Below are positions 1 to 64,000 of a stretch of DNA of 64,000 bases, in pieces. The notes under the pieces were generated by a model. The model saw only the letters and a list, made by a program, of their open reading frames with translations. It was not told where the DNA came from and made no database searches. How positions within the stretch are numbered: position 1 is the first letter of the stretch; each line of letters begins with the position of its first letter. Position numbers and translations under genes: made by a program. The stretch comes from Botryllus schlosseri (Eukaryota): positions 4,030,001 to 4,094,000 of the forward strand of contig CM119384.1 in NCBI GenBank assembly GCA_051294905.1, read 5' to 3'.

Positions 1-957
1 ACTCAGCTATCGCAGCTATCATTACTGTGGATGTACTCAGCTATCGCAGCACCCAGACACCCCCAGACACGAATGGGAACACAGTCCGAAACACCCAAGA
101 CATGATGTTCGAACACCACCCCCTTCCCAGACACGATGTCCAAGTGGCAACACGTTTCGAACACACCCCAGACATTATATCCGAATAGGCTACACCCCAG
201 ACATGATGTCCGAACACATCCTAGACCAGTGGTTCCCAACGTGGGCGATTTGGCGGTCTAGGGGGGCGAAAATGACGAAGTGGGCGATAGGGGGCGAAAA
301 TGGACAAAGGGAGCGACAGGGGGCGAAAATTGCGAAGGGGGCGATAGGGGGGCGATGAAGCGTCAAAACGGCTGACCTTTTTTTTAGTCAACCCACGGAA
401 GGTTGGGAACCACTGTCCTAGACACTTTGTCCGAGCTGCAACACTGTCCGAACACACCGCCAGACACGATGTTCGAGTGGCAACACAGTCTACCAGCTCC
501 GGAGCATGTCAAGATAAAATATAGTGCCAAGATATCAGGTCTGAGGCATGTCGGACATCGTGTCTGGGGTATGTTCCGGCATCATGTCTGGGGTGTGTTC
601 GGACTGCGTTGACAGTCGGACATTGCGTTTGGGGCATGATATTCGGACATCCTGTCTGGGGTGATCAGACATCATTTCTTGGGTGTGTTCGAACTGTGTT
701 GCCACTGGTTATCGTGTCTGGAGGGTGTTCGCACATCATGTCTGGGGTGTGTTTGGACTGTGTTGCCACTCGGACATCGTGTCTGGGGGTGTTCGGACAG
801 CATGTCTGTGGTATGTTTGTACTGTGTTGCCACTCGGACATGGTGTCTGGGTGCTGCGATTGCTGGGTATATCCCAATAGTAGTGATAGCTGCAATAGCT
901 GAGTATATCCACAGTGGCGATAGCTGAGTATATCCACGGGGCCGAAGATCTCATTCC
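1..957. mobile_element. Foldback-type element with long modular inverted arms built of ~24-bp tandem units (left end outside the window)
   Basis: Units like ccccagacacgatgtccgaacaca at ~50-500 recur as the reverse complement (tgtgttcggacatcgtgtctgggg) at ~550-850. Bases 1-60 are the near reverse complement of ~843-905. Confidence 0.6.
227..415. mobile_element. hAT/Charlie-type MITE nested in the foldback arm
   Basis: TIRs cagtggttcccaac / gttgggaaccactg; perfect 8-bp TSD tcctagac (219-226 and 416-423). Confidence 0.9.
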
Positions 958-1490
958 CAGATGTGGTCAGTAACTACGTAATTCTACTTTTGCGGAGTTC
1001 TAAACTAGGTGTTGCCTATATTTGAACTACTTATACCCAAGTGGTTATGTTTTAGACTACTTCCACTCCTGTCGAACAAGTCTTAAGAATAACTATTTAC
1101 TTTTAAGCCTTTAGATTTTGTCAAGTGAAAAGTAGTTTAGGGGTATTTCTGTATCGCCATTATCAGTGAAATTGTGATACCAACTGCGCAAAATATAACG
1201 CGTAACTAAATTTATTTTCGAAGACTGCACCTGTTTGTTGTGTCATTCATATTGCGTCAGTATCAGGCCCAATTTAAAAAACAGTCACATCTGATTAGCC
1301 GCTAAAAGTATGCGACCCTTCGACCAAACCTTCTTTGTTAAACTACTTTTTCGAGTACTTTTCGGACCTTCATTCTTTTCTTCTACTGAAATTAGTTTCG
1401 ACGTATCATGGAAATTGCTCTTCTACTTGTAATCGTAGAAATTTACGACGTCCCTTCTTCTTGATTTCCAAACACTACTTAGACCATCTC
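958..1490. mobile_element. Degenerate hAT-like MITE (cagatgtgg.. terminus, agta/tact-rich)
   Basis: Starts cagatgtggtcagtaact; a similar terminus occurs at ~19825 and ~61085; degraded inverted end actacttagaccatctc. No clean TSD. Confidence 0.3.
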
Positions 1491-1534
1491 CTCCAATTCC
1501 AATATAAATACGTGTTCTCTATTTTCTCAACCAG

Positions 1535-4500
1535 ATGAGAAAAGTGGTCAGCTGCACCCGACCAAACCCGACGTGGTCCTCGAAGCCGACAAGCTCAACA
1601 CCGATGCTACGAAATCACCAGTACGAAAACCGTCCATCCGCAAAAAGAACATATCGAAAACTTCCGGCAAACAAGTCACCTTTGCCGAGCCAGGCGGTTC
1701 CGGGCCAGACGCATCTAGCAAAGGCCCGAGTTCAGATGGCGACGGTGATAATCAGTACGACAGCAACGTATTTTCCTCTAGCGCAACGTTCGAGAGTTAT
1801 CATAACCGTCTCGCAGCCGATCAACCTCAAAGTGACCGTGGCCTTATGTACACAACCAAGGGCTCCACGGCTACAAAGGGTCTTGTCATCAGAAGAAAGG
1901 GTAGTTCCAGGCGAAAGATAACAGCCAAAGAAGATGCAAATAAAGAAGTCACTGATCAAGACGAAGAACCTGTGAAATCAGATGATGAAGTATCCAAGGT
2001 TGACACAACTCAAGACAGTAAAGGACAAATAGAAACGAGTATAACACCAGTGTCAGTTGATGTTGAAGAGAATCAACATGAAGGTAACGCGCTTACATCA
2101 GGCGCCAGTCTTAAATTACCGCATACTGCGGAGAAACCTGACAAGGAAGAAGATGACGACGAGGAGAACGAAGACAAAACGAAGAGGAAGTTTTGGAAGT
2201 TAAAAAGAAAAGGCAGCTCCAGACGAAAGGATGCAGCTAAATCATCAGGTGATTCAAACAGAAGTATTGCTGCAGCCGCCACGCATCAAGAAACAGACAA
2301 CGTTGATTCAGAAGTATCCGTCACTGATACAATCAAAGTAGAAATTGGATCGGCTGTCACCCTTGTTCATATCGAAGAGAAACAAAGTGAGAGTAGCTCG
2401 CTGTCAGTAACCGCTGGTACCGACCCGTCAGTAGCTGAGGATAAAACCGAAGTGGACCAAGATGAAGGTTCGCATACAGAGAAAACAAAGAAGAAGTTTT
2501 GGAAGATCAAAAGGAAAGGCGGATCCAAGAATAAGGCCTCCGAGAAAGGACAGGTTGATTCTGCCCAAGATACCAGATACAGTAAACTATCAACCACTGA
2601 CTCGGGTCTGACCGTAAGCCTTAATGTCACAGAAGAAACTGAACAGACTGTACGCACTGAAACACAAATTGAAGTTGAAAAGAGCATAGATAATGTGGTT
2701 GTGTCAAGTGAAACCACCGAGACCCATGAATTGTTGGCGGGTCTAAACGTTCCACAAGATGATAAGTCATTTACGGAACCGGATGATAAGGCAGATCTCG
2801 ATAAATCGGGGAAAAAGGTTCGCGTGATTAAGAGAAAAGGCAGTTCCAGGAGGAAAATGATGAGCAAGCTAACGGACGATTCTGATCGCGACAGTCTATT
2901 TCGTGCTCCTGAATTCGAAACCGCTCACCAAGTCCATGCAGAAAGCACTGAGTGTGCAACAGAAGAAGAACCTTGTAAAATTGAGTTTGAAGCTACTGAA
3001 TCACATCCGGCGAATTCCGATAATACTTCGACGCATATTGATCACTCAGTAAATACTAAAGAGGCAAGCACTGACGTGATAACTCATGCGTTTGCAGAAG
3101 TTATAACAGAGGTTGGGGAATCTAACACTGAGGAAAAATCTTCCTCACTTCACGACAGTAACTCCCCCAGAAAGGTAGAGGAGCATGAACATCCAGACAA
3201 ACCCGAAGATTCCAAGACATCGCCAACAAATACGCATGGGGAATCTTCTCTGGCAGTGTCAGTTAACTACGAGGAAGCAACATTGAAGCCAAACGCATTT
3301 TTGACATCAGCTCCTAGACACGACGGGCTTGAGTTGGATTGCGAAGACGGTGGGCGGACACCTACAGTTGATAAATCTGGAACTATGGACGGTATGGAAC
3401 TGCTGAAAGAAATAGAAGCGGCTTTACCCGGAGTTACTAAAGAATCGGAAGATCAAGATCATGGCAGCTGTGACGAGGGAACAACCAAAAAGAAAACTGT
3501 CAAAAAAATCAAGGTACAAAAGCACAAGAAACGCAGCTCCGTGGAAGAGGAACAGGCGAGATCTCTGATAGACGAAGTCGCGAGATCGATGGCGGATTCG
3601 CCCGAGAAAACTGGAAAGAAAAAGGTGAAAAAGGTAATCAAGAAAAAATCGGAAGGTCCGGACGACAGTCCTGGATGTATGGATGAGGATCGGGAAGACG
3701 GGGAATGTGGAGAATCCCCGGAAAGGGGCCGCAGAAAAGTGGTGAAAAAGGTCGTCAAAAAGATAAAGGAAGATTTTGACGACGATGACATGGATCGCGA
3801 AGATGGAAAATGCGAAGACTCTCCGGAAAAGGGACGGAAGAAAGTGCTAAAAAAGGTCGTCAAAAAGATAAAGGTAGATTTTGAGGATGGTGAAGAGGAT
3901 CGCGAAAGTGGAAACTGCGAAAAATCGCCCGAAAAGGGGCGGAAGAAAGTGGTGAAAAAGGTCGTTAAAAAGATTAAGGTTGATTTGGCAGATGGTAACG
4001 AGTCACCCGAGCATCACGAAGATTGCGACCCCGAAGACGAAAAATTCAGAAGGTCAAGAAGAGAGGGAAGGGATCGTAGTCCTGGATGTAGTGACGGGGA
4101 GGGGGAAGACGGAACGTCCCAGGAAAAAGGGCGCAGAAAAGTCGTTAAAAAGGTCGTTAAAAAGATAAAGGTAGATGTTGGGGATGGTCACGATTCACCC
4201 GGGCATCATGAAGATTGCGACCCCGAAGGCGATAAATTCAAAAGGTCAAGAAGAGAGGGAAGGGACCACAGTCCCGGATGTGAAGAAGAGGATGAAGAAT
4301 GCGGAAAATCCCCGGAAAAAGGCCGCAGAAAAGTCGTGAAGAAGGTTGTGAAAAAGATAAAGGTAGATGGTGAGGATGGTCACGATTCACCCGGCCATCA
4401 CGAAGATTGTGATCCAGAAGACGAGAAATTCAGAAGGCCAGGAAGAGAAGGAAGGGATCAAAGTCCAGGAGGATGCAGAGACGGAGAGGAAGAAGACGGA

Positions 4501-4833
4501 AAATCCCCAGAAAAATTCCGGAAGAAAGTGGTGAAAAAGGTAGTCAGAAAGAAAAAGACAGATGGCGAGGAGGATTGTCACGAGTCACCCGATCATGATG
4601 AAAACTGCGATCCCGAAGACGAAAAATGCGGAGAATCGCCCGAAAAGGGCCGGAAGAAAGTGGTGAAAAAGGCCGTTAAAAAGATAAAGGCAGACGATGA
4701 GGACGATTGTCACGACTCGCCCGAGCACGACGAAAATTGCGAACCTGAAAGTCGCGAAGGGTTTCGGGCGTCCAGAAGAAAAACGGTCCGCAAAAAAGGG
4801 GCGAGGCGGCCACCTCCCCCGCCGGAGCATTAG
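1535..4833 (+). CDS. Terminal coding exon (~1099 codons, phase-1 acceptor) of an upstream gene; acidic low-complexity protein with polybasic repeats; family unknown
   Basis: Open frame from polypyrimidine acceptor ttctcaaccag|AT (AG 1533-34) to TAG 4831-33. The track's GTG start at 1573 is internal. AT-rich 3'UTR-like sequence with AATAAA follows. Confidence 0.85.
3595..4730 (+). repeat. Coding tandem repeat: SPEKGR(R/K)KVVKKVVKKIK modules with acidic His/Cys spacers
   Basis: Seven near-canonical copies plus one variant are readable in the translation. Confidence 0.9.
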
Positions 4834-6141
4834 AGCTTAATATTCGACAAAGTGTGTAAATAATAGTGCGGGTTGTAAGATGGGAAATAGCGTAAATCCG
4901 ATATTCTGCTCAATGAAAACATCGGCGTTGGATACAGATGTGGTTAAATTATTCAGCGTCGCTCCAACAGAAGTAGACGTAACGCTGTGACTTTCCACTC
5001 GATTAGAAGTAAATGTAGTGATTACCAAGACGCCTCGAAAGTATTCCAAGTGGAAGTAAAAAACGAAAGGTCAGTAAAGTATATTCAAATAAGCAGTTTC
5101 GGAAAGTAGATTTTGAGGTGGGGTCACCTACTTTTAGCCACTTTCGAAATTGCAAGATGTATCGCGGCGTTTTACGCAAAATGATTAATAACACCACAGA
5201 TAAGTGAAGTGATCGAAAAGTGTATTTCGATACCGTCATACAGGGGTTATGACGAACTTATCCTCAAACCATTTTATTTTTTAAAAGCTTACACTTTCGG
5301 CGTTTAAATGCGGAGCTGCTTTCCCACGGTTCCCGGGCTAGGTTTGCGCAAAATATGTTTGATTGCGAACGATCGAAGGCCACGCAAAAATCCCGAAATA
5401 CTTGGGTCATGAATATGATACATAATTTTCAATTTCAATTGCGAGGAACCGTGTACTGTCACGTTGCTCTTACACTGTTGTTCCATCACTTGAATTCTAT
5501 ATGATGTGTCCTGCTGTGAGTTGGTAAATAAATGCCTCTTTTTCCATCTTAACGTTACTAGATTATCCCAAGTATTCAATTGTGTGTGAAAAAGAAATGT
5601 GTGAATGCAATATGACCGGCCTGTGGCGCTACTGAAGTGATATTGTCGTGTCACTGTTTTTGCCTTTATGGCACCTGTATATTATGGCAATATGAACATG
5701 ATTACATGAGATACATAATTATGATTTATCAGTGTCGACTCCCTATTACGCTGCCATGTATTATAGTTGGGAGAGCTTCTTCAAAAATATTGTATTTTCT
5801 GTATGTTGTATGTTTTAAAGATCCCTACTGTATATCTGAATGACTCAATTTTATGATATATTCAGATTATGAGCCTTTGCACCCAGCATGCTAGAATATG
5901 GACATAGTTTTTATTCGTACATTCTATAGAATTATTATTCGTTGTGATGAGCCCTTGTGAGAAATGTGAGGTTTTGCATTTTGAGATTAATCTTGTATGA
6001 GATCGCACTCATTACTTTATTTCTTTGTGTTATGGGTTAATGTGTCAGAGTCATTTATCAATTCGTTAGATTTACAGCTTGTGGAAGTACAAGTCTCTAA
6101 CGTAGCTGATCAATTAATGTTTCAAATTTACAAAGCTAGTT

Positions 6142-6147
6142 AATAAA
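6142..6147 (+). terminator. Candidate polyadenylation signal of the upstream gene (alternative at 5527-5532)
   Basis: AATAAA downstream of the stop, just before repeat-rich DNA begins. Usage is unverified. Confidence 0.35.
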
Positions 6148-6264
6148 GACAAATTCGATCACAGAATCGTGTGCCAGTTGAAATGTGATTCTATTGCCGC
6201 ATTGGATACGACCTGCTGGCCCTATTGGCTACCGAGATATATTGGTAGCGTTAGCTGTCTAGAT

Positions 6265-6967
6265 CAGTGGTTCTCAACCGCCGGTCCGCGAGGTATATTA
6301 CAATTTTATACCTTTATTTCAAGATGCAATATATGGAAGGCTTGGCAATTGATTAAATAAATTAAATATCAAATTTTAAACTCATTCAGAACTTCGTGAA
6401 GTAACATTAGGTCTGGAAACATGTTCGATTTGAGTTCAAGCCGTGTCATTTGACGACATGGGAGCGAAAACTACGATATGACTCGCTAATCCGCGCAGTT
6501 TGCGCAATCATTCGTTTTGGATTCATTCATTTTGTGAAGCCCGAGTTGCCTACGTCTGGTGGTAGTGGGCAATGTGTAAGGAAGCACGACAAGGTGATTG
6601 GTTCGACTCCGAAACGCTTGTTCTCCCGATATTACCGTCGATTTAGAATGGTGGTTAAATCCATGGCCTTCAGCGCGAAAGACTGTAAATAACTCTCGGC
6701 GCTAGCACGTTTATCTGAGCATGGCAATTTTACCTCGACTCAGCAGACTCGCTGCGGTAAATTCACATGAATGCCTTCATGAACATAATCAATTACGATA
6801 AAAATCCTAAACATGTCTCTCTCTCTCTAGCTAGCACCATATACTTGCAAAAATCGGTTGCATCCTTCACTTTTTCTATTGATTTCTATTTTTGAAAGTC
6901 CACCGGTCCGGCAACTATTTTTTGAAATTTTACCGGTCCGCAAGGTGAAAAAGGTTGAGAACCACTG
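6265..6967. mobile_element. hAT/Charlie-type MITE
   Basis: TIRs cagtggttctcaacc / ggttgagaaccactg; perfect TSD gtctagat on both sides; subterminal accggtccg repeats. Confidence 0.9.
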
Positions 6968-7580
6968 GTCTAGATAGCACACGGGCAGTGAGCCGGGGCG
7001 AAAAATAACTTGCCCTTTAGGAATTAAGATGATATATCATATGAGTTCACACGCTTTTCTTGGCCGAAAAAGGATGGGGTTCTTGTAATGCGGTCGTGTG
7101 CGCTTGCAGGTGTAGACGCGTATGCTTGTCTAACGATAACTGGCCCCCATTTCATCCACGCCGTACCTGCAGTCATGCGTCGTTGTTAGAAAGTTCAGTG
7201 CCAGCAAAAAAAACTATACATCCAAAACCTGGATAAGTTCGTAACTTATTGTTTCTGACTGAAGCGTCGCGACACCACAACGTTTCCACTACACGTTATA
7301 TAAGTGGGGCGATTTTATTTTGACCTAAAAACGGAAGATTTTGAACTAACAAAATGACGTTTTGGACCTTAATCTTGACCTAACGTATGCAAATTAAGTG
7401 TTTTCCTTGTTAGAATTGTACTACTTATCTTCATTTCTGGTTGGAACTGTCTGTCCTTACGAAGTAGTTGGGCCTGAACTTTTACATGAAAAACTTTCTC
7501 GGGTAGAAAGTGTCTGTCCTTACTTAGTAGCTTGCCAAGAATGGAGAAAGAACGTTCAACAGCAGCAGTTGTTGGCTGAC

Positions 7581-7700
7581 TAGGGCGGTAAATTTCACCA
7601 CCGACTCCAGACATTTTCAATATATCGACTCCGACTCCCGAGTCTTTAAACTTACCAACTCCGACTATTTTCGTAAGAGAACTCCGACTCCAACAGTGTT
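7581..7700. repeat. Fragment of a gactccgactcc-rich MITE family (related fragment ~21320-21450)
   Basis: Starts tagggcgg; repeated ccgactcc motifs. Confidence 0.35.
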
Positions 7701-7925
7701 ACCAATTTACCTCGATAATTATATGCCACGACGCTCAAATAACTATCATATAACTTTTGAACACATGCAAACATATATGATTAACGATGGCATGCAAAAT
7801 TGTTTCATTGTGGCACAGCTCGAATTATTCACTATGTAATTAACATGAAAGAATGCCTTTCTTAATACCCTTCATTTTTCATATTTTATAAGTTTTTATA
7901 ACGTGGACTCTCTAATATCCTAATA

Positions 7926-8331
7926 TAGGGTTACCATACGTCCTCTTTTAAGAGGATTTGTCCTCTTTTTTGGCTTTTTTGAAAGTGTCCTCGGAGGACG
8001 CCCTTCTGTCCTCTTTTTTGAGATTTTGTCCTCTTTTTTGAAAATTTAGGTCAGATTTAGAGCAAATTGCGAGTGATATGCCGTAAATTAGCACATAACT
8101 GGCGCTGCGGCGGGTATTTCGGAGTGAAAAACGGTTATTTTAGATCTGGGCAGAAAGATGACCTTTTTTTTTAGTCATCCACCTAGCAATGCGGGAAGAA
8201 AAGCGGCATTTTGAGCTCTGAGCGGGAAAGATGACCTTTCACCGGTTTTTGAGAATTCTTCTCCGGTTTTGCAAGTCTCAAATTTCTGAAAAAGTGTCCT
8301 CTTTTTAGGTTTTCAAAATATGGTAAGCCTA
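7926..8331. mobile_element. hAT-type MITE (tagggttaccata family), copy 1 of tandem pair
   Basis: TIRs tagggttaccata / tatggtaagccta; subterminal gtcctc repeats. Confidence 0.85.
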
Positions 8332-8333
8332 CG

Positions 8334-8701
8334 TAGGCTTACCATACGTCATCTTTTAAGAGGATTTTTCCTCTTTTTTGACTTTTTTGAAAGTGTCCTC
8401 GGAGGACGGCCTTTTGTCCTCTTTTTTGAGATTTTGTCCTCTTTTTTGAAAATTTAGGTCAGATTTAGAGCAAATTGCGAGTGATATGCCGTAAATTAGT
8501 CCAGAAGTGACGCTCCGGAGGGTATTTCGGAGCGAAAAACGCTATATTGAGCTCCGAGCGGAAAGATGACCTTTTTTTTTAGTCAACCGGTCACAAAGTG
8601 GGAAAAATTCACCGGTTTTTGAGAATTCTACTCCAGTTTTGCAAGTCTCAAATTTCTGAAAAAGTGTCCTCTTTTTAGATTTCCAAAATATGGTAAGCCT
8701 A
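8334..8701. mobile_element. hAT-type MITE, copy 2 of tandem pair
   Basis: TIRs taggcttaccata / tatggtaagccta; collinear with 7926-8331. Confidence 0.85.
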
Positions 8702-9049
8702 AGTAAAGTAACCACACTATTGGGATTTGGTCTATTGGTACTGGCACTTAAAAATGCGACCAAAAACTGCTTAAAGTGAGGAAAATTATTATTTTATAAA
8801 CGCGAACCGCTCAATAACACCAAGTAAAGTCAGTTTAGCAAGATTACAACTGGAAACCGAGCAGTCAACACAATGACTATAGGACTAGGACTCGGACTCG
8901 AGTCATAATACCATGACTCGGACTCGACCCTCTGCTCGCTGACTTGGACTAGGATTTGACTCGGTGTTGAGTTGAAAATGACTCGAGTCAAAATTATAAA
9001 AGTGAGGTTGAGTTGTGACTCGGAGCCTCGTGACTTGGTTACAACCCTG
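8702..9049. mobile_element. 5'-truncated gactcgagtc-rich hAT-like MITE
   Basis: Ends gacttggttacaaccctg and aligns by eye with the fuller copy at 61177-61639. Confidence 0.7.
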
Positions 9050-9552
9050 AGCCAGGCATAGTAGCTTATAACGTACTAGGAGCGCTCTCGTGACACGATG
9101 CTTCTTTAAAGAACTATAAGCTTTACGAACTTTTGCAGACTTTTGATATAAAGATTTTTTGGCCGGCACTATATAGGTATAGATGCCCACGCTCATTGTC
9201 CATGCGTCCCATAAATTATTGAATTTAGAGTTGGCTAACCTGAGTAGACGTTATATCGAAAGTAAGACATTTATTGCGTTACTGCTGTAGTGTATACAGA
9301 TGTAGTCATAGTAGTCAGTATGTTGCTACTCTAGTAGATGTAATGCCGGGAATTTATACTCGAATAGAAGTGATAGTTTCCAGATCATGTATTTATCATA
9401 TAAGAAACTTACGAACAGATGCCAAGATATTGGAAATCTTATTTTATCATTTACAAAACCACAAAGGTGTGAATAGCAAGCTGAGTGAAAGTTGTCTAAA
9501 ACATAGCCAATTGATTTCATTTAATTCGGTCCGAATAATTTACCTTCCTCTT

Positions 9553-10800
9553 GTGCAGACTTGGACAACTAGAAAATTTTCAGCTTGTCCAAATTAGATT
9601 AGAATTAGAAGTAGATGCCCACAGTGTTTCCCAAATTAGATTAGAATTAGAATTACTGAATTCGCAAAAACTTGGAAATTTAATGGAATTGTCAATTAGA
9701 AATAAATACAGCAAAAATCAAGTTCAGTTCATATCAAATTGCAGTGCATTCTAATAAGCATGAGAATGGTTACCGTTTGTACACCAAGCTTGGCACGCCT
9801 TGCCTTATAGGCCAACCAGGGGTCTCCAGCAGATGGGGCCGGCGATCTGATCTGTGATTTTGGAAGAACGCGAACTAAGCATTTTTATATGATGAAATAG
9901 ATTTCAGCTAAAAATTATAACTTGTTATTGTTTCAAAATAAGCTATTCGCCCGTGCCCAACATCACTATTCCTCACTAGCTGGAACGGCTGCGGCGATGG
10001 CTACAAGATACTATGCCTAGGGTTACCAGATTTTGGAATCGGGGAAGGAGTACACTTTGTCAAAATTTTCAAACTTAGAATACCGGTGGGAAATCCTGAA
10101 AAATCAGTCCCAATTTTTCCCACATTTTACCTTCACTTTATTAGGTGACTGACTAAAAAAAAACAGGTCAACTTTCTCGCTCGGCGCCGAAAATACTGTT
10201 CTTTCCTTCACTTTATCAGGTGGTTGACTAAAAAAAACGCAAACTTTCGCTCAGCTTCCGTAATACCCGCCAGTCCCGCCCGAGCGTCAGTTCAGTGCTA
10301 TTTTACGGTATCTCGGTCGAATTTTGCCCTGTGTTTAACCCAAAATTCTAAGAAAAGAGGACAAAATCTCAAAAATAAGGACATTTAGGCGTCCTCGGAG
10401 GACATTTTTAAAAACCCGAAAAAGTAGGACAAATCCTCCTAAAGGAGGACGTATGGTAATTGGTAACCCTAACTATGCCACTTGCCAGCATAGTTGTTAT
10501 TCGTCACAATGACTACTATGACTGTGCGGTATAAGTAATGCGATGGCGGCTTGGCACTGGATTTCCCTGAGCGAGAGGGATATCCTTGTTAACTCGGTTC
10601 AAAATGCCGCGGGCATTTTCAGGAAAACAATAAATTAGATTAGAACTAAAATTAGAGTTTAGAAGCATTTAACAAACTAAATTAGAACTAGTATTAGAGT
10701 ACATGAACATTTCACAAATTAGATTAGAATAAGATTACTTGCATTTCGCTCTAATTTCGTGAAATTAGACAACTAGAATTACCTAGTTATTCAAGTCTGC
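9553..10800. mobile_element. TIR element with attagaatt subterminal repeats, carrying a nested MITE
   Basis: Ends gcagacttggacaactag / ctagttattcaagtctgc; an inverted relative lies at 11682-12152. Confidence 0.6.
10018..10471. mobile_element. hAT-type MITE (tagggttacc family, opposite orientation to 7926-8701)
   Basis: TIRs tagggttacca / tggtaacccta; perfect TSD actatgcc. Confidence 0.9.
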
Positions 10801-11043
10801 TCTTCTGTGGTCAAACCATCTCCCTAACAACAACTGCGTCCAGCTATTACTAAATAACCAAGCGTCAATAACACGTCACAATGTTTATAGTCCCCCCTCG
10901 CAAGCGGCCCACTCTATATGCTTTGTTTTGCTTAACTGGATAAATCACGATGGCACGCAATGCTACAGATGTTTTCCGATCGATGTGCAAAATTTGTGCG
11001 CACTAATTCCGCCGGTGACGCCTACAACGTATAATCAGGACAG

Positions 11044-11670
11044 TAGGGGTGTTAAAAATGACTTTTTTTCTCAAATTGTACTGGCTACTTCATAAATTTG
11101 TTAGGTTACCTAATTTAAGCCTACACACAAAATTTGGTTCAATTCCAACCAGCAACCGCACTGCTACAGGAGAATAAAGTTTCTATTTATTATATAAAAA
11201 TTATTGAAAAAAAAATTTCAAAATTTTCTGTTCACTCCTTGAAAGTGTTAGGTTGTCTATAGAAACGATGTTCAGCAAATTTGACCGATTTCCAACCAGT
11301 GGAAGCGGAGTCATTGCCGTCGAAAAATTTAGATTCGAATAAAATAGTATTACGGTGACTACTATAATAAATAATTAAAGAATTGGCCACCGTAAATACT
11401 ATTTTATTCAAATCCAAAAATTTTCGACGGCGATAACTCCGCTTCCACTGGTTGGAATTGAGTCAAACTTGGTGAAATTCGTTTCTATGGACTTAACACC
11501 TTCATGGGGTGAAGAGAAAATTTTGAAATTTTTTTTCATCAATTTTTATATGCTGAATAGAAACTTTCTTCTTCTGTAGCAATGCGGTTACTGGTTGGAA
11601 TTAACCAAATTTGGTGTGTAGGCTTAAATTAGATAACCTAACAATTTTATCAAGTAGCCAGTACAATTTG
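11044..11670. mobile_element. Foldback/MITE with ~300-bp inverted arms and ~30-bp spacer
   Basis: 11044-11357 is the near reverse complement of 11388-11670 (right tip missing); family members at 44099-44447 and 63608-63912. Confidence 0.85.
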
Positions 11671-11681
11671 CATGTCTCTCA

Positions 11682-12152
11682 TAGCAGACTTAGACAACTA
11701 GATAATGTCTAATTAGAATCTTCGATTAATTAGATCGAAATGCCTGTAATTTAATTCCAAGGTCATTTGCGATATGTTTCTATGCTCTTTTTTTTAATTC
11801 TAATCTAATTTCTGGTATTCCTGATCATACTACAGAATTGTATACTGCGAAACGAGCCAAGCTTGCCGTGCACACAGACATTTGCTATTCTCATGCTAAT
11901 TAGAATGAACTCTGGTTGATATGAGCTGACCTTCATTCAATGCACAAGTTTTCGCAAATTCAGCGATTCTATTTCTAATCTAATTCGGAAGAAATGTGTA
12001 GCTATAATTCTAATTAAAATCTAATTAGAAACAAACTGCATAGTTACGATTCTAATTCTAGTCTAATTTCGAGAAAATTGGGTAGCTGTAATTCGAAGTG
12101 TAACCTAATTTGAAAAAATGAAAATTTCCTGGTTGTCCGAGTCTGCACACTA
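11682..12152. mobile_element. Second attagaatt-family TIR element (related fragments ~55570-56290 and ~60275-60510)
   Basis: Ends gcagacttagacaactag / ggttgtccgagtctgcac; internal attctcatgctaattagaatg is the reverse complement of sequence at ~9748-9768. Confidence 0.6.
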
Positions 12153-15042
12153 GCCTTTGCCCTTGACATTCGACACCAGTGCGTAATGTGTATGTGTGTG
12201 CATTGCTGTGATGAGCTTATATGATTTCACTCTTCTGCGATTGTCAGCTTCAGAAATAATATCTCGTCAAGTATGTATGTATGTCTGTACGGCTACGTCT
12301 GGTATTAATATAAAAATTGACAATGAACGATAATAACCATTGAAGACGTCAACAAACGAAACAGTAAACATTGATGAGCTCATCGAATATTTCACATTAG
12401 TTGCTAACTGGTTCGGGCCGCCGTTGTCCACAGTGAGTCATGACTTGGCTTGTCAAAAGGCAAATACGCAAAAGGAAGCTGTTTCTAGTCATACCTTCCT
12501 GGTTGGTCTTATATGAAGCTAACTGGCATTATAAGTTTCATGAGGCGCGATCCGGCATTGTGTTTCTATGATCTCTGCCGGTAGTAAAGTCGATGTTATG
12601 TATTAGGAGCTAGCCAGACAGCTCGTTTATAAGACAGAACGCTCGATAAGGAGACACCTTGCTTCTGCAAACGCGCAAACCCACATGCCATTTGTTTGTG
12701 CGAACTGAGAAGAGTATGGTTTTGTATAACCAAGTTTTTCGCGCCAAGAACTGATTTGATAAGCCTCGTACCAGACAAGAGCAAGCCGAACTAGAATATC
12801 AATTGTAAATCACGAATATGTCAAATGCACTCGCAATCCAAGTAATTGAGCTGTCGGATATAAAAAGAAAACGTGCTTATTACACGTTCGTACAGTTTTA
12901 GTGAGCGTAATCCAGAAATGTAGTGTGGTGAGGTGTATGTTTTGCAACCTGAATCTATAGATTCAAGTTTTCCAATTGAGTTTCCCGTTTACAAGCGACA
13001 GACAGCCGCGTTCATCAGATTTTACGACAATAACTGTTAAGAATTATGCAAGCACGAACGTTGGCAATGGGTGTTGCACCGCTCACAGCAAGCAATGAAA
13101 GAACGCAGCCTTATTACAGTTTCTCATCGCGATATAGAATTGAGATACAATGCAAAGACAGGAAGTATTCCGCAGAAAAACGGCTTTGCCAAGTCTACAC
13201 TGTGTTGTCGAGGGGGTTGAGTGAATGGTCTTTGAAATGCACAGAGTTATTGGTGTTGCGATTATCTAAGTCCGGTCTTGAGTGGCACCAATAGAAACTA
13301 ATTTGTAAAGGAGCAATACACCACGCGCCATGCATTACTACCGACTTTGATTTACACTTCGAATGTTGTTTGGCTGTATCATAATAATATTATACGCCAG
13401 TTCTTCTTAACCGGTATTTCACGCATCACTAAGGGCTCCATGAGCTAGTATCATGGGTTCCGTGGAAGTCAGGACACACACTCAATCCCTACATGTGGTT
13501 AGTGATGAAGATGATTTACCAGTAATCTATTAGATGTGTTGTGTAGTTGGATGGGTATTGTGTTTTTCATGACTCTGCGAAAATTTGAGGTTCCACCCAG
13601 GCATGTCCATTAGCCTATGTGTTCTGTGGATTAGTAAGGTTAAGAACCACCGATATACGTAGCAGAAGAAGCTGTAGTCTTGTTTCGAATATCGAGCACA
13701 TGTCAGTGTCAGGTCACACCCTAAGCGAGTAGCGATCATGATGCGCATAATGCGATAAATATATCAAGTAGTTACGAGTACAATACTATATTCATGTTAT
13801 CCCAGTCCCACAGCGACGAATCACGTTTGTATTCATATGAAAATGCCCATTGGAATTTGCAAGAACGCGCTTAGGCTTACGATGAATAGGCCTGCTTCAT
13901 GCAGTATTGGAACCTATCCCGAAACCAGTTTCAAGGAGCTGCGAACAATGAACAATCCGTTTAGCAGTGTAATAATGCGGTACTAACATCTTACAGCCTG
14001 TGCAGTGTGCATCAGTATGTGACAATATGCCAATACGAGCGATATGCGAATTCTTTGTATAGCTACTTGTTGCTACATTGTTGCTAAGTTATCTGGGACA
14101 TCATGTAGGGGCCTATGATTTCTCCGGATATGTATGAGACAAATCTTTATTGACGCCGCAAGAAGTTCGCATTGATCATCGTGTTTTAGTTTCGTGAGTG
14201 TGATCGTAGGCTGGTCTTTATATTTTGCTAAATGCTGGTCATAATCATAATATTTTGAAACATCACGCAGTTCAGAACACTGAGGTTGTAAGATTCACGA
14301 TAGCTGCTCCGTGTACTTAGAGCCTCCGCATACCGGGGGCTCATTTGTGCTCGGTGTCAACCATGTTTCGCAATTGCATTGAGTCGTGATCAGTGACAAA
14401 TGAAATATAGCTAAGCTTAGATATGATATCTAATTTCAGACCAATAGCCTACGATAGTATGCCTGCCGAGTAACTTTGATCTATCCACCACTACTGGACC
14501 CGGAAGCTGTGCAGCACGAAAGTTCCATGGTACGAATTACGATAAATCAACGTGCTTGCAAAGACCGACAGAAAACCATCGTTGAGAGACAGGCTTACAC
14601 TTGGCTTGAAACAATAGTGCATACTGCACATATAGGCTTATACTAGACTTGAAACAATATATTGTACAGTACATAATAGCCTAAAATTCAAAACTCAAGT
14701 TATCGCAAGGTCAATATACAGTACAGCTTGGAAGGAATGTTACCCGTTCGAAAAGAATCGGTGTCGCATTTCACGATAGTCGGCGACGGCATTTTAAAAC
14801 TTAACTACAATATGAAATTGCACTCACCAATCACAATATTATGATCATCAAGAAGCCCGCTAAATCTTGGATTGTGGTTCCACGCTATTTTCACATCACG
14901 TCGGACTCAATTATCAGCTCAATTACCTGCTTCGCTCAAACCTGGCTGTCTGTTGTTTACCGCTACAACCACGTGAATCACCTCTGCGTTCTACTCTAGC
15001 GCTCGCATTTCCAGTTCTGCTTCTCTTCAGCGCAAAGACACC

Positions 15043-15152
15043 ATGAGTTTGAAGATCGATGTTTCGTTCCTTACTCCCGAGGAGGACGCTGTCATATTGG
15101 CCGTCTTGCGGAGAGATGAAGCAATAAGAAAAGTTGAAGAAACGAGAGTCAA
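15043..15152 (+). CDS. Coding exon 1 of Slp/Slac2-family Rab effector: SHD1 helix (MSLKIDVSFLTPEEDAVILAVLRRDEAIRKVEETRV)
   Basis: Matches the DLSFLTEEE..ILxVLxRD..L+..EE.R+ pattern of synaptotagmin-like/exophilin N-termini; ccATG context; donor gtaagc, phase 2. Confidence 0.88.
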
Positions 15153-15364
15153 GTAAGCCATTATTCCGTCATCATAGAGCATGATTTCAATTTCCGAAAG
15201 TGAGTAGGGACTGAACTGGCCACCTGGCCAGTGTCCACTGTCTATAGATAGCCACTAGTAATTGGACTTTTTCACAAATAGCCTGCTCGAGCTAAGTCTA
15301 CTCCGAATTATCACAATTTGAAGGCAGCTAGGGAGGTAATGATGGACGTTTCATCACCCTACGT

Positions 15365-16242
15365 TAGGGTTGCCATACGTCCGGAATTTCCCGGACATAT
15401 CCGGAATTTCACTGTTCAAACTAGCGTCCGGGAGAAATTTCTAAAATATGCCAAATATCCGGAATTTTGAAGACTTGACGTAGGCTCATAACTTTTTCGT
15501 AAAACAATATTTGTTATGGGATATTGATGCTGATGCATGATATTTTTCTTCGCGCTGCGCGTGATTTACTATCACATTTATTGATTTCAATATGGATACT
15601 ACCACCCTCGCAAAAACTGCAATAAAATATAAATAAAAACAACATACATTTACTGGAATAAGCCCAATTGTAATCACAATTATAGGAGAACGGTATATTC
15701 ATAGAGATCGTTAAGGCCGCTTAAATGCTTTATTCAAAGATAGTGGTTCCAAACGGGGGGGGGGGGGGGGTCGTTTGCCTTTATTCTGGGGTTTACGCAT
15801 ATGTTGAAAGTAATCAGCTTCCGAAATAGCCCGTGAGTAAGTCTGGGCAAAGATGCTGACTTCTATTAGTAATCGGCTCGTCAAATTTTGATGTGGGTCA
15901 CGGAACATTTTCAAATTGGAGATTGAGTCGCGACCATAAAAGGTTGGAAACCACTGTATGTTTTATTTATTTATAAAGCTCCGTGGGGCGCACCGGCAAG
16001 TGACATAGATTGCCCTATAGTGTGGGCTCAAAATCGTTGTTTATTTGGGCGGGAGGGGACTGAAAACATGTGATTTCGGTCCCGGTTACATAACACACAG
16101 CCACATACTCCTGAACCGGATCGTGACCACCTCTGGTCTATAAGTAAAGCTTTGATAGTGTGACGTCATGACTTATTTTGAAATCCACTAGTGGGCGCTA
16201 AAGAGTGTCCGGAATTTGGGTTGCTGAAATTTGGTAACCCTA
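15365..16242. mobile_element. hAT-type MITE in intron 1, with an internal Charlie-like fragment (~15740-15957)
   Basis: TIRs tagggttgcca / tggtaacccta; perfect TSD ccctacgt. Confidence 0.88.
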
Positions 16243-16904
16243 CCCTACGTACCAGGATGTTATCATAATTAATTGTACGTACATGCTTAGTGATAAGGTC
16301 ACATGAAGGCGATTATTTGGAACAATTTTTGGAATCACAATTTCTTTGTACGACTGTGGTCGGCATAAATTCCGCTCCACAACAACAACCGCAACAACCG
16401 AATCAATGTCACTGCTCAGTTGCACATCCTATACGGGTCTATTGATTGTAGAATTTGTTGTACTGAGTACTGATTACACATATCTGATTTAATTATAGCA
16501 CCATACCAGCACCATAAAAAGGTAGATTGTTCACAAATATTTGTCATTGTGCCTTTAACTCTTGATACACGATCGATTAAACATAATGCATGGAAAGTCT
16601 TTTTTTAGATTCTAATTTATACTGCAGTGAATGTAGTCCTCAAAGAAATATTTTAGTATCGCCACGGGGCAACATTCAATGATATCTTAGTTGGTTTGAT
16701 AAATAAATTAATGTAATAAGTTTCAGAGGTCGTCAGCAAAGAAGTAATACTTCTACTTGAGTACCAACGATGACTACTTTTACCCCCCTGAATTATGTAA
16801 CCAAGTTCAATCATATTCATTGCTAACTTTCAATAGTAATTTGTCGTTATGAAATATTGACCCCAAATTATATTCGATTTATCAAAATAGCATTACTCTC
16901 ACAG

Positions 16905-17071
16905 ACGACTGCGAAGAAAGTCTGAGGGTGGCAATGAAAAACAAATGCTCCGAACAAGAATATTTACCGGGGAGTGGATCGAACAACTAACTGCTCCAGG
17001 CCGAAGAGTTGTAAAGAGTATAAGTGAAGCACTTCATAAGGTCATCACAGTAAAGACCACCACTGTGACAA
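16905..17071 (+). CDS. Coding exon 2: SHD2 (..RLRRKSEGGNEKQMLRTRIFTGEWIEQL..), no zinc finger
   Basis: Acceptor ctctcacag completes the phase-2 codon AA|A; TGEW matches the SHD2 (S/T)GxW motif; donor gtaaga, phase 1. Confidence 0.85.
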
Positions 17072-17479
17072 GTAAGACAACCACTAGGTTATATTCGCTG
17101 TGACGTAGGCCTATGACCATGATCTTGCTGATTTCCAAATGTATAGGAAATTTTAGTATATCCACAGAACATGCCATAGCAGCTTATTGTTTCGAAATTC
17201 TAGAAATGGATTATTAGGTATACCATGATCTCAAACGCAACTTCTAAACATTGATGACATCACATTATTTAGAATTTATAAATGAGATTTGTTTCTGCGC
17301 CAGGGTCCTGTAGAACTGGTTACACAACATTATTATACTCTAAAGGAGGTTGAATGTGAAGAGTAGCCTACTCAGTATTCATCAATCGATATTTTTGGAT
17401 TGTATGATTAAAGCTGTATTTCCTTATGATTATAACATGATAAGTTATCGATACAAAACTGGAGCATGACTGGTGTGAA

Positions 17480-18390
17480 TGTTATTGGGATGAGTCGAAG
17501 CACGACTTGACTTTGCTTTAGTCAAGAAAATGATTTGTCTTGGATTCGGCTTCGAAGAATGAGAAAATTAAAATACCTCGTGACCCGGAGTTAAATTTTT
17601 GAGTCAATATTCAAGTCATGAAATGTTTTTCTTCGCAAAAGCATTCAGAACGTCTGAGCCGCACTGAGAAGTACCACGCCATTAATACTAAACTGTAATG
17701 TGCTCCATCCCAGTTCCATGTTTACGTTTTCGATCTTGTTAATCTAACAGCGGTATGACAGACAAAATAGCTTCGGGATGCCCTCAACTGCTGGCATATT
17801 GGCCCCAATTGGGATTATAATATCCTTACAGCTAAGTAGGCATATCGTCTGTGTGAATCTAGCTGAGAATGCTAGCAGTTTAATATCTGCGTATCGCGCA
17901 CACGGCTGAATACATCTTGGGTTATGTTCGAAGTTGCAAATACGAGCACCGGCACTGTTAGATAGTTTTGGAAAAATGATCGATTCTGTGCTATTTCAGA
18001 AGTTGGTCAGTGAATTTGAGTCCCCACAGAAAGCCTGCATGGATTTCGAGGATAGGGATGCAGGCGCATAAACCCCAAAGGCATAAATATAGTTGAATCA
18101 TTGGCGATTAAAAAGTACTAAGAATAAAATTTGTTCTATTCTTGACCATTTCGACTAAATTTGATGTGACACTGTGTAGCCTATATGCATATGCGCATCT
18201 GCATCCGCAAAATTAACTCATATAATCTAAACTGAAAATATTTGGTGACTTTAATGTGACGTGGAATCAGAAAATCTGAGATGACTTGACTCCGACCAGT
18301 TTGATGATTTGATTTGCTTAACTTTTAACTCGGGTCAAAATTTGTAATGACTCGGAATGACTTGTGATTCCAAAGCAGTGACTTGATCAT
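17480..18390. repeat. Degenerate gactc/gagtc-rich MITE-like repeat
   Basis: Clusters of gacttgact and gagtc motifs at both ends, as in the 61177 family. Confidence 0.35.
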
Positions 18391-18645
18391 AATAGGCCTA
18401 AACTAATGGATGTCTGCGGTATATCAGAGCCCTTGTCGACATATGTTCATTTTCAATTTCAATGGTTGCAACTATAGTTACAATGACGTAGCTGAGTAGA
18501 GCTAAGAATACTTCAATGAAATTATGAAGTTTGAAGTTGTGTCTTCTCAAATGGACCACTGGATTGCTGTTGTTTTTCTTCCAACGCCATGAAAATCGCT
18601 GACGATAACTGACTCATATACCAACTATACTTGTGAATATTTCAG

Positions 18646-18696
18646 CCACTGAATTAATCGTTAATGATGGCAGAGGAGCCAGGGGCTTCGAGCGAG
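18646..18696 (+). CDS. Phase 1-1 micro-exon (51 nt; TTELIVNDGRGARGFER)
   Basis: tatttcag acceptor, gtgagt donor, open frame. Confidence 0.7.
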
Positions 18697-19104
18697 GTGA
18701 GTGGGAAACTAACTACAGCAGACAAACTTCTCCTTAGTGTGATGCTAACATGTATATTATTTTTCAATACCTCCCGATATCTTTCACCATCCAAAGTGGT
18801 AATTTGATTGGTGCTAATGAATGCGTAACACAATCAGATCTTCTTTGTCATTGAGGATTGCCATAGTGGATTAGTAATCCGTATTATATGTTCACCACCT
18901 TCTACTTTTCAGCACAAAATATCCTGATGAATTCAATAATGGTGCAACAGTTATATTTTTATTACACGACATCCAAACTTACTCTTAAAACGCTTAAACA
19001 AAAGTGACATTCGTTTAATGTCTAAAGACAAACCGGTACTTTATTTCCATAAGTTCACGCCTTTGACTTTGAGAACTGTTGAAGTAAAGGAATAGTCGGA
19101 CGTT

Positions 19105-19390
19105 ATTTATTTTTGTCCATGGCGTTCTTGCGGCAAATACTCCGACTCATAATATACATACACACGATCTGTGTATATGCATCAGGGATTTGCATACCAC
19201 GAGTGCATGATGTACATATGCAGCTGGAGATGGGTGTAGAGACAGCCTTGCAAAGCTCTCTAAGATCAACCCTCCATGGTGTCCCGGAAATGCAGAGAGC
19301 AAAGCGGGGAAGCCACGGATACCAGTTTTAATGACCAAGTCTTTAGTTTGACCCGACCGCGGAATGAACCCACAACTCACCGATCAATGG
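19105..19390 (-). mobile_element. tRNA-derived SINE remnant
   Basis: B-box-like gggttcattcc, then a core shared with 52860-53110; A-rich tail. Confidence 0.55.
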
Positions 19391-19626
19391 AAGTGATCCC
19401 CAAACATTAAGATTCGATTAAATGAGGATGATCTACTAAGTAGATTCTACTTGAATACTCGAAGTACTAGCACAAACCTCTTCTGAATGCTACAATAAAG
19501 ATTAAACCCTCAATGGATAGTGGCAAATTTACCATCTCAAGGGTAAATGTTGATACTAATGGAAGCGTAACAGACAGTAGCCAAAATTGAAATCCCATGT
19601 GCTGATGCTGAATTTTTATGCACCAG

Positions 19627-19677
19627 AGCTCGAAACGGAATCTCGTGGTTTGGATTTTCGGCATCATTATCACACCG
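19627..19677 (+). CDS. Phase 1-1 micro-exon (51 nt; ELETESRGLDFRHHYHT)
   Basis: gcaccag acceptor, gtaagt donor, open frame. Confidence 0.7.
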
Positions 19678-19743
19678 GTAAGTTGGTAGTAATGCGCTGT
19701 GATTTTACCGTAAATATTTCTGAAAAATATTGTCTCTATATAG

Positions 19744-19803
19744 AAACTACTTCGCACACAGTGACTGGGGAAGATGATCATATAACGCATAATGTTACCG
19801 ATA
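19744..19803 (+). CDS. Phase 1-1 micro-exon (60 nt; ETTSHTVTGEDDHITHNVTD)
   Basis: tctctatatag acceptor, gtaagt donor, 66-nt upstream intron. Confidence 0.7.
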
Positions 19804-20381
19804 GTAAGTAAGTAGGGACGTAATCAGATGTGGTTCGTAAGAAATATTCGAATATTTGAGTGGATCATCTACGTTTGTCCCACTTTTGCCTTCTTGGTAT
19901 CGAACTATTAACATTATCCACCCTGTACCCGACAAAGTTCATGCAATTTTAAAAATTATCCGGCATGCATTGTATTAACTGGTATTTTCAAGCTTGGAAT
20001 AATTTTAGAACCTTATATTCTGGATCTGCTCCTTATAGAGCACCAGTATTTTTACCTTCAGTTGAGTAACATTTGTAGTGATAATTGTACTTCTAATTGT
20101 TTAGTATTATCAACTAGTTTGACAATGAATCGGTAAATAATATTTGCTTAAATGACGTAGGCCTAATATGTGCAGGCTTGTGTGATATACAACGTACGAA
20201 GTGTGTCGGATGCACTCTCAAAAGTAACTGCATCAATACAATAATCGAATAAATCATAAGTGAAATAAATAAATATGTTTTTGCATGGTAATATGAGTAA
20301 CTCAAATGGAAGCTGTGGTAGATTAGAGAGGACCTTTGCGAGATGTGACACAAATATACTCTCAAGATCTCCTAATCCTAG

Positions 20382-20456
20382 ATAGCTCCATGGTAGTTTC
20401 TGATGAAGGAGGTGAATCACGGGCTCCTAGAAGCCACAGATCTACAGGCAATGGGG
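20382..20456 (+). CDS. Phase 1-1 micro-exon (75 nt; xSSMVVSDEGGESRAPRSHRSTGNG)
   Basis: atcctag acceptor, gtaagt donor, open frame. Confidence 0.7.
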
Positions 20457-20603
20457 GTAAGTACATTATACATTTTGATGACGTGTTAGTATCATGTCAG
20501 CAACAAACTCTTATGCTTGAATTCATAACATATATACTAATTTCAAAATTGATGGACAACAACTAATGTAGTATTAGTGACAACACAATTCCTCTTGGTA
20601 CAG

Positions 20604-20636
20604 AAGACATTGAAGCTCGAGGGGTTTTGATAGATG
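20604..20636 (+). CDS. Phase 1-1 micro-exon (33 nt; EDIEARGVLID)
   Basis: ttcctcttggtacag acceptor, gtaagt donor. Confidence 0.65.
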
Positions 20637-20842
20637 GTAAGTTTGCCAGTATTTTGTTTGCAAAACTGTGCTTGGGCGCCGATTGATATTTGTGGCATAA
20701 TTTAAATATTAATGAATGGAGTTCAATTTTGCGATTGCATTAATTTGTAGTGCGGTGTCTATGACGAGTTAACGGTGTGTGTAATTAATTATGTTCAATT
20801 AAATTTCACGATTAAATGCATTTAAACTACCTTTTGTCTTAG

Positions 20843-20893
20843 CGGAAATGGCGATACACGACGATATAGTATTTGATGCAAACACTATAACAG
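20843..20893 (+). CDS. Phase 1-1 micro-exon (51 nt; AEMAIHDDIVFDANTIT)
   Basis: cttttgtcttag acceptor, gtaatg donor, open frame. Confidence 0.62.
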
Positions 20894-21759
20894 GTAATGG
20901 CGAATTATTCATTGCCTAAGTAATATGGGTGAGCACAACGAATCCGAGTCTAAGATAAATTGGATGTATTAGATTCGTATCGCATTATCAAAATATTTAT
21001 CGCAAGGCAACGCACATTTATGAAACGATATTTCAGCGGTTGACCCGCTGCATCGTCGCAAAGCGCGATGCAGTGATCACGGTCAAGAAGTACAAAATTA
21101 TTTTTATGACGCGTATACGGCACCTTGTGGTCGCCAATACTTTCCAAATGATTCTTGCTGCTATAACGTCATAGTGATTGCTGCTCGGAATACTCGACTC
21201 TACTCAGAAACCAATCAATGAAGAACTCGATTTTCCCAATCCATACTTATTAAAGCATAACCCAGTTATCATAAATTGTAAGTTGAGTCAGTGCTGAAGT
21301 GTCTCACTAATGTTTGTAGGCCTCCACCGGTACTCCATTCCCAAATCCCGTAAGAGTCCAAATTGCGACTCTGACTTCAACACCATGTAATTTCATATAG
21401 CGACTCTCTAAACTATAAATTGAACGACTCAGCAGACTTCCGGCTCATCAGTTTTCAAGGTGGAGATGTGGTTCTTAACCTTTAATGACCTGGGGAACAC
21501 TTACTCTAATCTACAAGCCTTTGGGAACTCCAAATTTTTGCTGAGTCATGAATACAAAAATTGACCACAATACACATCTGACACATTATGATGCACAAAA
21601 TGAACTGTGCATTAACAGAGTGTGAAAGAACAAGACCATTAGAATATGATTTTCACATAAAACGAAAACATTATGAATATTTATTGCATATCAGTACTAC
21701 TCATATTGTTCTCTTTCTGATAATAGTTCCTGATATCTAGAAAAATGCTGTGTTGCTCA

Positions 21760-22255
21760 ACTTGACTCGAGTCATTTTCTCAAAATATGGACATGACTCG
21801 ACTAGACTTGAGTCAATCTGTGTATTGACTCGACTTGTACTCCAGTCATTGCGCATATGACTCGAGACTAGGACGGCCAAGACCGACGTTTCATTGTAAT
21901 TTCGAAGAATAGTAAATTGGTATTTCGTCTATTTTAGTACTGGTATTTGAAAATGCGACCAGAAACTGTTAAAAGTGAGAAAAATCTGTATACTATCAAT
22001 GCGAAACATTCCATATCACCAAGCAGCGCTGTTAAAAATGGGTTTCATAAGACTTCAACTCGAAACTGAACAGTCAACACAATGACTTGGACTCGAGTCA
22101 TAACGCTACGACTAGGACTCGACCCTCTGCTCGACGACTTGCACTTGACTTGACTCGGTGGTGAATTGAAAATATCTCGACTTGACTCGAGTCAAAACTA
22201 TAAAATTGAGATTGACTTATGACTCGGAACCTTTGTGGACTTGGATACAACCCTG
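21760..22255. mobile_element. gactcgagtc-rich hAT-like MITE
   Basis: Ends gacttggatacaaccctg; collinear with 61177-61639. Confidence 0.7.
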
Positions 22256-22523
22256 TTAAGAATAACGTCGTTAGGTTATCGAGTCAGCACCACCATTTTA
22301 TCCTCTCCACGCAATCCCACTGCATGTGCTAACCTTCTAGCAGGGAATCCGTTAGTACCAGTATCACTAGCAAGTCTCTAATCTGGGCTGACCAGGGTTC
22401 AAACGTACGGCTGAGAAGCTGACATTCTAAGTCTATATGCCACTACGCTATATCTTCGGCTGTCACTTCCTTGAATAAACCCAATGTCAGTATCTAGTTT
22501 TAAACCTATGTTTATATGTGCAG

Positions 22524-22571
22524 AGGAGTTGGATATAGTTGAAACTGAAACCGTTAGTAGAATGCCAAAAG
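22524..22571 (+). CDS. Phase 1-1 micro-exon (48 nt; EELDIVETETVSRMPK)
   Basis: atgtgcag acceptor, gtaaga donor, open frame. Confidence 0.68.
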
Positions 22572-22875
22572 GTAAGAACACTCTTAAAGTAATAGAGATA
22601 TATTCTATCGGTTTGAAATCGTCTAAGATCTTTCTCAATATACACGTGACCTTGTGGCCTTTTCTAGCTAAGTAACAGAGTTGAGTGCCGAGTAAACTTA
22701 TGATGCGTCTGTAAAGGTAGGCATTATAACCTATTTCCAAAGTGTATCTTACATCCGATAATGAAATTAATAAATTCAAGCATGAGAGTTTGTTGCTATC
22801 AGTGATTGGCGTATATGCATAACATGAAATTTCCAATTTGCTTTATTGCGCATTAAAAATTGAATTTGATTACAG

Positions 22876-22917
22876 CTACATTTAGTGCTGGTATGCATAA
22901 TCACAGGAGTGGTGATG
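22876..22917 (+). CDS. Phase 1-1 micro-exon (42 nt; ATFSAGMHNHRSGD)
   Basis: tttgattacag acceptor, gtaagt donor, open frame. Confidence 0.62.
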
Positions 22918-23155
22918 GTAAGTCTAATTCAAGTTATCTTGATTATTTAAATCCGTCACCGGCACTCATCTAGAAAAAATGTTATACAAAGTATGATGTA
23001 TATGACTTTGGTCATTGTGAATAGTGCAAATATTTTTTTGATTTTGGACTGCGCGTCAATAATTCTGGCCAATTCAAATAATATTACTGTATCGACCGTT
23101 CTTTTGAATGAATGCGCCGTTCGTTTCATGTCTAAAGACATACTTATTTGTATAG

Positions 23156-23200
23156 ATCATATCCATGCCAATGTTGAATCTCATGGTCGAAAATCAGTGG
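23156..23200 (+). CDS. Phase 1-1 micro-exon (45 nt; DHIHANVESHGRKSV)
   Basis: ttatttgtatag acceptor, gtaaga donor, open frame. Confidence 0.68.
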
Positions 23201-23910
23201 GTAAGACAATCTGGATATGCTCTCGAGGCACTCAATGGGTGGAATAGGTTTTAGGGTAGTGCACATTATGGTGCCCACGCACGCAAGAGTGTGGATATGC
23301 ATGCCATACGTTTTAAGAAGAATTTATATTATACAAGTATTTGAATGTGCAATTGTGCATTGATGATTTGATTTAGTAAATGCAACTTACAGTTATAACT
23401 AAATGGCTAAGCTCGACAAAACCATAGGTATATTTGTAATGTGTTAATGTGTATTGAGTAGGCCTATACTTATGCGTGTGGATCAGGTAAGCACGGTTAG
23501 ATTGCGTTAATTTTTAGTAAGCATCGATCCAAAAACAGTGAAGGATGTGGCATTTTCAAACTTGTTATTAAAAGTTCGCATAATCCTGGGACCAACAACA
23601 TGAAATATCGAGATTCATTCTAAATATGTATAACCCGATCACGATGGGCTCAACTGATTTCCGATTATACTTTTGGAATCATTTTTTTGACTGCATATTT
23701 TATACCATAGGCTTTGTAAGTAGCTACAGAACTTCAATATAGCAACAAACAAATTGTATTGCATACCAGTGTCTACCTTTTTATCTATTCCTAATCTAAA
23801 TAAATGTTGCCTACGACTGCTTGTTTGCGTTTAGTAGCCTGCTGTTTTTTATTTCACGCATCGTCCTTTTCATTTCTCATTACCAAGACGTTAAACTTGT
23901 TCTGACACAG

Positions 23911-26900
23911 GATCAGAGCTAATACATCAGTCAACGGTGACATCGGATTCACCCGCAGAAGCGCTTCAGACTACATCATCGAACTCTTTGCAAAATGAAC
24001 TTCACGACAGGGTCTTGCTAGAAAGCAGTCTCGAAGACGACCTTGCTGATGTTGGAAGTGATGAAGTTTCAGGTCCGGATCATAGCATGAAAAAGATGGA
24101 TATAATAGATTGGATGAAAACAGATTTGGCGTTGGCAATGGAAAGTGCAGTGACTGCGAAAAAACGACGGAAAAGACAAGCTATCAAGGAAGAAGTTATC
24201 ATCCCTGCAAAGGCGCATGATCAACACGAGCAACCTGCCGCACAGATAGCAGATGCGGAACAAGCAAAGAATACACTAGCAAGCCATATGGCAGATGATT
24301 TACAAGCTAATTCAGAGCAAGAATCGCCAAAATATACCGGTCATAACGCGGATATCGAATCAGACGTAGTGCCGGTTAAAGCACAAAAAATCCAAGTAGG
24401 CTTAAATGTAAATGAACTTTTCCTGGAGAAAGCAGCAGACAAGGCTTCTATATATGAAGATAAACCAAGTGAAAATGTCTCAATGGCAGAAGAGACTGGT
24501 CCGGACGCAAATTCTACTGAAAATCTGACAGTTAACACTGTAACCTGTAGCTCATCTTCAGACCAACTCATAGCAGAATGTTCAGAGTCGCAAGATCACG
24601 ACGAAGATATCGCAAAGCAGTCTCCAGAAGCTGTGGCTGGAGAGGAACCTGATATAATCGATCATGTAACTGAAGCATCTGAAATTTCGCATCAGGGCAC
24701 ACATGATGAAAATTTGTGTGCCGACAATGCTGCATCCGCAGAACACCTCTCTTTGCCGGATAAGGAGAGCAGCAGACTATCCAGCGCATCCGACGATAGC
24801 TCGATTGGTGAGGATCAAATGTCTCTGATGCAATTTCTCGAGTCTTTGCCTTCCGCCAAGGCTTTGCGTTCACCTCGTGGGCATCCTAGTCCAAGATTGA
24901 GCAGGCAGATCTCCATCGATTCAATTACAAGCAACGACGCCGTCGTGAATTTACTCGAAGATATGGTCACGAAAGTTGAGGATAACGCTTCCATATCGGC
25001 TGCTGTCGATTCAGCTGTCAGAAAAATAGACGAAACAAATGAGGAGTTTGAGAATTATCCAGCATCGAACATGATATTACCTGAAACTGAAATTTCAGAA
25101 AGCAACGTTGAGCCATCAGCCGCACAGGATGCCTCCAACAGCGTACTTGAAAAAGACAATAAGTCATCAATTGAGGTAAAGGAAATGGAAGAAACAATGA
25201 CATCAATACACGTAAGCGATGTGATGAACCAAATGGAAGGAAATTATGAAACTGAATCTGACAAACAGGATGTTAAAATCGTAGTTGACCATGATTTGCG
25301 TGAAGTATCCGAAAACAAAGATTTACATCAAAAGTGTGGGGACATTAGTAGCTCTGCTGCTGCCGATTCTGGCGTTACTGTTCTTCCATCACCAACAAAC
25401 ACAGATGTGGATAATACAACAACGTCCGACACTGCTAACAGAGATGCAGCTGGCGACAATGTTTCCTTACATTCATTCGAAACTGATGCATTCGCTACAA
25501 CTCAAATTGAATTGGATTCATCGGGAGACGCGGCAACAGCGGAAGAGGGTGTTTTATTCGCAGAGACTGGACGTGTAGAAAATGTGATTGATTATGACGC
25601 AACTGTGGACTATTCTCCTAAACAAACTGTCGATGAAATCGCAGTCGCTTCGGAATTATATCCCGATTCGGATTCGAATGACGGCGCGCCTTTTGAACTC
25701 GAAGATATCGCTAGTTCTATTGATAGCTATGGAAGCTCAAATCCGTCTGCGTATGCCGACTCGTATTTGAGATATGACGAGCTTCTGAACGTGAGCAATG
25801 CCGGCATTTTGCAAGACCCAGAACACATACCCACGATATTGATCACCGATTATGACGAAGATCTCTCGGAAATGACATTGACGAGATATGTGCGACAAAG
25901 CGAAAGCTGGAGTTCTGATTTGTACATTAGCGACGAGGATGAGGTGGAATATAACAGAGAAAGCTCCTGGTCTCGAGATGATACTGAAGATACTGTTAAA
26001 GACGAGGAAACTGTCGATTCGCTACCAGATTCATTACGGCAGTCATCCAGGAATAGCGATTTCATCGATGCCTCAGATTTTCACAGCGTGCCCGACAGTG
26101 AGAATGATTCATCGCACATACCATACGATATTCAAGCAGAATCGTTCACAAAGAACGAGGAAAATATCGATTACACCGAAACACCGCAAAGTGCAGATCA
26201 ATGTACGCGTTCACAGGATTCGCACGTTGAAGATACAACTCCTGTATCTGAAGAATATGATGCAGACGTTGAACAACTGGAGGCAGATATTGAACAAAGT
26301 GTTGATTCACCCGAAGAGCCAAGTGTGATTGATGATGCAGACGCAAGCGAACCAGTTTTTATGCTTGGAAACAATCATTACGTCTCCTACAATGTGGACG
26401 AGGATGATGAAATCGTGATGTATCCTCAGGACTCTTCAAACGTGCCTGATTCACCCATGAATTTTGTACGGAATCTGTATCCAATTGAGGAAGAACATGA
26501 ACCAGACGAGAACCAAACGAGTTTTAAGGAAAACGAGAATCCAGTAGCAGACAACTCGCAAAGTGAGCCATATTATGAAGAGTCAGTCACCGCATATACT
26601 CCTGGCGATAGCCAACGTGGTAAGGAAGGTATGTCAGTAGATGACCAAACACTCAAAGAGAGGTCAATCGATGATATATCACAGAGTAACGTTACTGACA
26701 ATAATGTGATTGAGTCAGTCGTAACATCAGATGCTGTGGGTGGTGGAGATAATAACATGGAAACAGTAAAGTCAGTTGATGGTGAAATGCATAAAATCTC
26801 TACAATTCACGATGTGGAAGTCAAAACTCCACAAGTGGATATTGAGCAAGCGGATGAACAGTCCCTTACCGAACAAACGTCTTTGACTTCACTAAGCGAC

Positions 26901-29900
26901 GAAATACCGCCAGACGATGTGAAAACACAAGCTGATGAAGGAACCACGTTACCTGTTACTGAAGCAGTAGATCCCGTTTCTGTTTGTGACACGACGAAAA
27001 CAAAATTCAGTGTAACCGATGAATTGGAGGATGAAGTCAATATAGGACATTCACAGGCTGATTCACCGTTAGAATCTGTTAAGGAAATCCACGCCGCTAC
27101 TCATGGACAAGAGTTGGAACTTCTAACAGGAGATGAGCTATCACCGACTCAAGAAAACAATTTGAATGAACCAATTCAACAAGAGTCGATAGATCACGAA
27201 GAACATCATAGTGATCCAGACTTTAAAGAAAATGATTCGGACCGTAACACGAAATCTTTGGGTGAATTGATGTTAACGAATACAGAGATTTTCACCGGTG
27301 ATGTAGCTATTCATGCTGAAAAGGGGGTGGTGATTCAAACCCCTGCAGACGAATCAGATGTTGAAACACAAGGAGCAGAACGAACTCATGATATTGAAAT
27401 TGATGGATCGATTTCAAAACATACTTCTGACAATTCCGCAATTGTGACTGTATTACAAACGATAGAACACACTGAAAGCTCAAGTTCCAGAGTAACAGAC
27501 ACGTTGGATTCAGCTGTGCCTCATTCTCTAAATGAAGCAGATAAAGATCCAGAGAAGCTAGAAGAGCAGGTCAATTTCTCGGGATCAACCATTTGGTATG
27601 TGGACGCAATGCATGGTATGAATGAAAACGCAGAAGCACAAAGCTCAGACTTTGTTCTGCCAGATGTCTCAAAGGAGACAATACCTCCAGGCCATGACAT
27701 CGAACAAACAGAGGAAATCAGCGCATCAGAAATGATTGAAAATCAACTGAGCACCGTTACTGATACAAATGAAACACTAAGTAGCAAATTAGCATCGCCT
27801 GATTCTGAATCAGTTGAGAAAGTGACTTTGTATGACATATATCCTGTGGATGCCGAATCAACAATAGATTCTCAAACTGCCAATATTCATGAAGTTGACT
27901 CTCAGAGCAAGAATGTTGATCCAGGGCAGAACGTCGAAGATTCTATTGCATATTCCAGTATGCCAGGTATTGTTCCTCTTGTCTTGTCAACAAACACCCA
28001 GTTTGAGAGTAATCAGCAAACACAAGATACCTTCGCGGACACTGTGCAAAATTCGGAATATCATGAGGATTGTTTTAGAGATGACGAAGTTCAGAAAACA
28101 GTAGCTCCTCAATTTGATCCAGATGGGATTGAGGAAGCAAGCATCGAAATTGGTGGAGCTTCATATAAACAGCCACTGTCATCAACTGACTTTGCCACCA
28201 AGTCACTGATTGAAGAGTTCTCTGAACAGGCGGTGGCGCACGTTGAGTCCAATGTATGTGAAATGTCTGACACATCCACACTTTCAACTGAAGAGACTAT
28301 TACACGGGTTTTGGCTGAAGAGAAAATGCAAGTATCCGAAATGGCTGATACATCAGCACAGTTAGTTGATGAATCCACTGAAAAGTCCTTGACTCAACTT
28401 CAATCGGAAGTCTCTGCTAAGGCTATTACTAATAAGTCCGCCGAACCGGCACGGACTCAAATTGAATCAGAAGTCTCTGAAGTGGCTGATTCCTCCTCAC
28501 CTCTACTTGAAGAATTCACTGAACATGCCTTGACTCAAGATGAATCACATAAATTTGAATTGACTGATGCACACGCGTCGCTAGCGGAAGAGTTCAGTAA
28601 AGAGTCAAAGACTCGAGATGAATCCGAAGTGACTGACATGGCTGATAGATCTATGTCACTGATTGAAGAGTCTGGTGAACAGTCTTCGATTCAAAATGAA
28701 TCACCTAAATCTGAAATTGCGGATAGCTCCAGACCATTGACTGAAGAGTCCACTGAAAAGGTGCAGACTCAACTTGAATCAGAAGTCTCTGAAGTGACTG
28801 ATTCGTCCACCCCACTAACGGAAGAGTCTACTGAAAAGAATTTAACGCAAGAAGAATCACATTTATCTGAAATGGTTGATGCACCCACGCCACCACGAAC
28901 TGAGAAGTTTACTGAACATGATTTGAATCAAGATGAATCACATAGATTCACTCCATTGACTGAAGATTCCACTGAACATGCTTCGACGCAAGTTAAATCA
29001 CATATACCTGAAATATCTGATAAATTTATTTCACGAACTGAAGCGTTCACTGAAGAGGCACGACATCCAGTTGAATCCAAAGTTTCTGAATTAACTGATC
29101 CATCCACACCACCTATTGAAGAGTTGATTGCACAGGTATTGACTCCAGAGGAATCACACGTAGCTGAAATGGATGACACATCCACGCCACAAACTGGGGA
29201 GTCCAGTGAAGAGGTACAGAATCATGATGAATCCAAAGTCTCCGATATGGCTGTTATATTCACGCCATTGATTGAAGATTCCACAGAGCAAGCTTTCGCT
29301 GAAGTTGAACCGGATATATCCGAAATGGGTGATACACTCATACCAAAATCAGAAGAGTGCACGGATGAGACACACACTCAAGTTGAATCCAAAGTCATTG
29401 AGATGACTTTTACGCCCATACCTTCAACTGAAGAATTTCCCGAAGGGGCACAGACTCCAGTCGAATCCAAAGTCCCAGATATGCCCGATACATTCACGCC
29501 ACTAATCGAAGAGTCCGCTGAACACACGCTAAAGCAAGATGAACCAGGGGAATCCGCAATCGATGATGCACCGAGGCTATTAATTGGTCAGTCCGCTGAC
29601 CAGCCTTTGAATCGTGATGAATCAAAGACATTGGATATATCTGATGATGAATCACCAAAGTCATCGATTTCCCCTAGAAGGAAAACAGTGAAAAAGAAAA
29701 AGGCAATGACTGACAAATCTCAGGATATAACAAAGAAGTCGTTGAGAAGGAAAGTTATTAGGAAATCTTTGAAGGATCAAGAAACTACGATCACGGATGA
29801 TCCTGAAACATTAATCAGCACTCATCAAGCATCTCCTGGTACGAATGCTGAACTAAACGAGAACAAAACTCAGGAATATGACACGGAAAAAATGGTGCAA

Positions 29901-32900
29901 GTCGATCTCACGAATGCAACAAAGACTGACACTGCTGTCAAGCTGGCCAAAAGGAAAACCATTAAGAAAAAGAAGGGTAAAGACGAGTCACAAATCAGCC
30001 TATCTAAGAAGAAGATCATAAAGCGCAAGATTCAGAACGAAAGCTCACCTGGAGAACAGGCCTTATTTGCACCTGGATCGACAGAGCAAGCTTCATTTGA
30101 TGGCGAACCAAATGTGCATGCAAGTGATATTTCTGCACCTGAAATCGTTGATACATCAATGCCAGCAAATCAAGAGTCCATTGTGCAAGCTTTGATTCAA
30201 GATGAATTGAAAGTGTCTGAAATGACTTATACATCTGAACCACCAATCGAAGAGCTCAGTGAACACGCACTGCCTCAAGTTGAATCCCAAGTCTCTGAAA
30301 TGATGGCTGTTGTATCCACGTCACTGATTGAAGAGTCTACTGAACAGGTCTTATCATCTCAAGATGAATCGCATATATCTGAAAATGCAGATACATCCAC
30401 GCTACCAATTGAAGAGGCACGGTTTCGAGTAGAATCCGAAGTGACTGATTCATCCACGCTACCAATTGAAGAGGCACGGTTTCGAGTAGAATCCGAAGTG
30501 ACTGATTCATCCACGCCACTGATTGAAGAGTCTGTTAAACAGGCCACAACCCAAGACGAATTGCATATATCTGAAATTGCTGAGTCTGAGTCTACTGAAC
30601 AGGCATTGACTCAAGATCAGTCGCATGTATCTGAAAGGGCTGATATATCCACGCCATCTACTGAAGTGTCTACTGAACAAGCTTCGACTCAAGATGAATC
30701 GCACATATCTGAAATAGCTGATACAATGATTAAAGAATCCATTGAACAAGCCTCGACTCAAGATGAATCGCATGTGTCTGAAAATGCTCGTTCATTCATG
30801 CCGCCACCTTTTGAGTCTAATGAACAGACATCGAATCGTGATGAACTGCATGTATATGATATAGCTGATACATCCGTACCAGTGATTGGAGAGTCCGCCA
30901 AACAGGCATTGACTCAAGATGAATCACATCTATCTGAAATGTTTGATATATCCACGCCACCAACGAAAGAGTCTACTGAACAGAACTTGGCTCAAGATGA
31001 ATTCCATAAGTCCGAAAATGCTGATACAACCACGTCACTGATTAAAGAGTGTATTGAACAGGCCTTGACTCAAGATGAATCGCATATATCTGAAAACGCT
31101 GATAGGACATCCCCGCCCCCTACTAAAGGGTGTACTGAACAAGCTTCGACTGAAGCTGAATCGCGCATATCTGAAATAGCTGATTCATCCACACCACTGG
31201 GTGAAGAGTACGCCAAACGGGCTACGACTCAAGAAGATGAATCGCATATATCTGGAACTGCTGATACATCCACGCAACAAACTGAAGAGGCACAGACTCC
31301 AGTTAAGCCTGAAGTTGCTGATTCATCCACACCACCGATTGAAGCATCCATTGAACAAACCTCGACTCAAGATGAATCGCATGTGTCTGAAAATGCTCAT
31401 TCATTCGTGCCACCAACTGTTGAGTCTACTAAACAGGCATCGAATCATGATGAACTGCATGTATATGATATAGATGATACATCCGTACCAGTGATTGGAG
31501 AGTCCGCCGAACAGGCATTGACTCAAGATGAATCACATCTATCTGAAATGTTCGATATATCCACGCCTCCAGCGGAAGAGTCTACTGAACAGAACTTGGC
31601 TCAAGATGAATTCTATACGTCCGAAAATGCTGATACAACCACGTCACTGATTGATGAGGCTACTGAACAGGCCTTGACTCAAGATGAATCGCATATATCT
31701 GAAAAGGCTGATATATCCACGCCACCACCTACTGAAGGGTCTAGTGAACAAGCTTCGACTGAAACTGAATCGCACATATCTGAAATAGCTGATTCACCCA
31801 CACCACTGGTTGAAGAGTACGCCAAACGGGCCACGACTCAAGATGGATCGCATATATCTGGAACTGCTGATACATCCACGCAACAAACTGAAGAGGCACA
31901 GACTCCAGTTGAGTCTGAAGTTGCTGATTCTTCCACACCACTGAGTGAAGCATCCATTGAACAAACCTCGACTCAAGATGAATCGCATGTATCTGAAAAT
32001 GCTCGTTCATTCATGCCGCCAACTGTTGAGTCTACCGAACAGGCATCGCATTATGATGAACTGCATGTATATGATATAGCTGATACATCCGCACCAGTGA
32101 TTGGTGAGTCCACCGAACAGGCGTTGACTCAAGATGAATCACTTATATCTGAAATGTTTGATATATACACGCCCCCAACGGAAGAGTCTACTGAACAGAA
32201 CTTGGCATACGCGCCACAAACTGAAGAGGCACAGACTCCAGTTGAATCTGAAGTTGCTGATTCATACACACCACTGATTGAAGAATCCATTGAACAAGCC
32301 TCGACTCTAGAGAATTTGCATATATCTGAAAATGCTGATACAATTACTGCACCGACGGAAGAGTCCACTGAGCAGGCCTTGACTCAAGATGAATTGCACA
32401 TATCTGAAAAGACTGATATATCCACCCCACCAACTGAAGAGTCTACTGTACAAGCTTTGGTTCAAGATGAGTCGCAAACATCTGATATAGCTGACACACC
32501 CACACCACTGATTGAAGAATCCATCGGACAGGCCCCGACTCAACATGAATGGTATATATCCGAAAAGGCTGATATATCCACCCCACCAACTGAAGAGTCT
32601 ACTGTACAAGTTTTGGTTCCAGATGAATTGCAAACATCTGAAATAACTGACACATCCACACCACTGATTGAAGAATCCATTGAACAGGCCTCGACTCACG
32701 ATGAATCGTTTATATCTGAAAAGACTGATGTATCCACCCCTTCGACTGGCGTGTCTAATGTACAAGCTTTGCTTCAAGATGAATCGCAAACATCTGAAAT
32801 AACTGATACATTCACACCACTGATTGATCAGTCCACTGAACAGGCCTTGAGCCAAGATGAATCGCATCTATCTGATAATGCTGAAGCATTCATCTCACCA

Positions 32901-35900
32901 ACTGGTGAGTTTACTGAACAGGTCTTGTCTCAAGATGATACATTCACGTCACAAACTGAAGAGGCACAGACTCCAGTTGAATCTGAAGTTGCTGATTCAT
33001 CCACACCGCTAATTGAAAAATCCTCCAAACATGCCTTGACTCCAGATGAATCTTATCTATCTGAGAATGTTGATACTTCGATGTCACCAACTGTTAAGTT
33101 TACGGAAGCGGCCTTGACTCAAGATGAATTGAATACATTTGATAATGCTGATGCAGCCAGCAAAATGGCTCAACATGAATCACTTACATCTGAACAGGCC
33201 GATACAGCCGCACAACAAACTGAAGAGTTCGCTGAAGAGGCGCAGACTCGACTGGAATCCAAAGTCTCTGATATGGATGATACACCTACGCCACATATTG
33301 AGGAGCCCACCAAACATGTGCTAATTCATGATGTACCACTCGAATCTGCAATGGATGATGCATCCAAGCTTATAATTGTCGAGTCCGGTGACAAATCGTT
33401 GAACAAAGATGAGTCAATGACATCAGAGATATCCAAGGCGAGAGAATCGGCTGATGAAGAATCGCCAAAGCCATCATCTCTCCCCAGAAGGATTACAATA
33501 AAAAAGAAAAAGACTACGACTGACAAACCACAGGATGTCACAAAGAAGTCGATCAGAAAGAAAATGATTAAGAAATCAGCAAACGATCAAGAAACTGCAA
33601 TCACAGATGATTCTGAAAACGTAATCAGCATTCATCAAGCATGTCCCGGTATGAATGCTGAACTAAATGAGAACAAAAGTCAGGAATATGAGTCGGAAGG
33701 AACCTTGCAAGTTGATCTCACGAATGCAACGAACACTGACACAGTGGCCAAGTTGGCCAAGAGGAAAACAATTAAGAAAAAGAAAGGTAAAGACGAGTCA
33801 CAATCCAGCACATCTAAGAAGAAGATCATCAAGCGCAAGAAAAATAACGAAAGTGCATCTTCACAGCAGGAATCATTTTCATCTGAATCCACAGAGCAAG
33901 CGTCATTGGATGGTGAGCCATATGTAAATGCAACTGATATATCTGTACCTGAAATGGCCGATGCATCAATGCCAGCAACTGAAGAGTCGATTGCACAACC
34001 TTTGACTGAAGATGAATTGCAAGTGTCTGGAATGACTGTTACATCAGCCCCAACAACTGAAGTGTCTACTGAACAGTCACAGCCTCAAGGTGAATCGAGG
34101 AGTTCTGAAATGCCTGATATATCCACGTCACTGATTGAAGATTCTACTGAACGGGACTTGACTCAAGATGAATCGCATATATCTGAATATGCTGATACAT
34201 CCACGCCACTCATTGTGGAGTCCACCGACAAGACCTTGAGTCAAGATGAGTCAGATATATTAGAAAAGGCTGATACATCCATACCACCAACTGGTGAGGC
34301 TACTGAACAGACTTTGACTCAAGATGAATTGCAGATTTCTGAAATAGCTGATAGATCCACGCCACTGGTTGAAGAGTCCGCCGAGCAGGACTTGACTCGA
34401 GATGAATCGCATATATGTGAATATGCTGATACATCCACGCCACCAACTAAAGAATTCACGGAAGAGATTGTGAACCAAGTTGAATCGCATGTAACTGAAA
34501 TTGAGGATACGAATACGGCAATGATTGGAGGGTCCATTGAACAAGTATTGACTATAGATGAACCACAAGCATCTGAAATGGCTGATACATCAACTCCAAC
34601 AATAGAAGAGTACTCGGAACGGGCTTTTTCCCAAGAGGATTCACAATTATCCGAAATAGCTGGTACGTATATATCTGCAACTGAAGAGTCCACTGAACAG
34701 GCTATGACTCAAGGCGAACCTCAAGCACATGAAATAACTGACACATCAGCTGTAACAACTCAAGAGTACTCGGAACATGCTTTGCCTCAACAGGATTCAC
34801 AATTAACTGAAATAAGCGATACATCCACACCTGCAACTGAAGACTCCGTGGACCAGGCTCTGATTCAAGATGAGATAAAGTCGTTGGAATCATCCAAAAC
34901 AACAGAGTCCACTGATGATACACCACAAAAGCCATCGCCAAGAAGAGTGACAATTAAAAAGAAGAAAACTGCAAGCACTAAACAACAGGATATCGCAAAG
35001 AAGTCGATCAGGCGAAAAGTTATAAAAAAATCGGCAAAAGACCAAAAAATTACAATCACAGAAGATTCCGAAATAGTAAGCAATCAAGAATCTTCATCAA
35101 GCAACGCCGAGTTAAACGAAAACACAATTCAAGGATGTGACTCGGATGGTAGTCAGCAAAGGCCCGAAATAGATGATACAATCGGACCAAGTTCTGACTC
35201 TACGTATAAGATGATCACTGAATGTGAACTGTCTATTCCGCCTGTAGAGGACAATGCATCGAATTGCGAATCGGCTATCGCTGACCCTCATCGTGAATTA
35301 GTAGCTGACGAAGGCCCTGGCGTACTTGATTCTGCGTCTGAATACGCAGGAGACGGACTGTTTACGTCTGATATACCCCAATCTCTGCCATTGTATTCAA
35401 CCGATCATGCCACAATGGCGAATGAAACACCGACATTAATTTTAACGTCTCCGTCAAACACAGAAACCGAAATAAAAGCCGAAGTTTCTATATTTGAAAA
35501 GAAAACCAAGAAGTCCAGAAGGAAGAGTCTGATTCGAAGGAGAATCTCCGGCGCAACAGACGAGACGTCAAGTAACGATGGTGTTCTCGAATCGTCGGAA
35601 GATAATCTATCAGATAAAGAGGGCTTTTCCTATTATTCAGCAGCAGAGGAACTCGAAAATCTATCAGAAAGCGGTGATGTCGCAGACCACAGCGTAGAAT
35701 TCGATACAGAAACACTTGCCGGTGATGCCGTAAAGGATGAAAATGAGTCCAAACCTGATACAATTGGTGGAGCCGCTTTGGAAGAGAAAGACTTGAATAT
35801 ATCAACGCCTGTAGTGGATCAAGCATCGGATGATGACCGATCTCAAACACAGGTGAAAAAAATTACAAAAAAGTCAAAGAAAACTGTCAAATCAGTCAAA

Positions 35901-37919
35901 AGAAAGGTGATCAAAAAGGTACAGCCCAAAGGAGATGACACTATTCAAACTGGAGAGCTGGCGGATGATCCGACAGTTCTAGAATCAAGCGTGACAGATG
36001 ACACTGTATCACATGATATGCCATCTTCACACGCGATCGAGAATACAGAGGTAGCAAGTCAAGAACAGTCCGAATCAGACCGTGCTGGTACGACACACGA
36101 AATCCACACGGATGACAAATGCGATGGAGAGAATAATGAATCAGGGGTTCGGACCGAACTGCCTCAGCGTAAAGTTAGGAGAAAGACCGTAAAGATGCGC
36201 AAACAAACTACGGACGGCTCCACAGACAAGAAGTCAGTCAAAAAGAGGGTGGTCAAAAAGATGCAACTAGTCAGCGATCAGACTACAGTAGAAGCGACCG
36301 ACATTGAAGTCCAACCCGATGCTAACACTCTCTCGAGTGAGCAAGTGATTCAAACTCGAGTGAATATCCAGGTTGATGACAATGAAGTAGGGGATGAAGG
36401 TTTTTCCATTGAAGACAGGGACAAACTATCTACCGAAGTTCAATCACAAATATCTGATGCTGTCACCGATTCTGATGGGTCATCTTCTCAATTTCAGTCA
36501 GTTTCAGAGGACCTGACTGTTGAGCACCAAAGCACAATCAATAGAGAGACAGTCTGCGACGATGAAATGAAACTTGTTACATCAGGCGTTTCTGTTGCAG
36601 CAGATGCAGCTGACACAAGCAGTGTCGTCAGTCCTGTGCCTTTTGACAATGCGTCGAGAAAAATCAAGAAGATCAAAAAGTCTTCCAGGAAAAAGGATGC
36701 TGAGAAAACACCTTCTATAAAAAGAGTTCCCAAACCGACAAACGCAAATGATCCAATCTCTACAGACTCCCACTCTCCCGTAATGAGTCCACACGCTATC
36801 GACGTGATTGAAAAGCCAGATTCAGACATACACGATTCCGTGTCAGAGGCTTCGGCAACTCACTCTGCGAGTGGCATTGATGCGCAATATGTGGAATCCG
36901 GTGTCGTAGCGCAATCCACGCCAGTTCAGTTCAAAACGAATGCTGAAATATGCGATTCAAGTACAGACGAACAGTCGAATCGCAGTATGTCCGTGACGAA
37001 AATATCCTCCAATGAAGTTGATCAAGATTTGGCAGCTAATACTCACGAACTAGAACAGGCGTGCGAGCCCATAGAAAGCATCGATGCTGCTGTAGAAGAG
37101 TTAGGATCTGCAGATAACATCACTTCCGAAACTGGTAATCAACCAGTGGAAGTGGAAGGCACTGCTCCAACCGAAATCTTCCAAGAAACACAGGATCGCG
37201 ATCAATCTTTGACAAACTTATCCTCGCCGACATATGATACTTCACTAGCTCGATCTTTAGAGAATGAAACAATTTATGAGGAATCAGCTGATGGTACACG
37301 GGCTAACAAGCATAACAGTGGCGAAGAATTTAATCCAATTGCAGAATCAAGCACAGGTCACGATTCTAACTCTCAAACTCCTTCAAAACCGGGCTACGCC
37401 GACAGCATCAGCGATCCTGTTACGGCAGATCACGAGATTTCGCCCGACCCGCCAAAAGTCAAGAAATCAATCAGAAAAATCAAGACGAAAAAGTCTAATC
37501 GAGAATCTGCTGCGGGAGGCGAAGTGGACGCTTCGACTCGTCCCAAATCAGCCAGAAGAAAGGTTATAAAAAAGGGCCCGAGAGACTCGCCTAAACTAGA
37601 CACGGAGTCAGCAGAAGTATCAGAATCTTCAAACGTTGAACATATCCCAGACAGCACTCATGTTGTTTTAGAGGGCGAATCACACGTAGAACAATCCGCA
37701 ATGTCACAAATCCCGGTTGACGAATCGGCACAGTTGAAACAAGAAGAGACGGCTACAACAGCGCCGGTGAAAGCGGTGAAAAAGGTCAAAAAATCGACAA
37801 ATAAGGTACCGGCTGACGCCGACAGCAAAGGCGATTCAAGTAAAAAGACGACTGTAAGACGAAAAGTGGTTAAAAAAGCACACAAGCCAGCCGATCCTGA
37901 GGGAGATGATAGGACGTGA
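23911..37919 (+). CDS. Giant ~14-kb coding exon of the Slp/Slac2-like gene; Glu/Ser/Thr/Asp-rich disordered region with repeats and polybasic islands
   Basis: Uninterrupted frame of ~4,669 codons from phase-1 acceptor ttctgacacag|GA. It ends at TGA 37917-19, which overlaps a possible donor ac|gtgaga at 37916. Confidence 0.9.
28250..34900 (+). repeat. Coding tandem array of ~78-nt/26-aa units (consensus ~TPLIEESTEQALTQDESHISEMADTS), roughly 70 units by length
   Basis: Repeated actcaagatgaatc / gagtctactgaacag motifs and repeated peptide in the translation. Confidence 0.9.
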
Positions 37920-38492
37920 GAATATTTCCCCATATACTACGTTAAACTATGCAAGCCGTTCGTTCTTATGACGTTCAAATTTGCCGACGTATCTCCGTGT
38001 TGTGATTTTTCATGCGTAAGATAATGCCGAACGAAAATGACGCGTTCCGCAAGCTCGCCGTGCGTTGCGGAACGAACAATGAGCATACAGTGCCAGTTTC
38101 TCTTTTTACAGCGTACTATCTACTCCAAATTTCCAATGCTGTCTTACATCGGCTTATTCGCGCGGGCCGGATCGAAAAATTCATCACAAATAGTATGAAT
38201 TCGACTCAACCAAAAATAACAAAAATCTGGCCAACATCCACTCCGGATCTGCCTTAATCGTGCACACCACTCGCTGGTGCAGGCCAATAGACACTTCAAC
38301 TACACTACGACTTCTCCACATCGATGCAGCATTTCGCCGAGCCTGTCAGCGTTATAAATTACGTCGAAGATTGTTGCGGGTGTAAGTGCAAGGTTTGGAG
38401 GTAACTGCACGAATGCATGCGGGTGATAGGGCTTTGTAAGATATCAGTAAAAGCCAGACAGCATGAAATTAAACTCGAAGCGTATTTTTCAG

Positions 38493-39151
38493 GAGCTACA
38501 AAAGACATTGGCCAAAGCGTCGGCTTTCCCGATAGCTTTTTCTTCCCGATCAAAAGCATCCACGAGAATTTTTTCTTCCCGCTGAAATCCGAGCCGGTCG
38601 GGCAGGAGATACAAAACGAATTCCACTTCCCAATACTCATCCCTTCCAAAGATCCTGTGGATCCGAGTAGGAGATACATATCCAGGTCTGAAATCAGTGA
38701 ATTCTTCGGTGGAAAATCCGGCTCAGTAGGGGTCAATATTGAAGAAAAACTCACAGTGTCAACCGCGTCTAAAGAACCGTCTTCTCCGTCTAAAAAGAAA
38801 ACCTTGTTCGGGAAAATCATTAACATTTTCTCGAACGAATCGCAGTCACCGGAACACGAAACAGTAATAGTAGCAGAGGCGCAAAATCAAAGCGTACAAT
38901 CGGGATTGAAAGCTATAGCGGAGATTGTACTGGAAGAGGAAGCCACGCAGCAGCAACCAGTCAAAACAAACGGCGAGAATCTCGTAGAGGAAATAATGAA
39001 TATAGCCACTGGAAACCAGGATAGTCACCCGTCTATTGTCGTGAGCGCGCCGGACCAAGGCGTGAAATCTTCTGTGCAGGAAATTCAAATCGATTCGGTA
39101 CGCGTGGATAAGGTCGGTCAGAGTAGCGATGCGGTTATGGTCAAAATTTGA
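38493..39151 (+). CDS. Short alternative last exon (phase-1 acceptor, ~219 codons) of the Slp/Slac2-like gene
   Basis: Acceptor tatttttcag|GA in the same phase as the giant exon; acidic composition; stop TGA 39149-51; AT-rich 3'UTR-like sequence follows. Confidence 0.65.
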
Positions 39152-39686
39152 TTGTGCCGACTGCTGGAACATGATTATTATCGATTTCCAATGATATAAT
39201 GATAGTTTGTATATGCAATATGCATATTATGTCTGAAGCTTTACTTTATGAATTTTACGCTTTGCTTCTTTTATATCTGTTTATGTAGATGTTTATAAGC
39301 ACCTTGTGTATTCTGTACTGGTTTCGTAGTCACGTATTGAATCTTGCCGTAATATATTATTAAACATATACTTTTATGCAATGCTTTCGCGTGAATCGCG
39401 TGCTTTTAAATATCGCTGTGAATACGTATTCTTGCGGTCGCGTGACGCAATCAACCAGTTCGCCGTTCCTTGCTATTATTACGAAACAGAAGGTGTCTGT
39501 CGGGAGTTGTTATATTTTAGGGTCGTGATCTTGGTTAAACTTGTTGTGTGATCGTTAATCAGTCTTTTATTAGATTTATACCGATTGTTATATATGTAAT
39601 CTTTCTTCTGTTTCATCGAATGCAGCGCATCTGCCTCTCACAATCATATTTTATATCGAACGTACTCGGTCGCCGACGAAGAATAT

Positions 39687-39692
39687 AATAAA
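39687..39692 (+). terminator. Candidate polyadenylation signal of the Slp/Slac2-like gene
   Basis: AATAAA ~540 nt after the stop; an ATTAAA alternative lies near 39358. Confidence 0.35.
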
Positions 39693-39959
39693 AGTATGTC
39701 CAAAACTGACGAAGTCTAGGTACGAAGACCAGTCGATAAGATTATGTTTATGTAGGTTATTATGGACTGTGAAGCTATTATGGAGATTCATGGTTGATCA
39801 CTAGGCGATGCCGTGGAGAAGCATGAAGATTGGACTGTCTAGTCTGGCGGACTGTTCCAGAGATAGGTCGATCTAGGAGTCCTGCTATCCCTCCTTAGTC
39901 CTTACCCTAATTTCATTGCATTTGTGAAAGTCTTAATAGGATTTCATAACCGGATAAGG

Positions 39960-40420
39960 TCGGAGTGAGCACTGCTGACGAGGGATTATCATTATGGTGA
40001 TGAAATTACAAGAAAAAACGATCTTGAACAATACTAGCAATACTGTAGTTTGCAACGACAGTGACGGGTCGTTTTCGAATAATTATTATCTGCAAGGTGT
40101 ACGGTAGTTCACTATACAGGGCAAGATACTTTGTACTGCTGTGATAGAATCGGTACGTGAGTGCTCTTGTGTCAGAGCTATTGCACTGCTATACATTGTA
40201 CAGCAGGGGTATGCATGTGCTGTGTAATTTGAGCATACTGGCCTTATTATACACGACGCAGTGAAACCGTGGGTCGAACACAGGCTTTCGAGTAATTGCA
40301 AGGCTCACTATATCATGAGGAAATGGTACCAGCGAAGGCAAGACTTCAATAAAATTTGATATCGGACTGCGTGTAAAAAATGATAAATATGTGAAGGAAA
40401 TCGCGAGCAAAGTAAATATA
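39960..40420 (-). pseudogene. Possible decayed non-LTR (CR1/L2-like) reverse-transcriptase C-terminal fragment
   Basis: Minus-strand peptide STCIPLLYNV*QC... resembles the xCxPxLLYGxExW region of LINE ORF2; multiple stops and frameshifts. Confidence 0.3.
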
Positions 40421-40658
40421 TTTTCACTCTTATGAAATAGATTTAGTCAAACTATCCAAGTGCAAAGTAAACATATTATTGTTTTAGTGATTTCACTCAT
40501 ATTTTGGTCCCTCTCTTGGCCCATTTGCGCTTAGCTCAAATGTACCAAACCAAGCTAAAATAGAAATCCATTTATCGTGCAGCACACCTTTCAAAATTGG
40601 CAATTCTTCGCGGGCACCACACATTTTCTCTGTGTGCCGCTGGTTGCACAGTGCACAC

Positions 40659-41132
40659 TAGTGCGGAGCGGATCGACAAATTCTCTGGTCCTACTGCGAT
40701 CCTGTTTTTAAAAGCTCTGGTCCCACTCCGGTCCGACTCCTAGGCCGGATTCTAGAAATGATCGTGATCCGGTCCGAAAAGCTCCGATAATAATTTCTAC
40801 TCACAGGGTGGTATTGAATATTGACTGAAACAATGCAAACAGGAAATTAAAAACTCAAAGGTGAATCCCAACCCTTCTCTGTAGTAATTATGCCAACTTG
40901 GACTTGGTATGTGGTTTATTTCCATGAGCGATTCACTTTAACTATATTGATTCAAGAGTGGAAGCGAGTAACGGAGTAAGGCTGTCATATTCTTGGCAAA
41001 AAGTGCTGATCAGGCTCCAATCCGATTCCGGCCTAATGAGAAAAAGTACTGATCCGGCTCCAAACCGGATCCGGCTAAAACTAAGAAAATCCGACCGATA
41101 TCCAATCCGACTCCGGTCCATGCTCCGCCCTA
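40659..41132. mobile_element. hAT-type MITE (atccg-repeat subtermini)
   Basis: TIRs tagtgcggagc / gctccgcccta; flanks gtgcacac / gtgcacag (7/8 TSD). Confidence 0.8.
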
Positions 41133-41147
41133 GTGCACAGTGCACAC

Positions 41148-42974
41148 TGTATGACTAGAAAAAAAATTCAAAATTTTGTGTGTCCTGTAGTCACAAACGA
41201 CGAACTTTTGTGTCCTGATTGCAAAATTACCAAAAGTTAAGACTGGGTAAACAAAAACCTCGCGCACAAAAATTTTCCAGTTTTCACGGTATGGGGGATA
41301 GGCATTTTTTGTAGATACAGACTATATAATATATATACCGACTGATTTGAATTTAACTGACACAATTCCAATTGCGAAGATTTAAAATATTATTTTGGTA
41401 AACTTTGATCGCTCATATTGAATTATTTCTATCGTTTTCTTGCTTACAGTCAAAATTAAATTATTATTATTAAATAATAATTATTAATTTCGATTTTAGA
41501 TGTAGACTGTATAGATCGTTTAATTTCAATTTGTCTGACACAAATCGAACTGGTTGTTCGAAAAGGCGAAAGTAGAACAACTCAACATATTTTCAGCGGT
41601 CTAGAAAACCGATTAGAGGAATATGATGAAAATTTGAAAATGTCATATCATATGTGACTCAGCATCTGTTGATACTGGGCGGCGGAATGGCGTTGTTGTG
41701 AAACTGCAAATTGCAGTGATGAGCAAGGGTTTTCATAAACCACAATACATTGGTTGCCAACATAATATTATCGATTCTTAAAGCATATATCAGAGTTCTT
41801 CAATCCAACATCCTCAACAAATCCAACTCTCAGCTACAAATTTGGAGATGATATGGTAAAATACTACGAAAACTTGGTACAATCCATCAAGCCAGGATTT
41901 CAAATGAAAATATTAGAAAACCGAGGATGGAGGGATGATTTTAAGTTTATCTATGTGCTGTGCAGAGCATGCCGCTCTTTCAGAGAAAATAGTAGATTAC
42001 CACTATTCAAACGGCATAAACTTCCATCTCTACGCAATGCGAGATGGAGCTCAAGGGCTATAATTCCGTACTTCCAAGTCCCCAGATGGAGAGTAACTAT
42101 TGAGATATCATGCTTATTCCTCGCAAATGCGTGTCAGGAAGCCTGGTATTCTAACCAGATGTCTATTGATGGAATATACTGGAGCCCGACCGTTTATCGG
42201 TTCGCCGATATTATCGGGACGATATCACACTTCGACAGAATTATCGGTATCTGCCATTGAAGCTGAAAAATCATCGGCAATTCTCGTGACGTCACAACAT
42301 GGCGGTAGGAAGTCAGAAAACCATAATCTTTGACCGCTAGATTGAGAATATTGATGTATGTCACAAGCTTACACTTAACAGGTGTCCAGATGTAGCCTTT
42401 CTATAGTTTATTTCATGTTCAAATATAACAATGGCTGTAAAGATGTTCAAATAAATGCTCTGAAGCTTTGAAAATGTGCGTATGTATATCCAACTTCTTT
42501 TGAATATCGGCTGAATGTATTGGGGTTCTCGGTCAAGGTGTGAGATATCGGTTTTATCGGTGTCGACCCAAAAATCCAATATCGATCGGTCTCTAGAGTA
42601 TACCAAAGATTATTTGCTGCTATTTTTGCGCTCGAATCTCCTGCAGCGATAAAGTGCCTTAAAATCCCAATAGAAGTCGGATATTTCCGTTGTAGATGTC
42701 CCTGGCATTAACATAATAACAGAAAGAGAAGTCAAATTGATGGATGAACTTTACCTGAAGTACAAAAGGACATATGTATGAAGATTAAATTTGTAGCAAA
42801 GAATACCTTTGAATTGTAAATTTTTTCTATATTTGGACCAGTGTCGAAAATTGAAGTTGGTTCGTGCGGGACGTTTTTTTCGATTTGAACAAAATGATTA
42901 TAATTTTTTTAATTTATACCAAAATGCTCATCAATTCATGCTACAGGCGAATTTTTTTTCTAGTCATATCCCTA
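41148..42974 (+). mobile_element. Internally deleted hAT-like DNA transposon with decayed transposase
   Basis: TIRs atgactagaaaaaaaattc / gaattttttttctagtcat(atcccta); TSD gtgcacac on both sides. Peptide relics: IICDSASVDTGRRNG..IGCQH (DxxxxxG and CxxH), WRDDF, ARW and NIITEREVKLM (third catalytic E region). Confidence 0.75.
42180..42595. mobile_element. hAT-type MITE inserted in the transposase relic
   Basis: Imperfect TIRs tggagcccgac / atcggtctcta; TSD gaatatac / gagtatac. Confidence 0.75.
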
Positions 42975-44004
42975 GTGCACACCCATGCTGTTTGATAGTG
43001 TTGACATATTTCTCTGGGAACGAACAGAAAATATACACAATTGCACAATTTCTGTAATTAAATGCCTTCAGGATCGCACTATCTTCCTCTTGCCCTCTTA
43101 CTGCTCGACCCCACTCGGTAATGAGAAGATTGCAATTGTACGGCCCGAAATAGCGTCATTGATTGACATTGACATGTGGCTCAACCTGTCACAAAACACT
43201 TCAAACGCCTAGATCCCTGACGACATCTTTAGCCAGGGCCTGTTCAAGATCATTGAAAGCATGACGGAATTTGCCATTTCGACACATTGCATGGGTCTTG
43301 TGTATAGAATTATATAGACTTTTGACAATCGTAACAATTAGAGCAGAAAGAAAAGTCCTTTGCTCCATTAAATTCGAGTCTTGTCTTGTCACCATCGAAC
43401 AAAAGACACCATCGAACAAATAACAGCAACACCTCGTATGTGATACAATCGTTAAAATTCTTTGTTTTCACTTGTAAAGTCCAAACGCATCACAGGACTG
43501 CACTTTCTTCCCTGTAGTAATCAGATCAGGGATGAATTGGAAAATGTTCTCTTTCACACAAAGGGCGTTTTCCCACATCGCTTTACCAATGTACTCAAAG
43601 TAGAAGACCAAACACATTTCTCGCTACATTAGGATCAATTTACCGTAGCAATTTATTAGCGCGTCGGTATATAAATTGGATAATCGAATAATGAAGTATC
43701 GGAAATATTGGACTCGGTCCCGTGGGATTTACAGACCGTGTATATCCTAAGAGCGAAACGTGATATCGCTAAATGACTATTGATATTACGAGGACTAAAC
43801 TTTTTTTTTCTCATGGTGTATTGAATAAGGGGATATATATTGTGTTCCTTAATAGATTCCTCAGCTTCAGCAGGTTGGTAATCATGAAATTGCGATTTCC
43901 TCAAGTATGACATTGGCATTACACGACACAATGCGACTTTATTATGCCTTGTTTCCTACAATTAACTCAGCCTACATGGATATGACTTTCTTATGTCGTA
44001 CGCG

Positions 44005-45287
44005 GAGGGATGGTGTGAACCTCTGAAAGGTTCAGGTGCGTGTGAACGTGAAGCTTTTTGAAAGGTTCTGTGTGAACGCGAACGTGTGTATTTACAGTCA
44101 CCAATTCTTTAATTATTTATTATAGGTGTGCCCACCGCAAATGCTATTTTATTCAAATCCAAATTTTTCGACGGCAATAACGTCGCTTCCACTGGTTGGA
44201 ATTGAGCCAAATTTGGTGAACATCGTTTCTACAGACAACCTAACACTTTCATGAGGTGAACGAAAAATTTTGAAATTTTTGTTAATTAATTTTTATATAA
44301 TAAATAGAAACTTTGTTCTCCTGTAGCAATGCCGCTACTGGCTGGAATTGAACCAAATTTGGTGTGTCGGCTTAAATTAGGTAACCTAACAATTTTATCA
44401 AGTAGCCAGCACAATTTGAGGAAAAAAGTCATTTTTGAAGACCCCTAATGTACAGTTGTACACGATACCTATAGCGACGACTCGGGCCACATAATGCCAC
44501 AATGCTGAAGTACATATTGACGTTTTAAACGTCGCCAAATGTATCAACTGGCACAATCATATGATATAATAATCCCGTAAAATCAATATCTTCCGTCGCT
44601 TTCCAGCAATTTAGGCGAGAGCTTACAAGGGAATATAAGCTTACGCCTTATCGGTCTAGTCCAGACCGGACAATGCATTCGGCGTCCAAGTATTGCAACG
44701 GTTATATTGAGCAGAGTGTGAAACGGGTTTCTATACTTGCTACCGATATTACCCCATTAACAAGTTATACAGCAGTAGCCAACACCCCAATCGCACGGAT
44801 TTTGTTTTTATGATGCAATAAACATATGAAGTCATGATTGACCCCGTACACCTGCTAGATTTTTTTACATCCGACAACGATATCAATTCCATTGATAGCA
44901 TCATTCACTGACTACACGTAATGTATTTCGATCTTGATGTTGTGTCATTGAGGGTCAAGCTCACAGCAGAGAGACACTAAATATTCACAAACGGAAAGCT
45001 GGATATTTCGAGATTACTTTTGTAACAAAGCAATTGAAATTTTTGAGATTGTCAAGGTGTATGCTCGTTTAGTGCTGATTTTTTTATGCTGCCAGCGCCA
45101 TGTATATAGAGTGGCCCGCAGTTGAAATGCAATAAATTTCAACCAAAGATGTTATAATGAAGTGAAAACTGTAATATATGGAAAAGGTTCATAGTGCAGA
45201 CAAGGTTCGTTTGTGAACGTGAACCTCTAAATTTCGGAGGTTCACACACAGGATGCGAACGTGAACCTCACGTTCACACCATCCCTA
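44005..45287. mobile_element. hAT-like MITE with gtgaac subterminal repeats, containing a half foldback element (44099-44447)
   Basis: 15-bp TIRs agggatggtgtgaac / gttcacaccatccct; TSD not evident. Confidence 0.65.
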
Positions 45288-47928
45288 TGCGATTGTTTGC
45301 GAGTAACGTGCATTGTAAGCCTATAAATAAGAATCCATTGAAAGCAGGACAACATTGACACGAGACGAAATGACGTGAGCTTCAATGACCGCACCTAACT
45401 GTTATTCAACACTGGAAATTATGTAGAATTTATATGCTAGATTTGGATAAAGACTAATGATGCAACGTTACAACATGCATCACAAGTGTGTACTGTAAAT
45501 TTATGTGATATACTAATCATAGGTTGAATTAAACATCAGACACAGCGCCTTTACTATTTAGTAATTAAAATTAGTTATCATAATAATCAATGGCCTACTC
45601 AACTATTGCGCTGACGACAAGGGCATACCCAGAAGCAAAATTTGCATTGGATGAGTTTGTTCAGGAATGAAGATACGTCATCGTTACAGATGTGAGACGC
45701 AGATATGACGTTACAACGGCACAGACCACACTGACCGTCCAAATATTAGCGCGTTGCCGGAGCCTAAATACACAGGCTGTAAACCCATCAATCGGATTAG
45801 TTGCTTGGTCATGGTCATGGAAAACATGTCGACGGTGTCATCTATATGTATAATGGTATCTCCCATCCCTTTTATGCAGCTATGATTATGTCATAGAAAG
45901 AATTTTTTCTGTGCCCTTCGCTTTTTAGCAGATTCCGGAGGATCGGCCAGTAACGAACTTGGGTTCGCTGGTGCCAGGCAGTACCGCAATGCAAGTGAAA
46001 AAAATTCACAAAACACTTACGCTTTTGAAAGAAAGGATAACTAAATAATGATGATTATTACGTCAAATGTCTTCTCCAGTACGAGTCCGTGTACCGGATA
46101 TTTCATTTATGTATGAACTATCACAACCTTTGGCACGGCCGCTAAGCCTCATAGAACCTGACCGGCGAGTCATTGCTTGGGTCGTGTGAGCGATGCACAT
46201 TAGTTGGAAAGCGGCCGCGCCACTATTTGAAACAATAGCTTTACCTCTGCTTATTGCGATTGAGCTCCACTCGATATGACACCTTTTGGTATCATCAAGT
46301 GGAAAAGCGAGACTTGGATACCTTTCTCTCATTATTACCGACGGTCGAGTCGCTCCAACTATTAGGTGCTCGTCGCGATTAACCTAGCATGTTTGCTCTG
46401 TGGACGGAAGAGTGCACCCTGTACCTTTGTACTGTGCTAGAATGTATGCTGTGAGAATAGGTACAGTGCTGTACAGGTACATCATGTCAGTTCGGGGAAG
46501 GCATGCACTTGAATCTTGGAGTCGATGGATAGACTGATGTAGTGTACGTGTACGATAATGTGCCTTGTGGTGGTGTCTATCTCGTCAGCTGTACCTAGGT
46601 ACAATGTAATTTCAGTTATGTAATGCTGACGAAGATAAATTCAACTGTATTTCTATCGAATGACAGCAGCATTGATTGGGTGATAATTATAGAATCGTAG
46701 TGATTCAGCTAATAAATATCCGTCATATTCAGCGTAATGGCATCGGAAACTGGCGTTTATATCCGCCTGCCGACAGTGCCGATTTCGTGGCGAAATCGGT
46801 TTTCAATCTCGAAAGCGGTCTGTGCTTTTTATAGATTGTCCTAGAAAGGTTGCAACTCCACGTGCTACTAACCTATTATTAAATGATACAATACTAAGAT
46901 TAGTCAGCAAAGTATTAGGTGCGCTCAACTCGAGTAGCTAACTAAATGCAATAATATTGAGCTAATTTAAATCAGTTTGTTTTGATATGCTATGAGTCTT
47001 CTTAGACTTTCAAGTATAACTATAAGTGGACAGGTAACTCGATTTGCTCGGGATAAGATCAGACAGAAATGAAATATTTTAGGAAATCAAGCAGTCTAAA
47101 GAGTGCGCAGACGATAGCGATGTCAATGTAGTAATGCAGCAATAAGCGTTCGTATTAGAATGCCAGGCACAGTATTGCAGGAGTGGCATTATCCGACCAC
47201 AACAAACCATCGACTTTTACGATTACCTTCTGGCTTGTACTTATGCTGTAAGCTACATCCCTCCTGCCTGTAGCTATATTGTGATGTCTATTTCACCTGG
47301 GCCATTAGACTAGGCAACTAGTAACGCCTTTAATTACTCGCCAGAGAATTTAACGATCGTGAAGTCGTGCAACCACGCAGGATAGTAGCAATGTTCAATT
47401 TGCTCAAATCCCGTTAAAATCAAAATCTTATTACACCAATACTTGACTTGAAGCACAGCAAGCGCAGTAGTGCAAATTTACATAGGCAATGTTACAGACT
47501 ATACATATTTTGCACACCCGACGTTTTAATGAAGACAGTAGTTATGGGACGAAAATAAATGCATCATATGAATAAGGGCAAGGGCGGGCAACTTTTCCAG
47601 TCGGCGGCTTCCGTGTGGATAAACGAAGTATTTTATGTGCCTGATTCCTAAATCAATACAGTGAGATCGTATTTATACACCTATACCCAGGATGAATCGA
47701 TTGTCATGCACATTTGAGGTTAATAATGCATGGGCATCCAGTATTTAATGATTTTTTTAGATAAAGTTTGGTAACAAGCTGAAACAGTCTCAGGCCCGCA
47801 TATTTATCGTTTTTGCATCATTTTCATTATGTTTCAGTTTCTACATTTGTGTCTATTCTTATGCGTTTCGTTCTGAAGAACAAATTTTCACTCTGTGTCG
47901 GGGACATATTTCTTACCTCTGTAGTAGG

Positions 47929-48094
47929 ATGGGGTTGAAATGGAATCATATCGCGCAAGTTATCATTCTTATATTAGCCCTGAGAGCTTTGCACATGGTC
48001 TCCGCAGCGACGAGGTCGTGCGCTGAAGTGCGCCGGCATTTTACTGCCAAAACGATAGGGCCGGACGGGATCGTACCACGCTTACCAGTTATAG
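47929..48094 (+). CDS. GPC3/5: Glypican exon 1: signal peptide + SCAEVRRHF.. (GPC3/5/Dally-like)
   Basis: Hydrophobic leader followed by the glypican N-terminal SCxEVRxxF motif; phase-1 donor G|gtgagt. Confidence 0.88.
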
Positions 48095-51000
48095 GTGAGT
48101 ACTTATTGCTTAAATTACAGTTTAGCATTCTCATCCAGGTGTAGTCGCGTTATATTATATGTTGAAAGAGATTGATTACAAATTTGTATTGGATCAATCA
48201 TCAATAGTATTTTGTAATTTTACGGATTATTTTTTAGTGTTGTATCATAAACACAGCGCATTTGAATAGGAGAAGAATAGGTCCTCCAAGTGTACAGTAC
48301 AAATATACGTGCAGGCATATGGTGGACCATATTATATTAGTAAATTGGCGGTGTATGTATCGGGATTCTCAGTAGTAGCGAAGGTTAACGCCGGTTCTCA
48401 CTGGTCAGCCGTGGTATGCGTGGCATATATTAAATACTGACACATTGCTCACTTGCTCAGCTCAACTCCCCACGGGAATGCACCGACAGTTTATATCGTA
48501 AATTGAAACACGACTGACTGTCAGTGATAGTTAATTGATATCATTTATTAACCTCGTAATAATGTATAGTTGTACTGTACGCGTACGCGGAATACAACGA
48601 AATGGTTGTAGGTCGTAGGCCGTTCTTGGCAGCATTCGCGCTTGGTGCTACATCAGATATACGCTGGCAAAGTATTGTCCAAATTCAACATGTTTATCAT
48701 GTGTATACTGTTGTGAAACATGTATTAAATACTGATTTTTCATATGGCTGACGTAATACGCGCGGTGCCCCCTCGGGGGTCATTTACTCATCGCGTTGGA
48801 AACCCCGAAACTCCTGGGCGATGAGCGAGTACAAAATCATACGCCATGTATTTATTATTTACGTCACGCCCAATTAATTTCGAATTATTCCTAAATCGTT
48901 GCTGAGTATACCTGGCTATCGACTGCGAGCTTGCTTGTATGTGACACCTGTCAAATTATTTGGATAATAATGGGTACGATTACGTTTGTCTGATTAAAGA
49001 TCGTTTCTCTTAAATTCATAGTATGCGCACCATGACACTACGAATGTATTTCGTGACAATGACATGGACGTTAGTCTACTAAAGCCCTACAAATTCAAAT
49101 CTTACATACATTTTTGCCTGACAGAGTCCGAGTATATTCGCCATCAATACTGATGGAATTGAGTCTAAGCAAGTGCTTGATAGTGTTAAATAGTAGCCGC
49201 ATAACTTTATTTTTGAAGCAGTTTTCGTTGGCTTCGTTTAAACTTCATTCATTGCTATTTGGTGGATATTGTAATATCCGTGCAGAATATCAATGAGTAA
49301 TATGGGAGATGTTTCTGAGTGTAATTGCTTCATATCGTTTTTCGCGCTGTAGGAGTAAACCGATAGTTTATCTATCTATGTTACGGGTTACGTTGGGTTC
49401 CTTCGATCGATGTTTTGGCGATCTTATCAGATAACGGTCGTTTGACTACATGTTCGAGAATGTGACACTTCGACCATGCCCAACTTAAAGTACAGGTTGA
49501 CACTAAAGTAGAAAATGCGATCAAGGGGATCGAAATGACAAAACTCCTTGCGTTTCGAATATATGCCATGGTCGGGGTGTAGAATACCAAATGCATTGTG
49601 TATTGAATAGATTGTAGTAGGCCACACAGTCTAATACCAAGTAGCTTCGCCCTTAACACTGATTTGGGAACTTTTTAATCGTGGGTTGGGTACACAAATT
49701 CGCCAATATAATTAAACGTAGAGGGAGAGAGATAAATAGTTCATATATAGGTTTCTACGTTTCTACAATAAAAGTATACAGAAATTTTCACACAGTGATT
49801 ACACTTGCACAGCAAATCATGAGTGTAACTTCTATAAAAGAAGATTTCAAACCGCTATGATAATTAGCGCAACTTCATATATCCTGTAAACTAAACAATT
49901 GAGAGATTTTTTACTTAGACTGTACTGTAAAGATAATATATATCGGTGAGCGAATTTTGAATCGTCATTGCTTGCCTGTCACCCCTAAAAGACTGTGTAA
50001 TTTCATGTATAGATGACTTATTTTTGGAAGCGCCTTATGATAAATATAGTTTGCATAATCATACACTTGTAATACCCAATAATCTGGATGCTATCTTCCC
50101 ACGTGTAGCTTCCGTCCTATTCAATTATGTGGACTTTCTTCGTTGAGCAAATACCGGTTTCCGTAATTCTCCGTTGTCAATATATTAGCTGTATTAATTT
50201 TCCTGCGTAAGCCCTACGTAAAGTCTTGTGTGGCGCTTGTTGTTAACTGCATGTAATCTGAGATTTAGCACGAGTTATCCCGCAAATGGTAGAGTCGCTT
50301 CGAGTCCGATTTACGGCACTTTCGTTTTCTTTCGTCTCGGTGGCGAGGTGCCGAGCTGGCGCCATATTATAACCCAGATCGGGGTCAATTTCCAAACGAT
50401 CCCTTTTCAAACATTGACAAAACCTTTCCAGCGGCGAGATTGCCGATAAAATCTACTGCGAGAGCTGTTGCTATTCTCAGATGCTAAGCATAATCCGAGC
50501 CGTATACGGCAGAGCGTCGACCCCCTTTTGATGTATATCGTCTGCCGATATAATCGCATCAAATGACCAGGTAAGGTGACTCCGCACGTTGTTAGTGATT
50601 TAGTTGTAAACAAACCGTTGGAAAACTATAAACCACATCATCGGTGTACCGAAATATCATCTTCAAACACTGTTGTTGTAGTCAGGATTGATATGCCTAC
50701 CATTTTAGATGAGATCTTCCCCTCATCGTGTGTCAGAATTTCATTTATTGTATGATTTCGAAATGATTTACGTCAGATATTGTTAAAATGCAGGGCGAAT
50801 AAGGGAGCACGATATTTCCGTATTTTCTCCCATGAAATGTAACATCGATTTTTGATAATTGATTACGACTAGTCGGCCGCTCTTGGCACTATGACTGCCA
50901 TCACATATACAGTATTATGCTTATTTATGCGTCAAACACACTTTGGACGTTTTATATCAGCATATCCACTGCATCGAAAACACATGTCCAGTGTTATTAT

Positions 51001-52859
51001 AAACTCGATAATTTCTGCTGTTTCATGCCGAGCTCCCATACCCTAAAAGTCCATTTCAATCAATCAATCACTTTTATTAAAATTTCCATCACATCAAAAC
51101 AACAAGATAATGAAACAGATCGAAGGGTGTCGAAACGACTTGGGAGTAGTCTCCTAATCAGACGTTCACCTTGACCTCATTGGTTACATTCACCAGCAGT
51201 TTATACGGAATGAACGAAGCCTTTGTGATAGTATATGTTGTTATGTGTGAATCAGTCGTTAAAAGGGTACATAAATGTAAATTAGTTAGCTATGGCAACT
51301 TAGTGGCCCCTGTCAGACATGTATGTTTTCAATTCCCGTAGTAACAAGCCAGTAAACATCGACTAGTATACATTATGCCCTGCTATCTTTTTCCTGTTCA
51401 ATTAGTCCGGTTTGCCAACTGGTAAACACGTTGGAAAGCAATCTACAGGCCTTGTTTGAGTTTCTTATCACTCTCAAACCGTTTATAACCGAGCTGTGGA
51501 TGCGCGCAACAGTTCTGCAAACGTGGAATGTAGTTCGGTCTTACCTCGGACCCCCGTAATAGGTCAAGAAAATGGCGTCTTACGAGTTACCATTGCTGTC
51601 GTTATGAAATCTGAACGCAAATTGTAGCTAATGAGAATATGGTTGAATCTTTCACGGACTGACAGTATTCACTGTAAGCCGTAGTCATAAACGCACTACT
51701 GTTGGTAATGGATGCATCAGAACGGTCTGCGTGTAATGTGCTGGCATTATTCACATTAATTGCACTGTAACATTACCTTGTATGTAAGGTTCGTGTGTAT
51801 ACGTGTGCATCAGCGATAAGTATTTTTATCCTATCCATGCATCTGGTGATAATATTGAAATTATTCGAATTTCTCAGCGTCTAATTGTTTTTTCGCTCTA
51901 ACATATAATCGAAATGATTGCATTAATCATGATTCTTTTCTGTGGGTAACCACTGCTATAGCATAAATTTGTTGGACATAAGTTTTGTTCAACTATGAAT
52001 AGATATGCCACTCATTTTGTCAGCGGCAATGCGGCACATACCGGTCCAGACTCTGGCAAGGTCAATGGCAGCCTTATTAGTTATGGCGATATGCATTCCC
52101 ACTCCACATCGATTTATATGTGCTTCAAAATGGACTAATCAGATCAATCGATACGACTTGAGTATATTAGCGTCGGTGTTGGATGAGTTTGGTTTAATGT
52201 CAACTCCGTTCACGATATGTTTAAACGCGCTACTACGCAATGAGACGATTAAGTTCACGACCCACACCTTTTTATGCGTATTTAATGGTCACTACATAAA
52301 CTCATTCGTAGGCATGGCCTGATTCATATGCAAGTATATGGAAGTATTATAGTGATTTCTGTGTATTCTGTGCATATCTTCATTCATTTTCAAGTTGCGG
52401 TACGTCATGAAGCAGCGCATTGAGCGCCTTCTTCTCGTAAAAATCTACGAGCCTTCGTAGTGCGTTTGCACAGACCCGCCGACTGCGATTACAGCGGCGC
52501 CGGTGTCGTCTGTCCAACATGCAGCACTCTGTTTGCTGTTGCGTTGTAACTTGACTATATTGATAACGTAATAGTCAGTCGTATCGACGGATGTCGTATG
52601 TCACAGAGATTTTATAATATCTTCACTCCTTGACTGACGTTCTGAAATAATTCTCTTCTCTTGCTCAATGTCCAATTGTCCATACACCCTCGAAAGATAT
52701 GTCTTGGGACGAACTAAACGTTTGCTGCGATACGCATATATTCCGAGTGGAATCGCTATGGACATAAACAGAGATACAATTTCATGTAGCTGACTAACAT
52801 GTTGAGGTTCTATCGTTCGGGCAATACTAATCGTTTCTATACATAGAATAGGATGTTAT

Positions 52860-53110
52860 ACATTTTATTCTTGGTGTTTTTGCGGCATGTGCACAATACA
52901 CCGACTCGTGATATGCTTGCTGCAATCTGTGCACTGCATATGCCGCTGGACAATGAAAGTGCAGAAAATAGCTTTGTAAGGCTTTCGAAGTCTTGCACCA
53001 CCCCCACGCTATCCCGGAAATGGTGAGCGCCAAGCGGGGAAGCCAAATATACCAGTTTTACTAATCTTTGATCTGACCCGGTCGGGGATTGAATCCACGA
53101 TCTACCGATC
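52860..53110 (-). mobile_element. tRNA-derived SINE remnant (same family as 19105-19390)
   Basis: B-box-like ggattcaatccc; shared core ccgggtcagatcaaagattagtaaaactggtat..ggcttccccgct. Confidence 0.55.
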
Positions 53111-55180
53111 AAGAAGCCTATCCTATCTTGTCAGTTTAGAGCTCGGTGACCTCGGAATTACCAGTATTACGGCATCACCTGTTTTGAACTTATACGACAC
53201 CATTATGAGTTGAATATTGTTATTCAATTGTAAATTTCGAACAATGAACATAAGCCTTAAACCCGAATTACATCGGTCCAACAGCATACGGATTGTGCGA
53301 CATTGATCATTAATGTTACGGTTTCCTTCATAAAAATGTTTCGTCGCTATTAAATATAAGATTGTCTATTCCGTAGATGCCGTGCCGGGCTGACTGTTTG
53401 CTCTGGCGGAGCAATATGTTATAATATTGAGAAATGGGATGCAGTAAATGTGATAATATCGAGCCTATATGTGCAATACACGTAGAATGTAGATCGATAT
53501 CTAAATTCTATGGAAAATGTATGTACTGTACAGTGCAGGTACACTGGACAGTGGACATGGACATAGGGCAATGTTTTTAATCAATGCTTACTCAATGACT
53601 ACTGATATATTCAATCATTGCCATGTTACATGTACTTTATCCCAAGTTTATCTCAACATGCAGTAGCTATACTGGTATCGCCCAGTCTTTATTGGTATTT
53701 TCCCTAATTTTACAAGGTCTCAATTATTGTAATACATGAATTCGTACTCGACTTAACTCCGCGCGAACATCAACGACTAAGTTGTGTTTCTGTTGAGCAC
53801 TTACCACCCGGTACGGTACATGTTGTGCGATATTTGCGCCTCAAGACAGTAAAGGATACGCAAACAACTAGATATGATAAAACCATAACGCCAGGCTAGT
53901 AATGTGAAAAGCAAATACTCTTCGGAAATTACTATTGCATAGAGTAGGCATCGAATTACGCCAGCATTGGGAGGTAATACATGAGATACGGAGTACAACA
54001 TCACACAGTTACGGAGCCCTACTAGAGAGTTCAAACAGGATTTACTAATTCCGACCCTGTTGCGTCATCAATAAAGATTTCTTCGATTATTTTGGCTGCA
54101 TAGCGATGCGTTACTATCGAAGATATTGATTTTCGTTCATCCAAGACGCGTTAATTAAAATTATTGTCAAAAGTTATGTATGTCAAGTGCTCAGTGTTCA
54201 TATTCAATAATGCAGGTTTATAAAATTATCGTATTCGCCCTACATGAGATCACACTCCAAGTTGAACACGTGAACAGCTGTGGCCTGTGATCACTTTTGT
54301 ACGTACAATGTACAGTAAATGTCTTTTCGGTACGCCACATATTTTAATGGCAGAGGATTAGCAGACGCGGATAAAATCTCGACGTGACCACAAACAAATG
54401 ATTCTGTTCTTCGTGCTGTCCATCTATGTGAACAATGGATAGCCTGATAAATTGTCGATTTTTGACAGTAATCATCATATAGTGGGCTTGAAAACAGTTC
54501 CGCGGTCATATTTTTGTCACTCGCCAATTTGGAGAGGTTCAAATGAAGAGTTAACAATTGCTGTGATGTCATATAGGTACAACGTATCTGTCAACCGGTA
54601 CAACATACCTGTATGTAAACAAGAATGTTATCTTTTTCATTCGATCGCAGATATCAATGTTTAATTTCAATTTTCGTCGGAGCCCAGGGAACTTCAGTCA
54701 CACCGCGGAAGCACGTTTAGCTGCAACCGCTAATGTAATTTTGATGGCCTTCTGATTTTATGATCCGGCGTTATCTTTGACTAGACAGCTACCGGTTTGG
54801 TCGCGATGTGTAAGGGCGTTTGTACTTAGTACTTACCTACGTGACCTCGCTTTACTGCAGTGTTTGAGCGAGATTATACGACCTTTTCCAACCTACGCTG
54901 AGTACTACCTGTTATAAATTATGTTTGCGTGCAATCCGTATATGCATCTACTTATCTCGTGCGGGTCTGATCCACTCGCGGACTGTTATGTGGGGATGGT
55001 AGGGTAATGCAATATTGGCATTTGTCAATATAGTGTTCCTTATTCCAATCGAATAATATATTCAATAACATCTTCGACTTACAGTTGTTAGGTGTAATCG
55101 TCAGCAACTAGCATGGCATGTGCATTGTTCATCACCGCACTCATACGCCGAACGCTATAGACTTTTTTTTCTTTTTTCAG

Positions 55181-55342
55181 CGGAAAACCTACGAGTCTGC
55201 CCGAACGGAGTGCACTCGTGCTGTAACAGTGAAATGGAAACGCACTACGCCAAATCTGCAAAGCAGGTGGTCGAGGTGGCGCTGCACATGGGAACTTCTA
55301 GTTTGAGATTCAATTTTGATTCGTTTGCGAATCATTTCCAAC
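55181..55342 (+). CDS. GPC3/5: Glypican exon 2 (AENLRVCPNGVHSCCNSEMETHYAKSAKQVVEVALHMGTSSLRFNFDSFANHFQ)
   Basis: LxVC..xCCxxxME motif of glypicans; long polypyrimidine acceptor; gtaagt donor; phase 1-1, in frame with exon 1. Confidence 0.92.
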
Positions 55343-57997
55343 GTAAGTTCAGGTTATGGCGTTGGTGACCGAATCCTTGCCCGACTGCGCGTGCGCGTGT
55401 TGCTTTCGATACCGTGTATGGGTGATACCGCAAAGTCAACATGCGGTAACGCCACAGCGACAAACTTTTTGTGAAGAACCTATGGCCATATAGTATCGGT
55501 AACTTTTCCTTGTATTTCTTTCTAATCGGGAATATAGTTCAATTTCCACGTTTTTGGGGATTCGGTCATTCTAATTCTGAACTCATTTGCAAAAAAACTG
55601 TGTCCCTACATTTCTAATTCTAATCTAATATGGAAAAGCTGTAATATTTCTGGTTGCCCAACTCTATGTCCTGTTGTAAAAGTGTTATATCTTGATGTTT
55701 CGGTGGTCTTCCATTTATATACGCTTTTCCTGGCTCTTTTCATTACCCTATCTTTCTCTGGGATTCTCGAACAGCGACACATATCGTGACTTCTAGCGAT
55801 ATCAGTATTCAAATTCCGACTTGCCTGTGATTTTTGCCGGCGCGCTTTACACTTTAACATTGAAGACGTTAACATTGAAGATAGGCGATTCGAGTTCAGA
55901 AACGTCAAGTGTACACACCGGCAGATTTCTAAAATTCCGTGCCAGATTAGATTCGGCGACCTTTCAAGGCGAAGCGAACTGACGTTTTGTTGATTTTTGT
56001 GATTGGATAAATGCTTATTTGCGGGCCTACTGTTCCTCTGCGCTCCCGCGAGATTAACGTAACGCGGGCTGGTGTCTCCGACATTGCCGGTAATGTAATA
56101 CGCTCGTGTTTAGAGAAATATCTCGCTCTGTTTTGTCTTGCGCGGGTACTCTCTGTTTCGGTTTGTGATAAGAGCATCCGGTGTTGAAGATAACGGGTCT
56201 GTAACATTTCAGCTTAGTATTTTGTCACGCTGGTGAAATCGTAAGGAATGTAGCTATAATAGCTATAATTCTAATTCTAATCCAATTCGAAAAAAAGTAT
56301 GCTACCAGGTTTAGGTCAGACGACGCCCTCATCAATTGACAATGCGCTAGAGCTGGGGTCAGAGTCCTACAGAGTATTGTCAGGCACGTCGCACCACGGG
56401 GCTCTAGTTTCTGTCGTTGCGAGATGTGCCTCTGAGCCGGTGTAATCCTCACCATAATACCCCGTCTGGCTCGCGCTATTCTGTAGTTTACCGAAGTTTG
56501 CGGTGCAATTTTCCGCGTTATGACACCGATTTCCTGCGGCTCGATGCGATTAGGCTATATTTACGTGACGAGCCTGCCCTGTAATTGCCGGTGAAATGTA
56601 GCGTAATGGCGGATTACCTACACGACACTTCCGAATCAATTCGCTATACGATGAACTGTCGGGAGTGATTAAGGCGATAATACTAATGTAATAGTGTATT
56701 TATCTAAAGATTGTTGTAAGAAATAGTGGTATTACAAACCTCCATGCGAGGATATAAGCCAGGGATATCTAGATATGCCTGACATAAGCAGACGAATTTT
56801 GAAAATGTTTGCAGCAGGTACGCTGATACGCATGGCCGTGATTGGCAGTTAGCGCATGGTCTCCACGACCTTGTATTTTTTACGAATGTAACCCGTAATC
56901 GTGACCAAATCATTACTAAATCCTTAAATTACACAATTTGACTTACTCCAATCTTTTAAATTCTTCATATCGCGGCACGGGGCGTCAAATTTTCTGGTCA
57001 TGGAATACGTTAGCCTAGCTCTTGAGTAAATAGTGTATCTTGATATTGTAGTATAAGCAAAATAAGTCAACAGCTAGCGACTGACCCCTGGCCATGATTA
57101 CGCCAATGGAACTACACTTTTTGGTATGTCTTCCTGAATTTGATGAGTCAGCGTTTTGTGCTGGGTATCACATTCACTGCTCCAGAACTAATACGAAAAT
57201 ACCGGTGTTTTCGTACAGTATTAGTGCTCCCGCTTTCGAGGGTATCAATTGTACGGTGGGGTAACGTGAAAATGCATCCTTACACCATTACCTTGTATGT
57301 CTTTATGACGTCACTGATAACGTCAATCTCGAATGGTCACGGATATATTGCACTGCTGGGATTGTGTTTTGATTACTATGTATCCTCTTTTCTGTGGAAC
57401 ATATTTTTCGGAAATTGTCTGATAAGCCCAGACTTGGTTCTATTGCCTTGGTCGTATGCAATATCCTGTAATACTATACGTTGTAATCGGGCACTCCATG
57501 CTGATAATCGCCAAAAACCAATGTTCCAACACCGTACCCACTGCTGTTTCTTGCAGAAATTCGGTTTACTCAGGGCGTTTACTTTACGGAACAGTTGTTT
57601 GCAACGACACTTGAAATTTCACGCCGGACCCGGGATCAGCCGGGAGATAAACGCGAACCGGTCAATTGCTTTCTGTCGATAAGACGATAGCCGTGCCCGT
57701 TTCCAAACCAAACGTAAACAGTGATAAGCCTCGCCAGGCGGCAACCTTTTTGCGAGATGGTTTCGTGGTTTTGAAGTTTTGAAGTTTGGTAAATGGATAC
57801 TTTGCCGCGGAGTTCGTGAGAACTGTTGTCGTAAGTAGCTAGAATCCAGGACTGCCCTCATTAATGTTGCCAAACCCCTGTCATACGCGCGAGTCACGCG
57901 CAGCAGGTAGGCGCTGTAGTTTGTTTTACGGTACTGCGTACACCACCGGTATGTGTACACAGTGACCGGCTGTGAAGACGCAAGTATCCGGTGATAG

Positions 57998-58268
57998 TAG
58001 GGTTACCATATTTTGGAAATCTGAAAAGAGGATACTTTTTCAAAATTTTCATCATACTTGCAAATCCGGACGAAAATCCTGAAAAAATGGTAAATTTTTC
58101 CCACTTCGTGGTGGGTTGACTAAAAAAAAAGTCAATTTTCCGGCTCAGCTCCAAAAATACAGTCAAAAGAAGAGATCAGCTTTCCGGCCCAGCTCCCAAA
58201 ACACCCGTTTACTTCAGTGCTGATTTACTGTTAAAAAAGAGGACACTTGGCCATCCTCCGAGGACACT
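57998..58268. mobile_element. Truncated tagggttaccata-family MITE
   Basis: Left TIR tagggttaccatatttt plus aaagaggac and tcctccgaggacac motifs shared with 7926-8701. Confidence 0.7.
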
Positions 58269-61176
58269 AGTAATGACTCTGAGCTGGCATTGGCTGCAAT
58301 AACATCACACAACAGAACATTGTTATCGCGATTCATGCCAAGCGACGACACGTGTTTTCTAGTTGTTTAGCACTCAAATTATTTTTAATGCTCAACTAGT
58401 GCTCGTACTTTAAAACTACTAGCATTTCAAAATCCGCAACTACAGCTAGAACAAGAACTACTAGCAGTTAGTTGATCGCCAACTAACTATAGATTAATAG
58501 TCTGTACTAACCTTACTAGAATGAACTTCTTCCAAAACCGGGATGGGCGAAGAATCTATTTTCTAATCGCCCGGTTCAGGAATTCAAATCTCGCGACTTT
58601 GACCGATGCTAAAATCCAATGCTGTGGTTCGACATTGTGATGCCGTCATTGCTTTGTATTAAACTCTGTTTATTTGGGGATTGGGGATACTTTCTAAACA
58701 CTAGCGCACCTTTTGTGCGGCGAGAACGCAAGAAATCATCGCGCGGAAGAACCGTAACGACACGACGCGTATGTTTGGCTTCCGCGCAGTAACACGGGAT
58801 TAGTAAATGCCCAAGAATGCAAAATAGTTATTGCATCATCGTCCCTGGGTGCCTGTGGCTATCGGTATTGGTTGAGGGTATGGTTAAATTTCTATCAACG
58901 CTATTGGCTATTTCATTACCATTGCGAGTCTTGGTAGGAAGTTTACACGGCATGTTGGGAGACAGTATTTTGATATCTCTTTTTGGGAGTATATTATCCT
59001 CCGTGGCGAATGTGTGATTACGATAGTGGATATCAAACTGACAGCCTCATAATCTGTTTACAACAAGTCATTAGGAATATCTTGCGCAAATATCATCATT
59101 CGTCCAATCGTTGAATCATGGTTGAGATATTCGGATAATCTAGCGTTCCGCAACTTTGAATTCCCAAATTTATCTTCCTCGACTCTACGTTTACCGAGAT
59201 TAGTCACCATTCCCGCTACAGACGCCTCCGAAATTGGCTTCGCGCTGACTTAACTCGGGGCGGGTTTTTGGTGTGCCTGTATCGGGCCGGCACACTGATC
59301 ATCCGAAATTAGACTGTTGTACTTGCGCATTATATTGGCGGTTGATACGTGTGATTATCTTTTATTGAACCATGTATTGTAGAATGAACTATCTCCATTA
59401 TAAGTAGCTCAGTACGGCATGAAAGTGCCCGGATTGCGGTCGTACCCATACCCATATATACCCATTGTAAAATCAAATAGTATTTTCATATTGAAATAAA
59501 TCTGAACATATTCGGGTGACATCGTCAGGGGTAATCGTCAGCAACTAGTTAAGAATTGGAAAGAAAATTGTATATTAACAATCAACAATGTCGACAATAC
59601 AATGTCCTTTCCAATTCTCTACTTGTTGCTGGCGATTACCCGCGACGAGAGTCGGTCGAAATTATTCGGGTTTATATCAATTTGAATATACTACTCAATT
59701 GTAAACTGAAGTTCTGTACCTCCAAGAAGCTCTTCTAAAACACACGGATTTCTAGCAGCACGTAAATAGCCGATGTCGAGTACATTTGCTATCGTTTTGA
59801 TGATAGCTGCGAATGTATCGCAACGTTAATTAGGAACCCTGCCTCCGACATAATCAAAATATAGGAATGCCGGTTGATCTGTTACACCTGCGAAGGTGAA
59901 CTCTACAATAGACAGAAAATTATAGTGTCTCAAGCGGACACCCGTTATCAGTTGACCGTACCTTGACGGAGTTATAATTTGTGGGAGACATAGCGTAAAC
60001 CATCAACCGTCCACGGGATTTCGTATTTCGGATACTCCGCGGCACTGTCTCGAGTTGTTTTGTTTATTTTGACGTATTAAATTTCCCTTATTAATCATAC
60101 ATTATCCGCGACTTTGTTGAATAACGAGGTACGACGGTTTCGTGAATGGCCGTTACCCGTGTTTGAACTGAAACAAGCTACCCTACGCAGACTAGGACGG
60201 CTGGGTAATGCTAGTTGCCTATTTACGCAAATTAGAGCGAAATTTCGGTGTCTAATTTGTGTAATGTCTCTACGCTCTGATTTTACCTCTAATCCAATTT
60301 CTGCTTTTCCTGAAAATGCCCCAGGAGAACTATATAGTCAAGCTTGGTGTACAGTGTACACTGTACAGACATTTTTGCAATTTGCTATGAACTGAACGTG
60401 ATTTTTGTTGTATTTCTTAGTAATTCGGATTTTAACTCCATTTTCAAGTTTTTGCGACTCCTGCAATTCTAATTTTAATGTAATATGGAAATGCTAAAAA
60501 TTTTCCAGTTCGCGAACTCTGACCCAACACAAGCAAATTGATTGTCCCAACGCTGAAACTACCCACCGATAAAGCGATGACCCACTTCGACATCCAATAA
60601 AGAGATTTTTGTTTTGCAACTCATTTCTCGGAAGCATTGCTTGTATAAATACACCCGACATTGTTTCCAAGCCCAATTTCCTTGTGGTGAAGTGAGCCGT
60701 GAATTGATTCGAAATGTGGCAGCCCGGTTGTGTGTCCAACTGCGTCACGCACCGAGTCTGGAGACATCCTTGATTAAGTCGAGCAACGTGTCTCACCCGC
60801 GAGCAATTCATCAGAGGCGATTCCCCGTGGTGACAACTTTGTTGGGGAAGTGTTGGCATTATCAGATTTTCCATTTACTCGCCCGGACTTTATTGCACTG
60901 GTGAAAATAAGTAACGTTCTCTTCGCGTATCGCTTGTGTATGGGTGGGTATATACTCCGTAGTTGTTACAGATCAACTGAATCACGTGCCTACTGCCGTT
61001 CTATAAAATCACGTATTAACCAGATACAAAAAACATCAAATTCAATGTGATATATTTGAATATTTCGGGGGGGGGGGGGCGTAACCAGATGTGGTTGAAG
61101 TAGGCAGTGCTGTTACCCAAGCATTACAGGTAGAAGTAGCACCAGTTGTCATGACAAACTTCTTTATACTTTAGAA

Positions 61177-61639
61177 CAGGGTTGTAATGACCCGAGTCCG
61201 ACGCGAGTCGCGATTTTTGGTGACTCGAACTGACTCGAGTCATTTTTTCAAACGCGTTAAATGACTCGACTCGAACCAAGTCATTGACTCGAGACTAGGA
61301 CGGCCAGGACAGACATTTCACTGTAACTTTGAACAATAGTGAAGTTACCACATTATTGGTATTTCGTCTACAGTCCTGATACTTGGAATATTGGAATATT
61401 GGAAAATAACTATATTATGAATTCGAGTCATTCCATACCACTCGAGCAAACTTGAAAAAGTGGATTGAACCCGATTGAACTGAAAACTGAACAATGAACA
61501 TAATGACTTGGACTCGAGTCACAACACTATGACTCGGACTCGGACTTGACTCTGTGGTGAATTGAAAATGACTCGAGTCAAAACTATAAAAATGAGATTG
61601 ACTTGTGACTCGGAACCTTGTGACTTGGTTACAACCCTG
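61177..61639. mobile_element. Full-length gactcgagtc-rich hAT-like MITE
   Basis: TIRs cagggttgtaa / ttacaaccctg. Confidence 0.85.
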
Positions 61640-62561
61640 CTCTATAGTATAACGTGGAAGAAGTATGTATAGTTTTATCTAGAAACTGTTACATATCAGA
61701 GTAAAAGTAATAATCTAAAAAACATAACCACTTGAGTTGATTAATTAGCGAGAGAATTCAAAACGTACTCGAGTAGTCCGTCAAAGTAGAAGTACTTCCT
61801 TACTGACAACCTCTGGGCGTGTCTAATACTCGGACTCTATGAATCTGATTTAGATTAGAGTATAGGCCTACGGGAGGCATGATATGCTGTTGTTGTTCAC
61901 ACCTTTCGGACATCTCAATCTGTCGATTGATCTTCATCACAAAATATACCATGTGTACGTATGAATACATCCTGTATAGCTTTAGATGATAGTGTGTGAC
62001 AATGTATGCGTGAATTGGGTGGAACTAGGCACTATAGTTGATCGTGCACTTAATGATACTGGGAAGTTGTGTAATACTTATTCATGCACTTGTAAAAAAT
62101 GGTGTGTCATCGTGCGATTGAACAGTTGGATCCTGGAAATTTCATGATGCCATAATATGCGTCTCTAATGATCTACCGGTTACTTAAGACCAATCTTGAC
62201 TTTAGCCCAGGAAATGCGCTCACCCGAAGAACAGTTAAAGCATACATAAATCGTCTGCTTACAAACGACTATGACATTTCGGCACCGGTGTCTATGCGTG
62301 TGGCCCGACCGTGAAACATTGATCAATGACGTGGTATAAGCCCGGTATATCCCGTGTTTTTACAGCGGATCGAACTTGGCATGTACTCTTTGCCATTAGC
62401 GTATATTTTATTTCAGTCAACCTCAAAATCCGTTTTGGAAAGAGTACGTAAACATGGCAATGGATGACTAAATATGTGCATGTCCCGTAAGGTACATGGT
62501 ACACCGGCATTCTTATCAATATAAGGACTATAAGTCACCACCCAATCCCGTGTTTCGTATC

Positions 62562-63034
62562 ACGAGCTGGGCAAAATCGAGTACCTGATTTATTCGATTC
62601 TGATTCACCTATCATGCTTCGAGTCCAGTCGTATATTCGAGTATCACTCATTATGACGTCATAACGGAATGTAATAGATACTTTGGTAATTTTCCTGCCA
62701 TACTGATTTCATTGCGCTTTGTGGCAATGGCGGGGAATGATCTGATCATTGATCATGACTTCGGAAATGTGTTATTTCCAGTAACATTCGTAGCTTTGTA
62801 CTACTACTTTAAACCCTGTTGTTACGCATGCAGCGATACGGTCATTCGAGGTTTCAAGGCTTCCGCAATGAAAAATTGTATCGAAACTATAATTCTCGTC
62901 GATAAATTAACCTTCAGTGGCGAGGAGCGTATAATTTCAGTACTCGAAAAAATCGTCTTTTACTACTCGACTCGAACCATTAAATTTTAAACTCGATTCA
63001 GATTCGAGTACTCGAATCCATGTGCCCAGCCCTA
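62562..63034. mobile_element. hAT-like MITE with tcgagta/tactcga subtermini
   Basis: gctgggca / tgcccagcccta ends; left tip degenerate. Confidence 0.55.
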
Positions 63035-63607
63035 ATCACAAGGGGCTTGCTCCTCGCCTTTACGGTATGCAGGTATACCCACGGAGGCGGTTAATTCGAC
63101 ATCATCGTTATCGTCGCCTCAAATTCGCTTCATCATCTTCTTGAGAGAAAATGCTCTGTTCTAGCCGATTGTAACAAATTACCAGCATCGGATTTCAGAC
63201 GACGACCTCCGGTGCGAATGTTATCAGTCATGAGGGCAACCGAGGCAGTGATTACCTCATCGATTTATCATTGCGGCGCGATAACTTGACAGAACGCGGA
63301 CATGATTGCGTCCGCGGTCGATTTCTGGCCGTTAATTTCGCCGTGGTCTGCTTAGGCTGCAGATATCGAGCTGCAAATATATCTGAGTTCCATTTACTTT
63401 TTCACGAGTCTGCGCGCACTCACCGACTCACTGCGCATTCCATTGGATAACAGTGCGTAACGACTAAAAAGTTCACCACTTCGGCTTTTTTGCGCGCAGA
63501 TTGAAATTTCTGAGAGAGACCGTGTCAGCACCGCGCAATTGCGCCGCGCGTTAGCGCAGCTTAGAGGGAATAGTGTCTGTGATTCTGGTTTATCGGACTC
63601 CTGATTA

Positions 63608-63912
63608 GTTTCTATTTATTATATAAAAATAAATACCAAAAAATTTGGAAATTTTCTGTTCACCCCATGAAAGTGTTATGTCTACATCGTTTCTATAGAC
63701 AACCTAACACTTTCATGGGGTGAACAGAAAATTTCCAAATTTTTTGTTATTTATTATTATACGATAAATAGAAACTTTCTTCTCCTGTAGCAATGCGGCT
63801 ACTGGTTGGAATTGAACCAAATTTGGTGCGTAGGCTTAAATTCGGTAACCTAACAATTTTATCAAGTAGCCAGTACGATTTGAGAAAAAAAGTCATTTAT
63901 GAAGACCCCCTA
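63608..63912. mobile_element. Centrally deleted copy of the 11044 foldback family, still self-complementary
   Basis: 63608-63675 is inverted at ~63695-63775; ends gaagacccccta. Confidence 0.8.
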
Positions 63913-64000
63913 TTGTGCATTTGTACAGCAAGCCTGGCTCGTTTCGCGTTTTTCACAATTTTCGAAAAACACCCGAGTAAATATTTCCGAAAAGTAAATT

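Follow-up and report, generated by a model that had tools for sequence, protein, structure and literature searches.

The window analyzed here, a 64,000-nt stretch of Botryllus schlosseri DNA, carries a gene that we predict to be an animal Rab27-effector-like gene. Its product would begin with a Slp/Slac2-type Rab27-binding head (exons 1 and 2) and would continue after this head into an acidic, domain-free giant exon of roughly 4,670 codons (Table 1). Between exon 2 and the giant exon lie nine small segments, m1 to m9. Exon 2 breaks off after the first position of a codon; the giant exon, which begins at 23911 within an open frame spanning 23895–37916 (4674 codons), opens with two bases that complete one. 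Because the donor at 17071 and the acceptor at 23911 are both phase 1, nine segments of phase 1-1 fit between them. The gene is single-copy, with one occurrence of the exon and giant-exon sequence in the 495.5-Mb genome.

Table 1. Coordinates of exons, candidate exons, and a repeat at the locus (positions in the window).
Feature	Position	Strand	Description
Exon 1, coding part	15043–15152	+	ATG at 15043; phase-2 donor caa/gtaagc at end; candidate SHD1-type Rab-binding helix (VSFLTPEEDAVILAVLRRDEAIRKVEETR)
Exon 2	16905–17071	+	TGEW motif; phase-1 donor caa/gtaaga at end
m1	18646–18696	+	51 nt, phase 1-1; spliced exon, aligned contig block begins exactly at 18646
m2	19627–19677	+	51 nt, phase 1-1; spliced exon, followed by 66-nt intron
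m3	19744–19803	+	60 nt, phase 1-1; spliced exon, last base A
m4	20382–20456	+	75 nt, phase 1-1; spliced exon
m5	20604–20636	+	33 nt, phase 1-1 candidate; skipped in observed transcripts
m6	20843–20893	+	51 nt, phase 1-1 candidate; skipped in observed transcripts
Interspersed repeat	21756–22260	.	about 500 bp
m7	22524–22571	+	48 nt, phase 1-1 candidate; skipped in observed transcripts
m8	22876–22917	+	42 nt, phase 1-1; spliced exon, joined directly to giant exon
m9	23156–23200	+	45 nt, phase 1-1 candidate; skipped in observed transcripts
Giant exon	23911–37916	+	phase-1 acceptor acacag/GA; frame open through 37916

The putative Rab27-binding head and the giant exon

The peptide encoded by exon 1 aligned over positions 2–29 with the Pfam profile FYVE_2 (E = 0.003, 18.1 bits, under the cut-off of 27.2). 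Compared with PDB, it matched Slp2-a/Rab27A fusion chains (E = 0.0035) as well as melanophilin (2zet_C) and Slp2 (3bc1_B), and seven of the eight PDB matches at E ≤ 10 were Slp2-a or melanophilin. These alignments point, with marginal support, to an SHD1-type Rab27-binding helix in exon 1, a feature of this family. Exon 2 reads ...RIFTGEWIEQL..., and we take its TGEW stretch to resemble the (S/T)GxW motif of SHD2; exon 2 alone produced no profile match and no PDB match. There was no Cys-rich zinc finger between the SHD1 helix of exon 1 and exon 2, and a whole-genome scan with FYVE_2 did not single out this locus.

A Pfam search found no domain in the giant exon, in exon 2, or in the upstream 1116-codon ORF. 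No relatives of the giant exon were found for residues 1–700 in protein libraries (which may lack animal proteins), for a 466-residue piece selected so that partial ORFs from transcripts could be matched in protein libraries, or for 1200 residues in an exhaustive HMMER search against 1.84 billion representatives. The upstream ORF at 1483–4830 was considered as a paralogue of the giant exon and rejected, as BLASTP gave no significant alignment. Rfam and tRNA scans of positions 14000–40000 found no RNA genes hosted in introns.

Small exons joined in RNA

The initial annotation had described the nine segments as an array of frame-symmetric micro-exons, and on re-reading the sequence we recovered exactly the sizes, positions, phase 1-1 boundaries, and GT donors that it gave. 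Each segment is preceded by AG and followed by GTGAGT, GTAAGT, GTAAGA, or GTAATG, has a length divisible by 3, and contains no stop codon when two leading bases complete the codon. Phase 1-1 and a length divisible by 3 mean that including or skipping any of these exons changes the length of the linker and leaves the frame untouched, so the claimed frame symmetry holds for all nine. It had also been claimed that no skipping combination creates a stop, and all 512 inclusion combinations were indeed open. That point is trivial, as eight of the nine segments end in G and the remaining one in A, no stop codon begins with either base, and G at -1 belongs to the donor consensus. The name micro-exon fits loosely: a broad definition would take in the seven segments of 51 nt or less, the strict limit of 27 nt excludes all nine, and m3 (60 nt) and m4 (75 nt) are simply small exons.

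Transcript contigs from two independent studies covered the region: X1 (study P1, a 1981-nt contig with a depth of 15.6) and X5 (study P2, depths of 12.2 and 9.8). Both contained the same GT..AG joints, 18696>19627, 19677>19744, 19803>20382, 20456>22876, and 22917>23911, which define a single chain (m1>m2>m3>m4>m8>giant exon) with boundaries matching the predicted ones to the base. In X1, m1–m4 and m8 lie together in the uninterrupted 1981-nt contig, and X5 has the same order. The contig of X1 extends about 300 letters beyond m1, from which we infer a junction between exon 2 and m1. The spliced contigs do not stem from a retrocopy, since the sequence is present once in the genome and the spliced form must therefore derive from RNA. 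We conclude that the five exons m1–m4 and m8 are real, and that the segments were correctly assigned to a gene running from a Rab-binding N-terminus into the giant exon, with five of the nine joined in contigs. All five spliced exons are multiples of 3, which has a chance of about 1/81 if only their sum is constrained.

The remaining segments, m5, m6, m7, and m9, were in no spliced contig of X1 or X5. The joint 20456>22876 bypasses m5, which is overlapped only by an unspliced, low-depth piece (20616–20777), and 22917>23911 bypasses m9, overlapped only by unspliced pieces (23094–23263 and 23173–23329). The depth over m6 was zero in both X1 and X5, and m7 was touched only by an unspliced piece in X5 (22497–22690, depth 2.7). 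Among the joints listed for the two studies, there was no second isoform or alternative joint for any of the nine segments, and a raw-read RNA run (X24), sampled to about 6%, had no reads on the gene. The outcome set against the initial annotation, direct splicing from 17071 to 23911 with the segments never included, is not the main form of the transcript; for m5, m6, m7, and m9, splicing in was not seen in X1 or X5.

Four further candidate exons

The identical chain in two studies could mean that only five exons are real and all of them constitutive, with m5, m6, m7, and m9 being chance or decayed pseudo-exons and no alternative splicing taking place. The coverage of these four segments, zero or unspliced, and the lack of alternative joints among those listed both favor this explanation. 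Against it, rare variants are lost from assembled contigs, where a missing exon therefore says little. For a chance estimate, candidates were counted by the same criteria in 73 kb of other non-coding sequence of the window, on both strands. This background predicts 0.5–1.0 candidates per 6.8 kb per phase, compared with the nine of phase 1-1 on the plus strand here; the reverse strand of this intron has one candidate per phase. Four candidates without RNA support, where at most about one is expected, correspond to a Poisson p of about 0.006–0.02. As an intron this long should hold about 0.5–1 false candidate, chance could easily account for one or more of the four.

In splice signals the four match or surpass the RNA-proven exons, which also argues against pseudo-exons. 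The segment m5 has a strong acceptor and an ATG/GTAAGT donor, m6 the best pyrimidine tract of the nine and a CAG/GTAATG donor, and m7 a gtgcag acceptor and an AAG/GTAAGA donor. Codon usage, scored as the log-odds per codon of a giant-exon model versus intron, was +0.18 for m5, +0.21 for m6, +0.41 for m7, and +0.02 for m9, compared with -0.44 ± 0.34 (maximum 0.13) for background pseudo-exons and with 95th and 99th percentiles of 0.04 and 0.25 for random open windows. All four thus lie at or above about the 94th percentile, with m7 above the 99th and m9, whose low score leaves room for the pseudo-exon explanation, at about the 94th. With only 10–16 codons per exon this score separates the classes loosely, and m1, m2, and m8, which are spliced, score below zero. 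The intron has six further candidates of the same phase that the initial annotation did not list, and all but one of them resemble background: five score -0.41 to -0.69 per codon, whereas the sixth (21357–21386), with a weak GTAATT donor, scores +0.40.

The initial annotation had noted a loose E-(S/A)-R-G motif shared by several of the segments; it is literally present in m2 (ESRG) and m5 (EARG) only, with near-forms in m4 (ESRA), m9 (ESHG), and m1 (GARG). The match between m9 and m2 (ESHG and ESRG) is in frame and covers 11 of 12 nt. That m5 and m9 share this in-frame ESRG/EARG/ESHG motif with the spliced exon m2 speaks against their being pseudo-exons; the motif is missing from the giant exon (4,667 codons searched). 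The suggestion that the motif reflects exon duplication has no statistical support at the DNA level. When the DNA of the nine exons and of the beginning of the giant exon was aligned pairwise, one of 45 pairs reached p ≤ 0.05, which is the chance level. In-register peptide similarity was marginal (p about 0.03 over 6–8 residues, not significant over 10–12), and a tandem repeat search found none; the evidence for duplication is weak. Separately, the intron between m6 and m7 contains an interspersed repeat, outside the exon array, with at least 40 copies in the genome at 80–85% identity; in transcript contigs this repeat has very high depth and many chimeric joints.

Taken with the RNA data, these observations lead us to favor, with moderate confidence, a five-exon core accompanied by four cassette exons in a single-copy Rab27-effector-like gene. 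The explanation with five constitutive exons and four pseudo-exons we consider possible but rather unlikely. The core exons (279 nt, 93 codons) occur together in the sampled transcripts, and the linker they encode is hydrophilic, acidic, rich in His, Gly, Ser, and Thr, and presumably disordered. Judging from their sequence features, m5, m6, m7, and m9 (177 nt, 59 codons) are probably cassette exons under regulation and would most likely be genuine cassettes of some tissues, stages, or minor isoforms. The linker length set in this way may in turn affect function.

It is improbable, in our estimation, that all nine segments are independently regulated cassettes grading the linker from 0 to 152 residues before an acidic body of roughly 4,700 residues; a combinatorial array of the troponin-T type would then exist in a membrane-traffic protein. 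The initial proposal of nine independently optional exons, with up to 2^9 isoforms tuning how far the Rab-binding head lies from the giant region, seems very improbable: all 512 combinations of phase 1-1 exons stay in frame and the skipping of four of the nine in sampled transcripts leaves potential for choice, but m1–m4 and m8 occur together in one identical chain in both studies, no contig skips any of them, no second pattern is listed, and a fixed five-exon core with a few cassettes fits the data better. We therefore regard the nine segments as small and probably partly optional exons, a combinatorial switch being unsupported.

Relation to known exon arrays and Rab27 effectors

Symmetric small exons that encode a disordered linker are of a known kind, and a familiar way to vary the length of a spacer. 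Titin PEVK and the CD44 variable exons are symmetric-exon arrays in which disordered or extended segments have their length set by exon number; these arrays, which in PEVK run from tens of exons to over 100, clearly arose by duplication, and their tissue-specific patterns are documented, whereas the array here is shorter and duplication in it is statistically undetectable. Neural microexons, 3–27 nt in length or up to 51 nt under broad definitions, are short, frame-preserving, and often located in surface or disordered regions. The nine segments are likewise short and frame-preserving, and m7 and m2 have a UGC near the 3′ splice site, but all nine are longer than 27 nt and two are longer than 51 nt. 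A parallel in layout is the 5′ region of TNNT3 (fast skeletal troponin T), where tiny cassette exons, 4–8, are used combinatorially (PMC2447309) and encode an acidic, unstructured N-terminal stretch. As in TNNT3, very small in-frame exons follow one another here, the acidic stretch they encode is presumably disordered, and any subset of them keeps the frame. Unlike TNNT3, which is sarcomeric and has documented alternative use, the gene here is Rab-effector-like, its exons are larger (33–75 nt), one pattern was seen, and four of the exons lack RNA support.

Among Rab27 effectors, Slp2-a and melanophilin (PDB 8p3j, 7opp, 3bc1, and 2zet) have a Rab27-contacting SHD1 helix to which the exon 1 peptide can be aligned, a match of 29 residues under the Pfam cut-off; we saw none of the C2 domains or myosin-binding regions in the gene described here. 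EXPH5 (exophilin-5/Slac2-b), a vertebrate Rab27 effector, has one large last exon that encodes most of the protein, and its Rab-binding domain lacks a zinc finger. Like EXPH5, the predicted product combines a putative Rab-binding domain at its N-terminus with a long stretch in which no domain is recognized. The pathogenic EXPH5 mutations reported in PMC4695416 all lie in exon 6, the human gene has six exons of which none can be skipped in frame (PMC8621297, table), and the Rab27-effector family including EXPH5 is covered in PMC10511049. The gene described here differs in that this position is occupied by at least five symmetric exons, perhaps by nine. Sequence similarity between the two is demonstrated for the SHD1 helix only and the libraries searched, which may lack animal proteins, held no relative of the giant exon, so we withhold the label of EXPH5/Slac2-b orthologue.

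The analysis fixes the 5′ gene model, with exon 1 at 15043–15152, exon 2 at 16905–17071, five small exons, and the acceptor at 23911, and it flags four further candidate exons that are probably missed or handled unevenly by automatic pipelines. As it stands, nothing in the symmetric-exon linker of this gene would surprise a specialist. If the four silent exons are tissue-specific, the gene would offer a convenient case for linker-length tuning in a vesicle-tethering protein.

An array of small exons ahead of the giant exon

The window, C14:4030001-4094000 of a 495.5-Mb assembly, is genomic DNA of animal type (~40% G+C) with GT..AG introns. We searched the + strand between exon 2 and the giant exon (17072-23910) for segments with AG before and a strong donor after (GTGAGT, GTAAGT, GTAAGA or GTAATG) that are a multiple of 3 in length and show no stop when their first two bases complete a codon. 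Nine segments, m1-m9, have these properties, and the lengths proposed by the initial annotation were all recovered at its positions.

Candidate exons m1-m9 and the joints that follow them in transcript contigs of both runs X1 and X5
Exon	Position	Strand	Length	Joint
m1	18646-18696	+	51 nt	18696>19627 (m1>m2)
m2	19627-19677	+	51 nt	19677>19744 (m2>m3)
m3	19744-19803	+	60 nt	19803>20382 (m3>m4)
m4	20382-20456	+	75 nt	20456>22876 (m4>m8)
m5	20604-20636	+	33 nt	
m6	20843-20893	+	51 nt	
m7	22524-22571	+	48 nt	
m8	22876-22917	+	42 nt	22917>23911 (m8>giant exon)
m9	23156-23200	+	45 nt	

Exon 2 (16905-17071) ends one base into a codon, at the donor aa/gtaaga, and splicing into the 14-kb open frame (23895-37916) at acacag/GA supplies two bases that complete a codon, so the flanks fit the array. 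Applied to 73 kb of other non-coding window sequence, both strands, the same search yielded, for each phase, 0.5-1.0 candidates in 6.8 kb, and the reverse strand of the array intron held one per phase, versus nine in phase 1-1 on the + strand. Chance thus does not account for the array. As the initial annotation had claimed, no skipping combination makes a stop: all 512 of 512 inclusion patterns are open, because no exon ends in T. G at -1 is part of the donor consensus anyway.

The suggestion that the array grew by exon duplication was not borne out, with 1/45 DNA pairs at p<=0.05 (chance level), marginal in-register peptide similarity and no tandem repeat found; duplication is a possibility. 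'Micro-exon' is a loose label, since none of the nine is as short as the strict limit of 27 nt and two are longer than even the broad limit of 51 nt.

Five exons joined in RNA

Four runs, picked from a search for giant-exon sequence, were aligned to 18100-24099. Contigs from two different studies (X1 from study P1, X5 from study P2) carry identical GT..AG joints, which define the exon boundaries of one isoform. The X1 evidence is one 1981-nt contig at depth 15.6, the X5 contigs have depths of 12.2 and 9.8, and aligned blocks match predicted exon lengths ('side' values 49-52, 61 and 42). By its record coordinates, the X1 contig extends ~1.2 kb into the giant exon and ~300 letters upstream of m1, enough to take in exon 2 (167 nt) and ~130 nt of exon 1, from which we infer a joint between exon 2 and m1. 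The exon sequence and the giant-exon start occur once in the 495.5-Mb assembly, so the joined form derives from RNA and an origin as a retrocopy is ruled out.

Thus m1, m2, m3, m4 and m8 are real exons. The proposed nine-exon linker stands for these five; the transcripts of both studies pass over m5, m6, m7 and m9. Splicing straight from 17071 to 23911, named by the initial annotation as the contrary outcome, is not the main form.

The m2-m3 intron (19678-19743) is only 66 nt long, as RNA contigs of two studies confirm. In the m1-m2 intron, ~55 nt (19128-19182) reach very high depth in every run, raw RNA reads included, where the reads have loose ends to either side and fixed mismatches to the window; the segment resembles a piece of an abundant repeat, or of an RNA that is highly expressed from another locus. 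The m6-m7 intron holds a ~500-bp interspersed repeat (21756-22260; at least 40 genome copies, 80-85% identity). Palindromic words like GACTCGAGTCA are frequent in this repeat, which is very abundant in all RNA-like runs, with many chimeric joints.

Four candidates outside the spliced chain

Over m5, m6, m7 and m9 there is zero depth or only low-depth pieces unspliced across their splice sites (20616-20777, 22497-22690, 23094-23263 and 23173-23329), and these introns have similar scattered pre-mRNA pieces at other places. The joints listed for the X1 and X5 contigs show no second splice pattern, transcript contigs being prone to lose rare variants, and the lone raw-read RNA run, X24 (~6% sampled), gave zero reads on the gene.

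Once the five proven exons are set aside, four candidates are left versus at most ~1 expected. Their splice signals (m5, ttcctcttggtacag/..ATG/gtaagt; m6, taccttttgtcttag/..CAG/gtaatg) equal or better those of proven exons, and the weakest pyrimidine tract of all belongs to the proven m8. Codon scores (giant-exon model versus intron model, bits per codon) are +0.18 for m5, +0.21 for m6, +0.41 for m7 and +0.02 for m9, in a small test with 10-16 codons per candidate exon and three proven exons below zero. Background pseudo-exons found in the same way score -0.44 +/- 0.34 (maximum 0.13), and random open windows have 95th and 99th percentiles of 0.04 and 0.25. Five same-phase candidates absent from the initial annotation (17659, 21224, 21320, 21872 and 23412) are background-like at -0.41 to -0.69; a sixth, 21357-21386, with a weak GTAATT donor, scores +0.40. 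EARG in m5 and ESHG in m9 echo ESRG of the proven m2 (m9 with 11/12 nt identical, in frame), a motif type picked post hoc that occurs 0 times in the giant exon's 4,667 codons. Count, splice signals and codon usage suggest that m5, m6, m7 and m9 are probably real exons, and we consider it fairly likely that at least two are used cassette exons.

At 23146 (A>T), 23149 (T>C) and 23152 (A>G), three positions of the pyrimidine tract immediately upstream of the m9 acceptor, the unspliced X1 contig that covers m9 departs from the window sequence. This is an allelic variant, in which the change at 23146 gives the tract one more pyrimidine. In another run, X6, a 250-nt contig (23770-24019) is unspliced through the giant-exon acceptor at 23911, and m1-m8 have no coverage in that run. 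The contig could derive from pre-mRNA, from carried-over DNA or from a transcript that begins in the last intron.

A Rab27-effector-like head and its linker

Exon 1 (ATG 15043 to 15152, phase-2 donor) codes MSLKIDVSFLTPEEDAVILAVLRRDEAIRKVEETRV. This peptide aligns with helix one of the rabphilin/Slp effector domain, Pfam FYVE_2, at E 0.003 but with a score below the cut-off. Its PDB matches include melanophilin and Slp2-a/Rab27A fusion chains, the latter over the SHD1 helix (E 0.0035); 7/8 PDB matches are Slp2-a/melanophilin effectors. Exon 2 carries a TGEW motif, and the zinc finger is absent between the exon 1 and exon 2 parts; Rab27 effectors occur both with and without it (PMC10511049, Fig. 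1 legend). Pfam and protein-library searches with the giant exon, and Pfam with exon 2, found no similarity outside SHD1. The closest architecture is that of exophilin-5/Slac2-b, in which a long stretch lacking recognised domains comes after a Rab-binding head; one large last exon encodes most of that protein. Every reported pathogenic exophilin-5 mutation lies in exon 6 (PMC4695416), and none of the six exons reported for human EXPH5 is in-frame (PMC8621297). Given this last point and the lack of similarity beyond SHD1, we keep the predicted label at Slp/Slac2-like, without claiming EXPH5 orthology.

Elsewhere in the window, 1483-4830 (+) is an open frame of 1116 codons with no Pfam domain found; it shares with the giant exon a skew of A over T. 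An RRKV(V/I)KK-type motif occurs eight times in this frame and eight times in the giant exon (e.g. residues 1922, 3700, 4548 and 4649); BLASTP between the two found them not significantly similar overall. The frame may belong to an adjacent gene that carries a basic linear motif of the same kind.

With all nine exons the linker has 152 codons, net charge -17, 13 His, mean hydropathy -0.83 and no Cys, Trp or Gln; the observed five-exon linker has 93 codons, net charge -7 and mean hydropathy -1.13. The giant exon is S/E/T/D-rich, and judged by composition the linker would be a disordered spacer like it. The most likely arrangement is a fixed five-exon linker with up to four optional symmetric cassettes (m5, m6, m7 and m9), each of which would make the presumably disordered spacer that separates the Rab-binding head from the giant acidic body 11-17 residues longer, and spacer length might have an effect. 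The 2^9 combinatorial reading of the initial annotation is improbable. Small symmetric exons arrayed within a disordered region are already well known. Titin (PEVK) and CD44 (variable exons) have such arrays. TNNT3 exons 4-8 (PMC2447309) form another, and this gene adds one.

What the first reader, a model, noticed from the sequence alone, without database searches (positions are those of the whole stretch)
23911..37919. 14-kb single exon making a ~4,900-aa Rab-effector with an almost entirely disordered acidic body
Summing the exons (733 + 14,009 nt) gives 4,913 aa. Vertebrate SYTL2 and EXPH5 have unusually large exons (recalled), but this one is several-fold larger and repeat-built. A small vesicle-binding head on a very long polyanionic chain suggests a long-range tether or steric spacer for secretory granules or lysosome-related organelles (inference). 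This is the strongest candidate here for an undescribed system.
Basis: partly seen in the sequence, partly recalled or inferred. Interest (0 to 1): 0.78.

Follow-up and report, generated by a model that had tools for sequence, protein, structure and literature searches.

The report
Giant acidic tail on Rab-effector gene
A real, transcribed 14-kb exon in this animal genome (earlier notes of this scan say a colonial sea squirt) adds about 4,670 disordered, strongly acidic residues to a small head resembling those that bind Rab27-type vesicle GTPases. That would be a roughly 530-kDa relative of exophilin-5, and its function is untested.

Summary
One frame is open from 23895 to 37919 with no stop, against 138-563 stops in the other five frames.

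RNA contigs from two studies splice the Slp-homology-domain (SHD) exons through five phase-1 micro-exons into 23911. Every joint is GT..AG. The supported isoform is 4,854 aa rather than 4,913, about 531 kDa, with net charge about -647.

Both halves of the exon are present in those RNA runs at the level expected for full coverage. Contiguity past the first 1.4 kb was not shown.

The body has no Pfam family, no homologue in any search and no confidently folded region. About 70 copies of a 26-aa acidic unit in three blocks, split by three K-rich modules, make up its central half.

New here: an upstream tandem paralogue (gene A) has the same exon phases and the same plan, with an SHD, a disordered terminal exon, RRKVVKK-type motifs and no C2. 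Gene A has 661-704-aa orthologues in other species' transcriptomes.

I read gene B, the gene with the 14-kb exon, as a lineage-expanded, C2-less Slp-type effector, close in plan to Slac2-b/exophilin-5. Rab binding, translation and the tether or spacer role are inferred. It is a new variant of a known kind. This scan had noted the same stretch before.

The parts
15043..15152 (+). Gene B coding exon 1 (ATG at 15043; 110 nt, ends in phase 2). Encodes the SHD1 helix MSLKIDVSFLTPEEDAVILAVLRRDEAIRKVEETRV.
   Evidence: With this exon as query, the seven best PDB hits are Slp2-a/Rab27A fusions, melanophilin or Slp2 (best E 0.0035). Pfam FYVE_2 positions 2-29, E 0.005, below the cut-off. The donor is CAA|gtaagc. 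The 298 nt of the X1 contig that lie upstream of 18646 are as long as exon 2 (167 nt) plus 131 nt of exon 1; only their last 30 letters were shown, and those match the end of exon 2.
16905..17071 (+). Gene B exon 2 (167 nt, ends in phase 1). Encodes the SHD2 region with TGEWIEQLTAPGRR.
   Evidence: A loose end of X1 just before 18646 reads the last 30 nt of this exon. It aligns to SHD2 of the paralogue family. There is no Cys-rich zinc-finger insert.
18646..18696 (+). Micro-exon, 51 nt, phase 1-1
   Evidence: GT..AG joints in RNA contigs of X1 and X5
19627..19677 (+). Micro-exon, 51 nt, phase 1-1
   Evidence: GT..AG joints in X1 and X5
19744..19803 (+). Micro-exon, 60 nt, phase 1-1
   Evidence: GT..AG joints in X1 and X5
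20382..20456 (+). Micro-exon, 75 nt, phase 1-1
   Evidence: GT..AG joints in X1 and X5
22876..22917 (+). Micro-exon, 42 nt, phase 1-1, joined directly to 23911
   Evidence: Joint 22916/7 to 23910/1, GT..AG, in X1 and X5
20604..23200 (+). Span holding four further candidate phase-1 micro-exons (20604-20636, 20843-20893, 22524-22571, 23156-23200). They are not in the RNA contigs seen and may be alternative.
   Evidence: Good AG/GT sites and lengths that are multiples of 3. They are skipped in the X1 and X5 contigs.
23911..37919 (+). Giant exon, 14,009 nt to the TGA, or 14,005 nt if the GTGAGA donor at 37916 is used
   Evidence: Open frame. Spliced acceptor. Runs X1-X4 and X25-X27 (one study) hold 0.68-0.80 and run X5 holds 0.63-0.75 of its sampled 31-letter words. 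It matches nothing else in its own genome.
23913..28202 (+). Unique acidic N-terminal part of the body (isoform aa 187-1616)
   Evidence: No Pfam family (first 1,000 codons scanned). For its first 1,199 aa: no homologue among 1.84 billion representative proteins and AF2 mean pLDDT 32.3 with no residue at 70 or more.
28203..29639 (+). 26-aa acidic repeat block 1 (consensus about DTSTPLIEESTEQALTQDESHISEIA)
   Evidence: Iterated hmmsearch finds 79 domains, about 70 of them good copies
29649..30053 (+). K-rich module 1 (SPRRKTVKKKK ... KKSLRRKVIRKS ... KLAKRKTIKKKKGKDES ... KKKIIKRK)
30150..33431 (+). 26-aa acidic repeat block 2, with 156-nt and about 600-nt higher-order repeats
   Evidence: TRF periods of 78 and 156 nt. 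hmmsearch. Ka/Ks of internal duplicates 0.67-1.34.
33468..33866 (+). K-rich module 2, a duplicate of module 1
   Evidence: Alignment. 68% identical, Ka/Ks 0.45.
33960..34874 (+). 26-aa acidic repeat block 3
34923..35054 (+). K-rich module 3, matching only the first half of modules 1 and 2
35055..37916 (+). Unique C-terminal part with about 7 further basic patches. It ends ...TTVRRKVVKKAHKPADPEGDDRT.
   Evidence: AF2 on the last 1,200 aa gives mean pLDDT 33.8. No homologue.
37916..37921 (+). GTGAGA donor overlapping the TGA stop
   Evidence: Read from the sequence. There is no poly(A) signal between 37919 and the 38492 acceptor apart from ATTAAA at 38468. Use of this donor was not tested.
38493..39151 (+). 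Probable shared last exon. After the giant exon it would add 13 codons and then stop. If the giant exon is skipped (phase 1) it encodes 218 aa, giving a 404-aa isoform.
   Evidence: Frame logic and a tttttcag acceptor. Poly(A) signals at 39359 and 39687. No RNA test was done.
1535..4833 (+). Terminal big exon of the tandem paralogue, gene A (1,098 aa, phase-1 acceptor, 10 RRKVVKK-type motifs). Its SHD exons lie upstream of the window at L012:5670-5779 and L012:8030-8178.
   Evidence: Orthologues P0001 and P0002.

Best explanation
Gene B, the gene holding the 14-kb exon (window 15043 to about 39151, + strand), is a C2-less member of the Slp/Slac2 (exophilin) family of Rab27/Rab3/Rab8-type effectors. 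It is the larger of two tandem paralogues.

Its linker exon has grown to 14 kb in two ways. A 78-nt (26-aa) acidic unit was amplified in tandem to about 70 copies. A K-rich module of about 130-180 aa was duplicated segmentally to give three copies.

Shown here: the exon is real, it is transcribed, it is spliced to the SHD exons, the head is homologous to SHDs, and the body is orphan, disorder-like and strongly acidic.

Inferred: the roughly 531-kDa product is recruited to secretory vesicles or lysosome-related organelles when its N-terminal SHD binds a GTP-loaded Rab. The polyanionic chain (net charge about -650, contour length about 1.7 um) acts as an extended, self-repelling spacer. The 11-12 interspersed [RK][RK]K[VIT][VI]KK patches are the only tail feature shared with gene A and its orthologues, and they are the candidate second attachment site, for acidic lipids or the cytoskeleton. 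On this reading the protein tethers or spaces vesicles over long distances.
For: - Open frame: 0 stops against about 277 expected.
- Spliced RNA contigs from two studies link exon 2, five micro-exons and 23911.
- The word shares of 0.63-0.80 over 23911-33900 and 33901-37919 match what full coverage would give at the 0.75-1.1% sequence difference seen in the contigs, namely 0.70-0.79.
- SHD1: with exon 1 as query, the seven best PDB hits are Slp2-a/Rab27A fusions, melanophilin or Slp2 (E 0.0035-0.27). Pfam FYVE_2 matches at the right profile positions.
- A profile built from gene A, P0001 and P0002 matches gene B residues 5-87, across both SHD exons, at 27.8 bits and E 1e-10.
- Genes A and B have the same 110-nt first exon and the same phases, and their SHDs align at z = 8.9 over shuffles.
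- Gene A orthologues are full-length 661-704-aa proteins with an SHD, a disordered middle, RKKVVKK motifs, a C-terminal RRKTVRKK and no C2.
- The motif occurs 10 times in A and 11 times in B, and lies close to the C-terminus of all four proteins, among the last 10-20 residues.
- Disorder: all 90 windows of 200 aa fall on the disordered side of the charge-hydropathy line. AF2 gives no residue with pLDDT of 70 or more in 2,399 residues.
- No C2 exons were found, and a glypican gene follows.
Against: - No test of Rab binding was possible. The SHD scores stay below Pfam's cut-off (17.4 bits against 27.2).
- The aromatic residue after the SHD2 tryptophan is Ile (TGEWI instead of WF or WY).
- There is no protein-level evidence.
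- Contiguity of the whole 14 kb in one molecule is not shown. Contigs were laid only over the first 0.5 kb, and one extends 1.4 kb.
- A bulk RNA-seq run (X24) had no reads on the exons in the 6% of the run that was sampled, so expression is restricted.
- Similarity of the tails of A and B is at motif level only. It is not statistically significant as an alignment.
- K-rich patches also look like nuclear localisation signals.
- Weak sequence constraint fits a spacer but equally fits near-neutral drift. Ka/Ks is 0.45-1.3, and 5 of 8 SNPs are non-synonymous.
Confidence: 0.55

Rival explanations
1. The main product of the gene is the short isoform of about 400 aa (SHD, micro-exons and the 38493-39148 exon). 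The 14-kb exon is then an optional cassette included only in a few cell types. This does not exclude the best explanation but shifts where the function lies.
For: All upstream exons and the 38493 exon are phase-1 compatible, so skipping keeps a 404-aa frame. X24 shows no expression of the giant form.
Against: The only spliced contigs seen, in X1 and X5, go from 22917 into 23911. No joint or loose end pointing elsewhere was listed. The skip junction lies outside the stretch that could be laid, so it was not tested.
Confidence: 0.2
2. The head no longer works as a Rab binder. The protein would then be an acidic-basic scaffold unrelated to vesicles, for example nuclear or nucleolar, with the K-rich patches acting as nuclear localisation signals and the acidic arrays binding basic partners.
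For: The patches (PRRKTVKKKK, KRKTIKKKKGK) look like classical NLSs. SHD2 has WI instead of WF or WY. SHD scores are modest.
Against: All SHD1 consensus positions are kept. The head aligns over both SHD exons with a paralogue family that is conserved between species. Exon phases are conserved, which argues for a maintained head.
Confidence: 0.15
3. The exon is transcribed but not translated as one protein, and the frame is open by accident of its repeat structure.
For: There is no proteomic evidence. Amino-acid constraint is weak.
Against: The frame has 0 stops in 4,668 codons, including about 2,400 unique, non-repeat codons, against 138-563 stops in the other frames. The frame is continuous with the spliced SHD exons.
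Confidence: 0.03
4. It is a canonical synaptotagmin-like protein (SYTL2-type) whose C2 exons lie further downstream.
For: The SHD1 hits are best to Slp2-a.
Against: The giant isoform stops at 37917, or 13 codons into the next exon. No C2 hallmark motifs occur on the + strand in 37.9-47.8 kb. Glypican exons follow at about 47.9 kb (read by eye, no Pfam support) and at 55.1 kb (Pfam Glypican, E 1.6e-10). Full-length orthologues of paralogue A also end without C2.
Confidence: 0.02

Closest known systems
Slac2-b / exophilin-5 (EXPH5), a vertebrate Rab27 effector
   Same: An N-terminal SHD without zinc fingers, no C2 domains, and a long tail with no recognised domains carried mostly by one very large exon. 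All reported EXPH5 mutations from c.1395 to c.3650 lie in exon 6 (PMC4695416). The effector family and its structure are reviewed in PMC10511049.
   Different: The tail here is about 2.4 times longer (4,854 aa against 1,989 aa, the latter from my memory). It is strongly acidic and half of it is a 26-aa tandem repeat. No sequence similarity to any protein was found for the tail. Orthology was not tested. The gene sits between an MCM gene and a glypican gene.
Slp2-a (SYTL2) SHD, solved with Rab27A
   Same: It is the best sequence match to SHD1 of both gene B and gene A. SHD1 and SHD2 lie side by side with no zinc-finger insert.
   Different: Slp2-a ends in tandem C2 domains that bind plasma-membrane lipids. 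There are none here. SHD2 reads TGEWI instead of SGQWF (the latter from my memory).
Gene A, the tandem paralogue upstream, and its orthologues P0001 and P0002
   Same: Same strand. Same 110-nt first exon, phase-2 then phase-1 introns, and a phase-1 big terminal exon. Homologous SHD. [RK][RK]K[VI][VI]KK motifs, including one close to the C-terminus.
   Different: Gene A is about 1,185 aa and its orthologues 661-704 aa. It has conserved islands between species, none of which is found in gene B. It lacks the 26-aa acidic repeat.
Other giant disordered exons, such as the giant ankyrin exon of chordates and other giant exons noted in this genome
   Same: A single multi-kb exon adds a long disordered segment to a small targeting module. 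Earlier notes of this scan list exons of 12.8 and 28 kb in the same genome (unchecked).
   Different: The gene families are unrelated, and here the anchor is a Rab-binding head.

Membership tests
Slp/Slac2 (exophilin) family | An N-terminal SHD1 helix with the (L/F)(T/S)xEE..I..V(L)xRD..L...E..R pattern at the very start of the protein | tested here: met
   With exon 1 as query, the seven best PDB hits are Slp2-a/Rab27A fusions, melanophilin or Slp2, aligned to residues 2-31 of those SHDs (E 0.0035-0.27). All pattern positions are kept. It starts at the initiator Met.
Slp/Slac2 (exophilin) family | An SHD2 segment with the (S/T)GxW(F/Y) motif a short distance after SHD1 | tested here: inconclusive
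   TGEWI sits 21 residues after the RV that ends SHD1. It aligns to TGDWL/TGDWV/TGEWL of gene A, P0001 and P0002. The aromatic residue after W is replaced by I, L or V in all these sequences. Exon 2 alone gives no PDB hit.
Slp/Slac2 (exophilin) family | A Pfam FYVE_2 (PF02318) score above the gathering cut-off | tested here: not met
   17.4 bits against 27.2 for exon 1. 20.1 bits for P0001:1-110. The model includes the zinc finger that this subfamily lacks, and the full spliced head could not be submitted by reference.
Slp/Slac2 (exophilin) family | GTP-dependent binding to Rab27, or to Rab3 or Rab8 | not testable with these tools
   Complex prediction needs unaltered contiguous sequences. The head and the species' Rab genes are split by introns, so no job was sent.
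Slp (SYTL1-5) subfamily | Tandem C2A-C2B domains at the C-terminus | tested here: not met
   No Pfam C2 in the first and last ~1,000 codons of the big exon; the middle ~2,700 codons were not scanned. No C2 hallmark motifs downstream. The protein stops at 37917, or 13 codons later. The next gene is a glypican.
Slac2-a/c (melanophilin, MyRIP) | Two zinc-finger motifs between SHD1 and SHD2 | tested here: not met
   There is no cysteine in residues 1-92 of the spliced head.
Slac2-b / EXPH5 (as orthologue) | Architecture: a zinc-finger-less SHD, a long domain-free tail in one large exon, and no C2 | tested here: met
Slac2-b / EXPH5 (as orthologue) | Detectable sequence similarity of the tail, or orthology shown by tree or synteny | tested here: not met
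   No protein of any species matched the tail. No tree or synteny test was done. I therefore call it EXPH5-like in plan, not an EXPH5 orthologue.

The most novel reading that the evidence does not exclude
A lineage-specific, half-megadalton polyanionic bristle anchored to vesicles by a Rab-binding head. On this reading the length of the acidic repeat array sets granule spacing or reach, and the interspersed basic patches give multivalent, charge-driven attachment or condensation. That would be a mode of Rab-effector action, by electrostatic and entropic spacing, not described for any exophilin.
Probability: 0.2. Interest if true: 0.75.

Novelty: new variant of a known kind. Interest (0 to 1): 0.5.

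Why it matters
If translated, this would be, to my knowledge, by far the largest effector of the Rab27/Rab3 type. It would also be a natural experiment in what a Rab effector's unstructured tail does. Two neighbouring paralogues keep the same head and the same short basic motif but differ fourfold in tail length and completely in tail sequence.

That contrast makes a testable case that the ends carry the specific contacts and the middle acts through length and charge. It also bears on exophilin-5, whose long tail is still functionally unexplained.

Tried and rejected
Searches for relatives of the body found nothing:
- Whole-exon protein search at 2,570-8,180 aa: nothing.
- First 1,199 aa against 1.84 billion representatives: nothing.
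- Last 999 aa: nothing.
- ESM Atlas for the body and for P0001: no usable hit.

Pfam on the first and last 1,000 residues of the body and on the 38495-39148 exon found nothing meaningful.

BLASTP of gene A's big exon against the giant exon found only low-complexity basic matches (E at least 0.2). A profile of the A family hits gene B only at the SHD. A profile of the A-family C-terminus gives scores near 0 on gene B, so the tail resemblance is a motif and not an alignment. BLASTP of the two 36-aa first exons returned nothing, although they are 15/36 identical without gaps.

I considered dense CK2-type phosphosites. The count is 196 [ST]xx[DE] sites against about 233 expected from composition, so they are not enriched and I dropped the idea.

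A C2 hallmark scan of 4.8-15 kb and 37.9-47.8 kb found nothing.

The repeat and the unique N-terminal part match nowhere else in the genome.

The spliced 92-aa head was not submitted to Pfam or the PDB search because it has no reference and I did not type it. Complex prediction was not sent, for lack of a contiguous Rab sequence.

Literature searches found nothing on such a gene in tunicates.
Full report
**Observation.** The window holds one reading frame open from 23895 to a TGA at 37917-37919, 4,674 codons. The coding frame has no stop. The other two + frames have 233 and 563 stops, the minus frames 138-227, and 200 shuffles give a mean of 277 and a minimum of 241. The exon is A-rich on the coding strand (AT skew 0.16-0.25).

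**Is it an exon of the SHD gene?** Yes. I used the single read-laying run on 18450-24440. A 1,981-nt contig of run X1 (depth 15.6) and contigs of run X5, from a different study, show these joints, all GT..AG:
- 18696 to 19627
- 19677 to 19744
- 19803 to 20382
- 20456 to 22876
- 22917 to 23911

The part of the X1 contig that precedes 18646 ends in ...TCATCACAGTAAAGACCACCACTGTGACAA. That is the 3' end of exon 2 at 17071. By length, the contig reaches about 21 nt upstream of the ATG at 15043 and about 1.4 kb into the giant exon.

Introns are uncovered apart from a high-copy repeat at 21,650-22,250 and a smaller one near 19,050-19,250, so X1 and X5 are cDNA. Joining exon 1 (15043-15152), exon 2 (16905-17071), the five micro-exons and 23911-37919 gives 14,565 nt in frame with one terminal stop. 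The product is 4,854 aa, 531 kDa, with net charge -647.

**Is the whole exon expressed?**
- Runs X1-X4 hold 0.68-0.70 of the sampled 31-letter words of 23911-33900.
- X1 and X25-X27 hold 0.78-0.80 of 33901-37919. X5 holds 0.63 and 0.75.
- The contigs differ from the reference at 0.75-1.1% of positions. At that difference, full coverage would leave 0.70-0.79 of words intact.
- So essentially all of the exon is in these small transcriptome assemblies of 10-18 Mb.
- This does not prove one continuous molecule, and internal splicing as a minor form is not excluded.
- A bulk RNA-seq run (X24, 6% read) had no read on any exon, so expression is restricted.

**The 3' end.** The TGA is part of a GTGAGA donor at 37916. 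There is no poly(A) signal before the strong acceptor at 38492 apart from an ATTAAA at 38468. Signals follow at 39359 and 39687. I think the giant exon is more likely penultimate (23911-37915). After it, the last exon would add 13 codons and stop. If the giant exon is skipped, the same exon reads in phase 1 for 218 aa, giving a 404-aa isoform. Neither junction was tested.

**The head.**
- Exon 1 (36 aa) searched against the PDB returns eight hits at E up to 10. The seven best are five Slp2-a/Rab27A fusion constructs (E 0.0035-0.0046), melanophilin (E 0.24) and Slp2 (E 0.27), aligned to the start of their SHDs. The eighth is an unrelated lipoprotein at E 0.41.
- Pfam FYVE_2 matches profile positions 2-29 at E 0.005, below its cut-off.
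- Exon 2 carries TGEWIEQLTAPGRR at the SHD2 position, and there is no cysteine in the first 92 residues. This is therefore the zinc-finger-less SHD type of Slp1, Slp2 and Slac2-b (family structure as in PMC10511049).
- Exon 2 alone has no PDB hit.

**A tandem paralogue (new).** The 1,116-codon open segment at 1483-4830 shares RRKVVKK-type motifs with the giant exon, so I fetched the 20 kb upstream. On the same strand I found:
- an SHD1 exon, MVVEISLDHLKEEEVEAILKVLERDAQIQKHEDARR (L012:5670-5779);
- an SHD2 exon...RTGDWLSDVATPARKKDKRGADIVRASIRKK (L012:8030-8178).

The first exon is 110 nt ending in phase 2, and the second ends in phase 1, exactly as in gene B. The big exon has a phase-1 acceptor at 1534/1535. 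The two first exons are 15/36 identical without gaps, and the two heads align at z = 8.9 over shuffles. Gene A's SHD1 also hits only Slp2-a chains in the PDB (E 0.02-0.05).

Gene A's big exon finds two proteins from other species' transcriptome assemblies:
- P0001 is 704 aa, a complete ORF on a 2,838-nt contig of SRR32906214.
- P0002 is 661 aa.
- P0001 has the full SHD; P0002 starts within it, lacking SHD1. Both have a disordered middle with a few conserved islands, RKKVVKK motifs and a C-terminal RRKTVR(K/R)K. Neither has a C2 domain.

A profile of these three heads matches gene B residues 5-87 at 27.8 bits and E 1e-10. Outside the head the family profile finds nothing in gene B.

The locus reads MCM gene, then gene A, then gene B, then glypican.

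**The body.**
- No Pfam family in its first and last ~1,000 residues; the middle ~2,700 residues were not scanned.
- No homologue in any of the three protein searches or the Atlas.
- No copy elsewhere in the 495.5-Mb genome.
- Composition: S+T 23%, D+E 21.5%, K+R 7.7%, and F+W+Y+C 3.3%.
- All 90 windows of 200 aa lie on the disordered side of the charge-hydropathy boundary.
- AF2 without an alignment gives mean pLDDT 32.3 and 33.8 for the first 1,199 and the last 1,200 residues. No residue reaches 70, and only five short helices are predicted. Single-sequence AF2 is a weak test, but it agrees.

**Architecture of the body.**
- A unique acidic N-terminal part (aa 187-1616).
- About 70 copies of a 26-aa unit, DTSTPLIEESTEQALTQDESHISEIA, in three blocks (aa 1617-2095, 2266-3359, 3536-3840).
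- K-rich modules separating the blocks. Modules 1 and 2 are 68% identical, and module 3 matches their first half.
- A unique C-terminal part with about seven more basic patches, ending TTVRRKVVKKAHKPADPEGDDRT.

Internal duplicates have Ka/Ks of 0.67-1.34 in the acidic repeats and 0.45 in the K-rich modules. Of eight SNPs seen in the RNA contigs, five are non-synonymous. Amino-acid identity is therefore weakly constrained, while the frame and the composition are kept.

**Mechanism.** The following are shown: a head homologous to Rab-binding SHDs, a spliced and expressed 14-kb exon, an orphan disorder-like polyanionic body, and one short basic-hydrophobic motif. That motif is shared with a paralogue family in which it is conserved between species, and it lies close to the C-terminus in all four proteins.

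The rest is inferred. The head would bring the protein to a GTP-Rab on secretory or lysosome-related vesicles. The basic patches would provide a second, multivalent contact, with acidic lipids or the cytoskeleton, in place of the C2 domains of true Slps. The acidic arrays would act through length and charge as a spacer or long tether, with a contour length of about 1.7 um.

Which Rab, which organelle and which cell type are unknown.

**Comparison and novelty.** The plan is that of Slac2-b/exophilin-5: a zinc-finger-less SHD, no C2, and a long featureless tail in one big exon (PMC4695416 places mutations c.1395-c.3650 all in exon 6). I do not call it an EXPH5 orthologue, because no tail similarity was found and neither a tree nor synteny was tested. 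It is not a SYTL, since the C2 test failed. It is not melanophilin or MyRIP, since it has no zinc fingers.

It is a new variant of a known kind. The new elements are the size, the acidic 26-aa repeat and the contrast between the two paralogues.

**Species.** Earlier notes of this scan name the genome as Botryllus schlosseri. I did not verify that.

Noticed in passing
window 1535-4833; L012:5670-5779 and L012:8030-8178 (G000:C14:4025670-4028178): Tandem paralogue, gene A. It has an SHD, a 1,098-aa disordered terminal exon with a 192-nt repeat encoding SPEKGRKKVVKKVVKKIK..., and no C2. Orthologues P0001 and P0002 exist in other species' transcriptomes. P0001 has about 20 residues (KKWKKEEDTLQKIDEYADTD) between SHD2 and the big exon, so gene A probably has a micro-exon too.
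   Followed up: partly
window 21650-22250: A high-copy repeat inside the intron, full of GACTCGAGTC-type palindromes. It has very high depth in the RNA runs (up to about 10,800 in X5) and many rearranged joints. It is probably an expressed MITE-like transposon family. A second, smaller repeat lies near 19050-19250.
   Followed up: no
window 38493-39148: The probable last exon, read in phase 1, encodes 218 aa with repeated FFFP/FHFP motifs (DSFFFPIKS, NFFFPLKS, EFHFPILIPS). No Pfam family matches. It would be translated only if the giant exon is skipped.
   Followed up: partly
window 47761-48141 and 55069-55365; L011 (G000:C14:4012000-4018300): Flanking genes on the same strand. A glypican lies downstream (Pfam Glypican E 1.6e-10; a signal-peptide exon at about 47.9 kb). 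An MCM helicase lies upstream (MCM P-loop E 3.5e-20, MCM_OB E 3.8e-9). From memory, MCM7 and GPC2 are neighbours on human 7q22, so this could be old synteny into which the SHD gene pair is inserted.
   Followed up: no
window 15016-15042: A good acceptor (ttctgcttctcttcag|CGCAAAGACACC) lies 12 nt before the ATG. By length, the X1 contig reaches about 9 nt beyond it. This could be a spliced-leader trans-splice site or a short upstream exon.
   Followed up: no
G000:C1:38102193, C2:12071187-12071523, C9:19884950, C10:21491211: Other loci of the FYVE_2/SHD type in the genome. One has a melanophilin/MyRIP-like start (MGRKLDLGELTEEEEKTILNVIQRDYDVRRVE) and one has an SGAWFY rabphilin/RIM-type exon. 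Dozens of ORFs of about 327 aa also match FYVE_2 positions 46-110 weakly, which suggests a repeated zinc-finger gene or element.
   Followed up: no
window 262-851: Three short tandem arrays (periods 28, 24 and 64 nt) at the left edge of the window, upstream of gene A's big exon.
   Followed up: no
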